NCBI GenBank assembly: GCA_035696585.1
Contig: DASRQP010000313.1
Span: 1 to 38,072 of the forward strand
Direction of reading: 5' to 3'
Source of the DNA: Candidatus Acidiferrales bacterium
Lineage (GTDB): Bacteria > Acidobacteriota > Terriglobia > Acidiferrales > UBA7541
Length of the DNA: 38,072 bases
The position numbers and the translations under genes are program-made. Below are positions 1 to 38,072 of the stretch, piece by piece (positions within the stretch are counted from its first letter, which is position 1; every line of letters begins with the position of its first letter). The notes below the pieces were generated by a model. That model had not been told where the DNA came from, did no database searches, and was given only the letters and a program-made list of their open reading frames with translations.

Positions 1-339
1 GTACTTTGAATCGCCCTCTTGTTTCAGCTGAGCGGACTCCTGAACGCCTTTTGAGAAGTCGTCCATATCTTTTGCGTCCTCAACCGGATCGCCGGAAAGC
101 AATTGCTGAGCGGCGGGGCCAAAGATTTTGTCCAGGGCGGCATGGTCCTTCGCCTGGGCAGCCTGCACAAGCGCCTGCATTGCCTGCTGAGGCGAAGAAA
201 ATGTCTCCTGGGCCGCGTCCTGGGCATGAAGAATTGCTACATTCCCGAAAACGACGAAGACTGCAGCCATGGCAACCAAGAAGACGAGGGCCGAAGGAGT
301 TACTACTCTAACTGAACTTTGTCGCGTTCGAATTCGCAT
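1..339 (-). CDS. DUF2950-family exported protein, 5' part only (gene continues past the left edge)
   Basis: Absent from the ORF track because it has no in-window stop. Hand translation of the reverse strand from ATG at 339 is open through position 1: MRIRTRQSSVRVVTPSALVFLVAMAAVFVVFGNVAILHAQDAAQETFSSPQQAMQALVQAAQAKDHAALDKIFGPAAQQLLSGDPVEDAKDMDDFSKGVQESAQLKQEGDSKY. It has a signal peptide followed by the F-x-S-P-x-x-A...AL...D...L..I.GP...LLSGD opening that I associate with DUF2950. AGGA lies about 10 nt upstream. It sits 35 nt downstream of a DUF3300 gene, the usual partner. Confidence 0.55.
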   Translation of the reverse strand, partial: MRIRTRQSSVRVVTPSALVFLVAMAAVFVVFGNVAILHAQDAAQETFSSPQQAMQALVQAAQAKDHAALDKIFGPAAQQLLSGDPVEDAKDMDDFSKGVQESAQLKQEGDSKY

Positions 340-374
340 AAGAGTGCGTCCTTTCGCTAGCGGTTGAATGTGGC

Positions 375-1901
375 TCATAGGAGGCTCCCGGGACGGCCCG
401 GACGGTTTGGCTTTGACTTGGGTTGTTGTGCGCGGCTTGGTTCGGGCCGTGGAGGCGCGGGCCTGCTCATCTGTTGACGACTCTGTTGGCCGCGCTGGCT
501 CGCGGCTTGCGGAGTAAAATTACCCTCACTGCGGCCGAAGGCGTGCGGACCCTGGGGCGGCGCGGGGGCGGGCCGTACCTGCTGTGGCGGCACTTGGCGA
601 AACGTCTGGGGCGGCGCGGTCCGGACCCGGACAGGCTGCTGAAATGTACGAGCGGGCTGCGGTGGCGTGGCCTGTTGTGTCTGCCTATTTCGCTGCTGCT
701 GTTGCTGCTGTTGTGGTTGCTGCTCAGGAACCCGAACTTCTCGGGGCGGTGCCTGCTGCGGAACCGCCTGTTGCTGTGGAGTCTGGCGCCCGCGGAACTG
801 GTTAAGCCGAGGATTGCTGGTATCGATATTGCGATTGATTACGCGATTATCGACTGGCGGAGCCTGATTGCCCGGACTGGTGTTCGGCCGATTGTTTTGA
901 TTGTTCTGAAAAGTTTGCCGGTTCTGGTTGCGAGCATTCCCGTTGTTCTGGTTGCCGCGATTGTTTTGGGAAGGAACGTTTCTGTTGCGCGCGGTGTTGT
1001 TGAAATTGACGTCACGATGAACGCTCGTATAGTTGTTGACGTTGTTGACGTTCACTGTGCGATTGACGACTGTGCGGTTGATGGTGATATTCGTAACGCG
1101 ATTATTGATGTAGACGTTGTTTTGCTGAATGTAGGGACGCGAGCGCCGTTGCCAGTCGTTATCACCCCGCCATCCTGTGTAGTAGACGCGATGATTGCGC
1201 CAGTCGGTGTCACGATCGAGCCATGCGCCGATCGCAAAACCTGCGCCAAAAGCAATCCCCACTCCGAAAGCGCCGCCAAAATAGGCGCGGCGGGCGTAGA
1301 CGATAGTTGGATCGTATGTGGGCACGTAAATGTACTGGGGGCTTGCAGGCCAAATCTGAATGACATCGTCTTGATCGACGATCTGCCACTGCGAATTGCT
1401 GACTAGGTTGCCTTGTGAATAAGCCAAGGAGCGCAAGCGCTGGACGGATTCCATCACATCGGTCGATTGATTGACATAGGCCTGCCCGACGGCGGTTGTC
1501 CAATCGAGTTTCTCGTCCATCATGTCGAGGACTTCGGGATAGTGCGCGACGGCCTTGACGCTGACATCCCACGGTTGATCGTCAATGTCCTCTTGTCCAT
1601 TGGCACGCACCCAGCGGTCCGCGTCGTCAATTTGGTCGACAAAAGTCGCGGCTGGCAAAACCTGCGCGAGCAAGGGATCTGGGTACAGAGCGATCGGAGC
1701 CAGCAGATTGTCGAGCTGATCGGGAGAATATGGCACGTATTCACCCTGATCCTGCTGGTCTTGCTGATCCTGCTGATTCTGTTGGTCCTGCCATAAAGCG
1801 ACGGCCTTCGGAACATTCACATTGACTGGACTGGCTGCGTAAGCGGACAACGGAATGTACATCAGAGAAAGCGCAAGCGTGACAGCCAGAATTTTTCGCA
1901 T
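375..1901 (-). CDS. DUF3300-domain exported protein with a long N/Q/R/P-rich C-terminal tail
   Basis: 508-aa ORF with signal peptide MRKILAVTLALSLMYIPLSAYA. The motif LLAPIALYPDPLLAQVLPAATF is characteristic of DUF3300. GGAGAA lies just upstream of ATG 1901. The C-terminal ~250 aa are low complexity (N, Q, R, P). Confidence 0.8.
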   Translation of the reverse strand: MRKILAVTLALSLMYIPLSAYAASPVNVNVPKAVALWQDQQNQQDQQDQQDQGEYVPYSPDQLDNLLAPIALYPDPLLAQVLPAATFVDQIDDADRWVRANGQEDIDDQPWDVSVKAVAHYPEVLDMMDEKLDWTTAVGQAYVNQSTDVMESVQRLRSLAYSQGNLVSNSQWQIVDQDDVIQIWPASPQYIYVPTYDPTIVYARRAYFGGAFGVGIAFGAGFAIGAWLDRDTDWRNHRVYYTGWRGDNDWQRRSRPYIQQNNVYINNRVTNITINRTVVNRTVNVNNVNNYTSVHRDVNFNNTARNRNVPSQNNRGNQNNGNARNQNRQTFQNNQNNRPNTSPGNQAPPVDNRVINRNIDTSNPRLNQFRGRQTPQQQAVPQQAPPREVRVPEQQPQQQQQQQRNRQTQQATPPQPARTFQQPVRVRTAPPQTFRQVPPQQVRPAPAPPQGPHAFGRSEGNFTPQAASQRGQQSRQQMSRPAPPRPEPSRAQQPKSKPNRPGRPGSLL

Positions 1902-2110
1902 GACTACAATTCTCCTTGTGATGTTTCGGTATGATTCGTGTTGGGAGCGATAAGCATTTTATGGCTTCTGGCAGGACCGGAGCCGATTGTCAGATCATGG
2001 CCGAGTGAAGGGTGGGCCTCCATTGTAGCAATCTTCGACCATGGTTGGTAGAGCTTAGGAGCTAGAATATTCCGACGAAGGACGATGCCTTTTGTGAGCA
2101 AAACAGCACA

Positions 2111-2139
2111 TTGAAGCGAGAGAGGCGCACGGATAGAAT
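2111..2139 (+). promoter_or_regulatory. sigma70-like promoter candidate for the TlpA-like gene (possible leaderless mRNA)
   Basis: TTGAAG (2111-2116), 17-nt spacer, TAGAAT (2134-2139). The -10 ends 7 nt before the A of ATG 2146, and there is no Shine-Dalgarno in between (aaaccc). Confidence 0.3.
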
Positions 2140-2145
2140 AAACCC

Positions 2146-2799
2146 ATGACATCGAACGAAACGATACTACCTAAACGAATCGCTTGTTCAGCAGCGGTGA
2201 TTTTTTGCCTTGGATACGCGTGCTTTGGGGCAGCACTCGCCGCGCCACATCCGGATCGCGCTGCGCGACAGCCTGCACAGAAAGCAAGACCCTCGACATC
2301 GAAGACTGGGGCGGCAAACGCCGCTTCAAAGCAAAATGGCGAGCTTCCGCTGATCGACTTGGCGGGCTATCAGAAACTGGTGGCGAAATATAAAGGCAAG
2401 CCCCTGGTGGTGAATTTCTGGGCGACGTGGTGCGAGCCCTGTAGAGCGGAATATCCGATGCTGGTGGGGCTGGCGAAGAAATATGAGCCACAGGGAGTGG
2501 TTTTTCTTGGCGTGAGTTACGACGCGGACGCGGATTTGAACGTCGTGGGCCACTTTCTAGCGATGTACCGGCCCGATTTTCCCAATTACCGGCAGAAACC
2601 GGGAATTGACGTTGACGCATTCAATCACGGGGTTGACCCGGCGTGGGACGGCGCGATTCCTTCGACAATTTTCTACAAGCCGAACGGAGAATTTGACGCG
2701 CAATTTTTTGGGACGAGGCCGCGCGCGGAGTTCGAAAAGGAGATTCAAAGTTTGACCGCAAATCCGTTCGCGCCGAAATCTGCAACGCCTGGCAAGTAA
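2146..2799 (+). CDS. TlpA/ResA-like periplasmic thiol:disulfide oxidoreductase (thioredoxin fold)
   Basis: 217 aa with an N-terminal hydrophobic anchor (IACSAAVIFCLGYACFGAALA). Contains the redoxin core KGKPLVVNFWATWCEPCRAEYP with a CxxC motif. Confidence 0.8.
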   Translation: MTSNETILPKRIACSAAVIFCLGYACFGAALAAPHPDRAARQPAQKARPSTSKTGAANAASKQNGELPLIDLAGYQKLVAKYKGKPLVVNFWATWCEPCRAEYPMLVGLAKKYEPQGVVFLGVSYDADADLNVVGHFLAMYRPDFPNYRQKPGIDVDAFNHGVDPAWDGAIPSTIFYKPNGEFDAQFFGTRPRAEFEKEIQSLTANPFAPKSATPGK

Positions 2800-2849
2800 A
2801 GACTTCATTCATACTTCAACTCTTGGAGACCGAACATGGGGAGGCGACC

Positions 2850-3563
2850 GTGCTGAACACTCGAGGAAACAAACTGACCTGGCTGGGCCACGCTACGTTC
2901 AAAATCACGACGCCAAGCGGGAAAGTGATTGTGGTGGATCCGTGGATCGATGGGAATCCAGTGTGTCCGAAGACGGCCAAGAAACTGACACGCGTGGATA
3001 CGGTGTTGATTACGCACGGGCACGGCGACCACATCGGCGACGTGGTGAAAATCGCGAAGAGGTTCAAACCGCAGGTCATCTCAATTTATGAGACGAGCTT
3101 GTGGCTGGCATCGAAAGGCGTCAAGAATACGACAGGAATGGGCAAAGGCGGGACGATTAAAGCCGGCGAAATCGAAGTGACGATGGTGAACGCACTGCAT
3201 TCCAACGGAATTGAAGACGGGAAGAAGATAATTTACGGCGGCGAGCCATGCGGATATATCGTTCGACTGCCAGGAGGGCTGCGGATTTATCACGCGGGGG
3301 ATACGGCGATTTTTGGTGACATGAAATTGATCGCCGAATTGTACGAGCCCGAAGTGGCGATGTTGCCGATCGGCGACTATTACACGATGGGCCCGCGCGA
3401 AGCGGCGATGGCAATCCGCTTGCTCAATGTGAAGCACGTCGTGCCGATGCATTATGGAACGTTTCCTGTGCTTATCGGTACGCCCGAAGAACTCAAGAGA
3501 CTGACGCAGGATATTCCAGGGCTGGAGATTCATGCGTTGAAGCCGGGAGAAAGCATCGAATAG
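2850..3563 (+). CDS. UPF0173-type metal-dependent hydrolase (metallo-beta-lactamase fold)
   Basis: Motifs LTWLGHATFKI, ITHGHGDH, YHAGDT and VPMHYGTFP. The track ORF starts at TTG 2823. I prefer GTG 2850 because GGGGAGG lies 6 nt upstream and family members start right before xxLTWLGHA. Confidence 0.8.
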   Translation: MLNTRGNKLTWLGHATFKITTPSGKVIVVDPWIDGNPVCPKTAKKLTRVDTVLITHGHGDHIGDVVKIAKRFKPQVISIYETSLWLASKGVKNTTGMGKGGTIKAGEIEVTMVNALHSNGIEDGKKIIYGGEPCGYIVRLPGGLRIYHAGDTAIFGDMKLIAELYEPEVAMLPIGDYYTMGPREAAMAIRLLNVKHVVPMHYGTFPVLIGTPEELKRLTQDIPGLEIHALKPGESIE

Positions 3564-3602
3564 GGTGGGCTACTTTTATTTGCGTCACAGAAAGGTGGAT
3601 TG

Positions 3603-4235
3603 ATGGCCGGCAAGATCACGGAAGCAAAGATTGAAAGGTATATTTACGATATTTTGCCGGCGCGCGACGCCGTGCTCGCTGACATGGAGCGATTAGCAAA
3701 GCAGCGTGATATTCCGATCATTGGGCCCGCGGTGGGCCGGATGATTTATTTGCTGGCACAAATCTCCGGCGCAAAGCGGATTTTCGAGATGGGTTCGGCC
3801 ATCGGTTACTCTACGATATGGCTGGCGCGAGCGGCAGGACCTGGAGCTGAAATTTATTACACTGATGGCGACCCGTCGAACGCGCGACGTGCGAAAGAGT
3901 TTTTCGAGCGGGCGGGCGTGGAAAAACGGATCTCTGTGATGACTGGGGACGCGCTGGCGATGATCGACAGAACAAAAGGAAAATTTGACTTGATCTTTAT
4001 CGACGTGGACAAGCATCAGTATCCCGCCGCTCTGCGGAAAGCGTTGCCGCGATTGAAATCCGGCGGCCTGCTGCTGACGGACAATACGCTATGGTCGGGA
4101 CGCGTGACGCGGCGCGCAAAAGATGCGAACACGCGCGGAGTGCAAGAATTCAATAAGGCTGTTTACTCCTCCAAGGAATTATTTCCTGTGCTGATTCCGC
4201 TGCGCGATGGCGTGACCGTGTGCCGGAAAAAATAG
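3603..4235 (+). CDS. class I SAM-dependent O-methyltransferase (caffeoyl-CoA OMT-like, family 3)
   Basis: Motif I is RIFEMGSAIGYSTIWLA. DLIFIDVDKHQYP and GGLLLTDNTLW are typical of the Methyltransf_3 family. ATG 3603 is preceded by AAAGGTGG. Confidence 0.8.
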   Translation: MAGKITEAKIERYIYDILPARDAVLADMERLAKQRDIPIIGPAVGRMIYLLAQISGAKRIFEMGSAIGYSTIWLARAAGPGAEIYYTDGDPSNARRAKEFFERAGVEKRISVMTGDALAMIDRTKGKFDLIFIDVDKHQYPAALRKALPRLKSGGLLLTDNTLWSGRVTRRAKDANTRGVQEFNKAVYSSKELFPVLIPLRDGVTVCRKK

Positions 4236-4273
4236 ATGGCGGCACACAACGCGTCCAGGTAATCAGTGAAACT

Positions 4274-5206
4274 TTATTTGCGAAATAGATTCGAGACGAA
4301 AAATTTCAGGTTGGCGGGACGTTCGGCCAGGCGACGCATGAAATACGGGAACCAGTCGGAACCGTAGGGAACATAAACTCGCAAGCGATACCCTTCACGG
4401 ATCAGTTGATCCTGCAAGTCCGTACGAATTCCGTAAAGCATCTGAAATTCATATTGATCGTTACGAATTCCCCGCTCGGCGGCGAATTTTTTGGTGGCCT
4501 CGAGCATCTGCGGATCATGCGTCGCGATGCCGTGATAAATTCCGCTAGGAAGCAACAATTTCATCACTTTCACGTAGCTTGCGTCGACGTCCGCCTTTTT
4601 CGGAAACGCGACTTCCGGCGGTTCTTTGTAAGCGCCTTTCACCAGACGGAGGCGGCAGCCTGCAGCGATCAGGTCCTTCGCGTCCTGCTCCGTGCGATAC
4701 AGATAAGACTGCAGCACGGTGCCAACAGCATTGTTTTTTGCTCGCGCGCGTCTGCAAATGTCGATGGTGCGCTGCGTATAGGCGGAACTTTCCATGTCGA
4801 TGCGCACGAAATTCTTTTGTGCCGCGGCATGGGCGGCGATTTGTGCAAAAAGGTCCTCACAGAGGGGTTCGCTGATATCGAGGCCGAGCTGGGTGAGTTT
4901 AAGGGAGACGTTGCAATCGAGATGTTCGGCTGCGATGCGATCGAATATTCCGAGATACGCATCGGCGGCGCGGCGCGCTTCGGCTTCGCTTGTCACGCTT
5001 TCACCGAGGCAATCCAGACTGCACGGGCGGCCGCGCGCGTTGAGTTCGCGGACAGCGGCGACGGCGTCACCAAGCGCCTCACCCGGAACGAAGCGGCGAG
5101 CCATGCGGCGGCTGGTGCCGTTGTGCATAACAAAATGAGCCATCCGGGGACTGCGCGACAGTTCGAGAAGAATCGAGCGCAGCATCAGTAGCGGCCCCGA
5201 CGACAC
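4274..5206 (-). CDS. proline dehydrogenase (monofunctional PutA-like)
   Basis: 310 aa with RRFVPGEAL...LDCLGESV, VSLKLTQLG, RLVKGAY, GIATHD, FQMLYGI, VPYG..W..Y..RRLAERP. The start is either GTG 5206 or the in-frame ATG 5185 (MLRSILL...). Confidence 0.85.
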   Translation of the reverse strand: MSSGPLLMLRSILLELSRSPRMAHFVMHNGTSRRMARRFVPGEALGDAVAAVRELNARGRPCSLDCLGESVTSEAEARRAADAYLGIFDRIAAEHLDCNVSLKLTQLGLDISEPLCEDLFAQIAAHAAAQKNFVRIDMESSAYTQRTIDICRRARAKNNAVGTVLQSYLYRTEQDAKDLIAAGCRLRLVKGAYKEPPEVAFPKKADVDASYVKVMKLLLPSGIYHGIATHDPQMLEATKKFAAERGIRNDQYEFQMLYGIRTDLQDQLIREGYRLRVYVPYGSDWFPYFMRRLAERPANLKFFVSNLFRK

Positions 5207-5267
5207 GCTGCTAAGGACGAGATTTCAGAAGGACAGTGAGATTTAGGCATGGAGGCAGCGGACGAAA

Positions 5268-6191
5268 TCAGTGCGCATGGGCATCCAGGAATTTCTCCGC
5301 GTCCATGGCGGCCATGCAACCTGAACCAGCAGCAGTGACTGCTTGACGATAAGTCTTGTCCTGGACGTCGCCGGCGGCGAAAACCCCGTCGATATTGGTG
5401 CGGCTGCCATTGTGAGTCTTTAGGTAGCCGGCTTCGTCCATATCGAGCTGCCCGCGGAAAATTTTCGTGTTGGGCTCGTGGCCAATGCCGATAAAGAGGC
5501 CGGAAATCGGGAGAGTCGATGTTTTGTTGTTCTCAACATTGCGAAGTTTGACAGCTTCGACGTCGTGCTTGGCGGGATCGAGTACTTCCTCGACGACGAC
5601 GGGGGTGAGGAATTTGATTTTGTCGTTGGCCTTGGCGCGATCAAGCATGATTTTGGAAGCGCGAAAATCGTTGCGTCGATGGAGGATGGTGACTTTTTTA
5701 GCGAAGCGCGTCAGGTGGGTGGCTTCCTCCATTGCGGTGTCCCCGCCACCGACCACAGCAATTTCTTTGTCACGGAAAAAATAACCGTCGCACGTGGCGC
5801 ATGTGGAAACACCGTGTCCGATCAGCTGCTTTTCGGAATCGATTCCGAGAAGACGAGCGGAAGCGCCGGCGGCAACGATGAGCGTTTCAGTCTCAAACGT
5901 TTCGTGACCAGCTTCGATTTTGAACGGGCGTTGCTTGAGAACAACGGATGAGACTGCGCCAGAGCGAAACTCGGCGCCGAAACGCTGGGCTTGCTTGCGC
6001 ATGAACTCGACAAGCTCCGGGCCCAGGATTCCATCCGGAAAGCCGGGGAAATTTTCGACCATTGTGGTGAGCGTAAGCTGGCCGCCCGGCTCGTGACCGT
6101 CAATGACCAGAGGCTTCAGATTGGCGCGCGCGGCGTAAATCGCAGCAGTCAAACCGGCGCAGCCACTCCCGATGATGGCAACTTTGTGCAC
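5268..6191 (-). CDS. trxB: thioredoxin-disulfide reductase
   Basis: 307 aa with FAD motif VAIIGSGCAGLTAAIYAAR, redox-active CATCDG, NADPH motif VVGGGDTAMEEA, and GVFAAGDV. GTG start with GAGGAG upstream. Confidence 0.92.
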   Translation of the reverse strand: MHKVAIIGSGCAGLTAAIYAARANLKPLVIDGHEPGGQLTLTTMVENFPGFPDGILGPELVEFMRKQAQRFGAEFRSGAVSSVVLKQRPFKIEAGHETFETETLIVAAGASARLLGIDSEKQLIGHGVSTCATCDGYFFRDKEIAVVGGGDTAMEEATHLTRFAKKVTILHRRNDFRASKIMLDRAKANDKIKFLTPVVVEEVLDPAKHDVEAVKLRNVENNKTSTLPISGLFIGIGHEPNTKIFRGQLDMDEAGYLKTHNGSRTNIDGVFAAGDVQDKTYRQAVTAAGSGCMAAMDAEKFLDAHAH

Positions 6192-6354
6192 TCGAAACTC
6201 CTCGGATATTCGATTGTGTCAGAACGCTTTGCGACGCAAGCATTTTCGCGTAAACACTGCGCGCAAATAAAGGAAAGGCATTTTAACATCAAGGAGAAGG
6301 TTGGCTAGCAAAGTTCTTTGCCGACGGCGGGAAAAACTGTGAACAGAGTCCAGG

Positions 6355-8622
6355 CTAAGTCGCAGCGGAACGACGGTCTTTGATTTCTTGCAAGTGCTGG
6401 CGAAGGCGGGCGAGAACTGCTTCACCCTGGCCCTCCGCGATTTCGCGTTCGAGTTCCGTCAATGCGAAATGAATGATGTCGTGATGGTGGATTTCCTCAC
6501 CCTTTAATTCATCGCTCAATCGAAGCCAAATATCGTGCAGCAAGTCGATTTCCTTTGGCGTCAGGTGCGGCGAGTGCGGGCCGAGGTAGAAAACCCGTTG
6601 CTGCCCGCCGGCGGTCACGATTTCGAGGGCCACGCGAGGACGCGGTTCGGGCATACGCTCCCAGGCGAGACCGACCTCGCGTGCCTGCTCGGTCAGCGGC
6701 ATCTTCGACGATCCCCCGACGACGATGGATGCCGACTGCAGATTCGCAGCGGAACGCAAAATGCCATCCCACAAGTCATTCGCGGCAGCCACGGCGAGGC
6801 GGACGGGTTTCCCTTCCTTCTCGGCAATGGCTAAGACTTTGGTGAAGAGGAGTTGCTCGATGGTACTGAAAAGCTGTTCGGGGTTCAGATCATATTCGCC
6901 AGATGCAGCGCGACGCAACAAGCGGATGTGGAGAACAACGATATCCTGCTCGTTCGTTCTCAATCGCTCGAGAACAGAATGCAGATGATAGAGCGCATAG
7001 TAGTTGCTGACGGGAACGAGAATGTTTCCCGGGCGAACGCCAACGCTCGCGGGAGTGATATCCGCCTCCTCTGACAGATTGAATTGATCGAGTTCCGTGG
7101 AGCGTGTCATGCCATGCTGTTTTAAAACTCTTCTCTCCGAGAGGGTAAATGCCACAAACAACAATGCGGAAAAGACCACGCCGGCAATTGTGGCATCGGG
7201 CTTGGTGAACAGATTTACGAGGGCAATGAGCAGCAGAACCAGGGTGATGAGGCCAAGGCCCACAGGAATTTCCGTGCCCGCGATTGTGAAGTTAAGTGGA
7301 ACGCGATATTCGCGGTCCTGGGGATGCGTATAGCGAAGGACGAGAACCCCGAAGCCCTTCATCGCGAAACTCCAAATGACGCCAAAGGCGTAAAGGTTGC
7401 CGAGAAAATTCACATCGCCGCGGCTGACCAGAATTGTAACGATCTGGAGCACCGCCACACTGGTAATGATTCGGTGTGTGGTCCCGTATCGGCGGTGAGG
7501 ATGGCGAAACCAGTCGGTTAATACACCGTCCTCCGAAATCCGGCTCAACACGCCGTTGGAGCCGACGATAGCGGTATTCACCGCGCCGGAAAGAATGAGC
7601 ATGCCGACGACAACCACAAAGACGTGAAAGGCGATGCGCAGGGCGAAGGGACCCTGCAGATGCATCGACAGGCCGCCGATGAGGTTTTCGAAGAACTGCG
7701 GCCGGATGCGGTCAGGGATAATCATGACGGCAAAAATGGAAACGAATGCCGTGAAGGCCAGGCTGTACGCCACGACGATAAGGGCGGTCTTCTTGAGGTT
7801 TGCGAGCTTGGGATGTTCGATTTCGCGATAGACCTGGGCGAGAGTCTCTTCGCCGCTCATGGCCAAGACAGAATGGCCAAGACCAACAAAGATCACGACG
7901 AGTGTGAGCGTGTGCGCCCAATGGAATTTGTTCAGCCATCCGAGCGAATGCTGGTCGAGAAGCATGTTCTGCGGCAACGGCGCGGGCGGCCAATGAGCGC
8001 CGCGAACGACAACGGTATAAATGCACCAGGCAATCAGAATGACCACCATCACGGTGGTCACTTGCATGATGCGCAGCGCCTTCTCGCTCGACTCGGGAAT
8101 GCCCTTGATGTTCTGCCACCAGAAATAAACGGTCACAAGAATGGCGATGGTTGCCGCCGTGGCGTTTACAGAAAGCGACACATGGAAGTGGCCGTAGCGT
8201 AGAAGCTCGTTAACCAAACCCGCGACGTATTGCCCTGCCGCGACGCCGCTGATTGGGCCGGTGAGAACGTAGTCGAACATCAACGCAGAGACGGAAAGTT
8301 TCGCAAGCCCTCCGCCCATCGCCTCTTTGACCACGCGATAAACGCCGCCCCGAACGAACATGCTGCAACTCTCGACGTAAATCAGGGAAACGGCGTAGGC
8401 CAGCAGCATTACACCCAGGATGAACCACGGCGCAGATTTGCCGATGAACAGTTCCGCTTCACCGCCCGCGTAATAAGCCGAGGAAGCTAAATCATTGAGA
8501 ACGATCGCGCCGGCGCGCCAGAAGGAAATGAAGCTGAGCATCGCCGTGGTGGCTACGAGGACGTTGACTGCGGGGCGCGCAGAACTCTTGAGTTGACCGG
8601 GCGGTGTGGGCTTGGATGCCAT
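6355..8622 (-). CDS. APC-superfamily amino acid/polyamine permease fused to a cytoplasmic USP-like C-terminal domain
   Basis: 755 aa. About 500 aa form a multi-TM permease (many long hydrophobic segments). These are followed by ~250 soluble aa starting NILVPVSNYYALYHLHSVL...VVLHI...IVVGGS, a universal-stress-protein-like pattern. Confidence 0.7.
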   Translation of the reverse strand: MASKPTPPGQLKSSARPAVNVLVATTAMLSFISFWRAGAIVLNDLASSAYYAGGEAELFIGKSAPWFILGVMLLAYAVSLIYVESCSMFVRGGVYRVVKEAMGGGLAKLSVSALMFDYVLTGPISGVAAGQYVAGLVNELLRYGHFHVSLSVNATAATIAILVTVYFWWQNIKGIPESSEKALRIMQVTTVMVVILIAWCIYTVVVRGAHWPPAPLPQNMLLDQHSLGWLNKFHWAHTLTLVVIFVGLGHSVLAMSGEETLAQVYREIEHPKLANLKKTALIVVAYSLAFTAFVSIFAVMIIPDRIRPQFFENLIGGLSMHLQGPFALRIAFHVFVVVVGMLILSGAVNTAIVGSNGVLSRISEDGVLTDWFRHPHRRYGTTHRIITSVAVLQIVTILVSRGDVNFLGNLYAFGVIWSFAMKGFGVLVLRYTHPQDREYRVPLNFTIAGTEIPVGLGLITLVLLLIALVNLFTKPDATIAGVVFSALLFVAFTLSERRVLKQHGMTRSTELDQFNLSEEADITPASVGVRPGNILVPVSNYYALYHLHSVLERLRTNEQDIVVLHIRLLRRAASGEYDLNPEQLFSTIEQLLFTKVLAIAEKEGKPVRLAVAAANDLWDGILRSAANLQSASIVVGGSSKMPLTEQAREVGLAWERMPEPRPRVALEIVTAGGQQRVFYLGPHSPHLTPKEIDLLHDIWLRLSDELKGEEIHHHDIIHFALTELEREIAEGQGEAVLARLRQHLQEIKDRRSAAT

Positions 8623-8737
8623 GGACGGGATAGATGCGGAGAACGACTATACGGCCAACCAGGCAAAAAAGAAAGGTGATGCATGGAATGGAAATTGCCT
8701 GATGGGCACTGGGGCGCGAGGTTTAATGCGACTTCGC

Positions 8738-9124
8738 TTAGTCAGATTTTTCGCCGGAAAATTCGCGGACGCAAGACTCGCAGGGACAGATCTCGCGGAA
8801 ATGGCTGAAGCTGTAAATCCCCGTGGCGTGACCGTCGGTAAACTCAATTTGAATTGCGTAATTCCCCACCGCTGCCGCAGCGCGCGCGGTGACCTTAGGC
8901 TTGAATAGCGGCAGCGCGGCTGAACCACCGGAGATCTTTTCGGTGAGGCCGGCCTTCTTGTCGTCTGCTTCTCTGCAAGTGGCACAGGGGCAATGCTCGC
9001 GAAGGTAAGCAAAGTCATAATGGCTGGTATGCGCGTCGGACCAAGTGATATCTATGCCGGCTCCGGTGGAGACGTGAACCTTTACGTTGATGGGTTTCTT
9101 GCGAATGTCGAGTGGGATGGGCAT
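8738..9124 (-). CDS. DUF971-domain protein (gamma-butyrobetaine hydroxylase-like N-terminal fold)
   Basis: 128 aa with ITWSDAHTSHYDFAYLREHCPCATC and IEFTDGHATGIYSFSHFREICPCESC. This is the internally duplicated DUF971 pattern with two CPCxxC motifs. Confidence 0.75.
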   Translation of the reverse strand: MPIPLDIRKKPINVKVHVSTGAGIDITWSDAHTSHYDFAYLREHCPCATCREADDKKAGLTEKISGGSAALPLFKPKVTARAAAAVGNYAIQIEFTDGHATGIYSFSHFREICPCESCVREFSGEKSD

Positions 9125-9196
9125 AGACGGATTTCTATTCGCAGCGGCAATTCGTCAGGCACACCGCGCAAATCGCAATTTTTCTAAGGCGCTGGC

Positions 9197-10276
9197 TCAT
9201 TTGCCTTGTTCCTTTGCCGGGCAGCAAGGTCCTGGAGGAATGGGGTTGCCATGTGGGCATGTGACAGGATGGCCGAGGAAGCTGCAAATGCGCTCGTCGA
9301 GCTCCGGGCTGATGATGTGCTCGAATTTGCAGGCTTGCGAATCGGCCTCGGCATTGGCAATAGCAAACGTGTCTGTGAAGAGGCGCTCAGCGAGGCGGCG
9401 ACGGCGAACAACATCACGAGCGCGACGCTGGCCGCGGTCAGTCAGTTCAATTTCGGAATCGTGCATGGCGACCAAACCCACGACCGATAGGCGTTGCAGG
9501 GTACGTTCGGGATCGGCATCGAGGGAATGAAAACGCGCAAGTTTGGCGCGCTTGCCAATTTCGGCGCAGAGCCACAATTCTTCAAGCACGTGATCGATGC
9601 GCGCTTCGTCTTCGGAGGAGTAGACGGTGATTTGCGCGAGGCGGCCGTGCGCGAGCTCGATACGGCGATCCGCGAGACTGCCAATGGAGGGATCGTGCGT
9701 GACCATCAAGATTGTATGGCCCTCGTTGTGGAGATCGCGCAGAAGGCGAATCACGGTTTCTTCGTTGGCTTCGTCGAGATTTCCCGTTGGTTCGTCGGCA
9801 AGAATAAGCTTGGGATGATTGATGAGCGCGCGGGCGACGGCGACGCGCTGCTGTTCGCCGCCGGAAAGTTGCGAAGGAAGATGCAGGAGGCGTTCGCCCA
9901 AGCCGACGCGTCGAAGGGCTTCGGCGGCCTCATGTTCATCCGTGGTGCTGTGAAAATATTGCGCGAGCATGACGTTTTCAACCGCGGTGAGATACGGGAC
10001 GAGGTGAAACTGCTGAAAGACAAAACCGATTTTCTCGGCGCGAAAACGCGTGAGGCCCGTTTCGTCGAGACGGCCCACGTCAACGCCGTCGACGATGGCG
10101 CGGCCGTCCGTGGGCGTGTCGAGTCCGCCGAGAATATTGATGAGCGTAGTCTTACCGGAACCGGAAGGACCCATGATGGCGATCCATTCGCCAGATTCGA
10201 TGCTGAAGGAGACGCCATTCAGCGCGCAGACATCGCCGAAAGCTTTTCTTAGTTCCGTAACTTCGACGAGCGCCAC
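9197..10276 (-). CDS. MacB/LolD-type ABC transporter ATPase fused to a complete DtxR-family metal-dependent regulator module
   Basis: aa 1-215 carry Walker A GPSGSGKT, Q-loop, signature LSGGEQQR, Walker B LILADEPT and H-loop VTHD. aa ~222-348 carry LEELWLCAEIG...LQRLSVVGLVAMHDSEIELTDRGQRRARDVVRRRRLAERLFTD...ACKFEHIISPELDERICSFLGHPVTCPHGNPIP. This is colinear with DtxR winged-HTH plus dimerisation/metal domain (..HRLAERLLTD..ACRWEHVMS..CPFGNPIP). GTG start lies 3 nt after the upstream permease stop. Confidence 0.8.
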   Translation of the reverse strand: MALVEVTELRKAFGDVCALNGVSFSIESGEWIAIMGPSGSGKTTLINILGGLDTPTDGRAIVDGVDVGRLDETGLTRFRAEKIGFVFQQFHLVPYLTAVENVMLAQYFHSTTDEHEAAEALRRVGLGERLLHLPSQLSGGEQQRVAVARALINHPKLILADEPTGNLDEANEETVIRLLRDLHNEGHTILMVTHDPSIGSLADRRIELAHGRLAQITVYSSEDEARIDHVLEELWLCAEIGKRAKLARFHSLDADPERTLQRLSVVGLVAMHDSEIELTDRGQRRARDVVRRRRLAERLFTDTFAIANAEADSQACKFEHIISPELDERICSFLGHPVTCPHGNPIPPGPCCPAKEQGK

Positions 10277-10279
10277 TGA

Positions 10280-11431
10280 TTATTCTCCTCTTAAGATTAC
10301 GGCTGGACGAACATTGCCGAGCAAGCGCAAAGGCAAAGCTCCCGCGAGCGCGACGCAAAGCATTAAGATCACTGTGGCAGGCAGCACTTCCCATCGCGGA
10401 GAAATGCTCGCGCCGAAAACGCGATGGCCCATCCAAACAGAGAGAACCATGCCGAGCGCGTATCCGAGAATTCCGCCCAGGGTTCCGAGGACGCCGACCT
10501 CAGCAAGAAAAAGCCGCACCACTTTTTGAATCGAGCCGCCGAGGGCTTTCATCAGGCCGACGTCCTGGCGGCGCTCCATCGCGAGCGCAGCCATTGTTGC
10601 GAGCACGCACAACGCGGTGAGGACAAGAATCAGCAAACCCATAGAAAGAATCAAAAAGCGTATTCGCTGGAGAAGCTTCCCTTCCGCTTCCGTGATTTGC
10701 GGAATCGGTTTCACTTCAAGAGCCGGAAAGGCGGTCTGGAGCGTGTCCGCAACGGTGCGGATTTGCGCCGCTGAGCCGGGAACGCTCAATTGGATCAGCT
10801 CAATCTTGCCGTCGAGGCCGGCAAGTTTTTGCGCGACGGGCAAGTTGACGAAAATCTGATTGTCTTCCGAGCCGCCCGCATCCGTGACCCCCGCAACCGC
10901 GAGAGTTACGCTGCGGCCTTGATACGACAAGGCGATATTGCCGCCCGCCGAAAGGCCCAGACTGTTGCTCACATTGCGGCCGATGAGACATCGAGAAAGA
11001 TCCGTTCGCGAAACACTTCCGGTTCCGGCAATTTTCCACCATGGTTCCATTTGCGAGACGCGGTCGAGCCAAGTTCCCGTGACGACGACATCCTGTCCAT
11101 TCTTGGAGCCAGTGCGCGCGACGAGATACAAATCCGGAGACGCAACCGCGCCTGAAACCTGGGATTGACGGTCAATGCTTTGCTCAACATCCTGCATGAC
11201 CGATTCATCCATAAGCGGCGGTACGCCGGGTGCTGCGGATGAGGTCTGCGGCGCGGAGATGACAACATTCGCGCCGAGGGAGCGAAATTCCTGCGTGAGC
11301 TTGTGGTTGATATCCAAATCGAGATTCAACAGTGCCGACACAACTGCGCCACCGCTGATGAGCGCGAGCAGTGCCACAACGAGCCGCACGCGGTTTCCAC
11401 GAAGCAAATGGAAGAGCAGGCGCTTGAACAC
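10280..11431 (-). CDS. ABC transporter permease, FtsX/MacB-like
   Basis: 383 aa with an N-terminal TM, a ~230-aa extracytoplasmic domain, then a C-terminal FtsX-type TM bundle (MERRQDVGLMKALGGS motif). Its GTG start overlaps the preceding TAG by 1 nt (TAGTG). Confidence 0.85.
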   Translation of the reverse strand: MFKRLLFHLLRGNRVRLVVALLALISGGAVVSALLNLDLDINHKLTQEFRSLGANVVISAPQTSSAAPGVPPLMDESVMQDVEQSIDRQSQVSGAVASPDLYLVARTGSKNGQDVVVTGTWLDRVSQMEPWWKIAGTGSVSRTDLSRCLIGRNVSNSLGLSAGGNIALSYQGRSVTLAVAGVTDAGGSEDNQIFVNLPVAQKLAGLDGKIELIQLSVPGSAAQIRTVADTLQTAFPALEVKPIPQITEAEGKLLQRIRFLILSMGLLILVLTALCVLATMAALAMERRQDVGLMKALGGSIQKVVRLFLAEVGVLGTLGGILGYALGMVLSVWMGHRVFGASISPRWEVLPATVILMLCVALAGALPLRLLGNVRPAVILRGE

Positions 11432-12723
11432 TACTGCCCCCTCAGAATGGGCGCGGGCGGGACATGGGCGGCGCGATAAAGCGGAATCCAGCTTCCAAGC
11501 AACGCGACGGCAGCAGCCGCCGCGAGAATTATCGGCAGGACGATCAGGCGCGGTAAAGTCGCGATACCAAAGACTGTTTCACCCAACTCGCGCGCGAGGC
11601 CCGCGCCGAGCAGAAAACCCAAGCAGCCTCCGGCGATGGCCAAGAGCAATTGCTCGCAGAGAAACAAACCACCGACCAGAAAATTGGTTGCGCCCAGGGC
11701 TTTCATCAGGCCGACCTCGACGCGACGCTCCATGGCCGTAGTGGCCGAAGTGGCGCCGACAGCAAGAGCGGCGGCAATGAGCGCGGCGATGGTGACAATC
11801 CAGAGAAGAAGACTGACGCGCGAGAGTACGCGGCCTTCGGTCTCTGCAACGCGGCGGATGGCTTCAACGTGAGTGCCGGGGAGAACTTCCTGAATCTGGC
11901 GGCCGATCGAAGTGATGTACGGCGAACAATACCAGCGGTCGAATTCGGTGGACGTCATCTTGTTGGGATCTTGTTGCGAGAAGGCATCGGCCGGCTTGGT
12001 GAGAGCGCTGACAAAGAGCTGGCGAAATTCGCCGGGCTTGCCGCCGAGATCCTGGGCCAAGGAAAGCGGGCAGAGCACGGCGTCGTCCTGCGAATCGCCG
12101 GTTGTGACGATGCCAGTCACGGTCGCGAGAGATTCGCGGGAATCCACGCTGAGATTTAAGTCGTCACCGATGGCGATTCCATATTTTTGTGCTACGGACG
12201 CGCCGGCCACGCAATCCTTCGAATCGTCGGCGAACCATTGGCCGCGAATCTTCCACCATGGATGAGTGAAACTGGCGCCGGTCGCAAAAGTGGTGCCGTC
12301 TTCAATCGGCACGGAGTGCCTGTACCAAGTGCCGATGAGTGTAGTCTGGAATTGGGTGGTGTTGGCACCAGCCCGTTCGATGCCGGCCCGGACGGGAATA
12401 TCGAGAAAGGGAGTAAAGCCGAGAATATTGTGGCGCCAGAAAATGGTCTTGAGCTTGGGCAGAGCCGAAGTGGAAAGATAGGCGCCCTGATCGACTGGAC
12501 GGTAGTCAACGCCGCCAATCTCGACGGGCAGAGTGTCCGCTTGCGGCGTGACCAGCAAGTTTGCGCCGAGGCTGCGGAACTCGCGCGCGAGTTGATCTCC
12601 AACATCGACTGCGACGGTGAATGTGGCCGTGGCAACGGCCATGCCGAGAACCAACGCAATTCCGGTGAGCACTTTCCGGCGCGGGTTGCGTGTGAACGAT
12701 TCTCTTAGGAGGCGGATGAACAT
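11431..12723 (-). CDS. ABC transporter permease, FtsX/MacB-like
   Basis: 430 aa with the same architecture (MERRVEVGLMKALGATN motif). It starts 15 nt downstream of the FTR1-DUF2318 gene. Confidence 0.85.
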   Translation of the reverse strand: MFIRLLRESFTRNPRRKVLTGIALVLGMAVATATFTVAVDVGDQLAREFRSLGANLLVTPQADTLPVEIGGVDYRPVDQGAYLSTSALPKLKTIFWRHNILGFTPFLDIPVRAGIERAGANTTQFQTTLIGTWYRHSVPIEDGTTFATGASFTHPWWKIRGQWFADDSKDCVAGASVAQKYGIAIGDDLNLSVDSRESLATVTGIVTTGDSQDDAVLCPLSLAQDLGGKPGEFRQLFVSALTKPADAFSQQDPNKMTSTEFDRWYCSPYITSIGRQIQEVLPGTHVEAIRRVAETEGRVLSRVSLLLWIVTIAALIAAALAVGATSATTAMERRVEVGLMKALGATNFLVGGLFLCEQLLLAIAGGCLGFLLGAGLARELGETVFGIATLPRLIVLPIILAAAAAVALLGSWIPLYRAAHVPPAPILRGQ

Positions 12724-12738
12724 GTGCGTTTGATGCGT

Positions 12739-14037
12739 CTATTTCTGAATCCGCGAGGCCGCGTCGACGATGGCCGAAAGATCGAGGACTATATTCGTTC
12801 CTTCGACACGCGACTTGAAGGCAATGGGATTGCAGCCTCCGGGCATGCCAATTTCGGCGGCGTTCACGGGGGCGCCACAGTTGCGGCAAATCAAGACCGA
12901 ACCTTCCTGGCGATAACCTATCAGACCGCAGATTTCGCAGGCATCAAGCGCGCTGACGAAGTCGCCATTGGGCTTGCGCATCACAAAAAAGCGAAATGCG
13001 GTCCCCTGCACGTCCACCGTGTAGAAATGGACGGAGACTCCGCTCATTTCCGCCAGCGGGAGCCGAACAAGGTTTCCAACTGCTGCGACATGCTCTGCTT
13101 CAGGAGGAGCAGCGGACGCGCGTGTATAAACAAACTCAGCCGTGAGGGAGAGTATGACCGCAAGGCACAGAAAGGCCGCCGCGAAACTCCATCCCCGACG
13201 ACGGCGATACTCGTGCTCTCGGAGGCGCTTTTCAGCGGGATTCGCGGGCGCATCAAGCGCGGCGCCGCCAGTGCCGCCACTTTTTCCGCCAGCCTCACCT
13301 CCGTGGAGCGCGAACCATTCGCGCAATACCACAATTGCAGCGACGCCGAGAATAACAACGAAGAAGAAGTATTCGTTGCGGACGATGGGACCGATCGTCG
13401 CCATTTCCTGCTTGCTCGATGGAAGCCATGTGGCCTCGCTCAATTCATGCAAGCCTGTCAGGGCAAGTTGAAATGCGACGACCATCAAGATCGTGCTGGT
13501 GGCGGCGAAAAAGCGGCCAAGAGGAATCTTAAGCGTCCCTTGGAAGAAAAACAGGCCCACGGCGACGGCCATGGCGATTCCGATTCCAGTGCCAATCCAC
13601 ACTTGAAGGCCTGCAATGGAGAGCTCCACGGCGCGAAGAATCAGGATCAGTTCGGCGCCCTCGCGCAAAACCATCAGGAAAACAAAAAAACCGATTCCCC
13701 ACCCCGCTGCACGCTCGCTCTTCTGTGCGTAGGTCTCGACGCGCTGTTCGATTTCTTTGCGCAGGCGACGCGCGACGCGGTTCATCCAAATAATCATGGA
13801 GACAACGAGAGCGGCAGCGGCCAGCATAAGCACGCCCTCGAATCCGTCTTCGCTGACCTGCCAGCGCTGCAGCAGAACAGCGGCCGCGAAACTGCACGCG
13901 ATAGCAACTGCAACGCCAGCCCACACGTAACGCGCCAATTGGCGGCGGCCCGTGCGATTGAGATAGACTAAGACAATGCCGACCACAAGGGCGGCTTCAA
14001 CGCCTTCGCGGAGAGCGAGTAGGAGTGCGGAAAGCAT
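12739..14037 (-). CDS. FTR1-family high-affinity iron permease fused to a C-terminal DUF2318 Cys-rich domain
   Basis: 432 aa. Two REGxE motifs sit in TM segments (REGVE aa 10-14, REGAE aa 125-129), diagnostic of FTR1/EfeU. After a Gly-rich linker and an extra TM comes FYTVDVQGTAFRFFVMRKPNGDFVSALDACEICGLIGYRQEGSVLICRNCGAPV...IGMPGGCNPIAF, the DUF2318 signature (DACxxCG..GY...CxNCG...GGCNP). Confidence 0.85.
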   Translation of the reverse strand: MLSALLLALREGVEAALVVGIVLVYLNRTGRRQLARYVWAGVAVAIACSFAAAVLLQRWQVSEDGFEGVLMLAAAALVVSMIIWMNRVARRLRKEIEQRVETYAQKSERAAGWGIGFFVFLMVLREGAELILILRAVELSIAGLQVWIGTGIGIAMAVAVGLFFFQGTLKIPLGRFFAATSTILMVVAFQLALTGLHELSEATWLPSSKQEMATIGPIVRNEYFFFVVILGVAAIVVLREWFALHGGEAGGKSGGTGGAALDAPANPAEKRLREHEYRRRRGWSFAAAFLCLAVILSLTAEFVYTRASAAPPEAEHVAAVGNLVRLPLAEMSGVSVHFYTVDVQGTAFRFFVMRKPNGDFVSALDACEICGLIGYRQEGSVLICRNCGAPVNAAEIGMPGGCNPIAFKSRVEGTNIVLDLSAIVDAASRIQK

Positions 14038-14069
14038 TTAGGAGTCGAGCCCAGTTGTAACTCAGTATC

Positions 14070-14085
14070 AACTAGGAATTCCGAG
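14070..14085. promoter_or_regulatory. imperfect 16-bp palindrome in the divergent FTR1/secretin control region (candidate operator)
   Basis: ACTAGGAATTCCGAGT has 12 of 16 positions symmetric around GGAATTCC. It lies 33-48 nt upstream of the FTR1 ATG and overlaps the spacer of a weak GATACT -10 candidate on the minus strand. Confidence 0.2.
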
Positions 14086-14198
14086 TGTATCGCTCTGTGA
14101 AAATATCGTCAAGGGAAATACCCTACATTCGATAGACTTTCCTAAGTGCACAAACGAGGCGTGTTCGACAGTCAAATACGCCATCACGTCGCAAGGAC

Positions 14199-17100
14199 TT
14201 GGAGGCACGCCTTGGCTTTCGCGGCACAGACGCGGGCAACTGCACGAGCTTCAAGCCAATCTCTGTAAGAATAGCGAACAGGTATATTCATTTGCGTCTA
14301 CTTCTAACGATCGCGTTTGGTCTGTGCGCCGCGCTTGGCACATTCGGCGGACAGGTGCAGACGCCAGCCAAGTCTCCCTCTGGGGCCGTTCAAAAAAGAA
14401 ACTACGATTCCAAGCGCTCGAAAGAGGCGTACGAGCGCGGGATGAAAGCGGAGAAGCAGAAGAATTGGCCGATGGCATTTGCCGCCTACACGGAAGCCGC
14501 GCAACAAGATGCAACAAAGCCGGAATATTTATTGCGTAGAGAGTTCGCCCGAAGCGAGTTGGTGAGCGCATCCGTGGACCGCGCGGAGCGGGACGCGTTG
14601 ACAGGCCACCTGGCCGAGGCACGCGAGGAATTGGACGCAGCGCTGGTGCTTGACCCGAGCGATGAGATGGTGCGCGAGAGGCTGGCGCAACTGGCGCCGT
14701 CCTCTGCCGCCGCTCTGCGGCAACTGATGACCAAGCCCGCAGGCGTGGTGCGACTGGAGCCGCTGACGGCTACGCACAGCTTCGATTATCGGGGCGATAC
14801 GATAAGCGCATACGAAGCAGTGGCGCGCGACTTTGGCGTGGACGCCTCGTTTGATGTAGAGCTGCAATCGAAGCCCGTTCACTTGCAAGTCACTAATGTT
14901 GATTTTACAACCGCCATGCGCGTGCTCGGCGATATGACCGGAACGTTCTGGCGGCCACTGACGGGCAGGCTTTTCTTTGTAGCCGCCGACACGCCAGAAA
15001 AACGCCGCGCGTACGATCTGTCGGTGGTAAGCACCGTGGAACTGCCTGCCTCCGAAACGCCAAACGACATGACCGAGGTGCTGCGCATCGTCCGCGATAT
15101 CGCAGGAATCACGCGTGCGCAACTGAATTCATCGGCGCGAACCATTACGATGCGGGCATCGCCGCAGGCAATTTCGGTGGCGACGAAATTGCTCGCCCAA
15201 CTTGAGGAGCCGCGCGGAGAAATGGTGTTGGAAGTGGAAATTCTCGAAGTGGACCGCAACGCCGCCAGCCAAATCGGAATTACGCCGCCTACATCGGTGT
15301 CAGCGTTCTCTCTGACGCCGCAACAGATTCAAACTGCACAATCCGGCATAGCGGGACTCATAGGAGTGATTGAACAACTTTTCGGACCGACAAGCGCACT
15401 GTCGGGATTGGGCGCGAACCAAATTGCCTCGTTGGTGGGATCAGGGCAAGTGGGCGTAGGCTCGCTGATTCCGCCGCTGATTGCGTTTGGTGGGGGAAAG
15501 ACGACATTTCTGTCGACCCTGCCCGGAGCGGCAGCGGCGTTCTCAGATACGCTGAATGTCGTAAAAAGCGGCAAGCGCGTCCTGCTGAGAGCGGAGGACG
15601 ACAAGCCCGTTACGTTCTTCGTCGGGGACCGCGTGCCGATTGCGCTGGCGCAATTCTCTTCGGGCCTGACGTCGTCGAGTTTCATCCCCAATGTGTCGTC
15701 CAGCCTCTTTCCGCGAACGGATTTTGCCACAGGGAAGAATCCCGTTGCGATTGTCGCGGCGGACTTCAATGCTGATGGCAACGTGGACCTGGCAAACGCC
15801 AATCACGATGACAACACCGTGTCCATTTTCCTTGGAAACGGCGATGGAACATTCACGAGTAAAGGAACCCTGGCGACCGGGCTGGGCCCTGTTGCGCTGG
15901 TTACCGCGGACTTTAATAACGACAGCGTTCCCGACCTGGCTGTGGTGAACCAGACAGACGATACGGTTTCTATTTTCCTCGGCAACGGCGACGGCACATT
16001 TACGCTCAAGGGGACTTTCGCTACAGGAAAGAATCCGGTCGCGGCCGTGACGGCGGATTTCAATGGAGACGGCCATACGGATCTCGCGGTAGTCAATCAA
16101 AGCGATAACACCGTCTCAGTCCTGCTCGGGAATGGCGATGGAACGTTTCAACCGCAAACTGTGATCTCAACAGGGCAAGGTCCATCAGCAATCGCCACCG
16201 CGGACTTCAATAACGATGGCAAGGCAGATCTCGCGATTACAAACCAGTCGGCGAATACCGTCTCGATTTTTCTGGGGAACGGAGACGGAACTTTTGCCGG
16301 CAGTGGAACGCTTCCTACAGGGACTTTGCCGGTCGCGATTGCCGCGGGACAGTTCAACGTCAACACCAGCACGAATGTTGGATTAGTCGTTGTCAATCAG
16401 ACGGATAACACCATCTCGAATTTCCTGGGCAATGGCGACGGAACGTTCACGTCGAATGGCACTTCGGCGTTAAGCGTCAGCGCGACTACCGGTAATAAGC
16501 CAGTGGCGATTGCTGCCGGGGATTTCAACGTAGACGGGCGAACAGATTTGGCGATATCAGATGAGAACGCAGACCTGGTAGACATCTTGATCGGCAATGG
16601 CGACGGCACGTTTGCTTCGCTGCTACAGCTTCCGACCGGAACGGGGCCCATCGGCCTGGTCACTGGAGAGTTTCTGGGCGCGGCCCATCCACCGGATCTG
16701 GCCGTGACGGATTCGACGGCCAACACGATTTCCGTGATATTGGACAACGCCACTTTTAGTTCGACGAATAGTGCTGCAGCGCCGATTCCGTTCCCCAGTT
16801 CCCAGTATGAGGACATCGGGCTAAAGATGAAGGCAACTCCTCACATGCACGCGGACGGTGACGTAACGCTCGAGTTGCACTTCGAACTGCGCAGTCTGAC
16901 GGGAGATTCCGTAAACAGCATACCCGTGATCAGCAATCAGACAATCGATCAGACGGTCCGCGTGAAGGATGAGGAAACAACTGCGCTGGCAGGGATCATC
17001 GAATCACAAGAAATGCGTGCTATCAATGGCACTCCTGGAGTGGCGGATCTGGGGCCGTTTGGGTTGCTGGGAAGCAAACGCAGCACACAAAATGACAAAA

Positions 17101-17231
17101 CGGAATTGTTGGTACTGGTAACTCCGAGAGTGGTGAGTTGGAACCCTAAGACCGCTAAACCAATCTACGCAGGACGCGCGCCGGTCGACGTCGGTGGATT
17201 TGTTTCTTTGCCAGGTCGACCGGTGCCGTAG
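14199..17231 (+). CDS. secretin-family outer-membrane protein with a seven-blade FG-GAP beta-propeller inserted in the secretin domain
   Basis: 1010-aa ORF. The likely true start is TTG 14292 (MRLLLTIAFGLCAALGTFGGQ signal peptide). The N-terminal ~100 aa are helical and TPR-like. Secretin N-domains follow (VHLQVTNVDFTTAMRVLGDMTG...; ITMRASPQAISVATKLLAQLEEP). The secretin core starts at VLEVEILEVD...FFVGDRVPIA, then 7 FG-GAP repeats, and resumes at YEDIGLKMKATPHMHADGDVTLELHFELRSL...IPVISNQTIDQTVRVKDEETTALAGII...GTPGVADLGPFGLLG...ELLVLVTPRVV. Confidence 0.8.
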   Translation: MEARLGFRGTDAGNCTSFKPISVRIANRYIHLRLLLTIAFGLCAALGTFGGQVQTPAKSPSGAVQKRNYDSKRSKEAYERGMKAEKQKNWPMAFAAYTEAAQQDATKPEYLLRREFARSELVSASVDRAERDALTGHLAEAREELDAALVLDPSDEMVRERLAQLAPSSAAALRQLMTKPAGVVRLEPLTATHSFDYRGDTISAYEAVARDFGVDASFDVELQSKPVHLQVTNVDFTTAMRVLGDMTGTFWRPLTGRLFFVAADTPEKRRAYDLSVVSTVELPASETPNDMTEVLRIVRDIAGITRAQLNSSARTITMRASPQAISVATKLLAQLEEPRGEMVLEVEILEVDRNAASQIGITPPTSVSAFSLTPQQIQTAQSGIAGLIGVIEQLFGPTSALSGLGANQIASLVGSGQVGVGSLIPPLIAFGGGKTTFLSTLPGAAAAFSDTLNVVKSGKRVLLRAEDDKPVTFFVGDRVPIALAQFSSGLTSSSFIPNVSSSLFPRTDFATGKNPVAIVAADFNADGNVDLANANHDDNTVSIFLGNGDGTFTSKGTLATGLGPVALVTADFNNDSVPDLAVVNQTDDTVSIFLGNGDGTFTLKGTFATGKNPVAAVTADFNGDGHTDLAVVNQSDNTVSVLLGNGDGTFQPQTVISTGQGPSAIATADFNNDGKADLAITNQSANTVSIFLGNGDGTFAGSGTLPTGTLPVAIAAGQFNVNTSTNVGLVVVNQTDNTISNFLGNGDGTFTSNGTSALSVSATTGNKPVAIAAGDFNVDGRTDLAISDENADLVDILIGNGDGTFASLLQLPTGTGPIGLVTGEFLGAAHPPDLAVTDSTANTISVILDNATFSSTNSAAAPIPFPSSQYEDIGLKMKATPHMHADGDVTLELHFELRSLTGDSVNSIPVISNQTIDQTVRVKDEETTALAGIIESQEMRAINGTPGVADLGPFGLLGSKRSTQNDKTELLVLVTPRVVSWNPKTAKPIYAGRAPVDVGGFVSLPGRPVP
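15708..16748 (+). repeat. seven tandem coding FG-GAP/VCBS-like repeats (~50 aa each)
   Basis: Repeat consensus P-V-A-x-x-x-ADFNxDGxxDLAVxNxxxNTVSIFLGNGDGTF. The Ca-binding-like DxNxDGxxD is intact in blades 1-4 and 6 and degenerate in blades 5 (GQFNVNTSTNVGL) and 7 (GEFLGAAHPPDL). Confidence 0.85.
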
Positions 17232-17274
17232 AGACTTCTGGCGCTTCTTCAATTCACGTGGAAATCGCCCTCGT

Positions 17275-18249
17275 CTATGGCGCGGCTTCGAGGACAACGA
17301 TTGGCTGATAGGTGCGCGGAACAACGGCCTGGGCAATGGCGATCAGATGCTCTTGCGAATTAAAAACGCGGAGACGCGCGGGCTTCCAGTCGCCGGAATC
17401 CAGTTCTTCGGGTGCATTCTGCGCGGCGGTTGCGTGACCCGGCTGAATTTGCGCGATGGGAATGTTGAATTTTGCACCGTGACGCACGCGACGTTCAAGG
17501 ACGGGCAAGATGGTGACGCGCGGGAGTTCCGGCAGCAAAGCTTCGAGATGAATGACGCGTTCGGTTAAACGCCCAGCACGGGCGGCTTCGGCCAATTCCT
17601 CGAGCTTGCTGGCGTGATCGAGAGTGAATTCCCCGACCGCAGTACGGCTGATTTCCGAGAGGTGCGCGCCGGAGCCTTCGAGTCTGCCGAGATCATGTGC
17701 CAGCGCACGAATATAGGTACCTGCGCCGCATTCAACGGTGAACTTCGCATGGGCGCCCTCGATTTCAGTCAGGCGAAATTCGTAAACGTCCACTTCAACG
17801 GGCTTCAGCGTGACTGGCTTTTTCTTGCGAGCCAGTTCGTGCGCGGAGCGCCCGTGAATTTTCTTGGCGGAAAATGCTGGCGGCATCTGTTGAATGCGTC
17901 CCAGGAATGTTGCGGCGAATCGCTCGAGAGACTCGCGAACAAGAACAGGGGCGCGATCCGGGCCTTGAGGCTCTCCGTCGGAATCGTAGGTGTCGGTCGC
18001 GTAGCCGAAGCGAACGGTGCAGTTGTAACGCTTGCGGCGGCCTGTATAAAACTGCGCGAGGCGCGTGGCGCGTCCGAGAAGCAGGACAAGGACGCCGGTT
18101 GCCAACGGATCGAGCGTGCCGAGATGGCCGATCTGGCGAAAGCCTACCAAGCGGCGCACGGCTTCGACGACATCATGGGATGTCTTCCCGGATGGCTTGT
18201 CGATGACGAGGGCCCCATCGATGTGCGGCGGCTGAATGTTTCGTGGCAT
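17275..18249 (-). CDS. truB: tRNA pseudouridine(55) synthase
   Basis: 324 aa with GALVIDKPSGKTSHDVV and the catalytic GHLGTLDPLATGVLVLLLG, plus a C-terminal PUA-like extension. It is the last gene of the nusA-infB operon. Confidence 0.92.
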   Translation of the reverse strand: MPRNIQPPHIDGALVIDKPSGKTSHDVVEAVRRLVGFRQIGHLGTLDPLATGVLVLLLGRATRLAQFYTGRRKRYNCTVRFGYATDTYDSDGEPQGPDRAPVLVRESLERFAATFLGRIQQMPPAFSAKKIHGRSAHELARKKKPVTLKPVEVDVYEFRLTEIEGAHAKFTVECGAGTYIRALAHDLGRLEGSGAHLSEISRTAVGEFTLDHASKLEELAEAARAGRLTERVIHLEALLPELPRVTILPVLERRVRHGAKFNIPIAQIQPGHATAAQNAPEELDSGDWKPARLRVFNSQEHLIAIAQAVVPRTYQPIVVLEAAP

Positions 18250-18277
18250 CAGAGGTGAGCGGCGGCTCGCGTGGAGT

Positions 18278-18649
18278 TTACGCTTCTCCCTGAGTTTTGC
18301 TCTTCTTCAGCAGATCGTCGATGCGGTGACCGTACTCTTCGGAGCGATCCGGAACGAAGTCAATATCGGGCGCACGGCGAAGCTGCAAGCGTTCGACGAG
18401 TTCGTGGCGAATAAATCCCGAAGCAGCGGCAAGGCCCCTGAGAGTAGTTTCGCGATCTTCATCGGAGCCAAACACTTCGATGTAGACGCGAATGTGTTTC
18501 AGGCCCGGCGCGACGCGCACTTCGGTGACGTTCATGGCCGTGGCAAGGCGCGGGTCCTTCAACTCACCCGCGAGCATCAGGCTGACTTCGTGGCGAATTT
18601 CTTCCGCAATGCGTTCGGAACGATGGCCGGCGACCGTCATGGTTGGCAA
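18278..18649 (-). CDS. rbfA: ribosome-binding factor A
   Basis: 123 aa with RSERIAEEIRHEVSLMLAGELKDPRL...VTEVRVAPGLKHIRVY...LQLRRAPDIDFVPD, located between infB and truB. Confidence 0.9.
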   Translation of the reverse strand: MPTMTVAGHRSERIAEEIRHEVSLMLAGELKDPRLATAMNVTEVRVAPGLKHIRVYIEVFGSDEDRETTLRGLAAASGFIRHELVERLQLRRAPDIDFVPDRSEEYGHRIDDLLKKSKTQGEA

Positions 18650-18685
18650 CCCTACTTGAATTTGGCGCTCCAGTGAACAACGATT

Positions 18686-18970
18686 TCAAAAATAATCGAT
18701 TTCATGCGAGATCAAATCTCGTCCCAGTACCTGCTCGGAGGCTTCGAGCACGGCGGCCATGGATTGTGAGAGGTGCTGGTCGTCGGCGGAGATTCCCACC
18801 ACGCCGACGACGGAGCGCTGCCACAAATCCTGATGGTCCAGCTCCGCAACAGCTACGTTGAAATGGCCGCGCAGGCGATCCTTCAAACTGCGCAGCACCT
18901 GGCGTTTATCCTTGAGAGAGCGCGCATCCGGAATGTGAATTTCCAGAGTGACGAGGCCGATTGGCATCAT
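18686..18970 (-). CDS. DUF503-domain protein (YlxP-like)
   Basis: 94 aa with IGLVTLEIHIPDARSLKDKRQVLRSLKDRLRGHFNVAVAE. It occupies the conserved position between infB and rbfA. Confidence 0.8.
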   Translation of the reverse strand: MMPIGLVTLEIHIPDARSLKDKRQVLRSLKDRLRGHFNVAVAELDHQDLWQRSVVGVVGISADDQHLSQSMAAVLEASEQVLGRDLISHEIDYF

Positions 18971-19005
18971 TGCCCTCCTGCGTGGAGGAACTTCGGCAGA
19001 TTAAC

Positions 19006-21759
19006 TCAGGCCCCTGCTCCCGGGTGAGCCGTGCGCTCCATCGCGAAGCATTCCAGGATATCGCCAACTTTGACGTCGGCAAAATTCGAAATGCTGATTC
19101 CACATTCGAAGCCGGCGCGGACTTCGTTGACGTCATCCTTGAAGCGGCGGAGTGAACTGATGCGCCCGGTGTAAACCACAACGTTGTCTCGCAGCACGCG
19201 GATTTCCGCGTCGCGCTTGACGATTCCATCCTGAATGTGACACCCGGCGATCATGCCAACGCCCTTGACGCGGAATGTATTCCGCACTTCCGCGCGTCCC
19301 AAATACTGTTCCTTAATGACTGGCGTGAGCAAGCCAGCCATGGCTTTCTTAATTTCATCAACCACTTCGTAGATGATCGTGTGCAAACGAATGTCAACTC
19401 CTTCCTGTTGCGCGAGGTCGGAGGCTTTGCGCTCGGGCCGGACATTGAACGCGATGATGATGGCGCTGGACGCAGACGCTAGAAGAACGTCTGTTTCTGA
19501 AACGGCGCCGACACTGGCGTGGATGATCTTGAGCTTCACTTGATCGTTTGAAAGCTTGGGCAGCATTTCGCTGAGAACTTCGACGGAACCCTGCACGTCG
19601 CCCTTGATGACGATCGGGAGGTCCTTGACCTCACCGGCCTTGAGTTGCTCGTGCAGTTGATCGAGCGTGAGGCGCGAGCTTGCCGATTTTGCCAGCGTAG
19701 CCTCGCGCAATTTGGACTGGCGATACTCGACGATGTGGCGCGCCTTGGCTTCGTCCGCGACGTAAAACTGATCGCCTGCGTCCGGGATACCTTGCAAGCC
19801 GAGGACTTCGACGGGGGTCGAAGGGCCGGCGCTTTTGACAGGCTGACCGCGATCGTCATACAACGCGCGAACTTTGCCGTAAACGGCGCCGCAAATAAAA
19901 ACGTCGCCCACGCTTAAAGTGCCATTCTGGACAAGAACAGTGGCAACAGGTCCCCGGCCCTTATCAACACGCGATTCGAGAACTGTGCCGCTCGCGGAAG
20001 CTGCCGGGTTGGACTTGAGCTCACGAAGATCGCCTACGAGCAAGATCATTTCGAGCAAACGCTCGATGTTCTTTTTCGTCTTGGCGGAGACTTCCACCAT
20101 GACCGTGTCTCCACCCCAATCCTCGGGCATTAAGCCATGATCAGCAAGCTGGCGCTTGACGCGCTCCGGTTGGGCGTCGGGTTTGTCAACCTTATTCAGG
20201 GCGACAATGATGGGCACTTTCGCGGCGCGCGCGTGATCGATGGCCTCCTCGGTTTGCGGCATGACGCCATCATCGGCGCCCACGACGAGAACAACAATGT
20301 CCGTGACTTTTGCGCCGCGAGCGCGCATGCGAGTGAAGGCTTCGTGGCCCGGCGTATCAATAAAAACGATCCGTTTGCCATCGATGTGGACGTCGCTGGC
20401 GCCGATGTGCTGCGTGATACCGCCGGATTCCCCACCAGCGACGTCTGTGGAGCGGATCGCGTCGAGTAGGCTGGTCTTGCCGTGATCAACGTGGCCCATC
20501 ACAGTGACGACAGGAGCACGCGGCGTGAGCCTTTCGGATTTATCGTCCTTACTAACGTCCTCATGCGCCATCTGCTCTTCGAAAGAGACCACTTGAACGA
20601 TCCCGCTGAAGGCTTCGGCGAGGCTTGTAGCCGTCTGAATATCGAGAGCCTGATTGATGCTGGCGAAAACGCCGCGGTCGAGGAGATTCTTCAGCAACTC
20701 CTTCGCGCGAATGTCCAGCTTTTCGGCGAGCTCACGCACGGTGATGCCTTCGGTGATGGTGACTGGGCGCGGCTCGCGAACAACTGGAGGCGCGGCCGGT
20801 TCCGCATGGCCAACTCCGCGCCCTGCGGCAGCGCCAGCGCGCGCGCGGACAGGATGCAGTTTACGTTCACCTTCGGCGAAACGTTTTTCAATTGTCGGTT
20901 TGGCGCGAGCAGGCGGCTTGCGCACGTAAAGAGGCTTGCCCGGCTCCGCTTTAGGGGCCTGACCAGCGGCACTGGTGGGTCTTCCCATCGGTTGGCCGGG
21001 ACGGCCACCGCCGCCGGGACGCTGCGGAGGCCGCATGGGCGCGCCACCGGGGCGTGGAGCACCTTGTGCGCCAGCGGCAGGCCGATATCCCGATTGAGGG
21101 CCGCCTGGGCGGGACGGGGCGCCTGGTCTTGAATATCCGCCGGATGGGCGCTGCCCTTGTCCGGGCACAGAGCCCGGGCGAGAAACGGTTGTCGCAGGGC
21201 TGCCGGCTGCAGCGGGTCTCGTGACGATGGGAGCGCGCTGCGAGGGAGGAACACCGGGTCTCTGAGACGGAACGGATGTTGGCGCACCAGATGATGGCGG
21301 TGCGGTCCGCGGAGCGGCTGCTGGAGGATGTCCGGCAGTCGGTGCGGCAATCGCTGGAACGCCACCAGGACGCGGCACGGCGAGCGGAACTGCTCCGGGA
21401 CGGGCCGGAGCCTTTACGCCTGGAATCGCTGGAGGAACTGCGGCAGGTTTCGCGGAGGCAGGCGCGGCCGACGCGGGTGCCTGGGTGACTGCCGTTGGGA
21501 CCGAAGCGGCAGGGCGCGCGGCTGGTCTGGCCTTGGCGGCCGTGGCTTTGGCCAGCTTCTCAGATTCTGCCGCGGCTTCGGCAGCGGCGAGATCATGGAA
21601 ATGCTTCCGTACACGGTCCGCTTGCTCGTTCTCAAGGGAGCTCGAGTGCGTTTTCTTCTCGGAGATGCCGATGTCCGGCAGGTACTCGATCAAGACTTTC
21701 GCCTTGATCTCCAGCTCCCGAGCGAGCTCGTTGATGCGGATTTGCCCAGATTCTGGCAT
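19006..21759 (-). CDS. infB: translation initiation factor IF-2
   Basis: 917 aa with a conserved N-terminal [13 protein letters not shown] and a long Pro/Ala-rich linker. The G domain has [24 protein letters not shown] and NKVDK, and the C-terminal domains run to ...LECFAMERT. Confidence 0.95.
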
Positions 21760-21762
21760 CAG

Positions 21763-23355
21763 TTAAGCGTTGTCCTCCGCCTTAAGGGACTTTGAATCGG
21801 TATCAGTTTTGTCGTCGTGTTCGTCAACTGGCTGTTGCTGCTGTTGACCGGACGTTTGTTCGGACGTTCCAGGAATCTCAGCAGCTGGTTCCGTTTCCGC
21901 AGATGCTGGAGCGTTTTCATCCTCCGAAAGGCCTTCGGTTGTTTCCGGTGAGGCGTCGGTCTCGATCTCAACGGCTGCTTCCGTTTCGGTCGCGTTGCCG
22001 GCGGACTCCCCTACTGCCTCTACTGGGGCTGCAATTTCTTCGGTTGCCACAATTTCGGAAGCGGTTTCTTCCGGGACCGCGGTTTGTTGCAAATCGAGCG
22101 CCTGGAAATACTGCTCGACGGAAACGCGAATCTTCTCGACCATTTTTTCGCCGATACCCGGAATTTCCAGCAACTGCTCGGGGGTCATGTCGGCGAGTTT
22201 CTCAATGGAAGTGACGCCGTGGGCCTCGAGCTTTTCGATGGTCTTGGGGCCAACACCCTGCAACTCATTGAGCGATGTGGAGGCGACTGTCATTTCTGAC
22301 ATTTGCGCTTCCACTTCGCGGCGCTTCTCTTCCTCGCTCTTGATATCGATATTCCAGCCGATCAGTTTGCTGGCAAGGCGGACATTCTGGCCTTTCTTGC
22401 CGATGGCCAGAGAAAGCTGGGTGTCCTCGACGATCACTTCGAGGCGCTTCTCTTCCATATCCACGGCTTGGACGCGCGTCACCTTGGCAGGGCTGAGAGC
22501 CTTTTGCGCGAACAGAAGAATATCTTCGTTGTAAGGGATGATATCAATTTTCTCGCCGCGCAATTCGCGGATGATCGATTGCACACGCATACCCTTCATG
22601 CCAACGCATGCGCCAACAGGGTCAACGTCTTTATCGCGGCTCTCGACCGCGATCTTGGTACGCTCGCCTGCTTCGCGAGCGACAGCGCGAATTTGCACGG
22701 TACCGTCATAAATTTCGGGAACTTCCATTTCGAACAGTCGCTGGACGAGCACGGGATCCGCTCGCGAGATCACCACCTGCGGACCTTTGGCGGCGCGCTC
22801 CACAGCACGAATCGCAACGCGAAGTCGATCACCAACGTTATACGTTTCCAGGCGAGACTGTTCGCGCTTAGGCAAACGCGCCTCGGTGCGGCCCAGGTCC
22901 ACAATCACATCAGGACCGTCTAGACGCTTTACGATGCAATTTACAAGCTCGCCGACGCGCGTGTGAAATTCGTTATAGATTGTGTCGCGTTCGGCCTCGC
23001 GAACCTTCTGCAGAATCACCTGCTTCGCAGTCTGCGCTTGGATGCGGCCCAAAACGTCGGTGGCCCGAACCTGTGGAATTTCGCCGCCGACTTCGATGGC
23101 GGGTTGCTGCTTGCGCGCTTCGGAAAGCGCGATTTCGCGAAGCGGATCGGCAACTTCCTCGACGACCGTCCGCACGGCGAAGAGATCCACCTGACCCGTT
23201 TCCGGGTTGAATTTCGAGCGCAGATCCTCGTCGGTTTTATAAAACTTACGAGCCGCGACGACCATCGCTTCCTCAATGGCTGCGACGATGATCTCCGGCT
23301 CGATATGCTTGTCCCGGCTGATCTGTTCGATCGTCTGGTAGAGCAAACTCGCCAT
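21763..23355 (-). CDS. nusA: transcription termination/antitermination factor NusA with a 113-aa acidic tail
   Basis: 530 aa with the NTD (IEQISRDKHIEPEIIVAAIEEAM), S1, two KH domains (ACVGMKGMRVQSIIRELRGEKIDI; LAIGKKGQNVRLASKLIGWNIDI) and an HhH pair (LQGVGPKTIEKLEAHG...IPGIGEKMVEKI). A D/E/T/A-rich tail follows. Confidence 0.95.
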   Translation of the reverse strand: MASLLYQTIEQISRDKHIEPEIIVAAIEEAMVVAARKFYKTDEDLRSKFNPETGQVDLFAVRTVVEEVADPLREIALSEARKQQPAIEVGGEIPQVRATDVLGRIQAQTAKQVILQKVREAERDTIYNEFHTRVGELVNCIVKRLDGPDVIVDLGRTEARLPKREQSRLETYNVGDRLRVAIRAVERAAKGPQVVISRADPVLVQRLFEMEVPEIYDGTVQIRAVAREAGERTKIAVESRDKDVDPVGACVGMKGMRVQSIIRELRGEKIDIIPYNEDILLFAQKALSPAKVTRVQAVDMEEKRLEVIVEDTQLSLAIGKKGQNVRLASKLIGWNIDIKSEEEKRREVEAQMSEMTVASTSLNELQGVGPKTIEKLEAHGVTSIEKLADMTPEQLLEIPGIGEKMVEKIRVSVEQYFQALDLQQTAVPEETASEIVATEEIAAPVEAVGESAGNATETEAAVEIETDASPETTEGLSEDENAPASAETEPAAEIPGTSEQTSGQQQQQPVDEHDDKTDTDSKSLKAEDNA

Positions 23356-23368
23356 TCGCTACATCTCC

Positions 23369-23842
23369 CTAGAATTCGACGACTAAATTCGCTTTGCGAA
23401 CATTCGCCAGCGGGAACGAAATTGTGCGGTCCCGCACCGCTATTTGAACTGCCCCGTCCGCAAATCCCGCCAGGCGGCCCTCCAGGAACTTCGCGTTCTC
23501 GACTGGCTCGTTCAACCAAACCTTTGCCAGGCGCCCCGCGAACCTCTCGTAATCTGAGGGTTTGAGCAACTTCCGGTCTAGACCGGGCGAGCTCACTTCC
23601 AAAACGTAGGCGGGCCCAGGGACCAAATCCTCGACGTCGAGGATTACGTTCAACTGCTCGCTGACGGCTTCGCAATCGCTGTGACTGATGCCCGAGCCGC
23701 CGCCCTGGCCGGGCGAGGGGGGCCGGTCGATGTAAAGCCTTAACAGGCGCTGCTTGCCCACCTGCCATTCGACGTCGACGACTTCGACGCCCACCGAGCG
23801 TGCCACACGCTCTGCTGCTTCGCGGATCTTGTCCAGGTTCAT
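23369..23842 (-). CDS. rimP: ribosome maturation factor RimP
   Basis: I place the start at ATG 23842 (MNLDKIREAAERVARSVGVEVVDVEWQ...LRLYIDRP), which matches typical RimP N-termini. The track ORF extends to 24004 through Arg/Cys-rich sequence and across a terminator hairpin. It lies 13 nt upstream of nusA. Confidence 0.85.
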   Translation of the reverse strand: MNLDKIREAAERVARSVGVEVVDVEWQVGKQRLLRLYIDRPPSPGQGGGSGISHSDCEAVSEQLNVILDVEDLVPGPAYVLEVSSPGLDRKLLKPSDYERFAGRLAKVWLNEPVENAKFLEGRLAGFADGAVQIAVRDRTISFPLANVRKANLVVEF

Positions 23843-23912
23843 CGACACCCGGAAACCCTGGCCGCGGCTTCGAGCGCCCCGAAAATCGCAGCGCCACGTG
23901 ACTTTGGCGGCC

Positions 23913-23939
23913 AACAAAAAAGTGGGCTCGCGCCCACTT
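23913..23939 (-). terminator. intrinsic terminator hairpin (skp terminator and/or rimP-nusA leader attenuator)
   Basis: The minus-strand RNA is AAGUGGGC-GCGA-GCCCACUU followed by UUUUGUU. That is an 8-bp GC-rich stem, a GNRA tetraloop and a U tract. It lies 183 nt after the skp stop and 70 nt before the rimP ATG. Confidence 0.6.
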
Positions 23940-23967
23940 GAACTTTCGCCCAACTTCGAACGACGCC

Positions 23968-23996
23968 AGTATAAACTTAGGTACTGCGAAACGCAA
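23968..23996 (-). promoter_or_regulatory. sigma70-like promoter candidate for rimP-nusA-infB
   Basis: On the minus strand: TTGCGT, 17-nt spacer, TATACT. The predicted TSS near 23960 places the terminator hairpin at about +21 to +47 of the leader. Confidence 0.35.
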
Positions 23997-24121
23997 GCCA
24001 ACACTGGCGTGAGCGTAAAAGCTCCAAATGGGTTCCATAAACGCGAGGATCAAGACTTAATGATCCCCCGCTTTCGAGGAACCCGCCCACCGGGAGCGAA
24101 AAATCCCGTTCCCGCTGCTGG

Positions 24122-24739
24122 TTATTTTTGTGAGGGCTTAGAGGTGCCCGGGCGCGACGCAGCCGGCGCGGCCGACTTAACGGGATATGAGGTATCGTAC
24201 AGCTTAATGATCTGTTGAGTCACGTCGACTTGATTTGCCGAATACAGCACCACCGGAGCGCTTTGAGCCGAGGTGCCATCGTCGAGAATCAGGCCGTATC
24301 CGTTCTGCTTGGCAAACTTGTCCAGTACGGTCATCATCTTCTGGCCAATGCGATTGATAGCCAACTGCTGCGCATCGTTTCCGTCGTCTTGTAAATCCTG
24401 CTGTTGGCGCTGGAACTTTCGCGTGAGTACATTCCCCTGAGCCGCCAAGCGCGCCTTCTCCTCGTCGCTCAGTGTGGTCGCGCCGGCCTGAAGACGTTGC
24501 TGCAGGTCGGCAATCTGTTTGCGAAGGTTCTCCAATTCCGTCTGCCGCGAAGCGAACTGAGCTTGAAGTTGCTTGGAGGCTTCTTTGCCTTCCTCAGTGC
24601 CCGCGATCGCTGCTTGGAGATTGATGACTGCGATTTTTCCAGTTGCGACGGCCGGTGCACTGGATTCGGCCTGCGCCCAAGCGGCCGGGACTATCAAAAG
24701 CATGGCGAGCGCCGCCATACCAGCATTTCGAATCTTCAT
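24122..24739 (-). CDS. skp: OmpH/Skp-family periplasmic chaperone
   Basis: I place the start at ATG 24739 (MKIRNAGMAALAMLLIVPAAWAQ signal peptide), with GAGGAG 7 nt upstream. The body is coiled-coil and Q/E/K-rich (AQFASRQTELENLRKQIADLQQRLQ), which is typical of Skp. The track ORF is 25 aa longer. Confidence 0.85.
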   Translation of the reverse strand: MKIRNAGMAALAMLLIVPAAWAQAESSAPAVATGKIAVINLQAAIAGTEEGKEASKQLQAQFASRQTELENLRKQIADLQQRLQAGATTLSDEEKARLAAQGNVLTRKFQRQQQDLQDDGNDAQQLAINRIGQKMMTVLDKFAKQNGYGLILDDGTSAQSAPVVLYSANQVDVTQQIIKLYDTSYPVKSAAPAASRPGTSKPSQK

Positions 24740-24784
24740 TCTAGCTCCTCGATACGAATCTTTTTGGGAAACTACAAACTCGCG

Positions 24785-24814
24785 ATTATAGCGGCCCGAC
24801 CTTGAACCGGTCAA
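24785..24814 (-). promoter_or_regulatory. sigma70-like promoter for skp
   Basis: On the minus strand: TTGACC, 18-nt spacer, TATAAT. It lies about 45 nt upstream of the skp ATG. Confidence 0.5.
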
Positions 24815-24978
24815 TCGGAATTGGAACTAAGACCGTTTCGCTCGTCGAATCTACTCCGGAACAGCCCGCACCCGAACGTGCTTACTGATACCGATGCGCT
24901 AAACACGGCCGCAGTTGGCCGGGGCATTTCTGATTTCCCCTGCTTCAGACAAACCCTAGCGCTCGCTTGGCTCAGCGA

Positions 24979-27900
24979 TCAGCGAGGCAACGGAACCAGC
25001 AACAATCGGCCATTCGCCTGGTCGACGACTGCGGCAACATTCGTCAAAGGGTCGATGGCGACGGAAAACTCAGCCGAGCCGCCCATGGGCAGCACGAACT
25101 CGACCTTACCAGCTTGGATCGACAACACCGAATTGGGGTTCGTGGCCAGAAAATTGAAGACCGACAGGGTGTTGGTGGCGTTATTTACGGTCACGCCGGT
25201 GCCGCTCTGGAAATTGTAGGCGATCGCGGTTGGATTGATACCCATGCGGATGGGCGTAGCCGTAAATGCTTTCGGATCGACCACCCCCAAATCGTTTTGA
25301 AGACTGTTGGCAACCAGGAACGTATCCGTTATGGGGTCAAACGCCGCGTCAGTCGGCACTTCAAAATTATTGAGGCGGCCCACGATGAAATGGCTTCCGA
25401 GATCCACGATATCAACCGTGTTCTGCGTGGTGGCGGTGACTGCCAAGAGATTATCGATGGGGTCGATGCTCACGCCGAATGGGCGCTGATCCACCGGAAT
25501 GCTAGCAGGCGCTGAGGAAATAGCACCGCTGCCGATCGTAAACTCCGAAACCGTATTCGAGTCACTGTTGGCCACAGCAACCGTGCCGGTGTCAGGCTGG
25601 ATAGCCACGCCCGCTGGAGATGTGCCGACTGTTACGGTTGCGGTCACGGCGTTGTTGACATAGTCAACGACCGTGGCGTCGCCACTGCCATTGTTTGCCA
25701 CCACGCCGAGGCCTAGTCGCGGAAGCACGGCGACGCCTTCCGGGCATGTACCCACCGAAAACGTGTTCGTCACAGATATCGAAGAAAGATTCACAACCGA
25801 AACAGTTCCAGTTCCCGTACAGGTTCCGGCCGAATTGAGCGCGCCCTGGCTGGTGACAAGCGCCTCGCCAAGATCGGGGTCGATCGCCACAGCAATTGGA
25901 TTCAGTCCAATCGGAATGGCGCCGATTACTGCGAAACTCTTCTCGTTCGAGGCCGAACCGCCGGGAGTCATTACATCCAAGGAAAAACGCCGCGGCGCCG
26001 CCAGCAGGTTTCCGGGAATTGTGGCCGTAGCTTGCCGGCCATTCGAACTGACCACTGTGGGGACGATTGTCCCATCCAGCCGCAGCTGCGAACCGGACAC
26101 AAATCCAAATCCGTTCACGGTGACGGCGAGCGAACCCGAACCTGGCGCCGTAAACGTGGTTCCCGGGCTGAGTTCCGTAATTTGCGGCGAGCGAATTGGG
26201 CCAAGAGGCAGAATGGAGATGTTGTTGCTACCAGAGTTCGCAATCACCGCAACGTTTTTCCCTGCGTCAATTGCCACCGCCTGGGGCAGCGTGCCAACAG
26301 CGATACTATTTCCAATCGGCTTCAGAGTTCGCAAATCGAGTACGGTGGCCGTTCCACCTATGCTGTTCAATACAACGCCAACGTCAGTGAGGGGATTAAC
26401 GGCGTCAGCGACTTCTCCTTGGGTCAATGAAACCGTATTTACGGTTTGATCGAGCACACTGAATAGAGTCAAGGTTGTTTGATTCGGATCGGTGAGGAGA
26501 GCCTCTTCGGTCTCCGTGTTGATCGCGACACCCTGAACGCTGGTTGACAATGTGGCGGAAGCGATCACGTTGGGTACACGCGCGACTTGGGTCGCCGTCG
26601 CCGCACTTCCCAGGTCCACAATGGTGACCGAACCAGAACCGCCGGGAGTCACGACAGCCCAGTTCAATTGCGGCTCGACGGCAATCGTGGGAGTGGGGCC
26701 AGTGCTGACGGGGCGCGTGTTGGTGTTCGGCGTAGTGGCACAATTATTGGCCATGCTCGCGTCGGAGCCGCCGAGCACGCACACCAGATTCGGGGGATTC
26801 GTTGACAGATCGACTACGGCAGCGACGTTCGTATTTGAGTATGCAACCAGCGCGCGGTGCGTCAGTGGATTTACCCCTACGGAATAAGGCGAAGGTGCCG
26901 GCGTGGTACCGGTAGGATTACTCGGGAGAGAAAACGCCGTCACGGCTTGGGTCTGAAGGTTCACGATGGAGAGCGTGTTGTCCGAGCTATTGACGACCGC
27001 AGCCAGATGCAAGATGTCGTCCACGCCAACGCCCGTGGGCGCATTTCCCACCGTGAGCGTGGCGCCCGCGGAGTTAGTGTCGAGATTTATGAGAGTTACG
27101 GCACCCGCGCTTCCGCTGGCTCCATGATCCACAACCACCGCAGTACCGAGCGCCGAATCGATCGCGACGGCGGTTGGCTGGGTGCCGACCGCGATAGGCG
27201 CAAGCGGCGCGGGAGGAATGTCCGTCGCCGACGGAGAGACGGCAACATTAACCGAAGCAACAGCCGGCAGCCCGCTTGGCACGTCGCTATTTTGCACAAG
27301 TATGGGAAACAACCCCGGCGTGGAAAAAGAAAAACCAGGCGCCGACAGCGTGGCTTGCAATTGGCGGCTGTTCACCAGAGTGGCGGGAAGAGTTTGATTC
27401 CCGGATGTGACTCGCGTTGACGATGAGAAATATCCGCCGTTCAAACTGAGAGTACCCGAAATTGTCGACGGGGGAAAACTGTCCGGGGTGGAAGCGACAA
27501 CCGCCGGCCGCGTGGGCTGTACAGTCAAAGGGGCTGGCTGGCTGGTGTCGCCATTTTGGCGCTCGACTGTGATCGCCAACGAACTGGGGGCCGGGCCAGC
27601 AAAGAAAGTAGAAGGGATGGTCGCACGGAGAGTATTTGCGCCGAGGAATGTGGTCGCCACAGGCGCGCCATTGACCAGAATCTGGCTGGTGGAAAAGAAA
27701 TTGCTGCCGAACAAATAGACGTCCTGTTGGAACAACCCTTCAACAGCGCTGCTCGGCTCCAACGGAATCGCGCTGAAGCTGGGATCAGAGCCGGCAATAG
27801 CGCTGACTGAGGCGGAAGCGGACTGCCGGGAATCCGCAGCGGAAGTAGCGGTAATGGTGACGCTGGCTTGCGCCGCTGGGGGAGCGGTGTAGCAAGCAAC

Positions 27901-28533
27901 GCTCATGCCTGGCGTGGCGGGGTTCGGCGGAATAGGAGTGATGGGCATGCTCACGCTGCAAGCGGTAGGAACAATGGTGCCCACAGTTGAATTTCCGTTC
28001 GCAATTTGATTTACGGACCAATTGACGGCCGTATTCGAATTTCCGGACACGGTTGCGGTAAATTGGAACTGCTCCGTGGTGCCGATCGCGGCGCTTGAAG
28101 GAGTAACCGAAACGCGTATGCCGGTGTCGAGGCTGACATTGGTGATGGCAAAGACCGCCGTATCCGCTTGGCTGATCGCAACGATGCTAACCACCGGAGG
28201 GCTCGGCAGATTTGCGGGAGCGGTATAAAGACCGGTAGTGCTTATGGTTCCAAGGGTGGCGTTTCCGCCTGTAACGCAGCCGGTCGGCATGGTGATGTTG
28301 GTTACTGTAGAACTACCCGTGGCATTGCTTGCAGGCGCTTGATTGCAGACGTCCCAGGTAACCGTGGTGTTCGCTTCGCCGACTACAGAGGCACCATACT
28401 GCTGCGTGCCCGCGAGGACCACCGTCTGATTGACCGGCGACACCGTGACGGTCACAGGCGTGGAAGCGCCTCCGCCACAGCCTGCTATGAGTGCAGCCAA
28501 AGCTACAGTGATTCCCCACTTACCCGATCTCAT
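24979..28533 (-). CDS. 1184-aa surface/periplasmic lipoprotein: 2 Big_2-like Ig domains, 3 IPT/TIG-like domains and two seven-blade YVTN beta-propellers
   Basis: Lipobox LIAG-C19, with GGAGGA SD. Ig-like domains: VTVSPVNQTVVLAGTQQYGASV...VTWDV and VSVTPSSAAIGTTEQFQFTATV...VNWSV. IPT-like domains: LFGSNF...ILVNGAPV...LRATIP; LSLNGGYF...LQATLS; VTVNGFGF...LRLDGTIV...ATATIP. There are 7 + 7 repeats of the VGxxPxGVAIDxxxxxAxVANxxxNTVSVIDL type (aa ~445-778 and ~870-1184). Confidence 0.8.
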   Translation of the reverse strand: MRSGKWGITVALAALIAGCGGGASTPVTVTVSPVNQTVVLAGTQQYGASVVGEANTTVTWDVCNQAPASNATGSSTVTNITMPTGCVTGGNATLGTISTTGLYTAPANLPSPPVVSIVAISQADTAVFAITNVSLDTGIRVSVTPSSAAIGTTEQFQFTATVSGNSNTAVNWSVNQIANGNSTVGTIVPTACSVSMPITPIPPNPATPGMSVACYTAPPAAQASVTITATSAADSRQSASASVSAIAGSDPSFSAIPLEPSSAVEGLFQQDVYLFGSNFFSTSQILVNGAPVATTFLGANTLRATIPSTFFAGPAPSSLAITVERQNGDTSQPAPLTVQPTRPAVVASTPDSFPPSTISGTLSLNGGYFSSSTRVTSGNQTLPATLVNSRQLQATLSAPGFSFSTPGLFPILVQNSDVPSGLPAVASVNVAVSPSATDIPPAPLAPIAVGTQPTAVAIDSALGTAVVVDHGASGSAGAVTLINLDTNSAGATLTVGNAPTGVGVDDILHLAAVVNSSDNTLSIVNLQTQAVTAFSLPSNPTGTTPAPSPYSVGVNPLTHRALVAYSNTNVAAVVDLSTNPPNLVCVLGGSDASMANNCATTPNTNTRPVSTGPTPTIAVEPQLNWAVVTPGGSGSVTIVDLGSAATATQVARVPNVIASATLSTSVQGVAINTETEEALLTDPNQTTLTLFSVLDQTVNTVSLTQGEVADAVNPLTDVGVVLNSIGGTATVLDLRTLKPIGNSIAVGTLPQAVAIDAGKNVAVIANSGSNNISILPLGPIRSPQITELSPGTTFTAPGSGSLAVTVNGFGFVSGSQLRLDGTIVPTVVSSNGRQATATIPGNLLAAPRRFSLDVMTPGGSASNEKSFAVIGAIPIGLNPIAVAIDPDLGEALVTSQGALNSAGTCTGTGTVSVVNLSSISVTNTFSVGTCPEGVAVLPRLGLGVVANNGSGDATVVDYVNNAVTATVTVGTSPAGVAIQPDTGTVAVANSDSNTVSEFTIGSGAISSAPASIPVDQRPFGVSIDPIDNLLAVTATTQNTVDIVDLGSHFIVGRLNNFEVPTDAAFDPITDTFLVANSLQNDLGVVDPKAFTATPIRMGINPTAIAYNFQSGTGVTVNNATNTLSVFNFLATNPNSVLSIQAGKVEFVLPMGGSAEFSVAIDPLTNVAAVVDQANGRLLLVPLPR

Positions 28534-28619
28534 CCACGTCCTCCAAAATCTCCGGCCACGTTCGCGGGACCCGCTCGGCTTGTCTCGACGCGTTCATGTG
28601 CTGTGAGTCCACTCCCACC

Positions 28620-31529
28620 TTAGAACGTCCGCGCAATCGTGAAGCGGAACGTGCTGCGCGGCTCAACAAGCCCGGTTGGAAATCTTTGAATCTGCTGATC
28701 CAGAATATTATTCAATGTAGGAATAATCTGGGACTGCAATACACCCGGCGGCAAAGCCGCCATTTGTTCAGGACTGATAAAGTACGCACCACGAGGGCCC
28801 TCAATCGTTTGATTGAGACGAGTGGGATTATAAGCGTAATAGAAACGGAAAGGCGCCCGCACAATCGGCAGGAAAACGACGAACTCGATTCCAGTGGAAG
28901 TGCGCGGCTTGAAATTCGTACCCCCAACAACGGAGAGGGTCTGAGATACCTTCGTATTCAGGAAGAGAGGATTTGGGAACTCCGAACTCAATTGCTGGAC
29001 GGCGGTCGGATCCAGCCTCAACTGGCTGGACCGTAGGATTCCGTCGAGACCGACATCCGCGAAAAGGTCCATGCTCACCGGGCCAGCGATTGGAATGCGA
29101 TACTCGAAGTTGCCAACAGCTTGGAGATCTCCACCGGGCCGAGTGGCGAAGTATTGAAGCACCGGGACGCTGATTGTCTGCACCGTCGGGGCGCCGCTCG
29201 AATTCAGGACGGTCGGGTTTACAAAGCTGATCGGCGTGTTTACAGCGGACGGGATAAACGTCCACGGAGAAATATTGAAAAAGTCGAAACCTCGAACCGT
29301 GTCTTCACCACCAATGTAGAAGCGCTCGTAGGGCGGAATTACTCTGCCGCCGTAACCCGTCGCCCATGCCGATTGGACACGCACGCCGATGACATTGCGC
29401 TTATGGAAAGTGGGATGGAAGTATGTCATCTGAAAAACATTTGAGATGGCATCCACGCTGCCACCCAAGGGGCCGCCCTCAAATCCGATCGAATAAGAAA
29501 GGCTCTTGCCGCCCGTCGGATTCAATTGATCGTTCACCGTGTTGTAACTAATCGAGGGACTAATTTTGCTGGAGACAATTCCGTTGAGCGCGGAGGAGCC
29601 CTCGAGGCTGCTGAACTGCAGGGATTGGAAAAGCAATTGGGAGGCTTGGCTGAACGCTGTGATATCGCTCTTGGTCCAACCATAGGTGATCCCGAGCCGC
29701 GCGAACGCGAAACGGTGCAGCGGGTAGCTGGCGAAAAGAGTAAAACCTTTGCTGTTCTGGCTGTAATTTTGGGCCAACGATGGGTTGATAGCGAGGTTTT
29801 GGCCCGCCAGAATCGACAGTTCTTTCTGCTGGTTGAAATTGAACTTGTTAGAAAAAATCGTGAAGCCGGTCGAAATGGGGCGATCGAAAAGATAGGGCTC
29901 CGTAAAGCCGAACAGGATATTGCGTTGGATGCTGCCGAATTGAGTGGAAAAGGTCAGCGTCTCGCCCAGGCCGAGAAAATTATTGGTCTGATAGGCGAGG
30001 CTAAGGAAACTCCCGGCGAGGCCGCTGACGCCTCCTGAAAAGCTGATGGACTGTTTCCCCTTCTCTTTTACCTTGAGAGTAATGTCGACGGTCCCTGCCT
30101 TAACGTCGCGCTTCAGGTCGGCGTTTTCTTTCTTAATCTCGTTGAAGTAGCCGAGTTGGTTCAAGCGCAGGATACTGAGTTCCCAGTAACGATCATTGAA
30201 GAGAGCGCCTTCATCGAGGAGCAACTCGCGTCGAATCACCTTGTCACGCGTGGTTGTGTTGCCCTGGAATTCGATGCGCCGAACGAAAAATTGCTTCTCC
30301 TGGTCAAAATCCAAGGTGAGATTGATAGTCTTGGTGGCGGCGTCTTCATCGAATTCGGGAGAGGCGGTAAAATCAATGTATCCGAACTCGCCGTAGAGTT
30401 TTGTGTAGTTGTCGATCGCCTTGCGAATTTTCGATACGTCGAAGATCTGCCCTTTCTTGAGCGGAAATATGGTTTCAAGAAACTCGGGCTTGAAGTACAA
30501 GTTCTCGTCAGGATTGGCGCTGCGAATCACCAGCCTTCCCATGTGGTACTGCGAACCTTCCTCAATGGGAATGGTGATGTCGGTGCGAATGCCGCGAGTG
30601 CGGCCGATATACGGGATGGGGCCAATCGGCAAGCCGTTGTGCTGCACCTTGACGTTATTGAGGGTCGGTTCATTCACAACGACGCGGAAGTAGCCGTGGT
30701 CGCGGTAGAGGCCCGTAACTCCCACCGCCATGTCCTCGTCCAGTTTGTCGCGATCGTAGGTCTTGCTCCAAATATTGATGTCGGCAAATCCCAATGGAAT
30801 CGCAATGGGCCGCGAGTGGCGCATCGAGCGGATGATTTTTTCGGCGGAAAAAACGTGGTTACCCTGGATAATGATCCGGCCAACCTTGACCTTAGGCCCT
30901 TCGTCGATATTAAACGTGAGAGTAACCGAATTTGTAGCCGGGATGCGCTCGTAGGTCGGTTTCACGGTGGCATACATGTGGCCGTGCTCAGCAAGCAATT
31001 GCTGAATCACCACTTCGGCGCGTTTTACCTTCGTGGGATCGAAGCGGCTCTCAACGGACAAATCTACTTTGCGATCCTTAAACGCGTCGAGAATGTCGGA
31101 TTCGGAAACGGATTTATTCCCTTTGTAATTGATGTTACGAATCGTGGGCCGCTCTTGAACGTAAAAAACAAGGATTTTCCCGTTCGGATTGTCCGGGCTA
31201 TTTTCCACTTCCAGACGGATATCCTCAAAGAACTGGGTATTCCATAGCGCGCGAAAATCGCGGCGGACGGCTTCCGGACTGTAAGGATCACCCTGGCGCG
31301 AGAAAATGCGCGCCATAAGCGTCTCGCGCTGAATGCGGCGATTGCCTACAAATTCAATTCGCTCAATCACCGCTTGCTGAGAAGCAGTTGAATTAGCCGG
31401 CTGTTGCGTTGCGGGAAGCTGCTGCGCGCGAACAGAAGGGGACAAAAACGCGAGCAAGCATCCGCACGCCACCAAGAGAGCGCTGGCGTGCAGACAATAT
31501 TTCCTCTGTGCGGCTCCAACGCAAATCAA
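28620..31529 (-). CDS. bamA: outer membrane protein assembly factor BamA
   Basis: 969 aa with a signal peptide ending VRAQQ. POTRA repeats are present (IERIEFVGNRRIQRETL...; IRNINYKGNKSV...; IIIQGNHVFS...; VRRIEFQGNTTTRDKVIRREL). The beta-barrel carries RFYIGGEDTVRGF (VRGY-type loop-6 motif) and a C-terminal ...FRFTIARTF ending in Phe. The start (TTG 31529) is uncertain. Confidence 0.9.
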   Translation of the reverse strand: MICVGAAQRKYCLHASALLVACGCLLAFLSPSVRAQQLPATQQPANSTASQQAVIERIEFVGNRRIQRETLMARIFSRQGDPYSPEAVRRDFRALWNTQFFEDIRLEVENSPDNPNGKILVFYVQERPTIRNINYKGNKSVSESDILDAFKDRKVDLSVESRFDPTKVKRAEVVIQQLLAEHGHMYATVKPTYERIPATNSVTLTFNIDEGPKVKVGRIIIQGNHVFSAEKIIRSMRHSRPIAIPLGFADINIWSKTYDRDKLDEDMAVGVTGLYRDHGYFRVVVNEPTLNNVKVQHNGLPIGPIPYIGRTRGIRTDITIPIEEGSQYHMGRLVIRSANPDENLYFKPEFLETIFPLKKGQIFDVSKIRKAIDNYTKLYGEFGYIDFTASPEFDEDAATKTINLTLDFDQEKQFFVRRIEFQGNTTTRDKVIRRELLLDEGALFNDRYWELSILRLNQLGYFNEIKKENADLKRDVKAGTVDITLKVKEKGKQSISFSGGVSGLAGSFLSLAYQTNNFLGLGETLTFSTQFGSIQRNILFGFTEPYLFDRPISTGFTIFSNKFNFNQQKELSILAGQNLAINPSLAQNYSQNSKGFTLFASYPLHRFAFARLGITYGWTKSDITAFSQASQLLFQSLQFSSLEGSSALNGIVSSKISPSISYNTVNDQLNPTGGKSLSYSIGFEGGPLGGSVDAISNVFQMTYFHPTFHKRNVIGVRVQSAWATGYGGRVIPPYERFYIGGEDTVRGFDFFNISPWTFIPSAVNTPISFVNPTVLNSSGAPTVQTISVPVLQYFATRPGGDLQAVGNFEYRIPIAGPVSMDLFADVGLDGILRSSQLRLDPTAVQQLSSEFPNPLFLNTKVSQTLSVVGGTNFKPRTSTGIEFVVFLPIVRAPFRFYYAYNPTRLNQTIEGPRGAYFISPEQMAALPPGVLQSQIIPTLNNILDQQIQRFPTGLVEPRSTFRFTIARTF

Positions 31530-31565
31530 AGCCGCGCTCCGCCTTCCAATGTTTTGTACTCCCCC

Positions 31566-31590
31566 TGCCAGACCGTCCCCACGGCTGGCA
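31566..31590 (-). other. stable stem-loop after clpC without a U tract
   Basis: The minus-strand RNA is UGCCAG-CCGU-GGGG-ACGG-U-CUGGCA, giving 10 bp with one bulge. It is followed by GGGGGAGUAC with no U run, in the 78-nt clpC-bamA spacer. Confidence 0.3.
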
Positions 31591-31607
31591 CGCGCGTGTA
31601 GGATTCC

Positions 31608-34034
31608 TTAGTGGGCCACTGGGGTTGCTTCTACCACCGGACGGAAACCCAGGCCATCAGTGGTGAGATAAATCTCAATGATGGCTGGTCGTTGAAGCCC
31701 GCCCTGGATTAACGCCTCCGAAAGCGGATCCTCGACGTACTTCTGAAGAGCGCGGCGGAGCGGACGTGCGCCATAGTTGCGATCGGTGCAGGTCTTTTCC
31801 AGAATCCACTGGCGCGCTTCGGGCGTCATTTGAATCTGCACCTGGCGATGGACCAGCGTGTCGTTAATCTGACTCACCAGCAGGTCAATAATGCGCGACA
31901 AATCATCGTCCGTAAGCGCGTTGAACAAAATTACTTCGTCCAGCCGGTTCAAAAATTCCGGATTGAACACCCGCTTGACCTCGGCCATCACAATATCATC
32001 CAAGCTCTTCGCGTGTGTGTCTCCCAAGCCGGACTGGAAACCCAAAGTAGCCTGTTTCTGGAGAGCGCGCGCGCCGATATTCGAAGTCATGATGATGATC
32101 GTATTGCGGAAATCCACCGTGTTACCGAGGCCGTCCGTCAGCTGCCCGTCCTCGAATACCTGCAGCAAAATATTGTAAACGTCCGGGTGCGCCTTCTCGA
32201 TTTCATCGAGCAGGATGATGGAATACGGAGTGCGGCGAACGCGCTCCGTCAGTTGCCCGCCCTCTTCGTAGCCGACATAACCTGGAGGCGCGCCGATGAG
32301 CTTCGAGACCGAATGCTTTTCCATGTATTCGGACATATCAAAGCGCACCAGCGATTTCTCCGTGCCAAAAAGGAATTCCGCAAGACGGCGCGCGACCTCT
32401 GTCTTTCCTACACCCGTCGGGCCCAGGAAAAGGAAACAGCCCACTGGCCGGCCAGGAGCTTTAAGTCCTGCGCGACTGCGGCGGATGGCGCGTGCGAGAG
32501 CCGTGATGGCTTTATCCTGGCTGATGACGCGCTTGTGCAGCTCGTCCTCGATGCGCAGCAACTTCTGCTGCTCATCTTCCTTGATAGCGTTGACGGCGAC
32601 GCCAGTCCAACGCGCCACTACTTCCTCGATGTCGTCGCGTGTGACTGTGCCCGTGGATGAATCGTCGATCTTCAATTTCTCGCGAAGGGCGCGCAGATTC
32701 TCTTTTTCTTTGCGCTCCTCTTCGGAATAGAAACGCGCCTTTTCAAATTCATGATTGGCAATGGCGGTTTCCATGCGGTGGGTGATGAACTTCACGCGTT
32801 TTTGCGCTTCGGAAACTTCCTCAGGGAGCATGGCTTGACGCAATTTCACCCGTGCACCCGACTCGTCAATCAAATCGATCGCCTTATCCGGAAGGAAGCG
32901 GTCGGGAATATAACGATTCGAAAGATAGACCGCATATTGGATCGCTTCGTCGGTATAGGAAACGGCGTGGAATTTCTCATAGCGGTCCCGGACGCCTTGC
33001 AAAACGCGGATCGCCTCTTCCTCGTTGGGAGCGGAGACTTTGACAGACTGGAAGCGGCGTTCGAGCGAGCGATCTTTTTCAACCGACTTGCGATATTCGC
33101 CCGGCGTCGTCGCGCCGATGCACTGAATCTCACCGCGGCTTAACGCGGGCTTTAGAATGTTGGCGGCATCGAGAGAACCCTCGGCGGAGCCCGCGCCGAC
33201 GAGCGTGTGGAGTTCATCGATGAAAACGATGGCGTTTTGGCTCTCCATCAACTCCTTCATGATGGTCTTTAGGCGTTCTTCGAACTGGCCGCGGTATTTC
33301 GTGCCCGCGACAATCAAGGAAAGGTCCAGAGAAAGAATGCGTTTGTCGGCGAGGAACGGCGGGACGTCACCGTCGGCAATGCGCTGTGCCAGTCCTTCAA
33401 CGATGGCTGTTTTGCCGACGCCGGGTTCGCCGATCAGCACAGGGTTGTTCTTCGTGCGGCGGCAAAGGATTTGGATGGCCCTCTCAAGCTCGCGATCGCG
33501 TCCAACAAGCGGATCGAGCGTACCGTCCATGGCGGCCTGAGTGAGGTCCCGGCTGAATTCTGCGAGCAACGAAGTTTCTTTCGGTCGATTTACAGGCACT
33601 TTTTCACCCGCGCTGCGCGCAAGCTCCTCGCGCACGCCTGAAAGACGCAATCCCCGCTCTTGCAAAATCTCCGCGCCGAACGACTTCTCTTCACGCAAAA
33701 TCCCCAACAGCAAATGTTCAGTTCCCACGTGCTTGTGATTCAGACGCTCAGCCTCTTCGGCCGCGTAATTCAGAATGCGGCGGCATTCCTGGCTGAGCGG
33801 CACCTCAACGGAGGTGGAAATCCGCTCGCGCACGGTGATGCGCGATTCAATTTCTTTGCGGATGGATTCGATCGTACCATGCGCTCTCAGGAAGCGATTA
33901 GCGAGCGCCTTGTCCTCCCGCAGAAGACCCAGAAGCAAATGTTCGGTCTCAATATAAGGGCTGCCGTACTGGCTAGCTTCATATCGCGCGAAAAAAATCA
34001 CGCGCCGAGCCTTCTCCGTATAGCGTTCAAACAC
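31608..34034 (-). CDS. clpC: ATP-dependent Clp protease ATP-binding subunit ClpC-like (class I AAA+)
   Basis: 808 aa with two Clp_N repeats ([20 protein letters not shown]...[13 protein letters not shown]; [14 protein letters not shown]). NBD1 has [14 protein letters not shown], a UVR-like motif is present ([17 protein letters not shown]), and NBD2 has [21 protein letters not shown] start lies 3 nt after the lolD stop. Confidence 0.9.
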
Positions 34035-34037
34035 AGG

Positions 34038-34883
34038 TCACCCGAGCCCTTCCAGGCTAGAAGAATTTCCCGACACGCCACGCCCGTCGGCACGAGGCGC
34101 AACAGCTTCGTCATCCGACACCAACAAACCGTGCTCCAAACGCATCACGCGGTCCGCGCGCCGCGCCAGGGAAAGATTATGGGTTGCAAGAATCGAAGTC
34201 AGATGATGGGACCGGTGTAAGCGCTGCATGAGTTCGAAGATCGACTCCGTAGTTTCCTCGTCCAAATCGCCCGTAGGTTCATCGGCCAGCAACAACTTTG
34301 GCCGGGTTATCAGGGCCCGAGCAATTGCAACCCGTTGCTGTTCCCCGCCCGAGAGTTCGCCCGCACGATGCTGCGTGCGGTCCGAGAGGCCAACTTCATT
34401 CAGCCATTCGCGCGCCACATTGAGCGCTGCGCTCGCTGCGTTCCCCCGAATCAACAGCGGCATCGCCACGTTTTCCAGGGCAGTGAAGTCAGCCAGCAAC
34501 TGATGTCTCTGCCAGATAAAACCCACGGCGCGGCTGCGGAAGTCTACCAAGTCGCATTCCGCAAACCCTGCCAGCGAATTTCCGCCGAAGTATACTGTAC
34601 CGCTTGTTGGCATGTCCAGCGCGGCCAGGAGATGCAGTAAAGTGCTCTTGCCCGAGCCCGAAGGGCCAACGAGAGCCACCATCTCGCCAGACGCAACCGC
34701 GAAGCTCACGCCTGAAAGAGCGATAATCTCAGCAGCACCGGAGTGAAACAGTTTCCGCAAGCCATCTATGCGCAGGAGTTCCGTGGGTCCGTTCTGCACA
34801 GATGTGGACGCTCGCTGGCTCGGTGCCATCGCTGATCCAGTCGATGTCAGGGTCGATGCCGGGCTTGGGCTCGTCATTGTCAT
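34038..34883 (-). CDS. lolD: lipoprotein-releasing system ATP-binding protein LolD
   Basis: 281 aa with Walker [10 protein letters not shown], signature [15 protein letters not shown] and Walker [13 protein letters not shown]. It has an S/T-rich N-terminal extension and pairs with the upstream LolC/E-type permease. Confidence 0.8.
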
Positions 34884-34918
34884 CGATTTCGCCGTGGACT
34901 CGTCGTGAGCTTGCTCAT
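34880..34918 (-). CDS. candidate 12-codon upstream ORF translationally coupled to lolD
   Basis: ATG 34918 encodes [16 protein letters not shown] lies 3 nt upstream. Its TGA overlaps the lolD ATG (ATGA), and lolD itself has no recognisable SD. Confidence 0.2.
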   Translation of the reverse strand: MSKLTTSPRRNR

Positions 34919-35032
34919 AAACTCCACTAATCCCTTGTCACTTCCCGTGCCGAACCTCCCAGTCACTTATCTCTTTGGATTCTGCGGCTTATCAAAAGGT
35001 CGCTTCCTGCTCCTCTTCGCAACTCCAAGTTC

Positions 35033-35051
35033 TTGCACATTATGAGTGCAA
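35033..35051. promoter_or_regulatory. perfect inverted repeat TTGCAC-N7-GTGCAA in the lolE/lolD-clpC gap
   Basis: The 6-bp arms are separated by ATTATGA. It lies 150-168 nt upstream of the lolD ATG. Confidence 0.3.
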
Positions 35052-35212
35052 AAGTTCCTATCCGTCGAAAAGATCCCGGCGAAATCGACTGATCCACAAC
35101 TCCATTGTAGCACGTTGTCTTTCGGTGCCCGTGTTTACACACGCATGCATTGCGTGGGCATAAACCGTGCCGAGTCATGGGACTTCAGTTCTGGGAAAGC
35201 GCCCCTCGCAAT

Positions 35213-36439
35213 TCACTCCGCGCGCAAAATTTCAACGGGGAGCGTACCTGCGGCGGCGCGAGCGGGGTAGATTGTTGCGGCGATGCAAATCGTCAGCGCG
35301 GCAGCCGTGATCCAAATCGCATCCCAGCCGCTCGAATGAAATGGGACGTAGGGAATCGAATAGATTTCGGGGTTAAGCGGAACCAATTTCCAGCGATTAG
35401 CAATCCAGGACAGCGAATAGCCCACCGCGAGGCCAATTGCAGTACCGGCGATGCCAACAAGCAGCCCTTGCAACACGAATATATTGCGCACCTGAATGCG
35501 TCGCGCTCCCAAGGCCATCAGGACAGCTATATCGTGCGCCTTATCCGTGACTGTCATAGCCAGCACGACCAGGACATTGAGTCCAGCGACGAAGGTGATG
35601 AGGCCAATGAAAATGGCGGTGACCAGTTTTTCGAAACTCATCGCGCGAAAGAGCGGCTGATTCTCTTCCATCCACGTGGTGGTGTGAAACTGTGGCCCTG
35701 CTTCGCGCGCGAGAACCGCCGCGATTTTCCCAGCATCGTCGAGATTGTTCACGCGAATCTCGAGAAGACTGACGACGTCACCGATTCCGGCGAGTTCCTG
35801 AGAATCATGCAGCGTAACGAAAGCCCAGTTGGCGTCGTAATCGTAGAATCCGGAACTGTAAATCCCCGAGATGCGAAACCGGCGCGAGCGTGGCAACAGG
35901 CCGAACGGCGTCAGGCTACCCTGCGGACTGAGAACCGTGACGTAATCCCCTGCTTCGACCTTCAAATTATCCGCAAGGATATTGCCGATTATAATCGCCG
36001 GAATGCCGCTGGAATCGGGCGTGAAGTTGCCATTGCCAGTCACAAGATGGTCGAGCGCCGAGTCCCATCGTCTTTCCAGTTGAGGATCGATCCCCTTCAG
36101 AACTACGCCTTCCGTTTGGTTGCCCGCCAACAAGAGCACCTGGTTGTATACGGCGGGAGTAATAAATTCAACGCCTGGCGTCGGAACCAAACGCGTCATT
36201 AGTTCGCTATAATTTCGGATTCCCTGGGTTCCGTTGGGCTTGATGTTGACGTGAGCTGTGACGCCCAGCAGACGATTACGAATTGCGAGGCTGGAGCCTG
36301 TGTTCATCGCCAACGCAATAACCAGCGTGGCGACTCCTGCCGCGACACCCGCAATCGAAAGAAAAGTCACCAGTCGCAGAACTGGCGGTTTGTATTTGGA
36401 CCGCAGATACCGCCGCGCAATCATCCACTCGAAGCTCAT
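35213..36439 (-). CDS. lolE: lipoprotein-releasing system transmembrane subunit LolC/LolE family
   Basis: 408 aa with MSFEWMIARRYLRSK..., a periplasmic domain, and an FtsX-type C-terminal bundle (TDKAHDIAVLMALGARR). Its ATG overlaps the lysS TGA (ATGA). Confidence 0.85.
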   Translation of the reverse strand: MSFEWMIARRYLRSKYKPPVLRLVTFLSIAGVAAGVATLVIALAMNTGSSLAIRNRLLGVTAHVNIKPNGTQGIRNYSELMTRLVPTPGVEFITPAVYNQVLLLAGNQTEGVVLKGIDPQLERRWDSALDHLVTGNGNFTPDSSGIPAIIIGNILADNLKVEAGDYVTVLSPQGSLTPFGLLPRSRRFRISGIYSSGFYDYDANWAFVTLHDSQELAGIGDVVSLLEIRVNNLDDAGKIAAVLAREAGPQFHTTTWMEENQPLFRAMSFEKLVTAIFIGLITFVAGLNVLVVLAMTVTDKAHDIAVLMALGARRIQVRNIFVLQGLLVGIAGTAIGLAVGYSLSWIANRWKLVPLNPEIYSIPYVPFHSSGWDAIWITAAALTICIAATIYPARAAAGTLPVEILRAE

Positions 36440-38001
36440 TTTGTTTCTTCATTCGCCGCCGCAGCGTCAGTGTCAGAATCCTTTTGCGGGCGAAGCGTCG
36501 GGAACAGGATGACCTCGCGAATCGAATGCGAATCCGTCAGCAGCATGATCAAGCGATCAATGCCAACGCCTTCGCCCGCCGTGGGTGGCATGCCGTGGGC
36601 CAACGCGCGGATGTAATCCCAATCGACTTCCTTCGGCACTTCTGCTCCACCGCTTTCAACTTGTGCGCGGAAACGCCGCTCCTGGTCCGCTGGATCGTTG
36701 AGTTCGGAGAAACCATTGGCAAGTTCCATGCCTTCGATGAACAACTCGAAACGCTCCGCCACCGATGGATCATCCTTCCGGCATTTCGAAAGCGGGGAGA
36801 TGTCAGTGGGAAAATCATAAATGAAAGTAGGCTGAATCAGGTGCGCTTCGGCAACGGCCTCAAAAAGCGCCCCGGTCAATTCTCCGGTGGAGGATTTGTC
36901 CAGGTCGCGAATTAAGTCAAACCCCTTGCCACGGGCAACATTATTAAAGCGTTCGGCAACGTTGCGCGGACCTTGCGGGGTGCTCAGTTCATCGACCGAA
37001 GGCGCGTTGCCTGCGTTGGCAGGCCAAAACTTGCAGATCGCTTCGCGCATGGACAACGATTCGAAATGGCCGAAGTCGAGTTCGTGCTCGCCATATTTTA
37101 TTTTTGTGCCGCCCGAAACGTCTTTGGCGAGCCCCGCAAACAACTCCTCTGTCAGTTTCATCAGGTCGCGGTAATCGCTGTAGGCCTCGTAAAATTCGAG
37201 CATGGTGAATTCGGGAGTGTGGATGGCGTCCACGCCTTCATTGCGGAAATTGCGGTTGATTTCATAAACGCGATCGATTCCTCCCACGATGAGACGCTTC
37301 AGATAAAGCTCCGGCGCGATGCGCATATAAAAATCCACGTCAAAGGTGTTGTGGTGAGTAATAAACGGACGCGCTGTGGCGCCGCCGAGAATGGGGTGCA
37401 TCATCGGCGTTTCGACTTCCAGATAGCGGCGAGCGTCGAAGAATTCGCGGATGTAGCGAATGACCGCCGCGCGCTGAACGAAGATATGGCGCACGCGCTC
37501 ATTGGCGATCAGATCCAGGTAGCGTCGTCTGTAGCGCATCTCCACATCGGCTAATCCGTGCCATTTCTCCGGCAGCGGGAGAAGCGCCTTCGTCAACAAA
37601 GTGAGTTTTTCGACCCAGACGGTCAGCTCATTCGTCTTTGTGCGAAAGAGGTGCCCGGAGACGCCAATGACGTCCCCGATATCGAGCAACTGAAACAGCT
37701 GAAATGCCTCCGCACCCACGGCGTCGAGCTTCACGTAAATCTGTAGCTTCTGCCCTTGTCCCTGGATATGCGCGAAGCCGGCCTTGCCGTGCAGTCGAAT
37801 AGTGAGAATGCGGCCGGCAACCGAAACGTTCACCTTTGCTTCTTGGAGTTCGGCCGCGCTTTTTTGATCGTATGTGCTGACGATTTCCTGCGCCGTTTGT
37901 TTCCAAGCGAATTTATGCGGATAAGGGTCAAAGCCCAAACTTGCTATTTCTTCCAGTTTTTTCTGGCGTTGCAGAAGCTGATCGCGCGGTTCGAATTCCA
38001 A
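36436..38001 (-). CDS. lysS: lysine--tRNA ligase (class II)
   Basis: 521 aa with an OB-fold anticodon-binding region (VSVAGRILTIRLHGKAGFAHIQ), class II motifs (FLEVETPMM; RNEG.D..HTPEFTMLE; GIGIDRL) and ELANGFSELNDP. TTG start with GGAG 7 nt upstream. Confidence 0.93.
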   Translation of the reverse strand: MEFEPRDQLLQRQKKLEEIASLGFDPYPHKFAWKQTAQEIVSTYDQKSAAELQEAKVNVSVAGRILTIRLHGKAGFAHIQGQGQKLQIYVKLDAVGAEAFQLFQLLDIGDVIGVSGHLFRTKTNELTVWVEKLTLLTKALLPLPEKWHGLADVEMRYRRRYLDLIANERVRHIFVQRAAVIRYIREFFDARRYLEVETPMMHPILGGATARPFITHHNTFDVDFYMRIAPELYLKRLIVGGIDRVYEINRNFRNEGVDAIHTPEFTMLEFYEAYSDYRDLMKLTEELFAGLAKDVSGGTKIKYGEHELDFGHFESLSMREAICKFWPANAGNAPSVDELSTPQGPRNVAERFNNVARGKGFDLIRDLDKSSTGELTGALFEAVAEAHLIQPTFIYDFPTDISPLSKCRKDDPSVAERFELFIEGMELANGFSELNDPADQERRFRAQVESGGAEVPKEVDWDYIRALAHGMPPTAGEGVGIDRLIMLLTDSHSIREVILFPTLRPQKDSDTDAAAANEETK

Positions 38002-38032
38002 GCGGTACTCCGTTTCTCGTTGAGCCGTGCGC

Positions 38033-38062
38033 AGTATAGCGAGCGCGTTCGTAAAGCGTCAA
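38033..38062 (-). promoter_or_regulatory. sigma70-like promoter for lysS-lolE
   Basis: On the minus strand: TTGACG, 18-nt spacer, TATACT. It lies about 30 nt upstream of the lysS start. Confidence 0.5.
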
Positions 38063-38072
38063 GGAAGCGCCG

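Follow-up and report, generated by a model that had tools for sequence, protein, structure and literature searches.

Within the window (the whole 38,072-nucleotide stretch that was analyzed), a single gene joins an ABC ATPase to a tail that reproduces the metal-sensing core of DtxR-type repressors, and this fusion is real and old. The ATPase part is of the MacB/LolD type and, by sequence and synteny, is the orthologue of FlsC/Cj1663; the tail that follows it is a true, conserved copy of domains 1 and 2 of such repressors. On balance, we favor the reading that the tail is a cytoplasmic Fe2+ sensor that gates the ATPase rather than a DNA-binding repressor, with transcription handled by a separate, soluble Fur-family repressor. 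The features discussed below are collected in Table 1.

Table 1. Features of the fused gene and its operon, in window coordinates
Feature	Coordinates	Strand	Evidence
Candidate sigma-70 promoter of the operon, TTGACG-17-TACACT	14084..14112	-	Sequence; arrangement in orthologous loci
21-bp palindromic, Fur-box-like operator, AGTTGATACTGAGTTACAACT (gene strand)	14053..14073	.	Conservation; Fur 7-1-7 match
FTR1/EfeU-type iron permease fused to DUF2318 (FtrD-like), Cys-rich	12739..14037	-	Pfam; NCBIfam; synteny
FtsX/MacB_PCD permease, FlsA-like	11431..12723	-	Pfam; conserved synteny
FtsX/MacB_PCD permease, FlsB-like	10280..11431	-	Pfam; conserved synteny
Fused gene: FlsC-type ABC ATPase + DtxR-like tail	9197..10276	-	ORF list; Pfam; FlsC identity; loci
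Nucleotide-binding domain (NBD), aa 1-213, type VII MacB/LolD/FtsE class	9638..10276	-	Pfam; NCBIfam; Foldseek; motifs
Linker, aa 214-226, AQITVYSSEDEAR	9599..9637	-	Family alignment; predicted secondary structure
Winged-helix-like subdomain, aa 227-284	9425..9598	-	AF2 tail model; Foldseek; no PF01325; entropy/insertions
Dimerization/metal-binding domain, aa 285-352, Fe_dep_repr_C	9221..9424	-	Pfam; PDB alignment; invariance
Extra Cys/His set C331, H336, C340, H342, C351, C352, ICSFLGHPVTCPHGNPIPPGPCC	9221..9286	-	Alignments
DUF971/GBBH-like_N small Cys-rich protein	8738..9124	-	Pfam (7e-25); synteny

The fused ORF encodes 359 aa from a GTG start, with no stop or frameshift, and begins 3 nt past the point where the preceding permease gene stops. 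A Pfam scan places ABC_tran (PF00005) at aa 19-164 (E = 3e-35), and the Walker A (GPSGSGKT), Q-loop, signature (LSGGEQQR), Walker B (LILADEPT) and H-loop (TH194D) motifs can all be read in the sequence. The assignment to the MacB/LolD type, made earlier in a sequence-only reading of this DNA, is borne out by the best partial NCBIfam matches of the fused protein (MacB, LolD and FtsE), by a Foldseek comparison of the NBD with the E. coli MacB ABC domain (TMt 0.88, 44% identity), and by the FtsX/MacB_PCD partner genes. Over residues 4-212, identity with Salmonella FlsC reaches 62% (E = 2e-95). The moderately conserved linker connects the last strand of the NBD with helix a1 of the tail.

In the loci examined, the operon order is constant: FTR1-DUF2318, FtsX, FtsX, ATPase-tail. 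The first gene matches FTR1 (4e-38) and the FtrD-like domain (3e-25) in Pfam and EfeU in NCBIfam, and its DUF2318 domain is 37-40% identical to enterobacterial FlsD. The DUF971 gene lies directly downstream of the fused gene only in Acidoferrales-type loci and is possibly the last gene of the operon. Judged by its sequence, the fused gene encodes the ATPase subunit of an iron-uptake machine composed of FTR1-DUF2318 and an FtsX-FtsX-ATPase module. These components follow one another as in the FetMP-Fls and Cj1658-1665 (P19-Ftr1) clusters known from Salmonella, E. coli, Yersinia and Campylobacter (an FTR1 permease, a Cys-rich DUF2318 membrane protein, a pair of FtsX-type permeases and the ABC ATPase), which also carry a Fur-type box upstream, as here (PMC7285068, PMC6083913). 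However, FlsC is a plain ATPase of 231 aa, whereas here the ATPase bears a DtxR-like tail of 135-145 aa; FTR1 and DUF2318 are one fused protein here; and the P19 and thioredoxin genes are absent, with the DUF971 gene following instead.

A survey of the fusion’s phylogenetic distribution, which the sequence-only reading had called for, found it in at least 240 protein clusters at 90% identity, nearly all from uncultured Acidobacteriota. One subfamily (at least 120 clusters, 355-367 aa, on contigs of up to 1.28 Mb) and a second (at least 120 clusters, about 408 aa) both carry the PF00005 and PF02742 domain pair. None of the matches listed belongs to a cultured host: the best 80 genome loci and the best 120 clusters per subfamily are all MAGs or metagenomes. 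The same reading had conceded that a sequencing or assembly error might have joined two adjacent genes artificially, and public annotations, which often show just a short “iron dependent repressor” of 89-132 aa at this place, could be taken to say so. Those short proteins, however, are gene calls from internal Met codons within an intact fused ORF (L001, 6251-7399), and the tail and Walker A share one stop-free frame in 83 of the 84 independent loci fetched, the sole exception running off the end of its contig. The clusters come from NCBI, JGI, ENA and Logan assemblies alike. The comparative data already refute an artifact, to which we assign a negligible probability. Four apparently stand-alone tail genes (P0001, P0011, P0016 and P0075) were likewise rejected as internal-start calls in intact fused ORFs and therefore provide no evidence for fission. 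Our literature searches found no paper describing the ATPase-DtxR fusion.

The tail continues in frame after the NBD for about 135 aa. Its Fe_dep_repr_C match (PF02742, aa 279-347) is strong (E = 1.6e-25, 89 bits vs. a cut-off of 27), and a phmmer search of the PDB yields a colinear alignment of aa 243-347 with roughly residues 28-135 of IdeR/DtxR (E = 1.5e-17). AlphaFold predicted the isolated tail with a pLDDT of 89.6, a pTM of 0.82 and the topology a1-a2-a3-beta hairpin-a4-a5-a6, and Foldseek superposed this model on two-domain IdeR/DtxR with TM scores of 0.77-0.79 and rmsds of 1.5-2.4 Å over 126-134 columns. The winged-helix part is therefore structurally present too: helices a1 (which carries the invariant D228-H229), a2 and a3 are followed by a beta-hairpin wing. 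The full-length model had a pTM of only 0.55, implying low confidence in the relative placement of the domains. Compared with DtxR, IdeR and MntR, the tail shares the fold of domains 1 and 2 (TM 0.78, 30-33% identity), but it is not a free protein, it lacks the third, SH3/FeoA-like domain, and Fe_dep_repress (PF01325) found nothing in it at E ≤ 10, whether the tail alone or the HTH part alone was scanned. The proposed colinearity with the winged-helix and dimerization/metal-binding core of DtxR/IdeR/MntR therefore holds up in both the PDB alignment and the fold model, whereas the description of the tail as a full DtxR-type regulator goes too far, given the missing SH3 domain and the silent PF01325; of the three Pfam domains that had been expected, ABC_tran and Fe_dep_repr_C matched and Fe_dep_repress did not.

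The primary metal site of DtxR is retained. D228-H229 occupy the E9/M10 positions, with H229 at that of M10, C316, E319 and H320 correspond to C102, E105 and H106, and E297 aligns with E83, so that of the DtxR ligands C102, E105, H106 and E83 are kept along with a ligand at the M10 position, where Met is replaced by His or Glu. Across 120 fused proteins and 82 loci these residues are invariant: D228 (82/82 loci), H229 (or Glu), E297, C316, E319 and H320. The earlier claim that the Cys102/Glu105/His106 ligands are carried here is thus confirmed, and all of the strings it quoted do occur in the protein, with the correction that nt 9317-9331 encode CKFEH (aa 316-320) rather than ACKFEH. At the ancillary site, the fused protein has R293, E297 and D312 where DtxR has H79, E83 and H98, in agreement with the replacement of the two His residues by Arg and Asp noted earlier; only E83 keeps its counterpart, and the SH3 residues are missing with their domain. 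Of 82 related loci, 64 have His at position 293. The Cys of the tail’s CPHG motif is a subfamily trait with no counterpart in solved DtxR proteins; the PDB sequence alignment gives SPFGNPIP or SPYGNPIP for IdeR, not the CPFGNPIP given for DtxR in the earlier reading.

The tail also differs from DtxR in six extra Cys/His residues that are invariant in the fused proteins, and likewise in FeoA-type relatives, and that are missing from every solved DtxR-family sequence compared. This set is a candidate additional metal or structural site. If C331, H336, C340, H342, C351 and C352 instead bound an Fe-S cluster or acted as a thiol redox switch, transporter activity would be tied to Fe-S status or oxidative stress rather than to free Fe2+/Mn2+. 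Their absence from all solved DtxR proteins and the Cys-rich nature of the operon partners (DUF2318, DUF971) are compatible with such a role, but the set fits no known Fe-S motif and the classical primary metal site is invariant as well, and we regard this alternative as quite unlikely.

The nearest non-fused relatives of the tail (P0248, P0251 and P0257; 40-48% identity) are Cys/His-rich proteins with DtxR-like and FeoA domains. They share its invariant Cys/His set, its weak or absent PF01325 match and its variable HTH, and they are encoded beside feoB, thus likewise next to a ferrous-iron transporter. Unlike the tail, these uncharacterized proteins are soluble and retain the third (FeoA/SH3) domain.

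At the promoter of the operon, the TTGAC..TAnACT arrangement recurs in orthologous loci, and the 21-bp palindrome, with the pattern AGTTG-N11-CAACT, lies 10 nt downstream of the -10 element. Written as AGTTGCAAAT-N-ATTTGCAACT, this box is enriched for matches to the Fur 7-1-7 consensus and not for the IdeR/DtxR box, and it is kept at this promoter position in the great majority of fusion loci. (It replaces a palindrome that we considered first, ACTCGGAATTCCTAGT, which was dropped because it is not conserved in other loci.) On metagenome contigs, which cannot be assigned to fusion-carrying organisms, the operator also precedes genes for Nramp, ZnuA, PepSY_TM and ZrgA and two Fur-family genes. 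These two Fur-family genes look autoregulated. When 1.1 Mb from the syntenic loci was scanned with a PWM, every match fell at the FTR1 promoter, but because the neighborhoods repeat the same genes, the scan is uninformative about extra copies of the operator. The operator is Fur-like and is shared with the Nramp, ZnuA, PepSY and Fur-family genes, so that the operon is probably under the transcriptional control of a soluble Fur-type repressor.

The sequence-only reading had left two options for the fusion: a metal sensor that gates ATP hydrolysis, or a transcription factor tethered to the transporter. According to the latter, the metal-loaded tail would be a membrane-held DtxR-type repressor that binds the palindrome ahead of its own genes, and possibly further promoters, coupling transport status and transcription within one protein. 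In its favor, the conserved palindrome lies at the promoter of the great majority of fusion operons, and the complete winged-helix fold, predicted with high confidence, superposes on DNA-bound IdeR. R258 and R262 (the DtxR Q43 and R47 positions) are also fairly conserved, being retained in most members of the Acidoferrales group, and the tail may therefore have some affinity for DNA. However, the pattern of conservation argues against a dedicated DNA-binding role. No part of the protein is better conserved than the dimerization/metal-binding domain (0.45 bits of entropy), whereas the HTH and wing (1.6-1.7 bits) are, helix a1 apart, the least conserved. One subgroup has a 9-10 aa insertion in the h2-h3 turn and another a 31-aa insertion in the wing, large changes relative to DtxR, yet the promoter operator is the same in both. 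The “recognition helix” of the wing-insertion subgroup has no Arg, and in Terriglobales it reads PVSIAVEKM. (The net charge of the HTH region, about 0 vs. +2 in DtxR, is not discriminating.) Furthermore, PF01325 is silent, the operator of the fusion operon is a Fur-like rather than a DtxR box and stands ahead of the Nramp, ZnuA, PepSY_TM, ZrgA and Fur-family genes as well, and with only ~13 aa of linker to the NBD, the faces of the HTH are probably crowded by the ATPase. The evidence thus favors a sensor that gates ATP hydrolysis and disfavors the tethered transcription factor, which we consider unlikely.

Precedents for a sensor on an ATPase come from MetN (C2 domain) and ModC/MalK (TOBE/Mop), in which a ligand-sensing, dimerizing domain is likewise fused C-terminally to the NBD. 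In MetN and ModC, this domain binds the substrate that is transported and keeps the NBDs from closing, and in ModC it is folded like the ligand domain of the repressor ModE (PMC4245157); there is thus a known parallel for re-using a repressor’s sensor fold on an ABC ATPase. Here, however, the sensor fold is that of DtxR and not TOBE or the ACT-like C2, and while MetN, ModC and MalK serve type I importers, our ATPase is of the type VII, MacB-like mechanotransducing class. No type VII ABC system is known to carry a C-terminal regulatory domain, a point that weighs against the analogy. By analogy with the type I importers, the fused ATPase may be subject to regulation resembling trans-inhibition.

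We infer metal binding, dimerization of the tail, and both the direction (inhibition) and the mechanism of its coupling to the ATPase from these comparisons. In the model that we favor, the two-domain DtxR-type module, permanently attached to the C-terminus of the ATPase, would sense cytoplasmic Fe2+, or possibly Mn2+. Within the NBD dimer, its dimerization domain would bring both tails together, and metal would then occupy the conserved primary site formed by H229 (and D228) on a1 together with C316, E319 and H320 on a5. Helix a1 is located some 15 residues beyond the NBD. Bound metal could clamp a1 to the dimerization domain and thereby fix the spacing or orientation of the NBDs. ATPase activity would change as a result, most plausibly because NBD closure is blocked at high cytoplasmic metal, and uptake would be shut off within seconds, a feedback like the trans-inhibition of MetNI and ModBC. 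At the level of transcription, the operon would be under separate control by the soluble Fur-family repressor at the operator (14053-14073).

The tail might instead be a constitutive dimerization or scaffold domain with a permanent structural metal (e.g., Zn on the Cys/His set) that senses nothing and only tethers the NBDs to each other or provides a docking site for another protein. That the dimerization domain and the extra Cys/His-rich motif, of a kind typical of structural metal sites, are the most conserved parts would suit such a role, as would the tethering of NBDs by C-terminal dimerizing domains in MalK- and MetN-type ATPases (PMC4245157). The retained ligands, however, are those of the regulatory (activation) site of DtxR, including the a1 ligand D228/H229, and function does not depend on a scaffold, since the characterized orthologous systems run on an ATPase of 231 aa that has no tail. 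We therefore find a purely structural tail rather unlikely.

FTR1/P19-linked Fls clusters are widespread and important for the virulence of Campylobacter, Salmonella, Yersinia and E. coli. The role and substrate of their ABC module have been stated to be unknown (PMC6083913, PMC7285068). The existence of a natural sensor-ATPase fusion suggests that iron entry is controlled at the ABC step, and the fusion supplies a concrete, testable model, the metal-dependent gating of an ATPase. With it, substrate feedback would reach beyond type I importers to the mechanotransducing ABC systems of type VII, and the DtxR fold would join TOBE and C2 among the domains that serve trans-inhibition. It would also be the second case, after ModE/ModC, of a repressor’s sensor domain re-used on a transporter. 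A broader and more tentative possibility is that the tail belongs to a clade of DtxR-derived Cys/His-rich modules that have abandoned DNA binding to become plug-in cytoplasmic iron sensors that gate ferrous-iron importers directly, fused to the ATPase FlsC in the FTR1-type systems of Acidobacteria and to a FeoA domain next to FeoB in other phyla. If this plug-in reading is true, it would be the first metal trans-inhibition via a DtxR fold and would provide the first functional clue to the Fls/Cj1661-63 ABC module, as a regulated energy-coupling step of FTR1/P19 uptake. Annotation pipelines often mis-split the fused gene and label the fragment a transcriptional regulator, and regulator counts for Acidobacteria would therefore be inflated. 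Because the fusion family is abundant in soil metagenomes, it bears on iron handling by dominant soil bacteria.

The fused ATPase ORF starts 3 nt past the stop of the upstream permease gene and is unbroken, with no stops and no frameshifts. The DtxR-like module that the sequence-only reading placed at 9200-9613 corresponds to aa 222-359 (hereafter the tail), and every peptide string it quoted is found in the protein. Of the Pfam models it suggested scanning, ABC_tran matched aa 19-164 (E 3e-35) and Fe_dep_repr_C matched aa 279-347 (E 1.6e-25), but the DNA-binding model, Fe_dep_repress (PF01325), found nothing in the tail even at a threshold of E<=10. The full set of ATPase motifs is readable in the translation; the top partial NCBIfam matches are MacB, LolD and FtsE, and Foldseek aligns the N-terminal half of the full-length model with the MacB ABC domain (TMt 0.88, 44% identity).

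The tail is a genuine two-domain DtxR core. A phmmer search against PDB sequences aligned aa 243-347 colinearly with IdeR/DtxR residues ~28-135 (E 1.5e-17), and an exhaustive HMMER search matched tail residues ~13-140 to residues ~5 to ~135 of canonical DtxR-like proteins of 210-250 aa, at 40-48% identity. AlphaFold2 predicts the isolated tail with a pLDDT of 89.6 and a pTM of 0.82, in the order a1, a2, a3, beta hairpin, a4, a5, a6, and this model superimposes on two-domain IdeR/DtxR structures with TM 0.77-0.79 (rmsd 1.5-2.4 A, 126-134 columns; Foldseek), in agreement with the colinearity first read from the sequence. That reading went too far in calling the regulator "full", as the SH3/FeoA-like third domain of DtxR is absent from the tail, and the CPFGNPIP that it gave is SPFGNPIP in IdeR. 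For the full-length protein, the AlphaFold model has low inter-domain confidence (pTM 0.55).

The operon has the same gene order as the FetMP-Fls / Cj1658-1665 iron-uptake clusters. The C. jejuni cluster encodes FTR1, P19, a DUF2318 membrane protein, two permeases, an ATPase and thioredoxins, and the substrates of its ABC part are stated as unknown (PMC6083913); a Salmonella plasmid cluster encodes FTR1, P19, an "Fe-S-containing protein" (DUF2318), two permeases, a 231-aa ATPase (FlsC) and TlpA. Because the gene order is shared and the ATPase domain encoded in the window has 62% identity with FlsC from aa 4 to aa 212 (E 2e-95), where the plain FlsC stops, we assign the window ATPase on sequence as an FlsC orthologue to which the DtxR-like tail is an added element. 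Unlike the FetMP-Fls clusters, the window has no P19/FetP gene in the operon or elsewhere. The order FTR1-DUF2318, FtsX, FtsX, ATPase-tail recurs in essentially every locus with enough flank, and the FTR1-DUF2318 fusion is also present in related loci. In Acidoferrales-type loci, though not in those of Terriglobales or Bryobacterales, the gene right after the ATPase-tail gene encodes the DUF971 protein, with its CPCxxC-type motifs; enterobacterial clusters have a thioredoxin/TlpA gene in that place. The divergent Secretin-domain gene shares an operator-bearing intergenic region with the FTR1 operon, a synteny kept in ~60 Acidoferrales-type loci, and its product may act in the outer membrane as a co-regulated part of the iron system.

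Features of the operon and of related contigs (L085, L088 and L089 are contigs with free-standing relatives of the tail)
Feature	Position	Strand	Basis or remark
DUF971 / GBBH-like_N gene, small protein	8738-9124	-	Pfam; after the ATPase-tail gene
Window's own 89-aa gene call	9197-9466	-	Met271 to stop of the fused ORF
Fused ATPase-tail gene	9197..10276	-	ORF list; 359 aa, GTG start
FtsX/MacB_PCD permease	10280-11431	-	Pfam
FtsX/MacB_PCD permease	11431-12723	-	Pfam
FTR1/EfeU permease + DUF2318 (FtrD-like) fusion	12739-14037	-	Pfam, NCBIfam; 432 aa
21-bp palindromic operator	14053-14073		AGTTGATACTGAGTTACAACT in the window; conserved across loci
TPR + FG-GAP repeat + Secretin-domain protein	14199-17231	+	1010 aa; divergent from the FTR1 operon
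feoB + free-standing relative	L085 2688-5660; L088 665-3578; L089 126-3065		Gene context

At the 90% identity level, a whole-protein search returned at least 120 clusters with lengths of 355-367 aa, each with PF00005 and PF02742 and 71-100% identical to the query, on contigs of up to 1.28 Mb from NCBI, JGI, ENA and Logan; a second fusion subfamily, of about 408 aa, is as abundant. The tail and the Walker A motif lie in one stop-free frame in 83 of 84 loci, the lone exception being cut off by the end of its contig. With the fusion intact in these loci and clusters, an assembly error joining two adjacent genes, the outcome that would have undone the original proposal, is refuted and retains practically no probability. 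As for the phylogenetic survey also proposed there, a scan across GTDB species genomes turned up at least 564 tail relatives, the best 80 of which are nearly all from Acidobacteriota MAGs (Acidoferrales/Acidiferrales, Terriglobales, Bryobacterales); no cultured host was identified among the matches listed. Five contigs (L008, L021, L051, L059, L020) carry the typical acidobacterial operon under MAG titles that name Patescibacteria, Udaeobacter, Dormiibacterota, Verrucomicrobiia or Pyrinomonadaceae, and are probably mis-binned rather than products of horizontal transfer.

Mis-annotation of the family is systematic: the fusion is either labeled only "ATP-binding cassette domain-containing protein" or mis-split. 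Short "stand-alone" database proteins (89, 96 and 132 aa) are gene-calling artefacts, not separate genes. Public calls often begin from a Met inside the fused ORF, leaving the ATPase part uncalled, and the resulting 89-132 aa products are labeled [quoted passage not shown]. In the related contig L001, a single 382-codon ORF spans ATPase and tail, and the gene call on record covers just its last 132 codons (7001-7399).

Across 120 fused proteins and 82 genome loci, the invariant or nearly invariant tail residues are D228 and H229 on helix a1 (DtxR E9/M10 positions; the Terriglobales group has Glu in place of H229), E297 (DtxR E83), and C316, E319 and H320, equivalent to the primary-site ligands Cys102/Glu105/His106 that had been recognized from the sequence. 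The ancillary site is kept only in part: the reported replacement of His79 and His98 is true of the window (R293, D312), and position 293 is His in 64 of 82 loci. That the tail is a constitutive dimerisation scaffold with a structural metal seems rather unlikely, given that the characterised systems work with a plain ATPase and that it is the regulatory-site ligands that have been retained. Conserved to the same degree are six more residues, C331, H336, C340, H342, C351 and C352, which the nearest free-standing relatives share but for which no solved DtxR-family protein has an equivalent (V/L, N, S, Y/F stand there in IdeR); Fe-S or redox sensing through these extra Cys/His is a reading to which we give little credence. 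In the Terriglobales fusion (about 408 aa; loci L062-L084, e.g. L069 6335-7552), a conserved 31-aa His/Cys/Pro-rich wing insertion, PHPPEPHHHKPFVNPCHDALKP..., may be an additional metal-binding loop.

The other role originally offered for the tail, a transcription factor that binds DNA while attached to the transporter, is in our estimate unlikely. The Acidoferrales group keeps R258 and R262 (DtxR Q43/R47 positions) fairly well, but alongside the missing PF01325 match the HTH region is highly variable: column entropy peaks in helix 2-helix 3 (1.74 bits) and the wing (1.64), against minima of 0.45 for the metal/dimerisation domain and 0.57 for the ATPase core. In one Acidoferrum subgroup an insertion of 9-10 aa lies in the helix 2-3 turn, and the Terriglobales proteins combine their wing insertion with an Arg-free helix 3 (PVSIAVEKM), yet the operator is essentially unchanged across groups with differing HTH insertions. 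This operator, 10 nt downstream of a TTGACG-17-TACACT promoter (Acidoferrum consensus AGTTGCAAATCATTTTCAACT), is Fur-like: the Terriglobales form, GAAATTGAAATTCATTTTC, agrees with the classical Fur box at 14/19 positions, and the Fur 7-1-7 consensus is matched at >=10/14 positions in 55% of loci vs 4.9% of shuffles, whereas matches to the IdeR/DtxR box were not enriched over shuffles across the loci. The sequence evidence is thus against DNA binding by the tail, though not conclusive.

The operator also precedes other genes. A metagenome scan for the box found 80 stretches, of which 50 are FTR1 promoters. Among the 30 others, on contigs that cannot be linked to genomes encoding the fusion, it lies at five loci ahead of Nramp/MntH genes, and elsewhere ahead of genes for ZnuA-family binding proteins, an outer-membrane barrel, PepSY_TM proteins, ZrgA and two Fur-family regulators, one of these genes being divergent from Nramp. 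The form AGTTGCAAAT-S-ATTNNCAACT occurs in the window and in L093, L095, L112, L117, L144, L155, L159, L163, L146, L143 and L113. From its position ahead of both metal-uptake and Fur-family genes, the box looks like the mark of a Fur-family metal-uptake regulon in soil bacteria, with an autoregulated soluble Fur-family repressor.

We favor the tail as the sensor and regulatory domain of the ATPase. The DtxR dimerisation domains would pair both tails of the nucleotide-binding domain (NBD) dimer, and cytoplasmic Fe2+ would occupy the primary site formed by H229/D228 on a1 and C316/E319/H320 on a5; the Cys/His/Glu ligand set, DtxR/IdeR-like rather than MntR-like, favors Fe2+ over Mn2+. Such a metal clamp would set the relative position of the NBDs, since a1 begins only ~15 residues past the last NBD strand, and so alter ATP hydrolysis. 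For an uptake system, inhibition at high metal would be the sensible direction by analogy with the trans-inhibition of MetNI and ModBC, in which substrate on C-terminal regulatory domains blocks NBD closure (PMC4245157). The ModC regulatory domain shares its fold with the ligand domain of a repressor, ModE (PMC4245157), a direct precedent for an ABC ATPase carrying a repressor's sensor fold. Fur would handle transcription separately, giving two-tier control.

The nearest free-standing relatives of the tail (40-48% identity) have Fe_dep_repr_C and FeoA domains, the same invariant Cys/His set, a weak or absent PF01325 match and a variable HTH, in which the Q43/R47 positions are often acidic. In all three informative contigs (two more are too short) their genes come immediately downstream of feoB, and they may be local feo repressors; this Cys/His-rich DtxR clade may have been attached recurrently to ferrous-iron importers.

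Neither protein family is new, nor is the principle of a C-terminal regulatory domain on an ABC ATPase. The papers searched do not mention a DtxR-like tail on an FlsC-type ATPase, just as the sequence-only reading knew of no characterisation; new here are the attachment of a DtxR fold to the type VII, FlsC-type ATPase of an FTR1 system and its putative role as a C-terminal regulatory domain. The fusion is genuine, and both conserved and abundant among soil bacteria; with the function we infer for its tail, it opens the unexplained ABC module of FTR1/P19 systems to testing.

What the first reader, a model, noticed from the sequence alone, without database searches (positions are those of the whole stretch)
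9197..14037. P19-less, fusion-rich variant of the FTR1 + DUF2318 + FtsX-ABC iron uptake system
Four tightly coupled genes (gaps of 15, -1 and 3 nt) encode FTR1-DUF2318, two MacB-like FtsX permeases with large extracytoplasmic domains, and the ATPase. The same component set is known from the Campylobacter jejuni cftr1-p19 locus. As I recall it, that locus comprises cj1658-cj1665: Ftr1 permease, periplasmic P19, a DUF2318 membrane protein, two FtsX-type permeases, an ABC ATPase and thioredoxins. The role of the MacB-like module in that locus is still mechanistically unexplained. This locus lacks any P19/Tp34-like, cupredoxin (FtrB-like) or EfeO/EfeB partner in the window. MacB-type transporters normally act as mechanotransmission exporters, so their obligatory presence in an importer system is puzzling. 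A minimal version like this one is a good model for that question.
Basis: partly seen in the sequence, partly recalled or inferred. Interest (0 to 1): 0.65.

Follow-up and report, generated by a model that had tools for sequence, protein, structure and literature searches.

The report
Compact Fet-type iron uptake operon
An uncultured soil acidobacterium carries a stripped-down, apparently undescribed version of the poorly understood Campylobacter/E. coli "Fet" iron-uptake system: the iron channel is joined to the cysteine-rich outer domain, the ATP motor is joined to an iron-sensor module, and no P19 gene lies nearby, which gives testable clues to how the system works.

Summary
Four tightly packed minus-strand genes (gaps 15, -1 and 3 nt) encode:
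- an FTR1 permease joined to a FetA-type last helix plus DUF2318 domain;
- clear FetB and FetC orthologues (MacB-type FtsX permeases);
- a FetD ATPase joined to a two-domain DtxR-like module.

A fifth gene, DUF971, follows the ATPase in 69 of 69 relatives.

A 21-bp palindrome (AGTTG-N11-CAACT, 14053-14073) lies between a -10-like hexamer and the start codon. It is present in 78 of 78 relatives and nowhere else in 1.48 Mb.

No P19, cupredoxin, EfeO or EfeB gene occurs in the window. No P19 occurs within 10 kb in 80 species-level Acidobacteriota relatives.

The DtxR module keeps the primary metal ligands (Cys, Glu, His). Its DNA-recognition helix is variable. The module was lost at least four times, while the operator stayed in place. 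It is therefore most likely a cytoplasmic iron sensor that throttles the ATPase, not the operon's repressor.

Verdict: a real, conserved, apparently undescribed variant of the FetMP-FetABCDEF system. The mechanism is inferred, not shown.

The parts
14053..14073 (.). Conserved 21-bp palindromic operator AGTTGTAACTCAGTATCAACT (family pattern AGTTG-N11-CAACT), between the -10-like hexamer and the FTR1 start codon.
   Evidence: It is the only match in the window (0.06 expected by chance). It occurs once per locus at the same place in 78 of 78 related loci with upstream DNA. The only other match in 1.48 Mb is an overlapping one in L077. Ten positions are invariant.
14084..14112 (-). Promoter-like site TTGACG-17-TACACT for the operon.
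   Evidence: Consensus scan. The -10-like TAnACT hexamer is conserved in the alignment of upstream regions. No transcription start site data.
12739..14037 (-). FTR1::DUF2318 protein, 432 aa. It has 7 FTR1 helices with two RExxE motifs, a basic cytoplasmic linker, an eighth helix and a periplasmic Cys-rich DUF2318 domain.
   Evidence: Pfam. Residues 1-201 align to the E. coli FetM core, 27% identity. Residues 204-425 align to FetA 179-395, hhalign E 2e-24. The AF2 model has 8 helices plus a beta-rich domain.
12742..13188 (-). Eighth transmembrane helix plus DUF2318 domain (residues 284-432), with CEIC-x13-CRNC-x14-C.
   Evidence: C367, C370, C384, C387 and C402 are invariant in 50 sequences. 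pLDDT is 80-89. Foldseek gives weak, non-significant matches to Rieske domains.
11431..12723 (-). FetB orthologue, 430 aa: MacB-type FtsX permease with a ~260-aa periplasmic domain.
   Evidence: Pfam FtsX + MacB_PCD. phmmer against E. coli FetB gives E 7e-83. 124 positions are near-invariant across relatives.
10280..11431 (-). FetC orthologue, 383 aa: second MacB-type FtsX permease.
   Evidence: Pfam. phmmer against E. coli FetC gives E 1e-53. Only 47 positions are near-invariant.
9623..10276 (-). FetD-type ABC nucleotide-binding domain (residues 1-218).
   Evidence: ABC_tran E 3e-35. phmmer against E. coli FetD gives E 3e-85. Best Foldseek matches are the MacB, LolD, YbbA and FtsE nucleotide-binding domains, E ~1e-18.
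9200..9619 (-). DtxR/IdeR-like two-domain module (winged-helix fold plus metal-binding/dimerisation domain, no SH3 domain) fused to the ATPase C-terminus.
   Evidence: Fe_dep_repr_C E 1.6e-25. It aligns to IdeR/DtxR residues ~29-135, E 1e-17. The AF2 secondary structure is a1-a2-a3-wing-a4-a5-a6, pLDDT 74-90. E297, C316, E319 and H320 (= DtxR E83, C102, E105, H106) and D228, H229 and E232 are invariant.
8738..9124 (-). DUF971 (GBBH-like_N) protein, 128 aa, with two CPCxxC motifs; probable fifth gene of the operon.
   Evidence: Pfam E 7e-25. It follows the ATPase in 69 of 69 loci, with a median gap of 75 nt and a 1-nt overlap in 4 loci. Two CxCxxC motifs are present in 66 of 69.

Best explanation
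This is a compact member of the Fet (FetMP-FetABCDEF) family of FTR1-based iron importers. It is conserved as a five-gene operon in the uncultured soil lineage 'Ca. Acidiferrales' (Acidobacteriota).

Shown:
- The channel is an EfeU-sized FTR1 core with both RExxE motifs.
- On the same polypeptide, after one extra helix, sits the FetA-type DUF2318 domain. Its predicted location is the periplasm.
- The next two genes are FetB and FetC orthologues (type VII, MacB-like ABC permeases). The fourth is a FetD ATPase.
- The ATPase carries a DtxR/IdeR-like module that keeps the primary-site ligands.
- The operon has a strictly conserved palindromic operator next to its -10 hexamer.
- No P19 gene lies in or near the operon.

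Inferred mechanism:
- The tethered DUF2318 cysteine site receives periplasmic iron and hands it, probably with redox coupling, to the RExxE entry of the channel. It thereby does the job P19 and FetA share in the classical system.
- FetBCD moves no substrate across the membrane. It uses ATP to drive movements of the FetB periplasmic domain that load or release that site.
- When cytoplasmic Fe2+ rises, it binds the His/Glu-Cys-Glu-His site of the dimeric DtxR module. This locks the two nucleotide-binding domains in an inactive arrangement, as the C-terminal regulatory domains of MetN, ModC and MalK do, so uptake stops within seconds.
- Slower control of transcription comes from a separate repressor (possibly Fur-family, unidentified) at the operator.
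- DUF971 is a candidate cytoplasmic iron acceptor.
For: Family assignment:
- phmmer with the E. coli pCE10A Fet proteins gives FetB 7e-83, FetC 1e-53, FetD 3e-85, FetA 1e-14 and FetM 1e-10.
- Pfam domains fit.
- RExxE x2 and all five DUF2318 cysteines are invariant.
- The nucleotide-binding domain is closest to MacB, LolD, YbbA and FtsE.

Operon unity:
- Gene gaps are 15, -1 and 3 nt.
- Gene order is identical in 80 species-level loci.
- DUF971 always follows the ATPase.

Regulation:
- The operator is present in 78 of 78 loci, immediately after the -10-like hexamer, and apart from an overlapping second match in L077 occurs nowhere else in the 1.48 Mb of loci or in the window.

Sensor rather than repressor:
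- The operator is kept in the ~35 loci whose ATPase lacks the module.
- The module was lost at least 4 times on the FetB+FetD tree.
- The recognition-helix region is the least conserved part, and one lineage (L076) has an insertion in the winged-helix region. The ligand positions D228, H229, E232, E297, C316, E319 and H320 are invariant.
- Cys at the DtxR-102 position is the Fe-type rather than the Mn-type residue. This rests on Guedon and Helmann 2003, recalled from memory.

From the literature:
- fetA, fetB, fetC and fetD are each needed for growth at low iron in C. jejuni, and the role of FetBCD is unexplained (PMC10783030).
Against: - Nothing here shows iron transport, iron-responsive expression or metal binding.
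- The topology is predicted only (AF2 pLDDT 69, positive-inside reasoning).
- A periplasmic Fe-S cluster in a domain that is not Tat-exported would be unusual, so the cofactor of DUF2318 is unknown.
- The Rieske-like fold matches are not significant (E 0.04-0.3).
- P19, EfeO or a cupredoxin may be encoded elsewhere in the genome. This was not testable.
- Half of the relatives work without the DtxR module, so it is dispensable.
- The effect of metal binding on the ATPase could be activation rather than inhibition.
- Six further invariant Cys/His residues in the module's tail (C331, H336, C340, H342, C351, C352) may form a different site (Zn or Fe-S) that I cannot interpret.
- RNA evidence is weak: only short 95-99% fragments in soil metatranscriptomes.
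Confidence: 0.6

Rival explanations
1. Conventional Fet or Efe system with an unlinked partner. A P19, EfeO/EfeB or cupredoxin gene lies elsewhere in the genome and is co-regulated. The operon here is then only the membrane half of an ordinary system.
For: The whole genome could not be searched. FTR1 permeases studied so far work with a periplasmic iron-binding or oxidising partner. This covers Fet3p, EfeO/B, P19 and FtrB, and rests on established knowledge and PMC11966278.
Against: In all 33 species surveyed by Liu et al. (PMC6083913), P19 is adjacent to FTR1 in a fixed order. Here 80 species-level relatives keep the same operon without it, and there is no FetP hit at E<=10 within +/-10 kb. 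The permease also lacks the ~360-aa part of E. coli FetM that precedes its FTR1 core.
Confidence: 0.25
2. The DtxR module is a membrane-tethered transcription factor. With Fe2+ bound it binds DNA, at the operon's own operator or elsewhere, and couples transport status to gene expression.
For: The module spans the whole winged-helix plus dimerisation core and aligns to standalone DtxR-family proteins over residues 7-140 at 40-47% identity. The AF2 model keeps the a1-a3 plus wing fold. R262 (= DtxR R47) is nearly invariant.
Against: The operator is invariant in lineages that lack the module. Most DtxR DNA-contact positions are replaced (S37L, P39A, T40D, S42E, Q43R, R50V, R60S) and vary between clades. 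One lineage (L076) has an insertion in the winged-helix region. The operator does not resemble IdeR/DtxR or MntR boxes (my own knowledge of those consensus sequences).
Confidence: 0.1
3. The unit is not an importer. It is a metal-activated exporter or periplasmic thiol/metal-handling machine. The MacB-type pump would be switched on by high cytoplasmic metal through the DtxR module, and FTR1::DUF2318 would serve another role.
For: Characterised MacB-type ABC systems export substrates or do periplasmic mechanical work (established knowledge; structures listed). That suggests an independent function for the module.
Against: Both RExxE transport motifs of the FTR1 core are invariant. FTR1 proteins characterised so far are importers. 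The C. jejuni homologues are needed specifically at low iron (PMC10783030).
Confidence: 0.07

Closest known systems
FetMP-FetABCDEF (C. jejuni cj1658-cj1665 / CJJ81176_1649-1656; E. coli F11 and pCE10A; Salmonella pUO-StVR2 FetMP-Fls)
   Same: FTR1 permease with RExxE motifs. DUF2318 domain with CxxC-x13-CxxC-x14/15-C. FetB/FetC heterodimeric FtsX permeases and FetD ATPase in the same order, with strong orthology (E 1e-53 to 3e-85).
   Different: - No P19/FetP in the operon or within 10 kb.
- No FetE/F thioredoxins in the operon.
- The FTR1 part lacks the ~360-aa part of E. coli FetM that precedes its FTR1 core.
- FetA's six N-terminal helices and its YHS domain are missing; only its last helices and DUF2318 remain, on the permease polypeptide.
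- FetD carries a DtxR-like module.
- A DUF971 gene is added.
- The operator differs: the C. jejuni operon has a Fur box.
EfeUOB and FtrABCD (FTR1 systems of E. coli/Bacillus and of Bordetella/Brucella/Burkholderia)
   Same: A short, EfeU-sized FTR1 core. The best NCBIfam match is EfeU (E 4e-47). The concept of a periplasmic redox or iron-binding partner coupled to the channel also applies.
   Different: The score is below the EfeU cut-off (161 vs 255 bits). No EfeO, EfeB, FtrA (P19) or FtrB (cupredoxin) is present. An ABC module is present, which those systems lack.
Type VII (MacB-like) ABC systems: MacAB-TolC, LolCDE, FtsEX, YbbAP, BceAB
   Same: Four-helix FtsX fold with a large periplasmic MacB_PCD domain between helices 1 and 2. 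The nucleotide-binding domain is closest to the MacB, LolD and YbbA ATPases. Mechanotransmission is the likely way of working.
   Different: - It is a heterodimer of two different permeases.
- It is linked to an importer.
- No adaptor or outer-membrane-factor gene is present.
- The ATPase has a C-terminal metal-sensor module.
DtxR/IdeR/MntR metalloregulators, and ABC ATPases with C-terminal regulatory domains (MetN C2, ModC, MalK)
   Same: - The DtxR fold and the primary-site ligands Cys102/Glu105/His106 and Glu83 are kept.
- The position at the C-terminus of an ABC ATPase matches that of trans-inhibition domains (established knowledge of MetNI, ModBC and MalFGK2).
   Different: - It is not a free transcription factor.
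- The ancillary-site His79 and His98 are replaced (Arg, Asp).
- There is no SH3 domain.
- The DNA-contact residues are not conserved.
- The tail has six extra invariant Cys/His residues.
- No DtxR-type domain is known as an ABC regulatory domain. Literature searches found none. In the 50%-identity library, among the ten longer hits whose match lay away from the N-terminus that I scanned, only six fused clusters were found; the one named source is Acidobacteriota.

Membership tests
Fet (FetMP-FetABCDEF) iron-uptake system | FTR1-family permease with two RExxE motifs | tested here: met
   PF03239 E 4e-38. REGVE (residues 10-14) and REGAE (125-129) are invariant in 50 sequences. They align with E. 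coli FetM 362-569.
Fet (FetMP-FetABCDEF) iron-uptake system | P19/FetP periplasmic Cu/Fe-binding protein (PF10634) encoded next to the permease | tested here: not met
   No PF10634 in the window ORFs. phmmer with FetP gave zero hits at E<=10 in the window and 80 loci. The rest of the genome was not testable.
Fet (FetMP-FetABCDEF) iron-uptake system | DUF2318 domain with CxxC-x13-CxxC-x14/15-C (FetA) | tested here: met
   PF10080 E 3e-25. CEIC-x13-CRNC-x14-C is present. hhalign against a FetA profile gives E 2e-24. It sits on the permease polypeptide and lacks a YHS domain.
Fet (FetMP-FetABCDEF) iron-uptake system | FetB + FetC FtsX permeases and FetD ATPase downstream, in that order | tested here: met
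   phmmer E 7e-83, 1e-53 and 3e-85, with reciprocal preference: FetB matches FtsX1 best and FetC matches FtsX2 best.
Fet (FetMP-FetABCDEF) iron-uptake system | Periplasmic thioredoxins FetE/FetF (or an FMN-binding protein) at the operon end | tested here: not met
   The gene after the ATPase is DUF971. The only TlpA-like ORF in the window (2146-2799, plus strand) lies ~6 kb beyond the operon's end on the other strand and gives a weak hit (E 5e-7).
Fet (FetMP-FetABCDEF) iron-uptake system | Induction under iron limitation and a role in iron acquisition | not testable with these tools
   Only a conserved operator at the promoter and short metatranscriptome fragments are available.
Type VII (MacB-like) ABC transporter | FtsX four-helix domain with a MacB periplasmic core domain, and a MacB/LolD-like nucleotide-binding domain | tested here: met
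   PF02687 + PF12704 in both permeases. Foldseek best matches are MacB, LolD, YbbA and FtsE, E ~1e-18.
DtxR/IdeR/MntR family | Winged-helix plus dimerisation fold with primary metal-site ligands | tested here: met
   PF02742 E 1.6e-25. Alignment to IdeR residues 29-135. The C102, E105, H106 and E83 equivalents are invariant. The AF2 secondary structure is canonical.
DtxR/IdeR/MntR family | Free DNA-binding repressor with conserved recognition-helix contacts and a cognate operator | tested here: not met
   It is fused to an ABC ATPase. The contact positions are replaced and variable. The operon's operator persists where the module is absent. DNA binding itself was not assayed.
EfeUOB | EfeU equivalog score, and EfeO/EfeB partners | tested here: not met
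   NF041756 scores 161 bits against a cut-off of 255. No Peptidase_M75, Cupredoxin_1 or Dyp_perox domains occur in the window.

The most novel reading that the evidence does not exclude
The Acidiferrales operon shows the self-sufficient core of all Fet systems. In this reading, an FTR1 channel is fed by a DUF2318 cysteine site that a MacB-type motor (FetBCD) works mechanically. P19, thioredoxins and the extra FetM/FetA parts would be later add-ons. The DtxR-derived module would be the first case of a metalloregulator fold used as an allosteric trans-inhibition domain of an ABC ATPase. This would give an importer direct, post-translational iron feedback.
Probability: 0.35. Interest if true: 0.78.

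Novelty: new variant of a known kind. Interest (0 to 1): 0.6.

Why it matters
The Fet system matters for iron acquisition in Campylobacter, uropathogenic E. coli, Yersinia and others. Two dedicated studies (PMC6083913, PMC10783030) still could not say what FetA and the FetBCD ABC module do.

This natural variant offers two 'Rosetta-stone' links:
1. DUF2318 is physically tied to the channel. The two therefore act together at the periplasmic face.
2. The ATPase is tied to a cytoplasmic iron-sensor fold. ATP hydrolysis by FetBCD is therefore the step the cell needs to control when iron is sufficient.

The variant also suggests that P19 and the thioredoxins are not part of the indispensable core.

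The five-gene unit is small enough to express in a laboratory E. coli strain, which makes the open question directly testable. It is also widespread in an abundant, uncultured soil lineage, so it is probably a main iron-uptake route there.

Tried and rejected
1. **Own-genome search for P19/EfeO/cupredoxin.** Genome-wide absence therefore stays untested.

- BLASTP, hhalign with a single FetA and hhalign with a 24-sequence enterobacterial FetA profile all align only P0001 ~204-425 with FetA ~179-395.
- No FTR1 signal appears in 24 FetA sequences even at E<=5.
- The idea is not supported at sequence level.

3. **DtxR module as the operon's repressor.** Rejected as the main reading. The operator persists without the module, and the recognition helix varies.

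4. **Fold of DUF2318.** Foldseek against the PDB gave only weak, though consistent, matches to the Rieske domains of ring-hydroxylating oxygenases (E 0.04-0.3). I treat this as a hint, not a finding.

5. **Expression.** Soil metatranscriptome contigs gave only short fragments at 95-99% identity on FetB and FTR1, plus a generic ABC motif. This is too weak to show co-transcription or iron response.

6. **Literature.** Searches for the fusion or for the acidobacterial system found nothing specific.

7. **The operator elsewhere.** There is no second site in the window or in the 80 loci, so no regulon could be drawn.

Full report
**What is there**

The window (57% G+C) carries four back-to-back minus-strand genes at 12739-14037, 11431-12723, 10280-11431 and 9197-10276.

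Pfam results:
- Gene 1: FTR1 (residues 1-204, E 4e-38) plus FtrD-like/DUF2318 (335-426, E 3e-25).
- Genes 2 and 3: FtsX plus the MacB periplasmic core domain.
- Gene 4: ABC_tran plus Fe_dep_repr_C, the DtxR metal-binding/dimerisation domain (279-347, E 1.6e-25).

Names attached to homologues place the organism in Acidobacteriota, 'Candidatus Acidiferrales/Acidoferrales'.

**Relation to the known system**

The published cluster is fetMP-fetABCDEF:
- FetM is the FTR1 permease.
- FetP is P19.
- FetA is an eight-helix membrane protein with DUF2318 and YHS domains.
- FetB and FetC are permeases, FetD is the ATPase, and FetE and FetF are thioredoxins.

In all 33 species surveyed, the first six genes are separate and in the same order. 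The role of FetBCD is explicitly unexplained (PMC6083913; PMC10783030).

I fetched the same cluster from E. coli plasmid pCE10A (L081) and used its proteins as probes:
- The window's FtsX1 is FetB (E 7e-83), FtsX2 is FetC (1e-53) and the ATPase is FetD (3e-85). These scores are far above those of the Lol-like FtsX/ABC pair elsewhere in the window.
- Gene 1 aligns with the FetM core over residues 1-201, including both RExxE motifs.
- Gene 1 also aligns with FetA over residues ~204-425, that is the last two helices plus DUF2318 (hhalign E 2e-24).
- Gene 1 lacks the ~360-aa part of E. coli FetM that precedes its FTR1 core, FetA's first six helices and the YHS domain.
- The five DUF2318 cysteines (CEIC-x13-CRNC-x14-C) and both RExxE motifs are invariant in 50 homologues.

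**P19 and other partners**

Every long ORF of the window was scanned. None is P19 (PF10634), a cupredoxin, EfeO or EfeB, and the intergenic gaps leave no room for another gene.

phmmer with E. coli FetP found nothing at E<=10 among 16,668 ORFs of at least 50 aa from the window and 80 related loci, which total 1.48 Mb.

So the locus is P19-less, and this holds across 80 species-level relatives. That remains the main open point.

**Conservation and extent of the unit**

A scan of GTDB species representatives returned 80 loci. Nearly all record titles name Acidobacteriota lineages; one contig is labelled Verrucomicrobiia. Identity to the query ranges from 57 to 96%.

Gene order is fixed: truB, then a divergently transcribed secretin with an FG-GAP propeller, then FTR1::DUF2318, FetB, FetC, FetD, DUF971 and an amino-acid permease.

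The FTR1::DUF2318 architecture is present in every locus that holds the whole gene.

The small DUF971 gene (8738-9124, two CPCxxC motifs) follows the ATPase in 69 of 69 loci. The median gap is 75 nt, and the two genes overlap by 1 nt in four loci. It is probably the fifth gene of the operon.

FetB is much more constrained than FetC: 124 against 47 near-invariant positions, many of them shared with E. coli FetB. This suggests that FetB's periplasmic domain is the working end.

**A conserved operator**

I aligned the 200 nt upstream of the permease gene. This showed a 21-bp palindrome, AGTTG-N11-CAACT, at window 14053-14073. The family consensus is CcAGTTGaaActgatTT.CAACTgG.
- It lies just downstream of a -10-like TAnACT hexamer and ~15-20 nt before the start codon.
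- It is found at this place in 78 of 78 loci with upstream DNA. Ten positions are invariant.
- Apart from an overlapping second match in L077, it occurs nowhere else in the 1.48 Mb of loci or in the window.
- Its position fits a repressor site.
- In some lineages the core reads TTGCAAAT-N-ATTTGCAA, which recalls the 7-1-7 boxes of Fur-family proteins. That resemblance rests on my memory of those consensus sequences and is only a lead.

**The ATPase-DtxR fusion**

The last ~140 residues align with IdeR/DtxR residues ~29-135 (E 1e-17). They also align with standalone DtxR-family proteins over the whole winged-helix plus dimerisation core.

The AF2 model gives the canonical a1-a2-a3-wing-a4-a5-a6 pattern at pLDDT 74-90.

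In 47 fused ATPases:
- The equivalents of DtxR Glu83, Cys102, Glu105 and His106 (E297, C316, E319, H320) are invariant.
- A helix-1 cluster (D228, H229, E232) is also invariant.
- The ancillary-site His79 and His98 are replaced by Arg and Asp.
- There is no SH3 domain.
- Six further Cys/His residues in the tail (C331, H336, C340, H342, C351, C352) are invariant and unexplained.

By contrast, the recognition-helix region (residues ~240-278) is the least conserved part. Most DtxR DNA-contact positions are replaced and differ between clades, and one lineage (L076) carries a 23-residue insertion in the winged-helix region, before the last strand.

Among 72 loci with an ATPase hit, about half encode the long, fused form (355-409 aa). 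The other half encode a plain 222-231-aa FetD.

On a FetB+FetD tree, the fused state sits in the deepest and in paraphyletic positions. At least four changes are needed, most simply four losses.

The operator is unchanged in the lineages without the module. So the module is not what binds the operator, and it is dispensable for the core function.

Its position at the C-terminus of an ABC ATPase is the same as that of the regulatory domains of MetN, ModC and MalK. Those domains mediate trans-inhibition by the transported substrate (established knowledge). The most economical reading is a cytoplasmic Fe2+ sensor that throttles FetBCD.

In the 50%-identity library, the module found 3,677 DtxR-like proteins. 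Among the best 150 hits I scanned ten longer ones whose match lay away from the N-terminus. Six of them were fused to an ABC domain, and the one named source was 'Ca. Polarisedimenticolia', also Acidobacteriota. I found no paper describing such a fusion.

**Topology and the DUF2318 domain**

The AF2 model (pLDDT 69) has eight long helices and a beta-rich C-terminal domain with pLDDT 80-89.

Loop charges fit the FTR1 topology (N-terminus out, seven helices). A strongly basic linker (EKRLREHEYRRRRGW) lies inside, and the eighth helix places DUF2318 in the periplasm above the RExxE entry. This is inference from sequence.

Foldseek found only weak, though consistent, matches to Rieske [2Fe-2S] domains (E 0.04-0.3).

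A domain threaded through the membrane after a helix cannot easily receive a preformed Fe-S cluster. I therefore favour a mononuclear metal site or a thiol/disulfide site. That is speculation.

**How it most likely works**

Shown: the parts list, their orthology to Fet components, the conserved operator, the conserved metal ligands, and the repeated loss of the sensor module.

Inferred:
1. The tethered DUF2318 site takes up periplasmic iron and passes it, probably with redox coupling, to the FTR1 channel. This replaces the P19/FetA arrangement.
2. FetBCD works by mechanotransmission like other MacB-type systems, acting on that periplasmic step rather than carrying a substrate.
3. Fe2+ binding to the dimeric DtxR module inhibits ATP hydrolysis, giving fast feedback.
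4. A separate repressor at the operator gives transcriptional control.
5. DUF971 may accept iron in the cytoplasm.

The very existence of the sensor on FetD argues that ATP turnover by FetBCD is the step that gates iron entry. That is new information about the unexplained ABC module of all Fet systems.

**Rivals**

- An unlinked P19/EfeO partner elsewhere in the genome (0.25). This is compatible with the other points.
- A membrane-tethered DtxR transcription factor (0.1).
- A non-import function, such as a metal-activated exporter (0.07).

**Earlier notes of this scan**

I consulted them after forming my reading. Several follow-ups on other acidobacterial genomes reached similar conclusions. 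That is not independent evidence.

One note proposed that FetA is a degenerate FTR1. I tested this, and sequence-profile methods did not support it beyond the last two helices.

**Expression**

Soil metatranscriptomes contain only short fragments at 95-99% identity on FetB and FTR1. This is weak evidence that close relatives transcribe the genes, and it says nothing about iron response.

**Verdict**

This is a genuine, strongly conserved variant of the Fet iron-uptake system, and I found no description of it in the literature. It has no P19 at the locus and carries two informative fusions, a fifth gene and a dedicated operator. The mechanism is a well-motivated hypothesis, not a demonstration.

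Noticed in passing
window 14199-17231 (+): A 1010-aa secretin with FG-GAP propeller repeats is transcribed divergently from the iron operon. The pairing is kept in the related loci that include upstream DNA (35-93% identity). Whether it is co-regulated through the shared spacer, or supplies an outer-membrane route for this system, is unknown.
   Followed up: partly
window 9200-9300 (ATPase residues ~325-359): The tail of the DtxR-like module has six invariant Cys/His residues absent from IdeR/DtxR: C331, H336, C340, H342, C351 and C352, in the motif IC.FLGHP.TCPHG.PIP.G.CC. They may form a second metal or Fe-S site.
   Followed up: partly
window 10280-12723 (-): Constraint is strongly asymmetric between the two permeases. 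FetB has 124 near-invariant positions, including a periplasmic P.D.LP.EIGGVDYR block and several Trp residues shared with E. coli FetB. FetC has only 47.
   Followed up: partly
window 6355-8622 (-): A 755-aa amino-acid permease (AA_permease_2 over residues 32-480) has a ~270-aa C-terminal extension without a Pfam match. It lies downstream of DUF971 in most related loci.
   Followed up: no
window 24979-28533 (-): A 1184-aa ORF with no Pfam match at E<=0.001 lies between the BamA (Omp85/POTRA) gene and the Skp/OmpH gene.
   Followed up: no
window 34038-36439 (-): A second FtsX/MacB_PCD permease and ABC ATPase pair lies next to lysS and clpB. It is only distantly related to FetBCD (22 bits to FetB) and is probably Lol-like.
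   Followed up: partly
L069:13849-14658, L072:13844-15028, L076:14109-15338: The deep-branching relatives have ATPases of odd length (269, 394 and 409 aa). L076 has inserts after the nucleotide-binding domain and within the winged-helix region of the DtxR module. L069 may keep a remnant of the module.
   Followed up: no

What the first reader, a model, noticed from the sequence alone, without database searches (positions are those of the whole stretch)
14199..17231. Orphan secretin whose pore-forming domain is interrupted by a complete seven-blade FG-GAP (integrin-like) beta-propeller
The ORF has a standard secretin layout up to FFVGDRVPIA (aa ~475-482, nt 15621-). It resumes with YEDIGLKMKATPHM...LVLVTPRVV (aa 870-, nt 16806-). 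In GspD/PulD/PilQ-type secretins the equivalents of these two motifs (VGQxVP ... V-x-x-x-D-x-G-I-x-L-x-V-x-P) are separated by only about 20 residues. Here they are separated by ~390 residues. Of these, 347 (15708-16748) form seven tandem FG-GAP repeats with Ca-binding-like DxNxDGxxD loops, which is enough for one closed propeller per subunit. A 12-15-mer secretin ring would thus display 12-15 propellers. No pilMNOP, gsp, T3SS or phage-assembly partner genes are nearby; the neighbours are the iron operon and truB. The N-terminus adds a TPR-like helical region. I do not know of a characterised secretin with a folded domain inserted inside the secretin domain. It could be a ligand-binding or adhesive crown, or a plug, and it may define a new secretin-based outer-membrane machine.
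Basis: partly seen in the sequence, partly recalled or inferred. Interest (0 to 1): 0.8.

Follow-up and report, generated by a model that had tools for sequence, protein, structure and literature searches.

The report
Secretin with propeller in its gate
This gene encodes an outer-membrane secretin channel whose pore-closing loop (Gate 1) carries a complete seven-bladed, integrin-like calcium-binding propeller; the design is conserved across an abundant uncultured soil Acidobacteria lineage, I found no description of it in the literature, and it cannot gate the way known secretins do.

Summary
ORF 14199-17231 (+) is a real secretin with the layout TPR, N0/N1-like domains, then the secretin domain. 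The Pfam Secretin match is split. Deleting aa 487-860 in silico restores one contiguous match that aligns with solved GspD structures.

The break lies between the two conserved Gate 1 hinge glycines, G476 and G874. They are 397 residues apart, against 25-30 in solved secretins and 41 in insert-less orthologues. The insert is two flexible linkers of about 20-25 aa plus a seven-blade FG-GAP propeller (AF2 pLDDT 95-98; five canonical DxNxDGxxD loops).

This is not an assembly artefact. At least 508 species genomes hold a relative. The best 80 are all full-length, and nearly all are labelled Acidobacteriota, mostly Ca. Acidiferrales. Hinge spacing and linker lengths are tightly conserved.

No pil, gsp, tad or T3SS gene lies nearby in any of the 10 annotated loci. 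The neighbouring iron operon reflects synteny rather than coupling, since some insert-bearing loci and the insert-less positional orthologues lack it.

Some relatives nest Ig-like domains (Big_2, He_PIG) inside the propeller, which suggests surface display. Twelve to fifteen propellers cannot fit in the lumen, so a propeller cap or crown outside the barrel is most likely. Function, orientation and partner machine remain untested. I rate it a new variant of a known kind.

The parts
14199..17231 (+). Whole ORF as listed (1010 aa plus stop): a secretin with a propeller inserted in its gate
14292..14354 (+). Probable true start (TTG, aa 32) and signal peptide MRLLLTIAFGLCAALGTFGGQ. There is no canonical lipobox.
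   Evidence: most close homologues are 978 aa; the upstream sequence is conserved with L001 at the nucleotide level.
14397..14696 (+). N-terminal TPR-like helical domain (aa 67-166)
   Evidence: TPR_2 and TPR_14; the N-terminus resembles the Amuc_1098 and TraC TPR regions; helices with pLDDT >90.
14769..15218 (+). Two periplasmic N-domains (aa 191-265 and 266-340), N0/N1-N3-like ring-building motifs
   Evidence: weak Secretin_N at 288-339; beta-alpha-beta-beta-alpha secondary structure; the model of the insert-less orthologue hits N0-N1 domains of EscC, MxiD, InvG and GspD.
15219..15638 (+). Secretin domain, first part (aa 341-480): first outer-barrel strand, lip/helical region, invariant PPLIAFGGG motif, then strand ...KPVTFFVG476DRVP ending at Gate 1 hinge glycine 1
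   Evidence: G476 is invariant. Hinge defined from PMC8563730.
15639..15713 (+). Linker 1 (aa 481-505), Ser/Thr-rich. Its first residues continue the ancestral Gate 1 ascending arm, and the rest is a flexible tether.
   Evidence: pLDDT <50 for 480-495; length is 24-26 aa in all 79 aligned homologues..
15714..16742 (+). Seven-bladed FG-GAP (integrin-type) beta-propeller (aa 506-848), with DxNxDGxxD Ca-binding-type loops in blades 1-4 and 6
   Evidence: D775/N777/D779/D783 are invariant.
16743..16805 (+). Linker 2 (aa 849-869), which returns to the Gate 1 descending arm (APIPFPSSQ)
   Evidence: pLDDT <50 for 854-868; 20-27 aa.
16806..17138 (+). Secretin domain, second part (aa 870-980): YEDIG874 (hinge glycine 2), inner and outer barrel strands, Gate 2 (NSIPVISN, with N906 and P909 invariant), terminal strand LLVLVTPRVV
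   Evidence: PF00263 profile 44-168..
17139..17228 (+). Pro-rich, poorly conserved C-terminal tail (aa 981-1010)

Best explanation
This is a genuine, vertically inherited outer-membrane secretin of the uncultured acidobacterial order Ca. Acidoferrales/Acidiferrales. Its layout is TPR, an N0-like domain, an N1/N3-like domain, then the secretin domain.

The tip of the Gate 1 hairpin is the loop that normally reaches the pore axis and seals the channel. Here it is replaced by two flexible tethers of about 20-25 residues carrying a seven-bladed, Ca2+-binding-type, integrin-like beta-propeller. Everything up to this point is shown.

The following steps are inferred. In the usual 12-15-mer, 12-15 propellers (about 0.55-0.7 million cubic angstroms in total) are attached at the pore centre. 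They cannot fit in the lumen. The Gate 1 arms must therefore sit in the swung-up, open-like position, and the propellers must lie outside the barrel, most probably at the cell-surface rim. There they would form a cap or crown. The crown would replace Gate 1 as the seal and present a multivalent ligand-binding (lectin- or adhesin-like) surface. Opening would need the propellers to splay apart as the Gate 1 arms move.

The channel presumably serves a type-IV-filament-class or polymer-export machine encoded elsewhere in the genome, or it may act on its own. The N0-like domain and the conserved Gate 2 argue that it is still a gated conduit and not only an anchor.
For: Split and restorable secretin domain.

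The hinge glycines map to pIV G267/G297 and to V. cholerae GspD G453/G481. G476 and G874 are invariant in 79 homologues.

Hinge spacing is 383-410 aa in nearly all homologues, against 41 in the insert-less orthologues and outgroup and 25-30 in solved secretins.

The propeller is modelled at pLDDT 95-98 and both tethers at <50. Among distant members the propeller is about as conserved as the barrel (51% against 54-60% identity), and the tether lengths are fixed at 24-26 and 20-27 aa.

The Gate 2 motif N-x-[IV]-P-V-I-S-N is conserved in both insert-bearing and insert-less families.

Gate loops hinge upwards and pack against the barrel on opening. The pIV inner barrel is 90 A wide and the whole pIV particle is 96 A tall. 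That gives a lumen of roughly 0.6 million cubic angstroms in total.

Variants carry Big_2, He_PIG or PKD-like Ig domains nested inside the propeller, and such modules are typical of surface proteins.

Foldseek neighbours include the fungal GlcNAc lectins PVL and AAL2, the umbrella-toxin lectin UmbA4 and integrin alpha.

There is a precedent for a seven-blade propeller corking a secretin chamber from the outside: PilY1 in P. aeruginosa (PMC11525922).
Against: No oligomer model or coordinates were available, so the side of the membrane, the stoichiometry and even ring formation are untested.

The prepore route of secretin assembly makes it unclear how 12-15 folded propellers would reach the outer face.

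No partner genes were found, so nothing here shows that anything is transported.

FG-GAP propellers are generic scaffolds, and the lectin neighbours match at fold level only (10-22% identity).

Insert-less positional orthologues exist and are nested inside the insert-bearing clade in a neighbour-joining tree. The propeller is therefore dispensable in some lineages.
Confidence: 0.45

Rival explanations
1. Periplasmic plug or docking ring. The propellers hang down from the Gate 1 tips into or below the periplasmic vestibule. There they would block the channel from inside, or bind a substrate or partner, standing in for missing periplasmic components.
For: Secretins multimerise in the periplasm before insertion, so a periplasmic location needs no export of folded domains (general knowledge of secretin biogenesis). 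The tethers are long enough to reach either side. The closed gate is roughly horizontal, so the tip can point either way.
Against: The gate hairpins move upwards, not downwards, when displaced. Nested Big_2, He_PIG and PKD-like modules are typical of surface-exposed proteins. Twelve to fifteen propellers would also overfill a vestibule about 74 A wide and would block access for any substrate. The secretin evolves faster (45-50% identity) than its housekeeping neighbours (70-80%), as surface proteins often do.
Confidence: 0.22
2. Display scaffold only. The secretin ring has lost its transport function and serves as a stable multimeric outer-membrane anchor that presents 12-15 adhesin or lectin propellers, functionally like an oligomeric autotransporter adhesin.
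For: The gene is an orphan in all 6 annotated orthologue loci, as are the insert-less relatives. A canonical Gate 1 seal is impossible with the insert. Ig-like stalk modules occur in some variants.
Against: The hinge glycines, the Gate 2 motif, the N0/N1-like domains and the TPR are all conserved as strongly as in the insert-less family. This argues for retained periplasmic interactions and gating. Insert-less orthologues at the same locus presumably still act as channels.
Confidence: 0.15
3. Outer-membrane component of the adjacent iron-uptake system. That system is an FTR1-FtrD permease, two MacB-type FtsX permeases and an ABC ATPase fused to a DtxR-type metal-binding domain. The propeller would capture an iron source.
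For: The operon is transcribed divergently from the secretin gene in 55 of 60 species loci with full flanks. The lineage is proposed to cycle iron (PMC7980381). MacB-type pumps normally work with an outer-membrane duct (general knowledge).
Against: truB on the other side is just as conserved (57 of 60), so the pattern fits backbone synteny. The operon is missing next to the insert-bearing genes in L005/L076, L080, L083, L085 and L086. It is also missing next to the insert-less positional orthologues L008 and L009. The conserved operator-like palindrome overlaps the FTR1-side promoter, about 220 nt from the secretin start. A pore tens of angstroms wide is unnecessary for iron.
Confidence: 0.08
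4. Artefact: a chimeric assembly, frameshift or fusion of a secretin gene with an FG-GAP gene.
For: None was found. The only hint was an alternative phmmer alignment that ran the last blade into the VGQDVP strand.
Against: The same continuous ORF recurs with the same hinge spacing in all 118 full-length homologues of the best 120 clusters. At least 508 species genomes hold a relative, and the best 80 loci are full-length, including contigs of 1-5 Mb and a chromosome-level record. The insert has no unusual composition. The deletion test and the natural insert-less orthologues fix the true junctions.
Confidence: 0.01

Closest known systems
T2SS secretins GspD/PulD/XcpQ (e.g. PDB 5WQ7, 5WQ8, 5WLN, 6HCG)
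   Same: It has the C-terminal secretin domain with the same motif order (VGxxVP ... F/Y-x-D-x-G-h-x-h-x-h-x-P ... TP+hh), both Gate 1 hinge glycines, Gate 2 and N-domains. These are the best sequence matches (TIGR02517 at 84.8 bits; phmmer E about 1e-9).
   Different: The score is far below the family cut-off (84.8 against 351). There is no gsp operon. A TPR replaces the full N0-N3 array. Gate 1 is 397 aa with a folded propeller, against 27-30 aa.
T4P secretin PilQ together with the tip adhesin PilY1 (P. aeruginosa; PMC11525922)
   Same: A seven-bladed, Ca-binding propeller sits on the secretin gate and corks the outer chamber while exposing an adhesive domain to the outside. This is the closest analogue for how the protein may work.
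   Different: PilY1 is a separate protein, present as a single copy per machine and delivered by the pilus. Here the propeller is covalently built into every secretin subunit at Gate 1. There are no pilMNOP genes or AMIN domains, and TIGR02515 scores 64 against a cut-off of 284.
Acidobacterial TPR-secretins without the insert: ~600-660 aa in Terriglobales (e.g. P0190, P0364, P0470), and the ~610-625 aa positional orthologues P0128/P0270/P0275
   Same: They have the same TPR, N-domain and secretin layout, the same PPL(V/I)AFGGG, Gate 1-arm and Gate 2 motifs, and the same orphan genomic status. P0270 and P0275 sit in the same slot, between a GBBH-like_N gene and truB.
   Different: Their Gate 1 is a simple 41-aa hairpin with no propeller. 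They are uncharacterised themselves.
Vibrio-type GspD cap gate
   Same: It is a lineage-specific elaboration of the secretin that narrows the extracellular opening.
   Different: The cap gate is a few tens of residues in the beta-lip. It is not a folded 340-aa domain and it is not in Gate 1.
Integrin alpha-subunit / PVL-type seven-blade FG-GAP propellers
   Same: It has seven FG-GAP blades, DxNxDGxxD Ca-binding-type hairpins and ligand-binding propeller neighbours at fold level. Some relatives even carry domains nested between blades, as the integrin alpha-I domain is.
   Different: Identity is 10-22% only, no ligand is known, and the host protein is an outer-membrane channel.
Amuc_1098-family type IV pilus outer-membrane protein (Akkermansia)
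   Same: It also has an N-terminal TPR region followed by a secretin. The N-terminal 120 residues match that family's profile (E=3e-11).
   Different: The score is 42 bits against a cut-off of 750. Only the TPR part and the extreme C-terminus match, and that family has no propeller.

Membership tests
Secretin superfamily (Pfam PF00263) | C-terminal secretin domain scoring above the Pfam gathering threshold | tested here: met
   86.3 bits against a cut-off of 27.5. After in-silico removal of the insert the score is 88.6 bits and the match is contiguous over profile 18-168.
Secretin superfamily (Pfam PF00263) | Two conserved Gate 1 hinge glycines (pIV G267/G297) and a Gate 2 hairpin | tested here: met
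   G476 and G874 align with GspD G453/G481 and are invariant in 79 homologues. Gate 2 residues N906 and P909 are invariant. The hinge definition comes from PMC8563730.
Secretin superfamily (Pfam PF00263) | Periplasmic ring-building N-domain(s) preceding the secretin domain | tested here: inconclusive
   Secretin_N scores only 13.2 bits against a cut-off of 28.2. However, AF2 shows two beta-alpha-beta-beta-alpha domains, and the model of the insert-less orthologue hits N0-N1 structures.
Secretin superfamily (Pfam PF00263) | Assembly into a 12-15-mer double-walled beta-barrel in the outer membrane | not testable with these tools
   No multimer modelling and no coordinates were available. The monomer AF2 pTM is 0.45.
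T2SS secretin GspD (TIGR02517) | Score above the equivalog cut-off and a gsp gene neighbourhood | tested here: not met
   84.8 bits against 351.35. There are no gsp genes in the window or in the 6 annotated orthologue loci.
T4aP secretin PilQ (TIGR02515) | Score above the cut-off, pilMNOP neighbourhood, AMIN domains | tested here: not met
   64 bits against 284.35. No pilMNOP genes and no AMIN domains were found.
Tad secretin RcpA/CpaC | Tad/Flp locus context; short secretin with a VirB9-like N-domain | tested here: not met
   Only weak phmmer similarity to RcpA 8ODN (E about 1e-6). There are no tad or cpa genes nearby. JGI's 'CpaC' labels for some homologues are automatic.
Amuc_1098-family T4P outer-membrane protein (NF042912) | Full-length match above the cut-off | tested here: not met
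   42.2 bits against 750, and only the TPR region matches.
Integrin-type FG-GAP seven-blade beta-propeller (PF13517/PF01839) | Seven FG-GAP repeats folding into one closed propeller | tested here: met
   FG-GAP_3 scores 155.8 bits in 7 stretches. Seven ~49-aa repeats are present. AF2 pLDDT is 95-98. Foldseek finds ITFG2, integrin alpha and PVL at E=1e-9 to 1e-13.
Integrin-type FG-GAP seven-blade beta-propeller (PF13517/PF01839) | Ca2+-binding DxNxDGxxD hairpins that actually bind calcium | not testable with these tools
   The motif is present in 5 of 7 blades. The blade 6 motif is invariant. Metal binding itself needs experiment.

The most novel reading that the evidence does not exclude
The family could be a new class of secretin machine, a self-contained ligand-gated giant pore. 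The canonical Gate 1 seal would be replaced by an external iris of 12-15 lectin- or adhesin-type propellers. Binding of an external ligand (polysaccharide, mineral surface or another cell) to the crown would pull the Gate 1 arms open. No pilus or pseudopilus piston from an inner-membrane platform would be needed. The machine could serve uptake or release of large polymers in one of the most abundant soil bacterial lineages.
Probability: 0.12. Interest if true: 0.9.

Novelty: new variant of a known kind. Interest (0 to 1): 0.72.

Why it matters
Secretins are the shared outer-membrane gate of type II and III secretion, type IV and Tad pili, competence systems and filamentous-phage export. In every solved structure Gate 1 is a short hairpin of 25-45 residues whose tip seals the pore. 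A family that builds a 37-kDa folded, Ca-binding-type propeller, and sometimes Ig domains as well, into that tip cannot close or open in the textbook way. It is nevertheless under purifying selection in hundreds of species of Ca. Acidoferrales, a lineage reported among the most abundant soil genera.

If the propellers form an external crown, this is a built-in version of the PilY1 'cork' and a new way to couple surface recognition to a giant pore. If they are periplasmic, it is a new gating or docking principle.

Either way the family offers a natural, testable construct for asking how much cargo Gate 1 tolerates. It also gives a handle on the unknown envelope biology of uncultured Acidobacteriota. 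The paired natural forms, with and without the insert at the same locus, make an unusually clean comparative system.

Tried and rejected
- **DNA tandem repeats:** none were found in 15500-16900. The blades are ancient, not a recent amplification.
- **Rfam:** a scan of the whole window at gathering thresholds found nothing. The conserved 5' leader has no known RNA family.
- **Alternative alignment:** phmmer once threaded the last blade (PDLAVTDSTANTISVILDNATF) onto the GspD 'P-x-I-x-T-L-D-N...VGQDVP' strand. I rejected this because of the deletion test and the insert-less orthologues.
- **Functional link to the FTR1/MacB-like iron operon:** I examined this in 60 loci and judged it to be synteny.
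- **Literature:** searches for secretin with FG-GAP, with propeller or Gate 1 insertion, and for PF00263 with PF13517 returned no paper describing the architecture. The Ca. Angelobacter and Ca. Acidoferrum papers do not mention pili or secretion systems.
- **Gain or loss of the insert:** a neighbour-joining tree with 100 bootstraps on insert-deleted cores nests six insert-less proteins (monophyletic in 98/100) inside the insert-bearing clade (insert-bearing monophyly 0/100). This favours secondary loss. Their 41-aa gate, however, has the same length as the outgroup's and resembles it. The direction is not settled.
- **Secretin class:** Foldseek of the insert-less orthologue model could not assign a class. 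PilQ, GspD and InvG score alike.
- **Not possible here:** I could not inventory other secretins or T4P/T2SS genes in the same genomes. I could not obtain model coordinates or an oligomer model to decide on which face the propeller lies.


Full report
**Observation**

The ORF at 14199-17231 (+) is present as described and encodes 1010 aa. The first 31 codons are probably 5' leader. A TTG at 14292 is followed by a signal-peptide-like sequence, MRLLLTIAFGLCAALGTFGG, and most close homologues are 978 aa.

Pfam finds the following:
- FG-GAP_3, E=4e-46, in seven stretches.
- Secretin PF00263, E=2e-24, covering only aa 856-979, which is profile positions 44-168 of 169.
- A TPR at 127-165.
- A weak Secretin_N at 288-339.

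I removed aa 487-860 in silico. The Secretin match then became one contiguous stretch (profile 18-168). phmmer against solved structures aligned DDKPVTFFVGDRVPIA with DNKLASFNVGQDVPV of E. coli GspD and with DNGEASFIVGEEVPV of V. cholerae GspD, running on without a break into YEDIGLKMKATPHM.

The insert contains seven ~49-aa FG-GAP repeats. Five have a canonical DxNxDGxxD loop. There is no repeat at the DNA level. AF2, run with a 79-sequence alignment, models aa ~500-850 as a closed propeller at pLDDT 95-98. The two connecting segments, 480-495 and 854-868, fall below 50. Foldseek matches seven-blade propellers: ITFG2, BBS proteins, integrin alpha, the fungal GlcNAc lectins PVL and AAL2, and UmbA4. 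It matches PulD for the remainder.

**Where exactly the insert sits**

The f1 pIV structure paper defines Gate 1 as the loop that reaches the pore centre. It is bounded by two highly conserved hinge glycines, G267 and G297, and its tip is the most variable and often disordered part (PMC8563730). The RcpA paper says the same for Tad and T2SS secretins (PMC10499894).

I counted along the 5WQ8 alignment. The corresponding V. cholerae GspD residues are G453, the site of the G453A variant solved as PDB 5WQ9, and G481. In the query these are G476 (FFVG476DRVP) and G874 (YEDIG874). Both are invariant in 79 homologues.

The hinge-to-hinge distance is 397 residues here. It is 25-30 in the solved secretins aligned. 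The propeller therefore replaces the tip of Gate 1, the element that seals the channel.

**Artefact or biology**

A protein search returned more than 120 clusters at 90% identity, at 44-92% identity to the query. All but two fragments are full length, and all but one of those fragments combine PF13517 with PF00263. All 118 full-length ones show the same hinge spacing.

A scan of one genome per GTDB species found at least 508 genomes with a relative. The best 80 are all full-length. All but two are labelled Acidobacteriota; most are Ca. Acidiferrales (= Acidoferrales, UBA7541), plus Ca. Angelobacter at 93% identity and Ca. Acidoferrum. They include contigs of 1-4.5 Mb and one record titled 'chromosome'. 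The two labelled Verrucomicrobiia share the same synteny with 60-80% identical neighbours, so they are probably mislabelled.

Among distant members the propeller is about as conserved as the barrel: 51% identity against 54-60%. Linker 1 is 24-26 aa and linker 2 is 20-27 aa in all 79 aligned sequences. This is a selected architecture, not a chimera.

**Relatives without and with larger inserts**

I searched 1.8 billion cluster representatives with aa 1-486. This revealed three kinds of relative.

(i) A small group of 610-625-aa proteins (P0128, P0268-P0273, P0275) is 48-55% identical to the query's N-terminal half. In these, the same two motifs are joined by a 41-aa hairpin.

(ii) A large family of 600-660-aa TPR-secretins occurs in Terriglobales, at 25-33% identity, mostly with a 41-aa Gate 1.

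(iii) Some members have hinge distances of 603-701 aa.

P0270 and P0275 occupy the same genomic slot as the query gene, between a GBBH-like_N gene and truB-rbfA-infB-nusA-rimP...skp. They are positional orthologues without the propeller.

In a neighbour-joining analysis of insert-deleted cores, the six-member insert-less clade is monophyletic in 98/100 replicates. It is nested within the insert-bearing proteins, whose monophyly scores 0/100. This favours loss. However, their gate has the same length as the outgroup's and resembles it, so I leave the direction open.

In the enlarged variants the extra material is Ig-like: three Big_2 domains in P0149, PKD-like plus two He_PIG domains in P0136, and three ~100-aa Ig-like repeats in P0123. 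These domains are nested inside the propeller after roughly blades 1-3. That makes a domain within a domain within a loop, which recalls the integrin alpha-I domain.

**Genomic context**

The window is a housekeeping backbone. In order it carries:
- lysS
- lolCDE-like genes
- clpB
- bamA
- a 1184-aa protein of unknown function
- skp
- rimP-nusA-infB-rbfA-truB
- the secretin
- an operon transcribed divergently from the secretin gene, encoding an FTR1-FtrD permease, two MacB-type FtsX permeases and an ABC ATPase fused to a DtxR-type metal-binding domain
- a GBBH-like_N gene
- an amino-acid permease

.

No pil, gsp, tad, T3SS or phage-assembly gene lies within 10 kb in any of the 10 annotated loci. 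These are six insert-bearing orthologue loci and four insert-less relatives.

Across 60 species loci with full flanks, the iron operon is upstream in 55 and truB is downstream in 57. Both neighbours are equally conserved. The operon is absent beside several insert-bearing genes (L005/L076, L080, L083, L085, L086) and beside the insert-less orthologues.

A conserved operator-like palindrome, AGTTGnAACTnnGTnnCAACT, lies at 14053-14073, 16 nt upstream of the FTR1 start. It sits downstream of a minus-strand TTGACG-17-TACACT promoter-like site and about 220 nt from the secretin start. I conclude that the iron operon is a syntenic neighbour, not a demonstrated partner.

**Classification**

The protein meets the definition of the secretin superfamily. 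It is far below the cut-offs for GspD (84.8 against 351), PilQ (64 against 284), MshL, SctC, HofQ and Amuc_1098.

An AF2 model of the insert-less orthologue P0270 hits PilQ, GspD, InvG, BfpB and pIV about equally. It also hits N0-N1 domain structures. The family is thus a canonical secretin fold with an N0/N1-like module plus a TPR, and it belongs to no characterised subclass.

**Mechanism (inference)**

A 343-aa propeller occupies roughly 45,000 cubic angstroms, so 13-15 copies take 0.6-0.7 million. pIV has a 90 A inner barrel and is 96 A tall in total. Its entire lumen is therefore only about 0.6 million cubic angstroms. The propellers cannot be housed inside.

Gate loops are reported to hinge upwards and pack against the barrel wall when the channel opens. 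A bulky domain on every tip should force this up position. The tips would then lie near the extracellular rim, and the 20-25-aa tethers would let the propellers sit outside.

Four further observations fit this picture:
- Ig-like modules of the surface-protein type occur in some variants.
- The fold-level neighbours include lectins and integrin.
- The secretin diverges faster than its neighbours.
- PilY1's seven-blade propeller corks the PilQ chamber from outside (PMC11525922).

Together these make an external propeller cap or crown, acting both as seal and as ligand-binding surface, the best-supported model. I put it at about 0.45.

The conserved hinge glycines, Gate 2 motif and N-domains argue that it is still a gated conduit for a machine encoded elsewhere. 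The rivals are a periplasmic plug or docking ring (0.22), a pure display scaffold (0.15), the outer-membrane partner of the iron system (0.08) and an artefact (0.01).

**Novelty**

Full-text searches found no paper combining a secretin with FG-GAP, a propeller or a Gate 1 insertion. Databases label the protein only as 'FG-GAP-like repeat-containing protein', 'VCBS repeat-containing protein' or a generic secretin.

To my knowledge, no characterised secretin carries a folded domain inside the secretin core. Known variation is N-terminal (AMIN, N0-N5, TPR), or limited to a few tens of residues in the lip or cap.

I rate it a new variant of a known kind, with high interest. The reasons are the insertion site, the breadth of conservation in an abundant uncultured soil lineage (PMC7980381), and the existence of natural forms with and without the insert at the same locus.

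Noticed in passing
window 14053-14073 (intergenic, between the FTR1 start at 14037 and the secretin gene): A conserved operator-like palindrome, AGTTGTAACTCAGTATCAACT (consensus AGTTGnAACTnnGTnnCAACT), lies 16 nt upstream of the FTR1-FtrD start. It sits just downstream of a minus-strand TTGACG-17-TACACT promoter-like site. Zero matches are expected by chance in the window. It is found exactly, in the secretin-upstream intergenic region, in 29 of 91 fetched loci. It is probably the binding site of an unidentified metal-responsive repressor.
   Followed up: partly
window 9197-10276 (-): An ABC-transporter ATPase is fused at its C-terminus to Fe_dep_repr_C, the DtxR/IdeR-type metal-binding and dimerisation domain. 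The fusion is conserved in most related loci. It suggests direct metal sensing by the transporter's ATPase.
   Followed up: no
window 10280-14037 (-): An FTR1 iron permease is fused to an FtrD-like membrane Fe-S domain and is followed by two MacB-type (FtsX + MacB_PCD) permeases. No P19, cupredoxin or EfeO/EfeB gene lies in the operon. From memory it resembles the Campylobacter cFtr1-P19 locus with its downstream FtsX-type ABC genes, but without P19.
   Followed up: no
window 24979-28533 (-): A 1184-aa protein with no Pfam domain (only a sub-threshold hint of a Lactonase-type propeller) sits between skp (OmpH) and bamA. A similar large unannotated gene occupies the same place in L001, L007 and L008. 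It may be an uncharacterised component of outer-membrane biogenesis.
   Followed up: no
proteins P0149, P0136 and P0123 (relatives; not in the window): In these family members the Gate 1 insert is 603-701 aa. Three Big_2 domains, or PKD-like plus two He_PIG domains, or three novel ~100-aa Ig-like repeats are nested inside the propeller, between the early and late blades. That makes a domain within a domain within a loop.
   Followed up: partly
window 14199-14291 and L001 ~9900-10000: The ~90 nt upstream of the probable TTG start are conserved at the nucleotide level between the window and L001, whose proteins are only 67% identical (e.g. GGCTTTCGCGGCACA...GGCAAC...CCAATCT.TGTAAGA). This suggests a structured or regulatory 5' leader. 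There was no Rfam match.
   Followed up: partly
loci L018 and L030 (both from MAG SMAG_U6317): One MAG carries two different copies of the propeller-secretin, at 88% and 61% identity to the query. This could be paralogy or a mixed bin.
   Followed up: no
loci L039 and L055: Contigs labelled 'Verrucomicrobiia bacterium' carry the same secretin-propeller gene with the same FTR1 operon and truB synteny, and their neighbours are 60-80% identical. They are probably mis-classified or mis-binned Acidoferrales contigs.
   Followed up: partly
window 375-1901 (-): A 508-aa DUF3300 protein is encoded at the window edge, next to a thioredoxin/AhpC-like gene. Its function is unknown.
   Followed up: no
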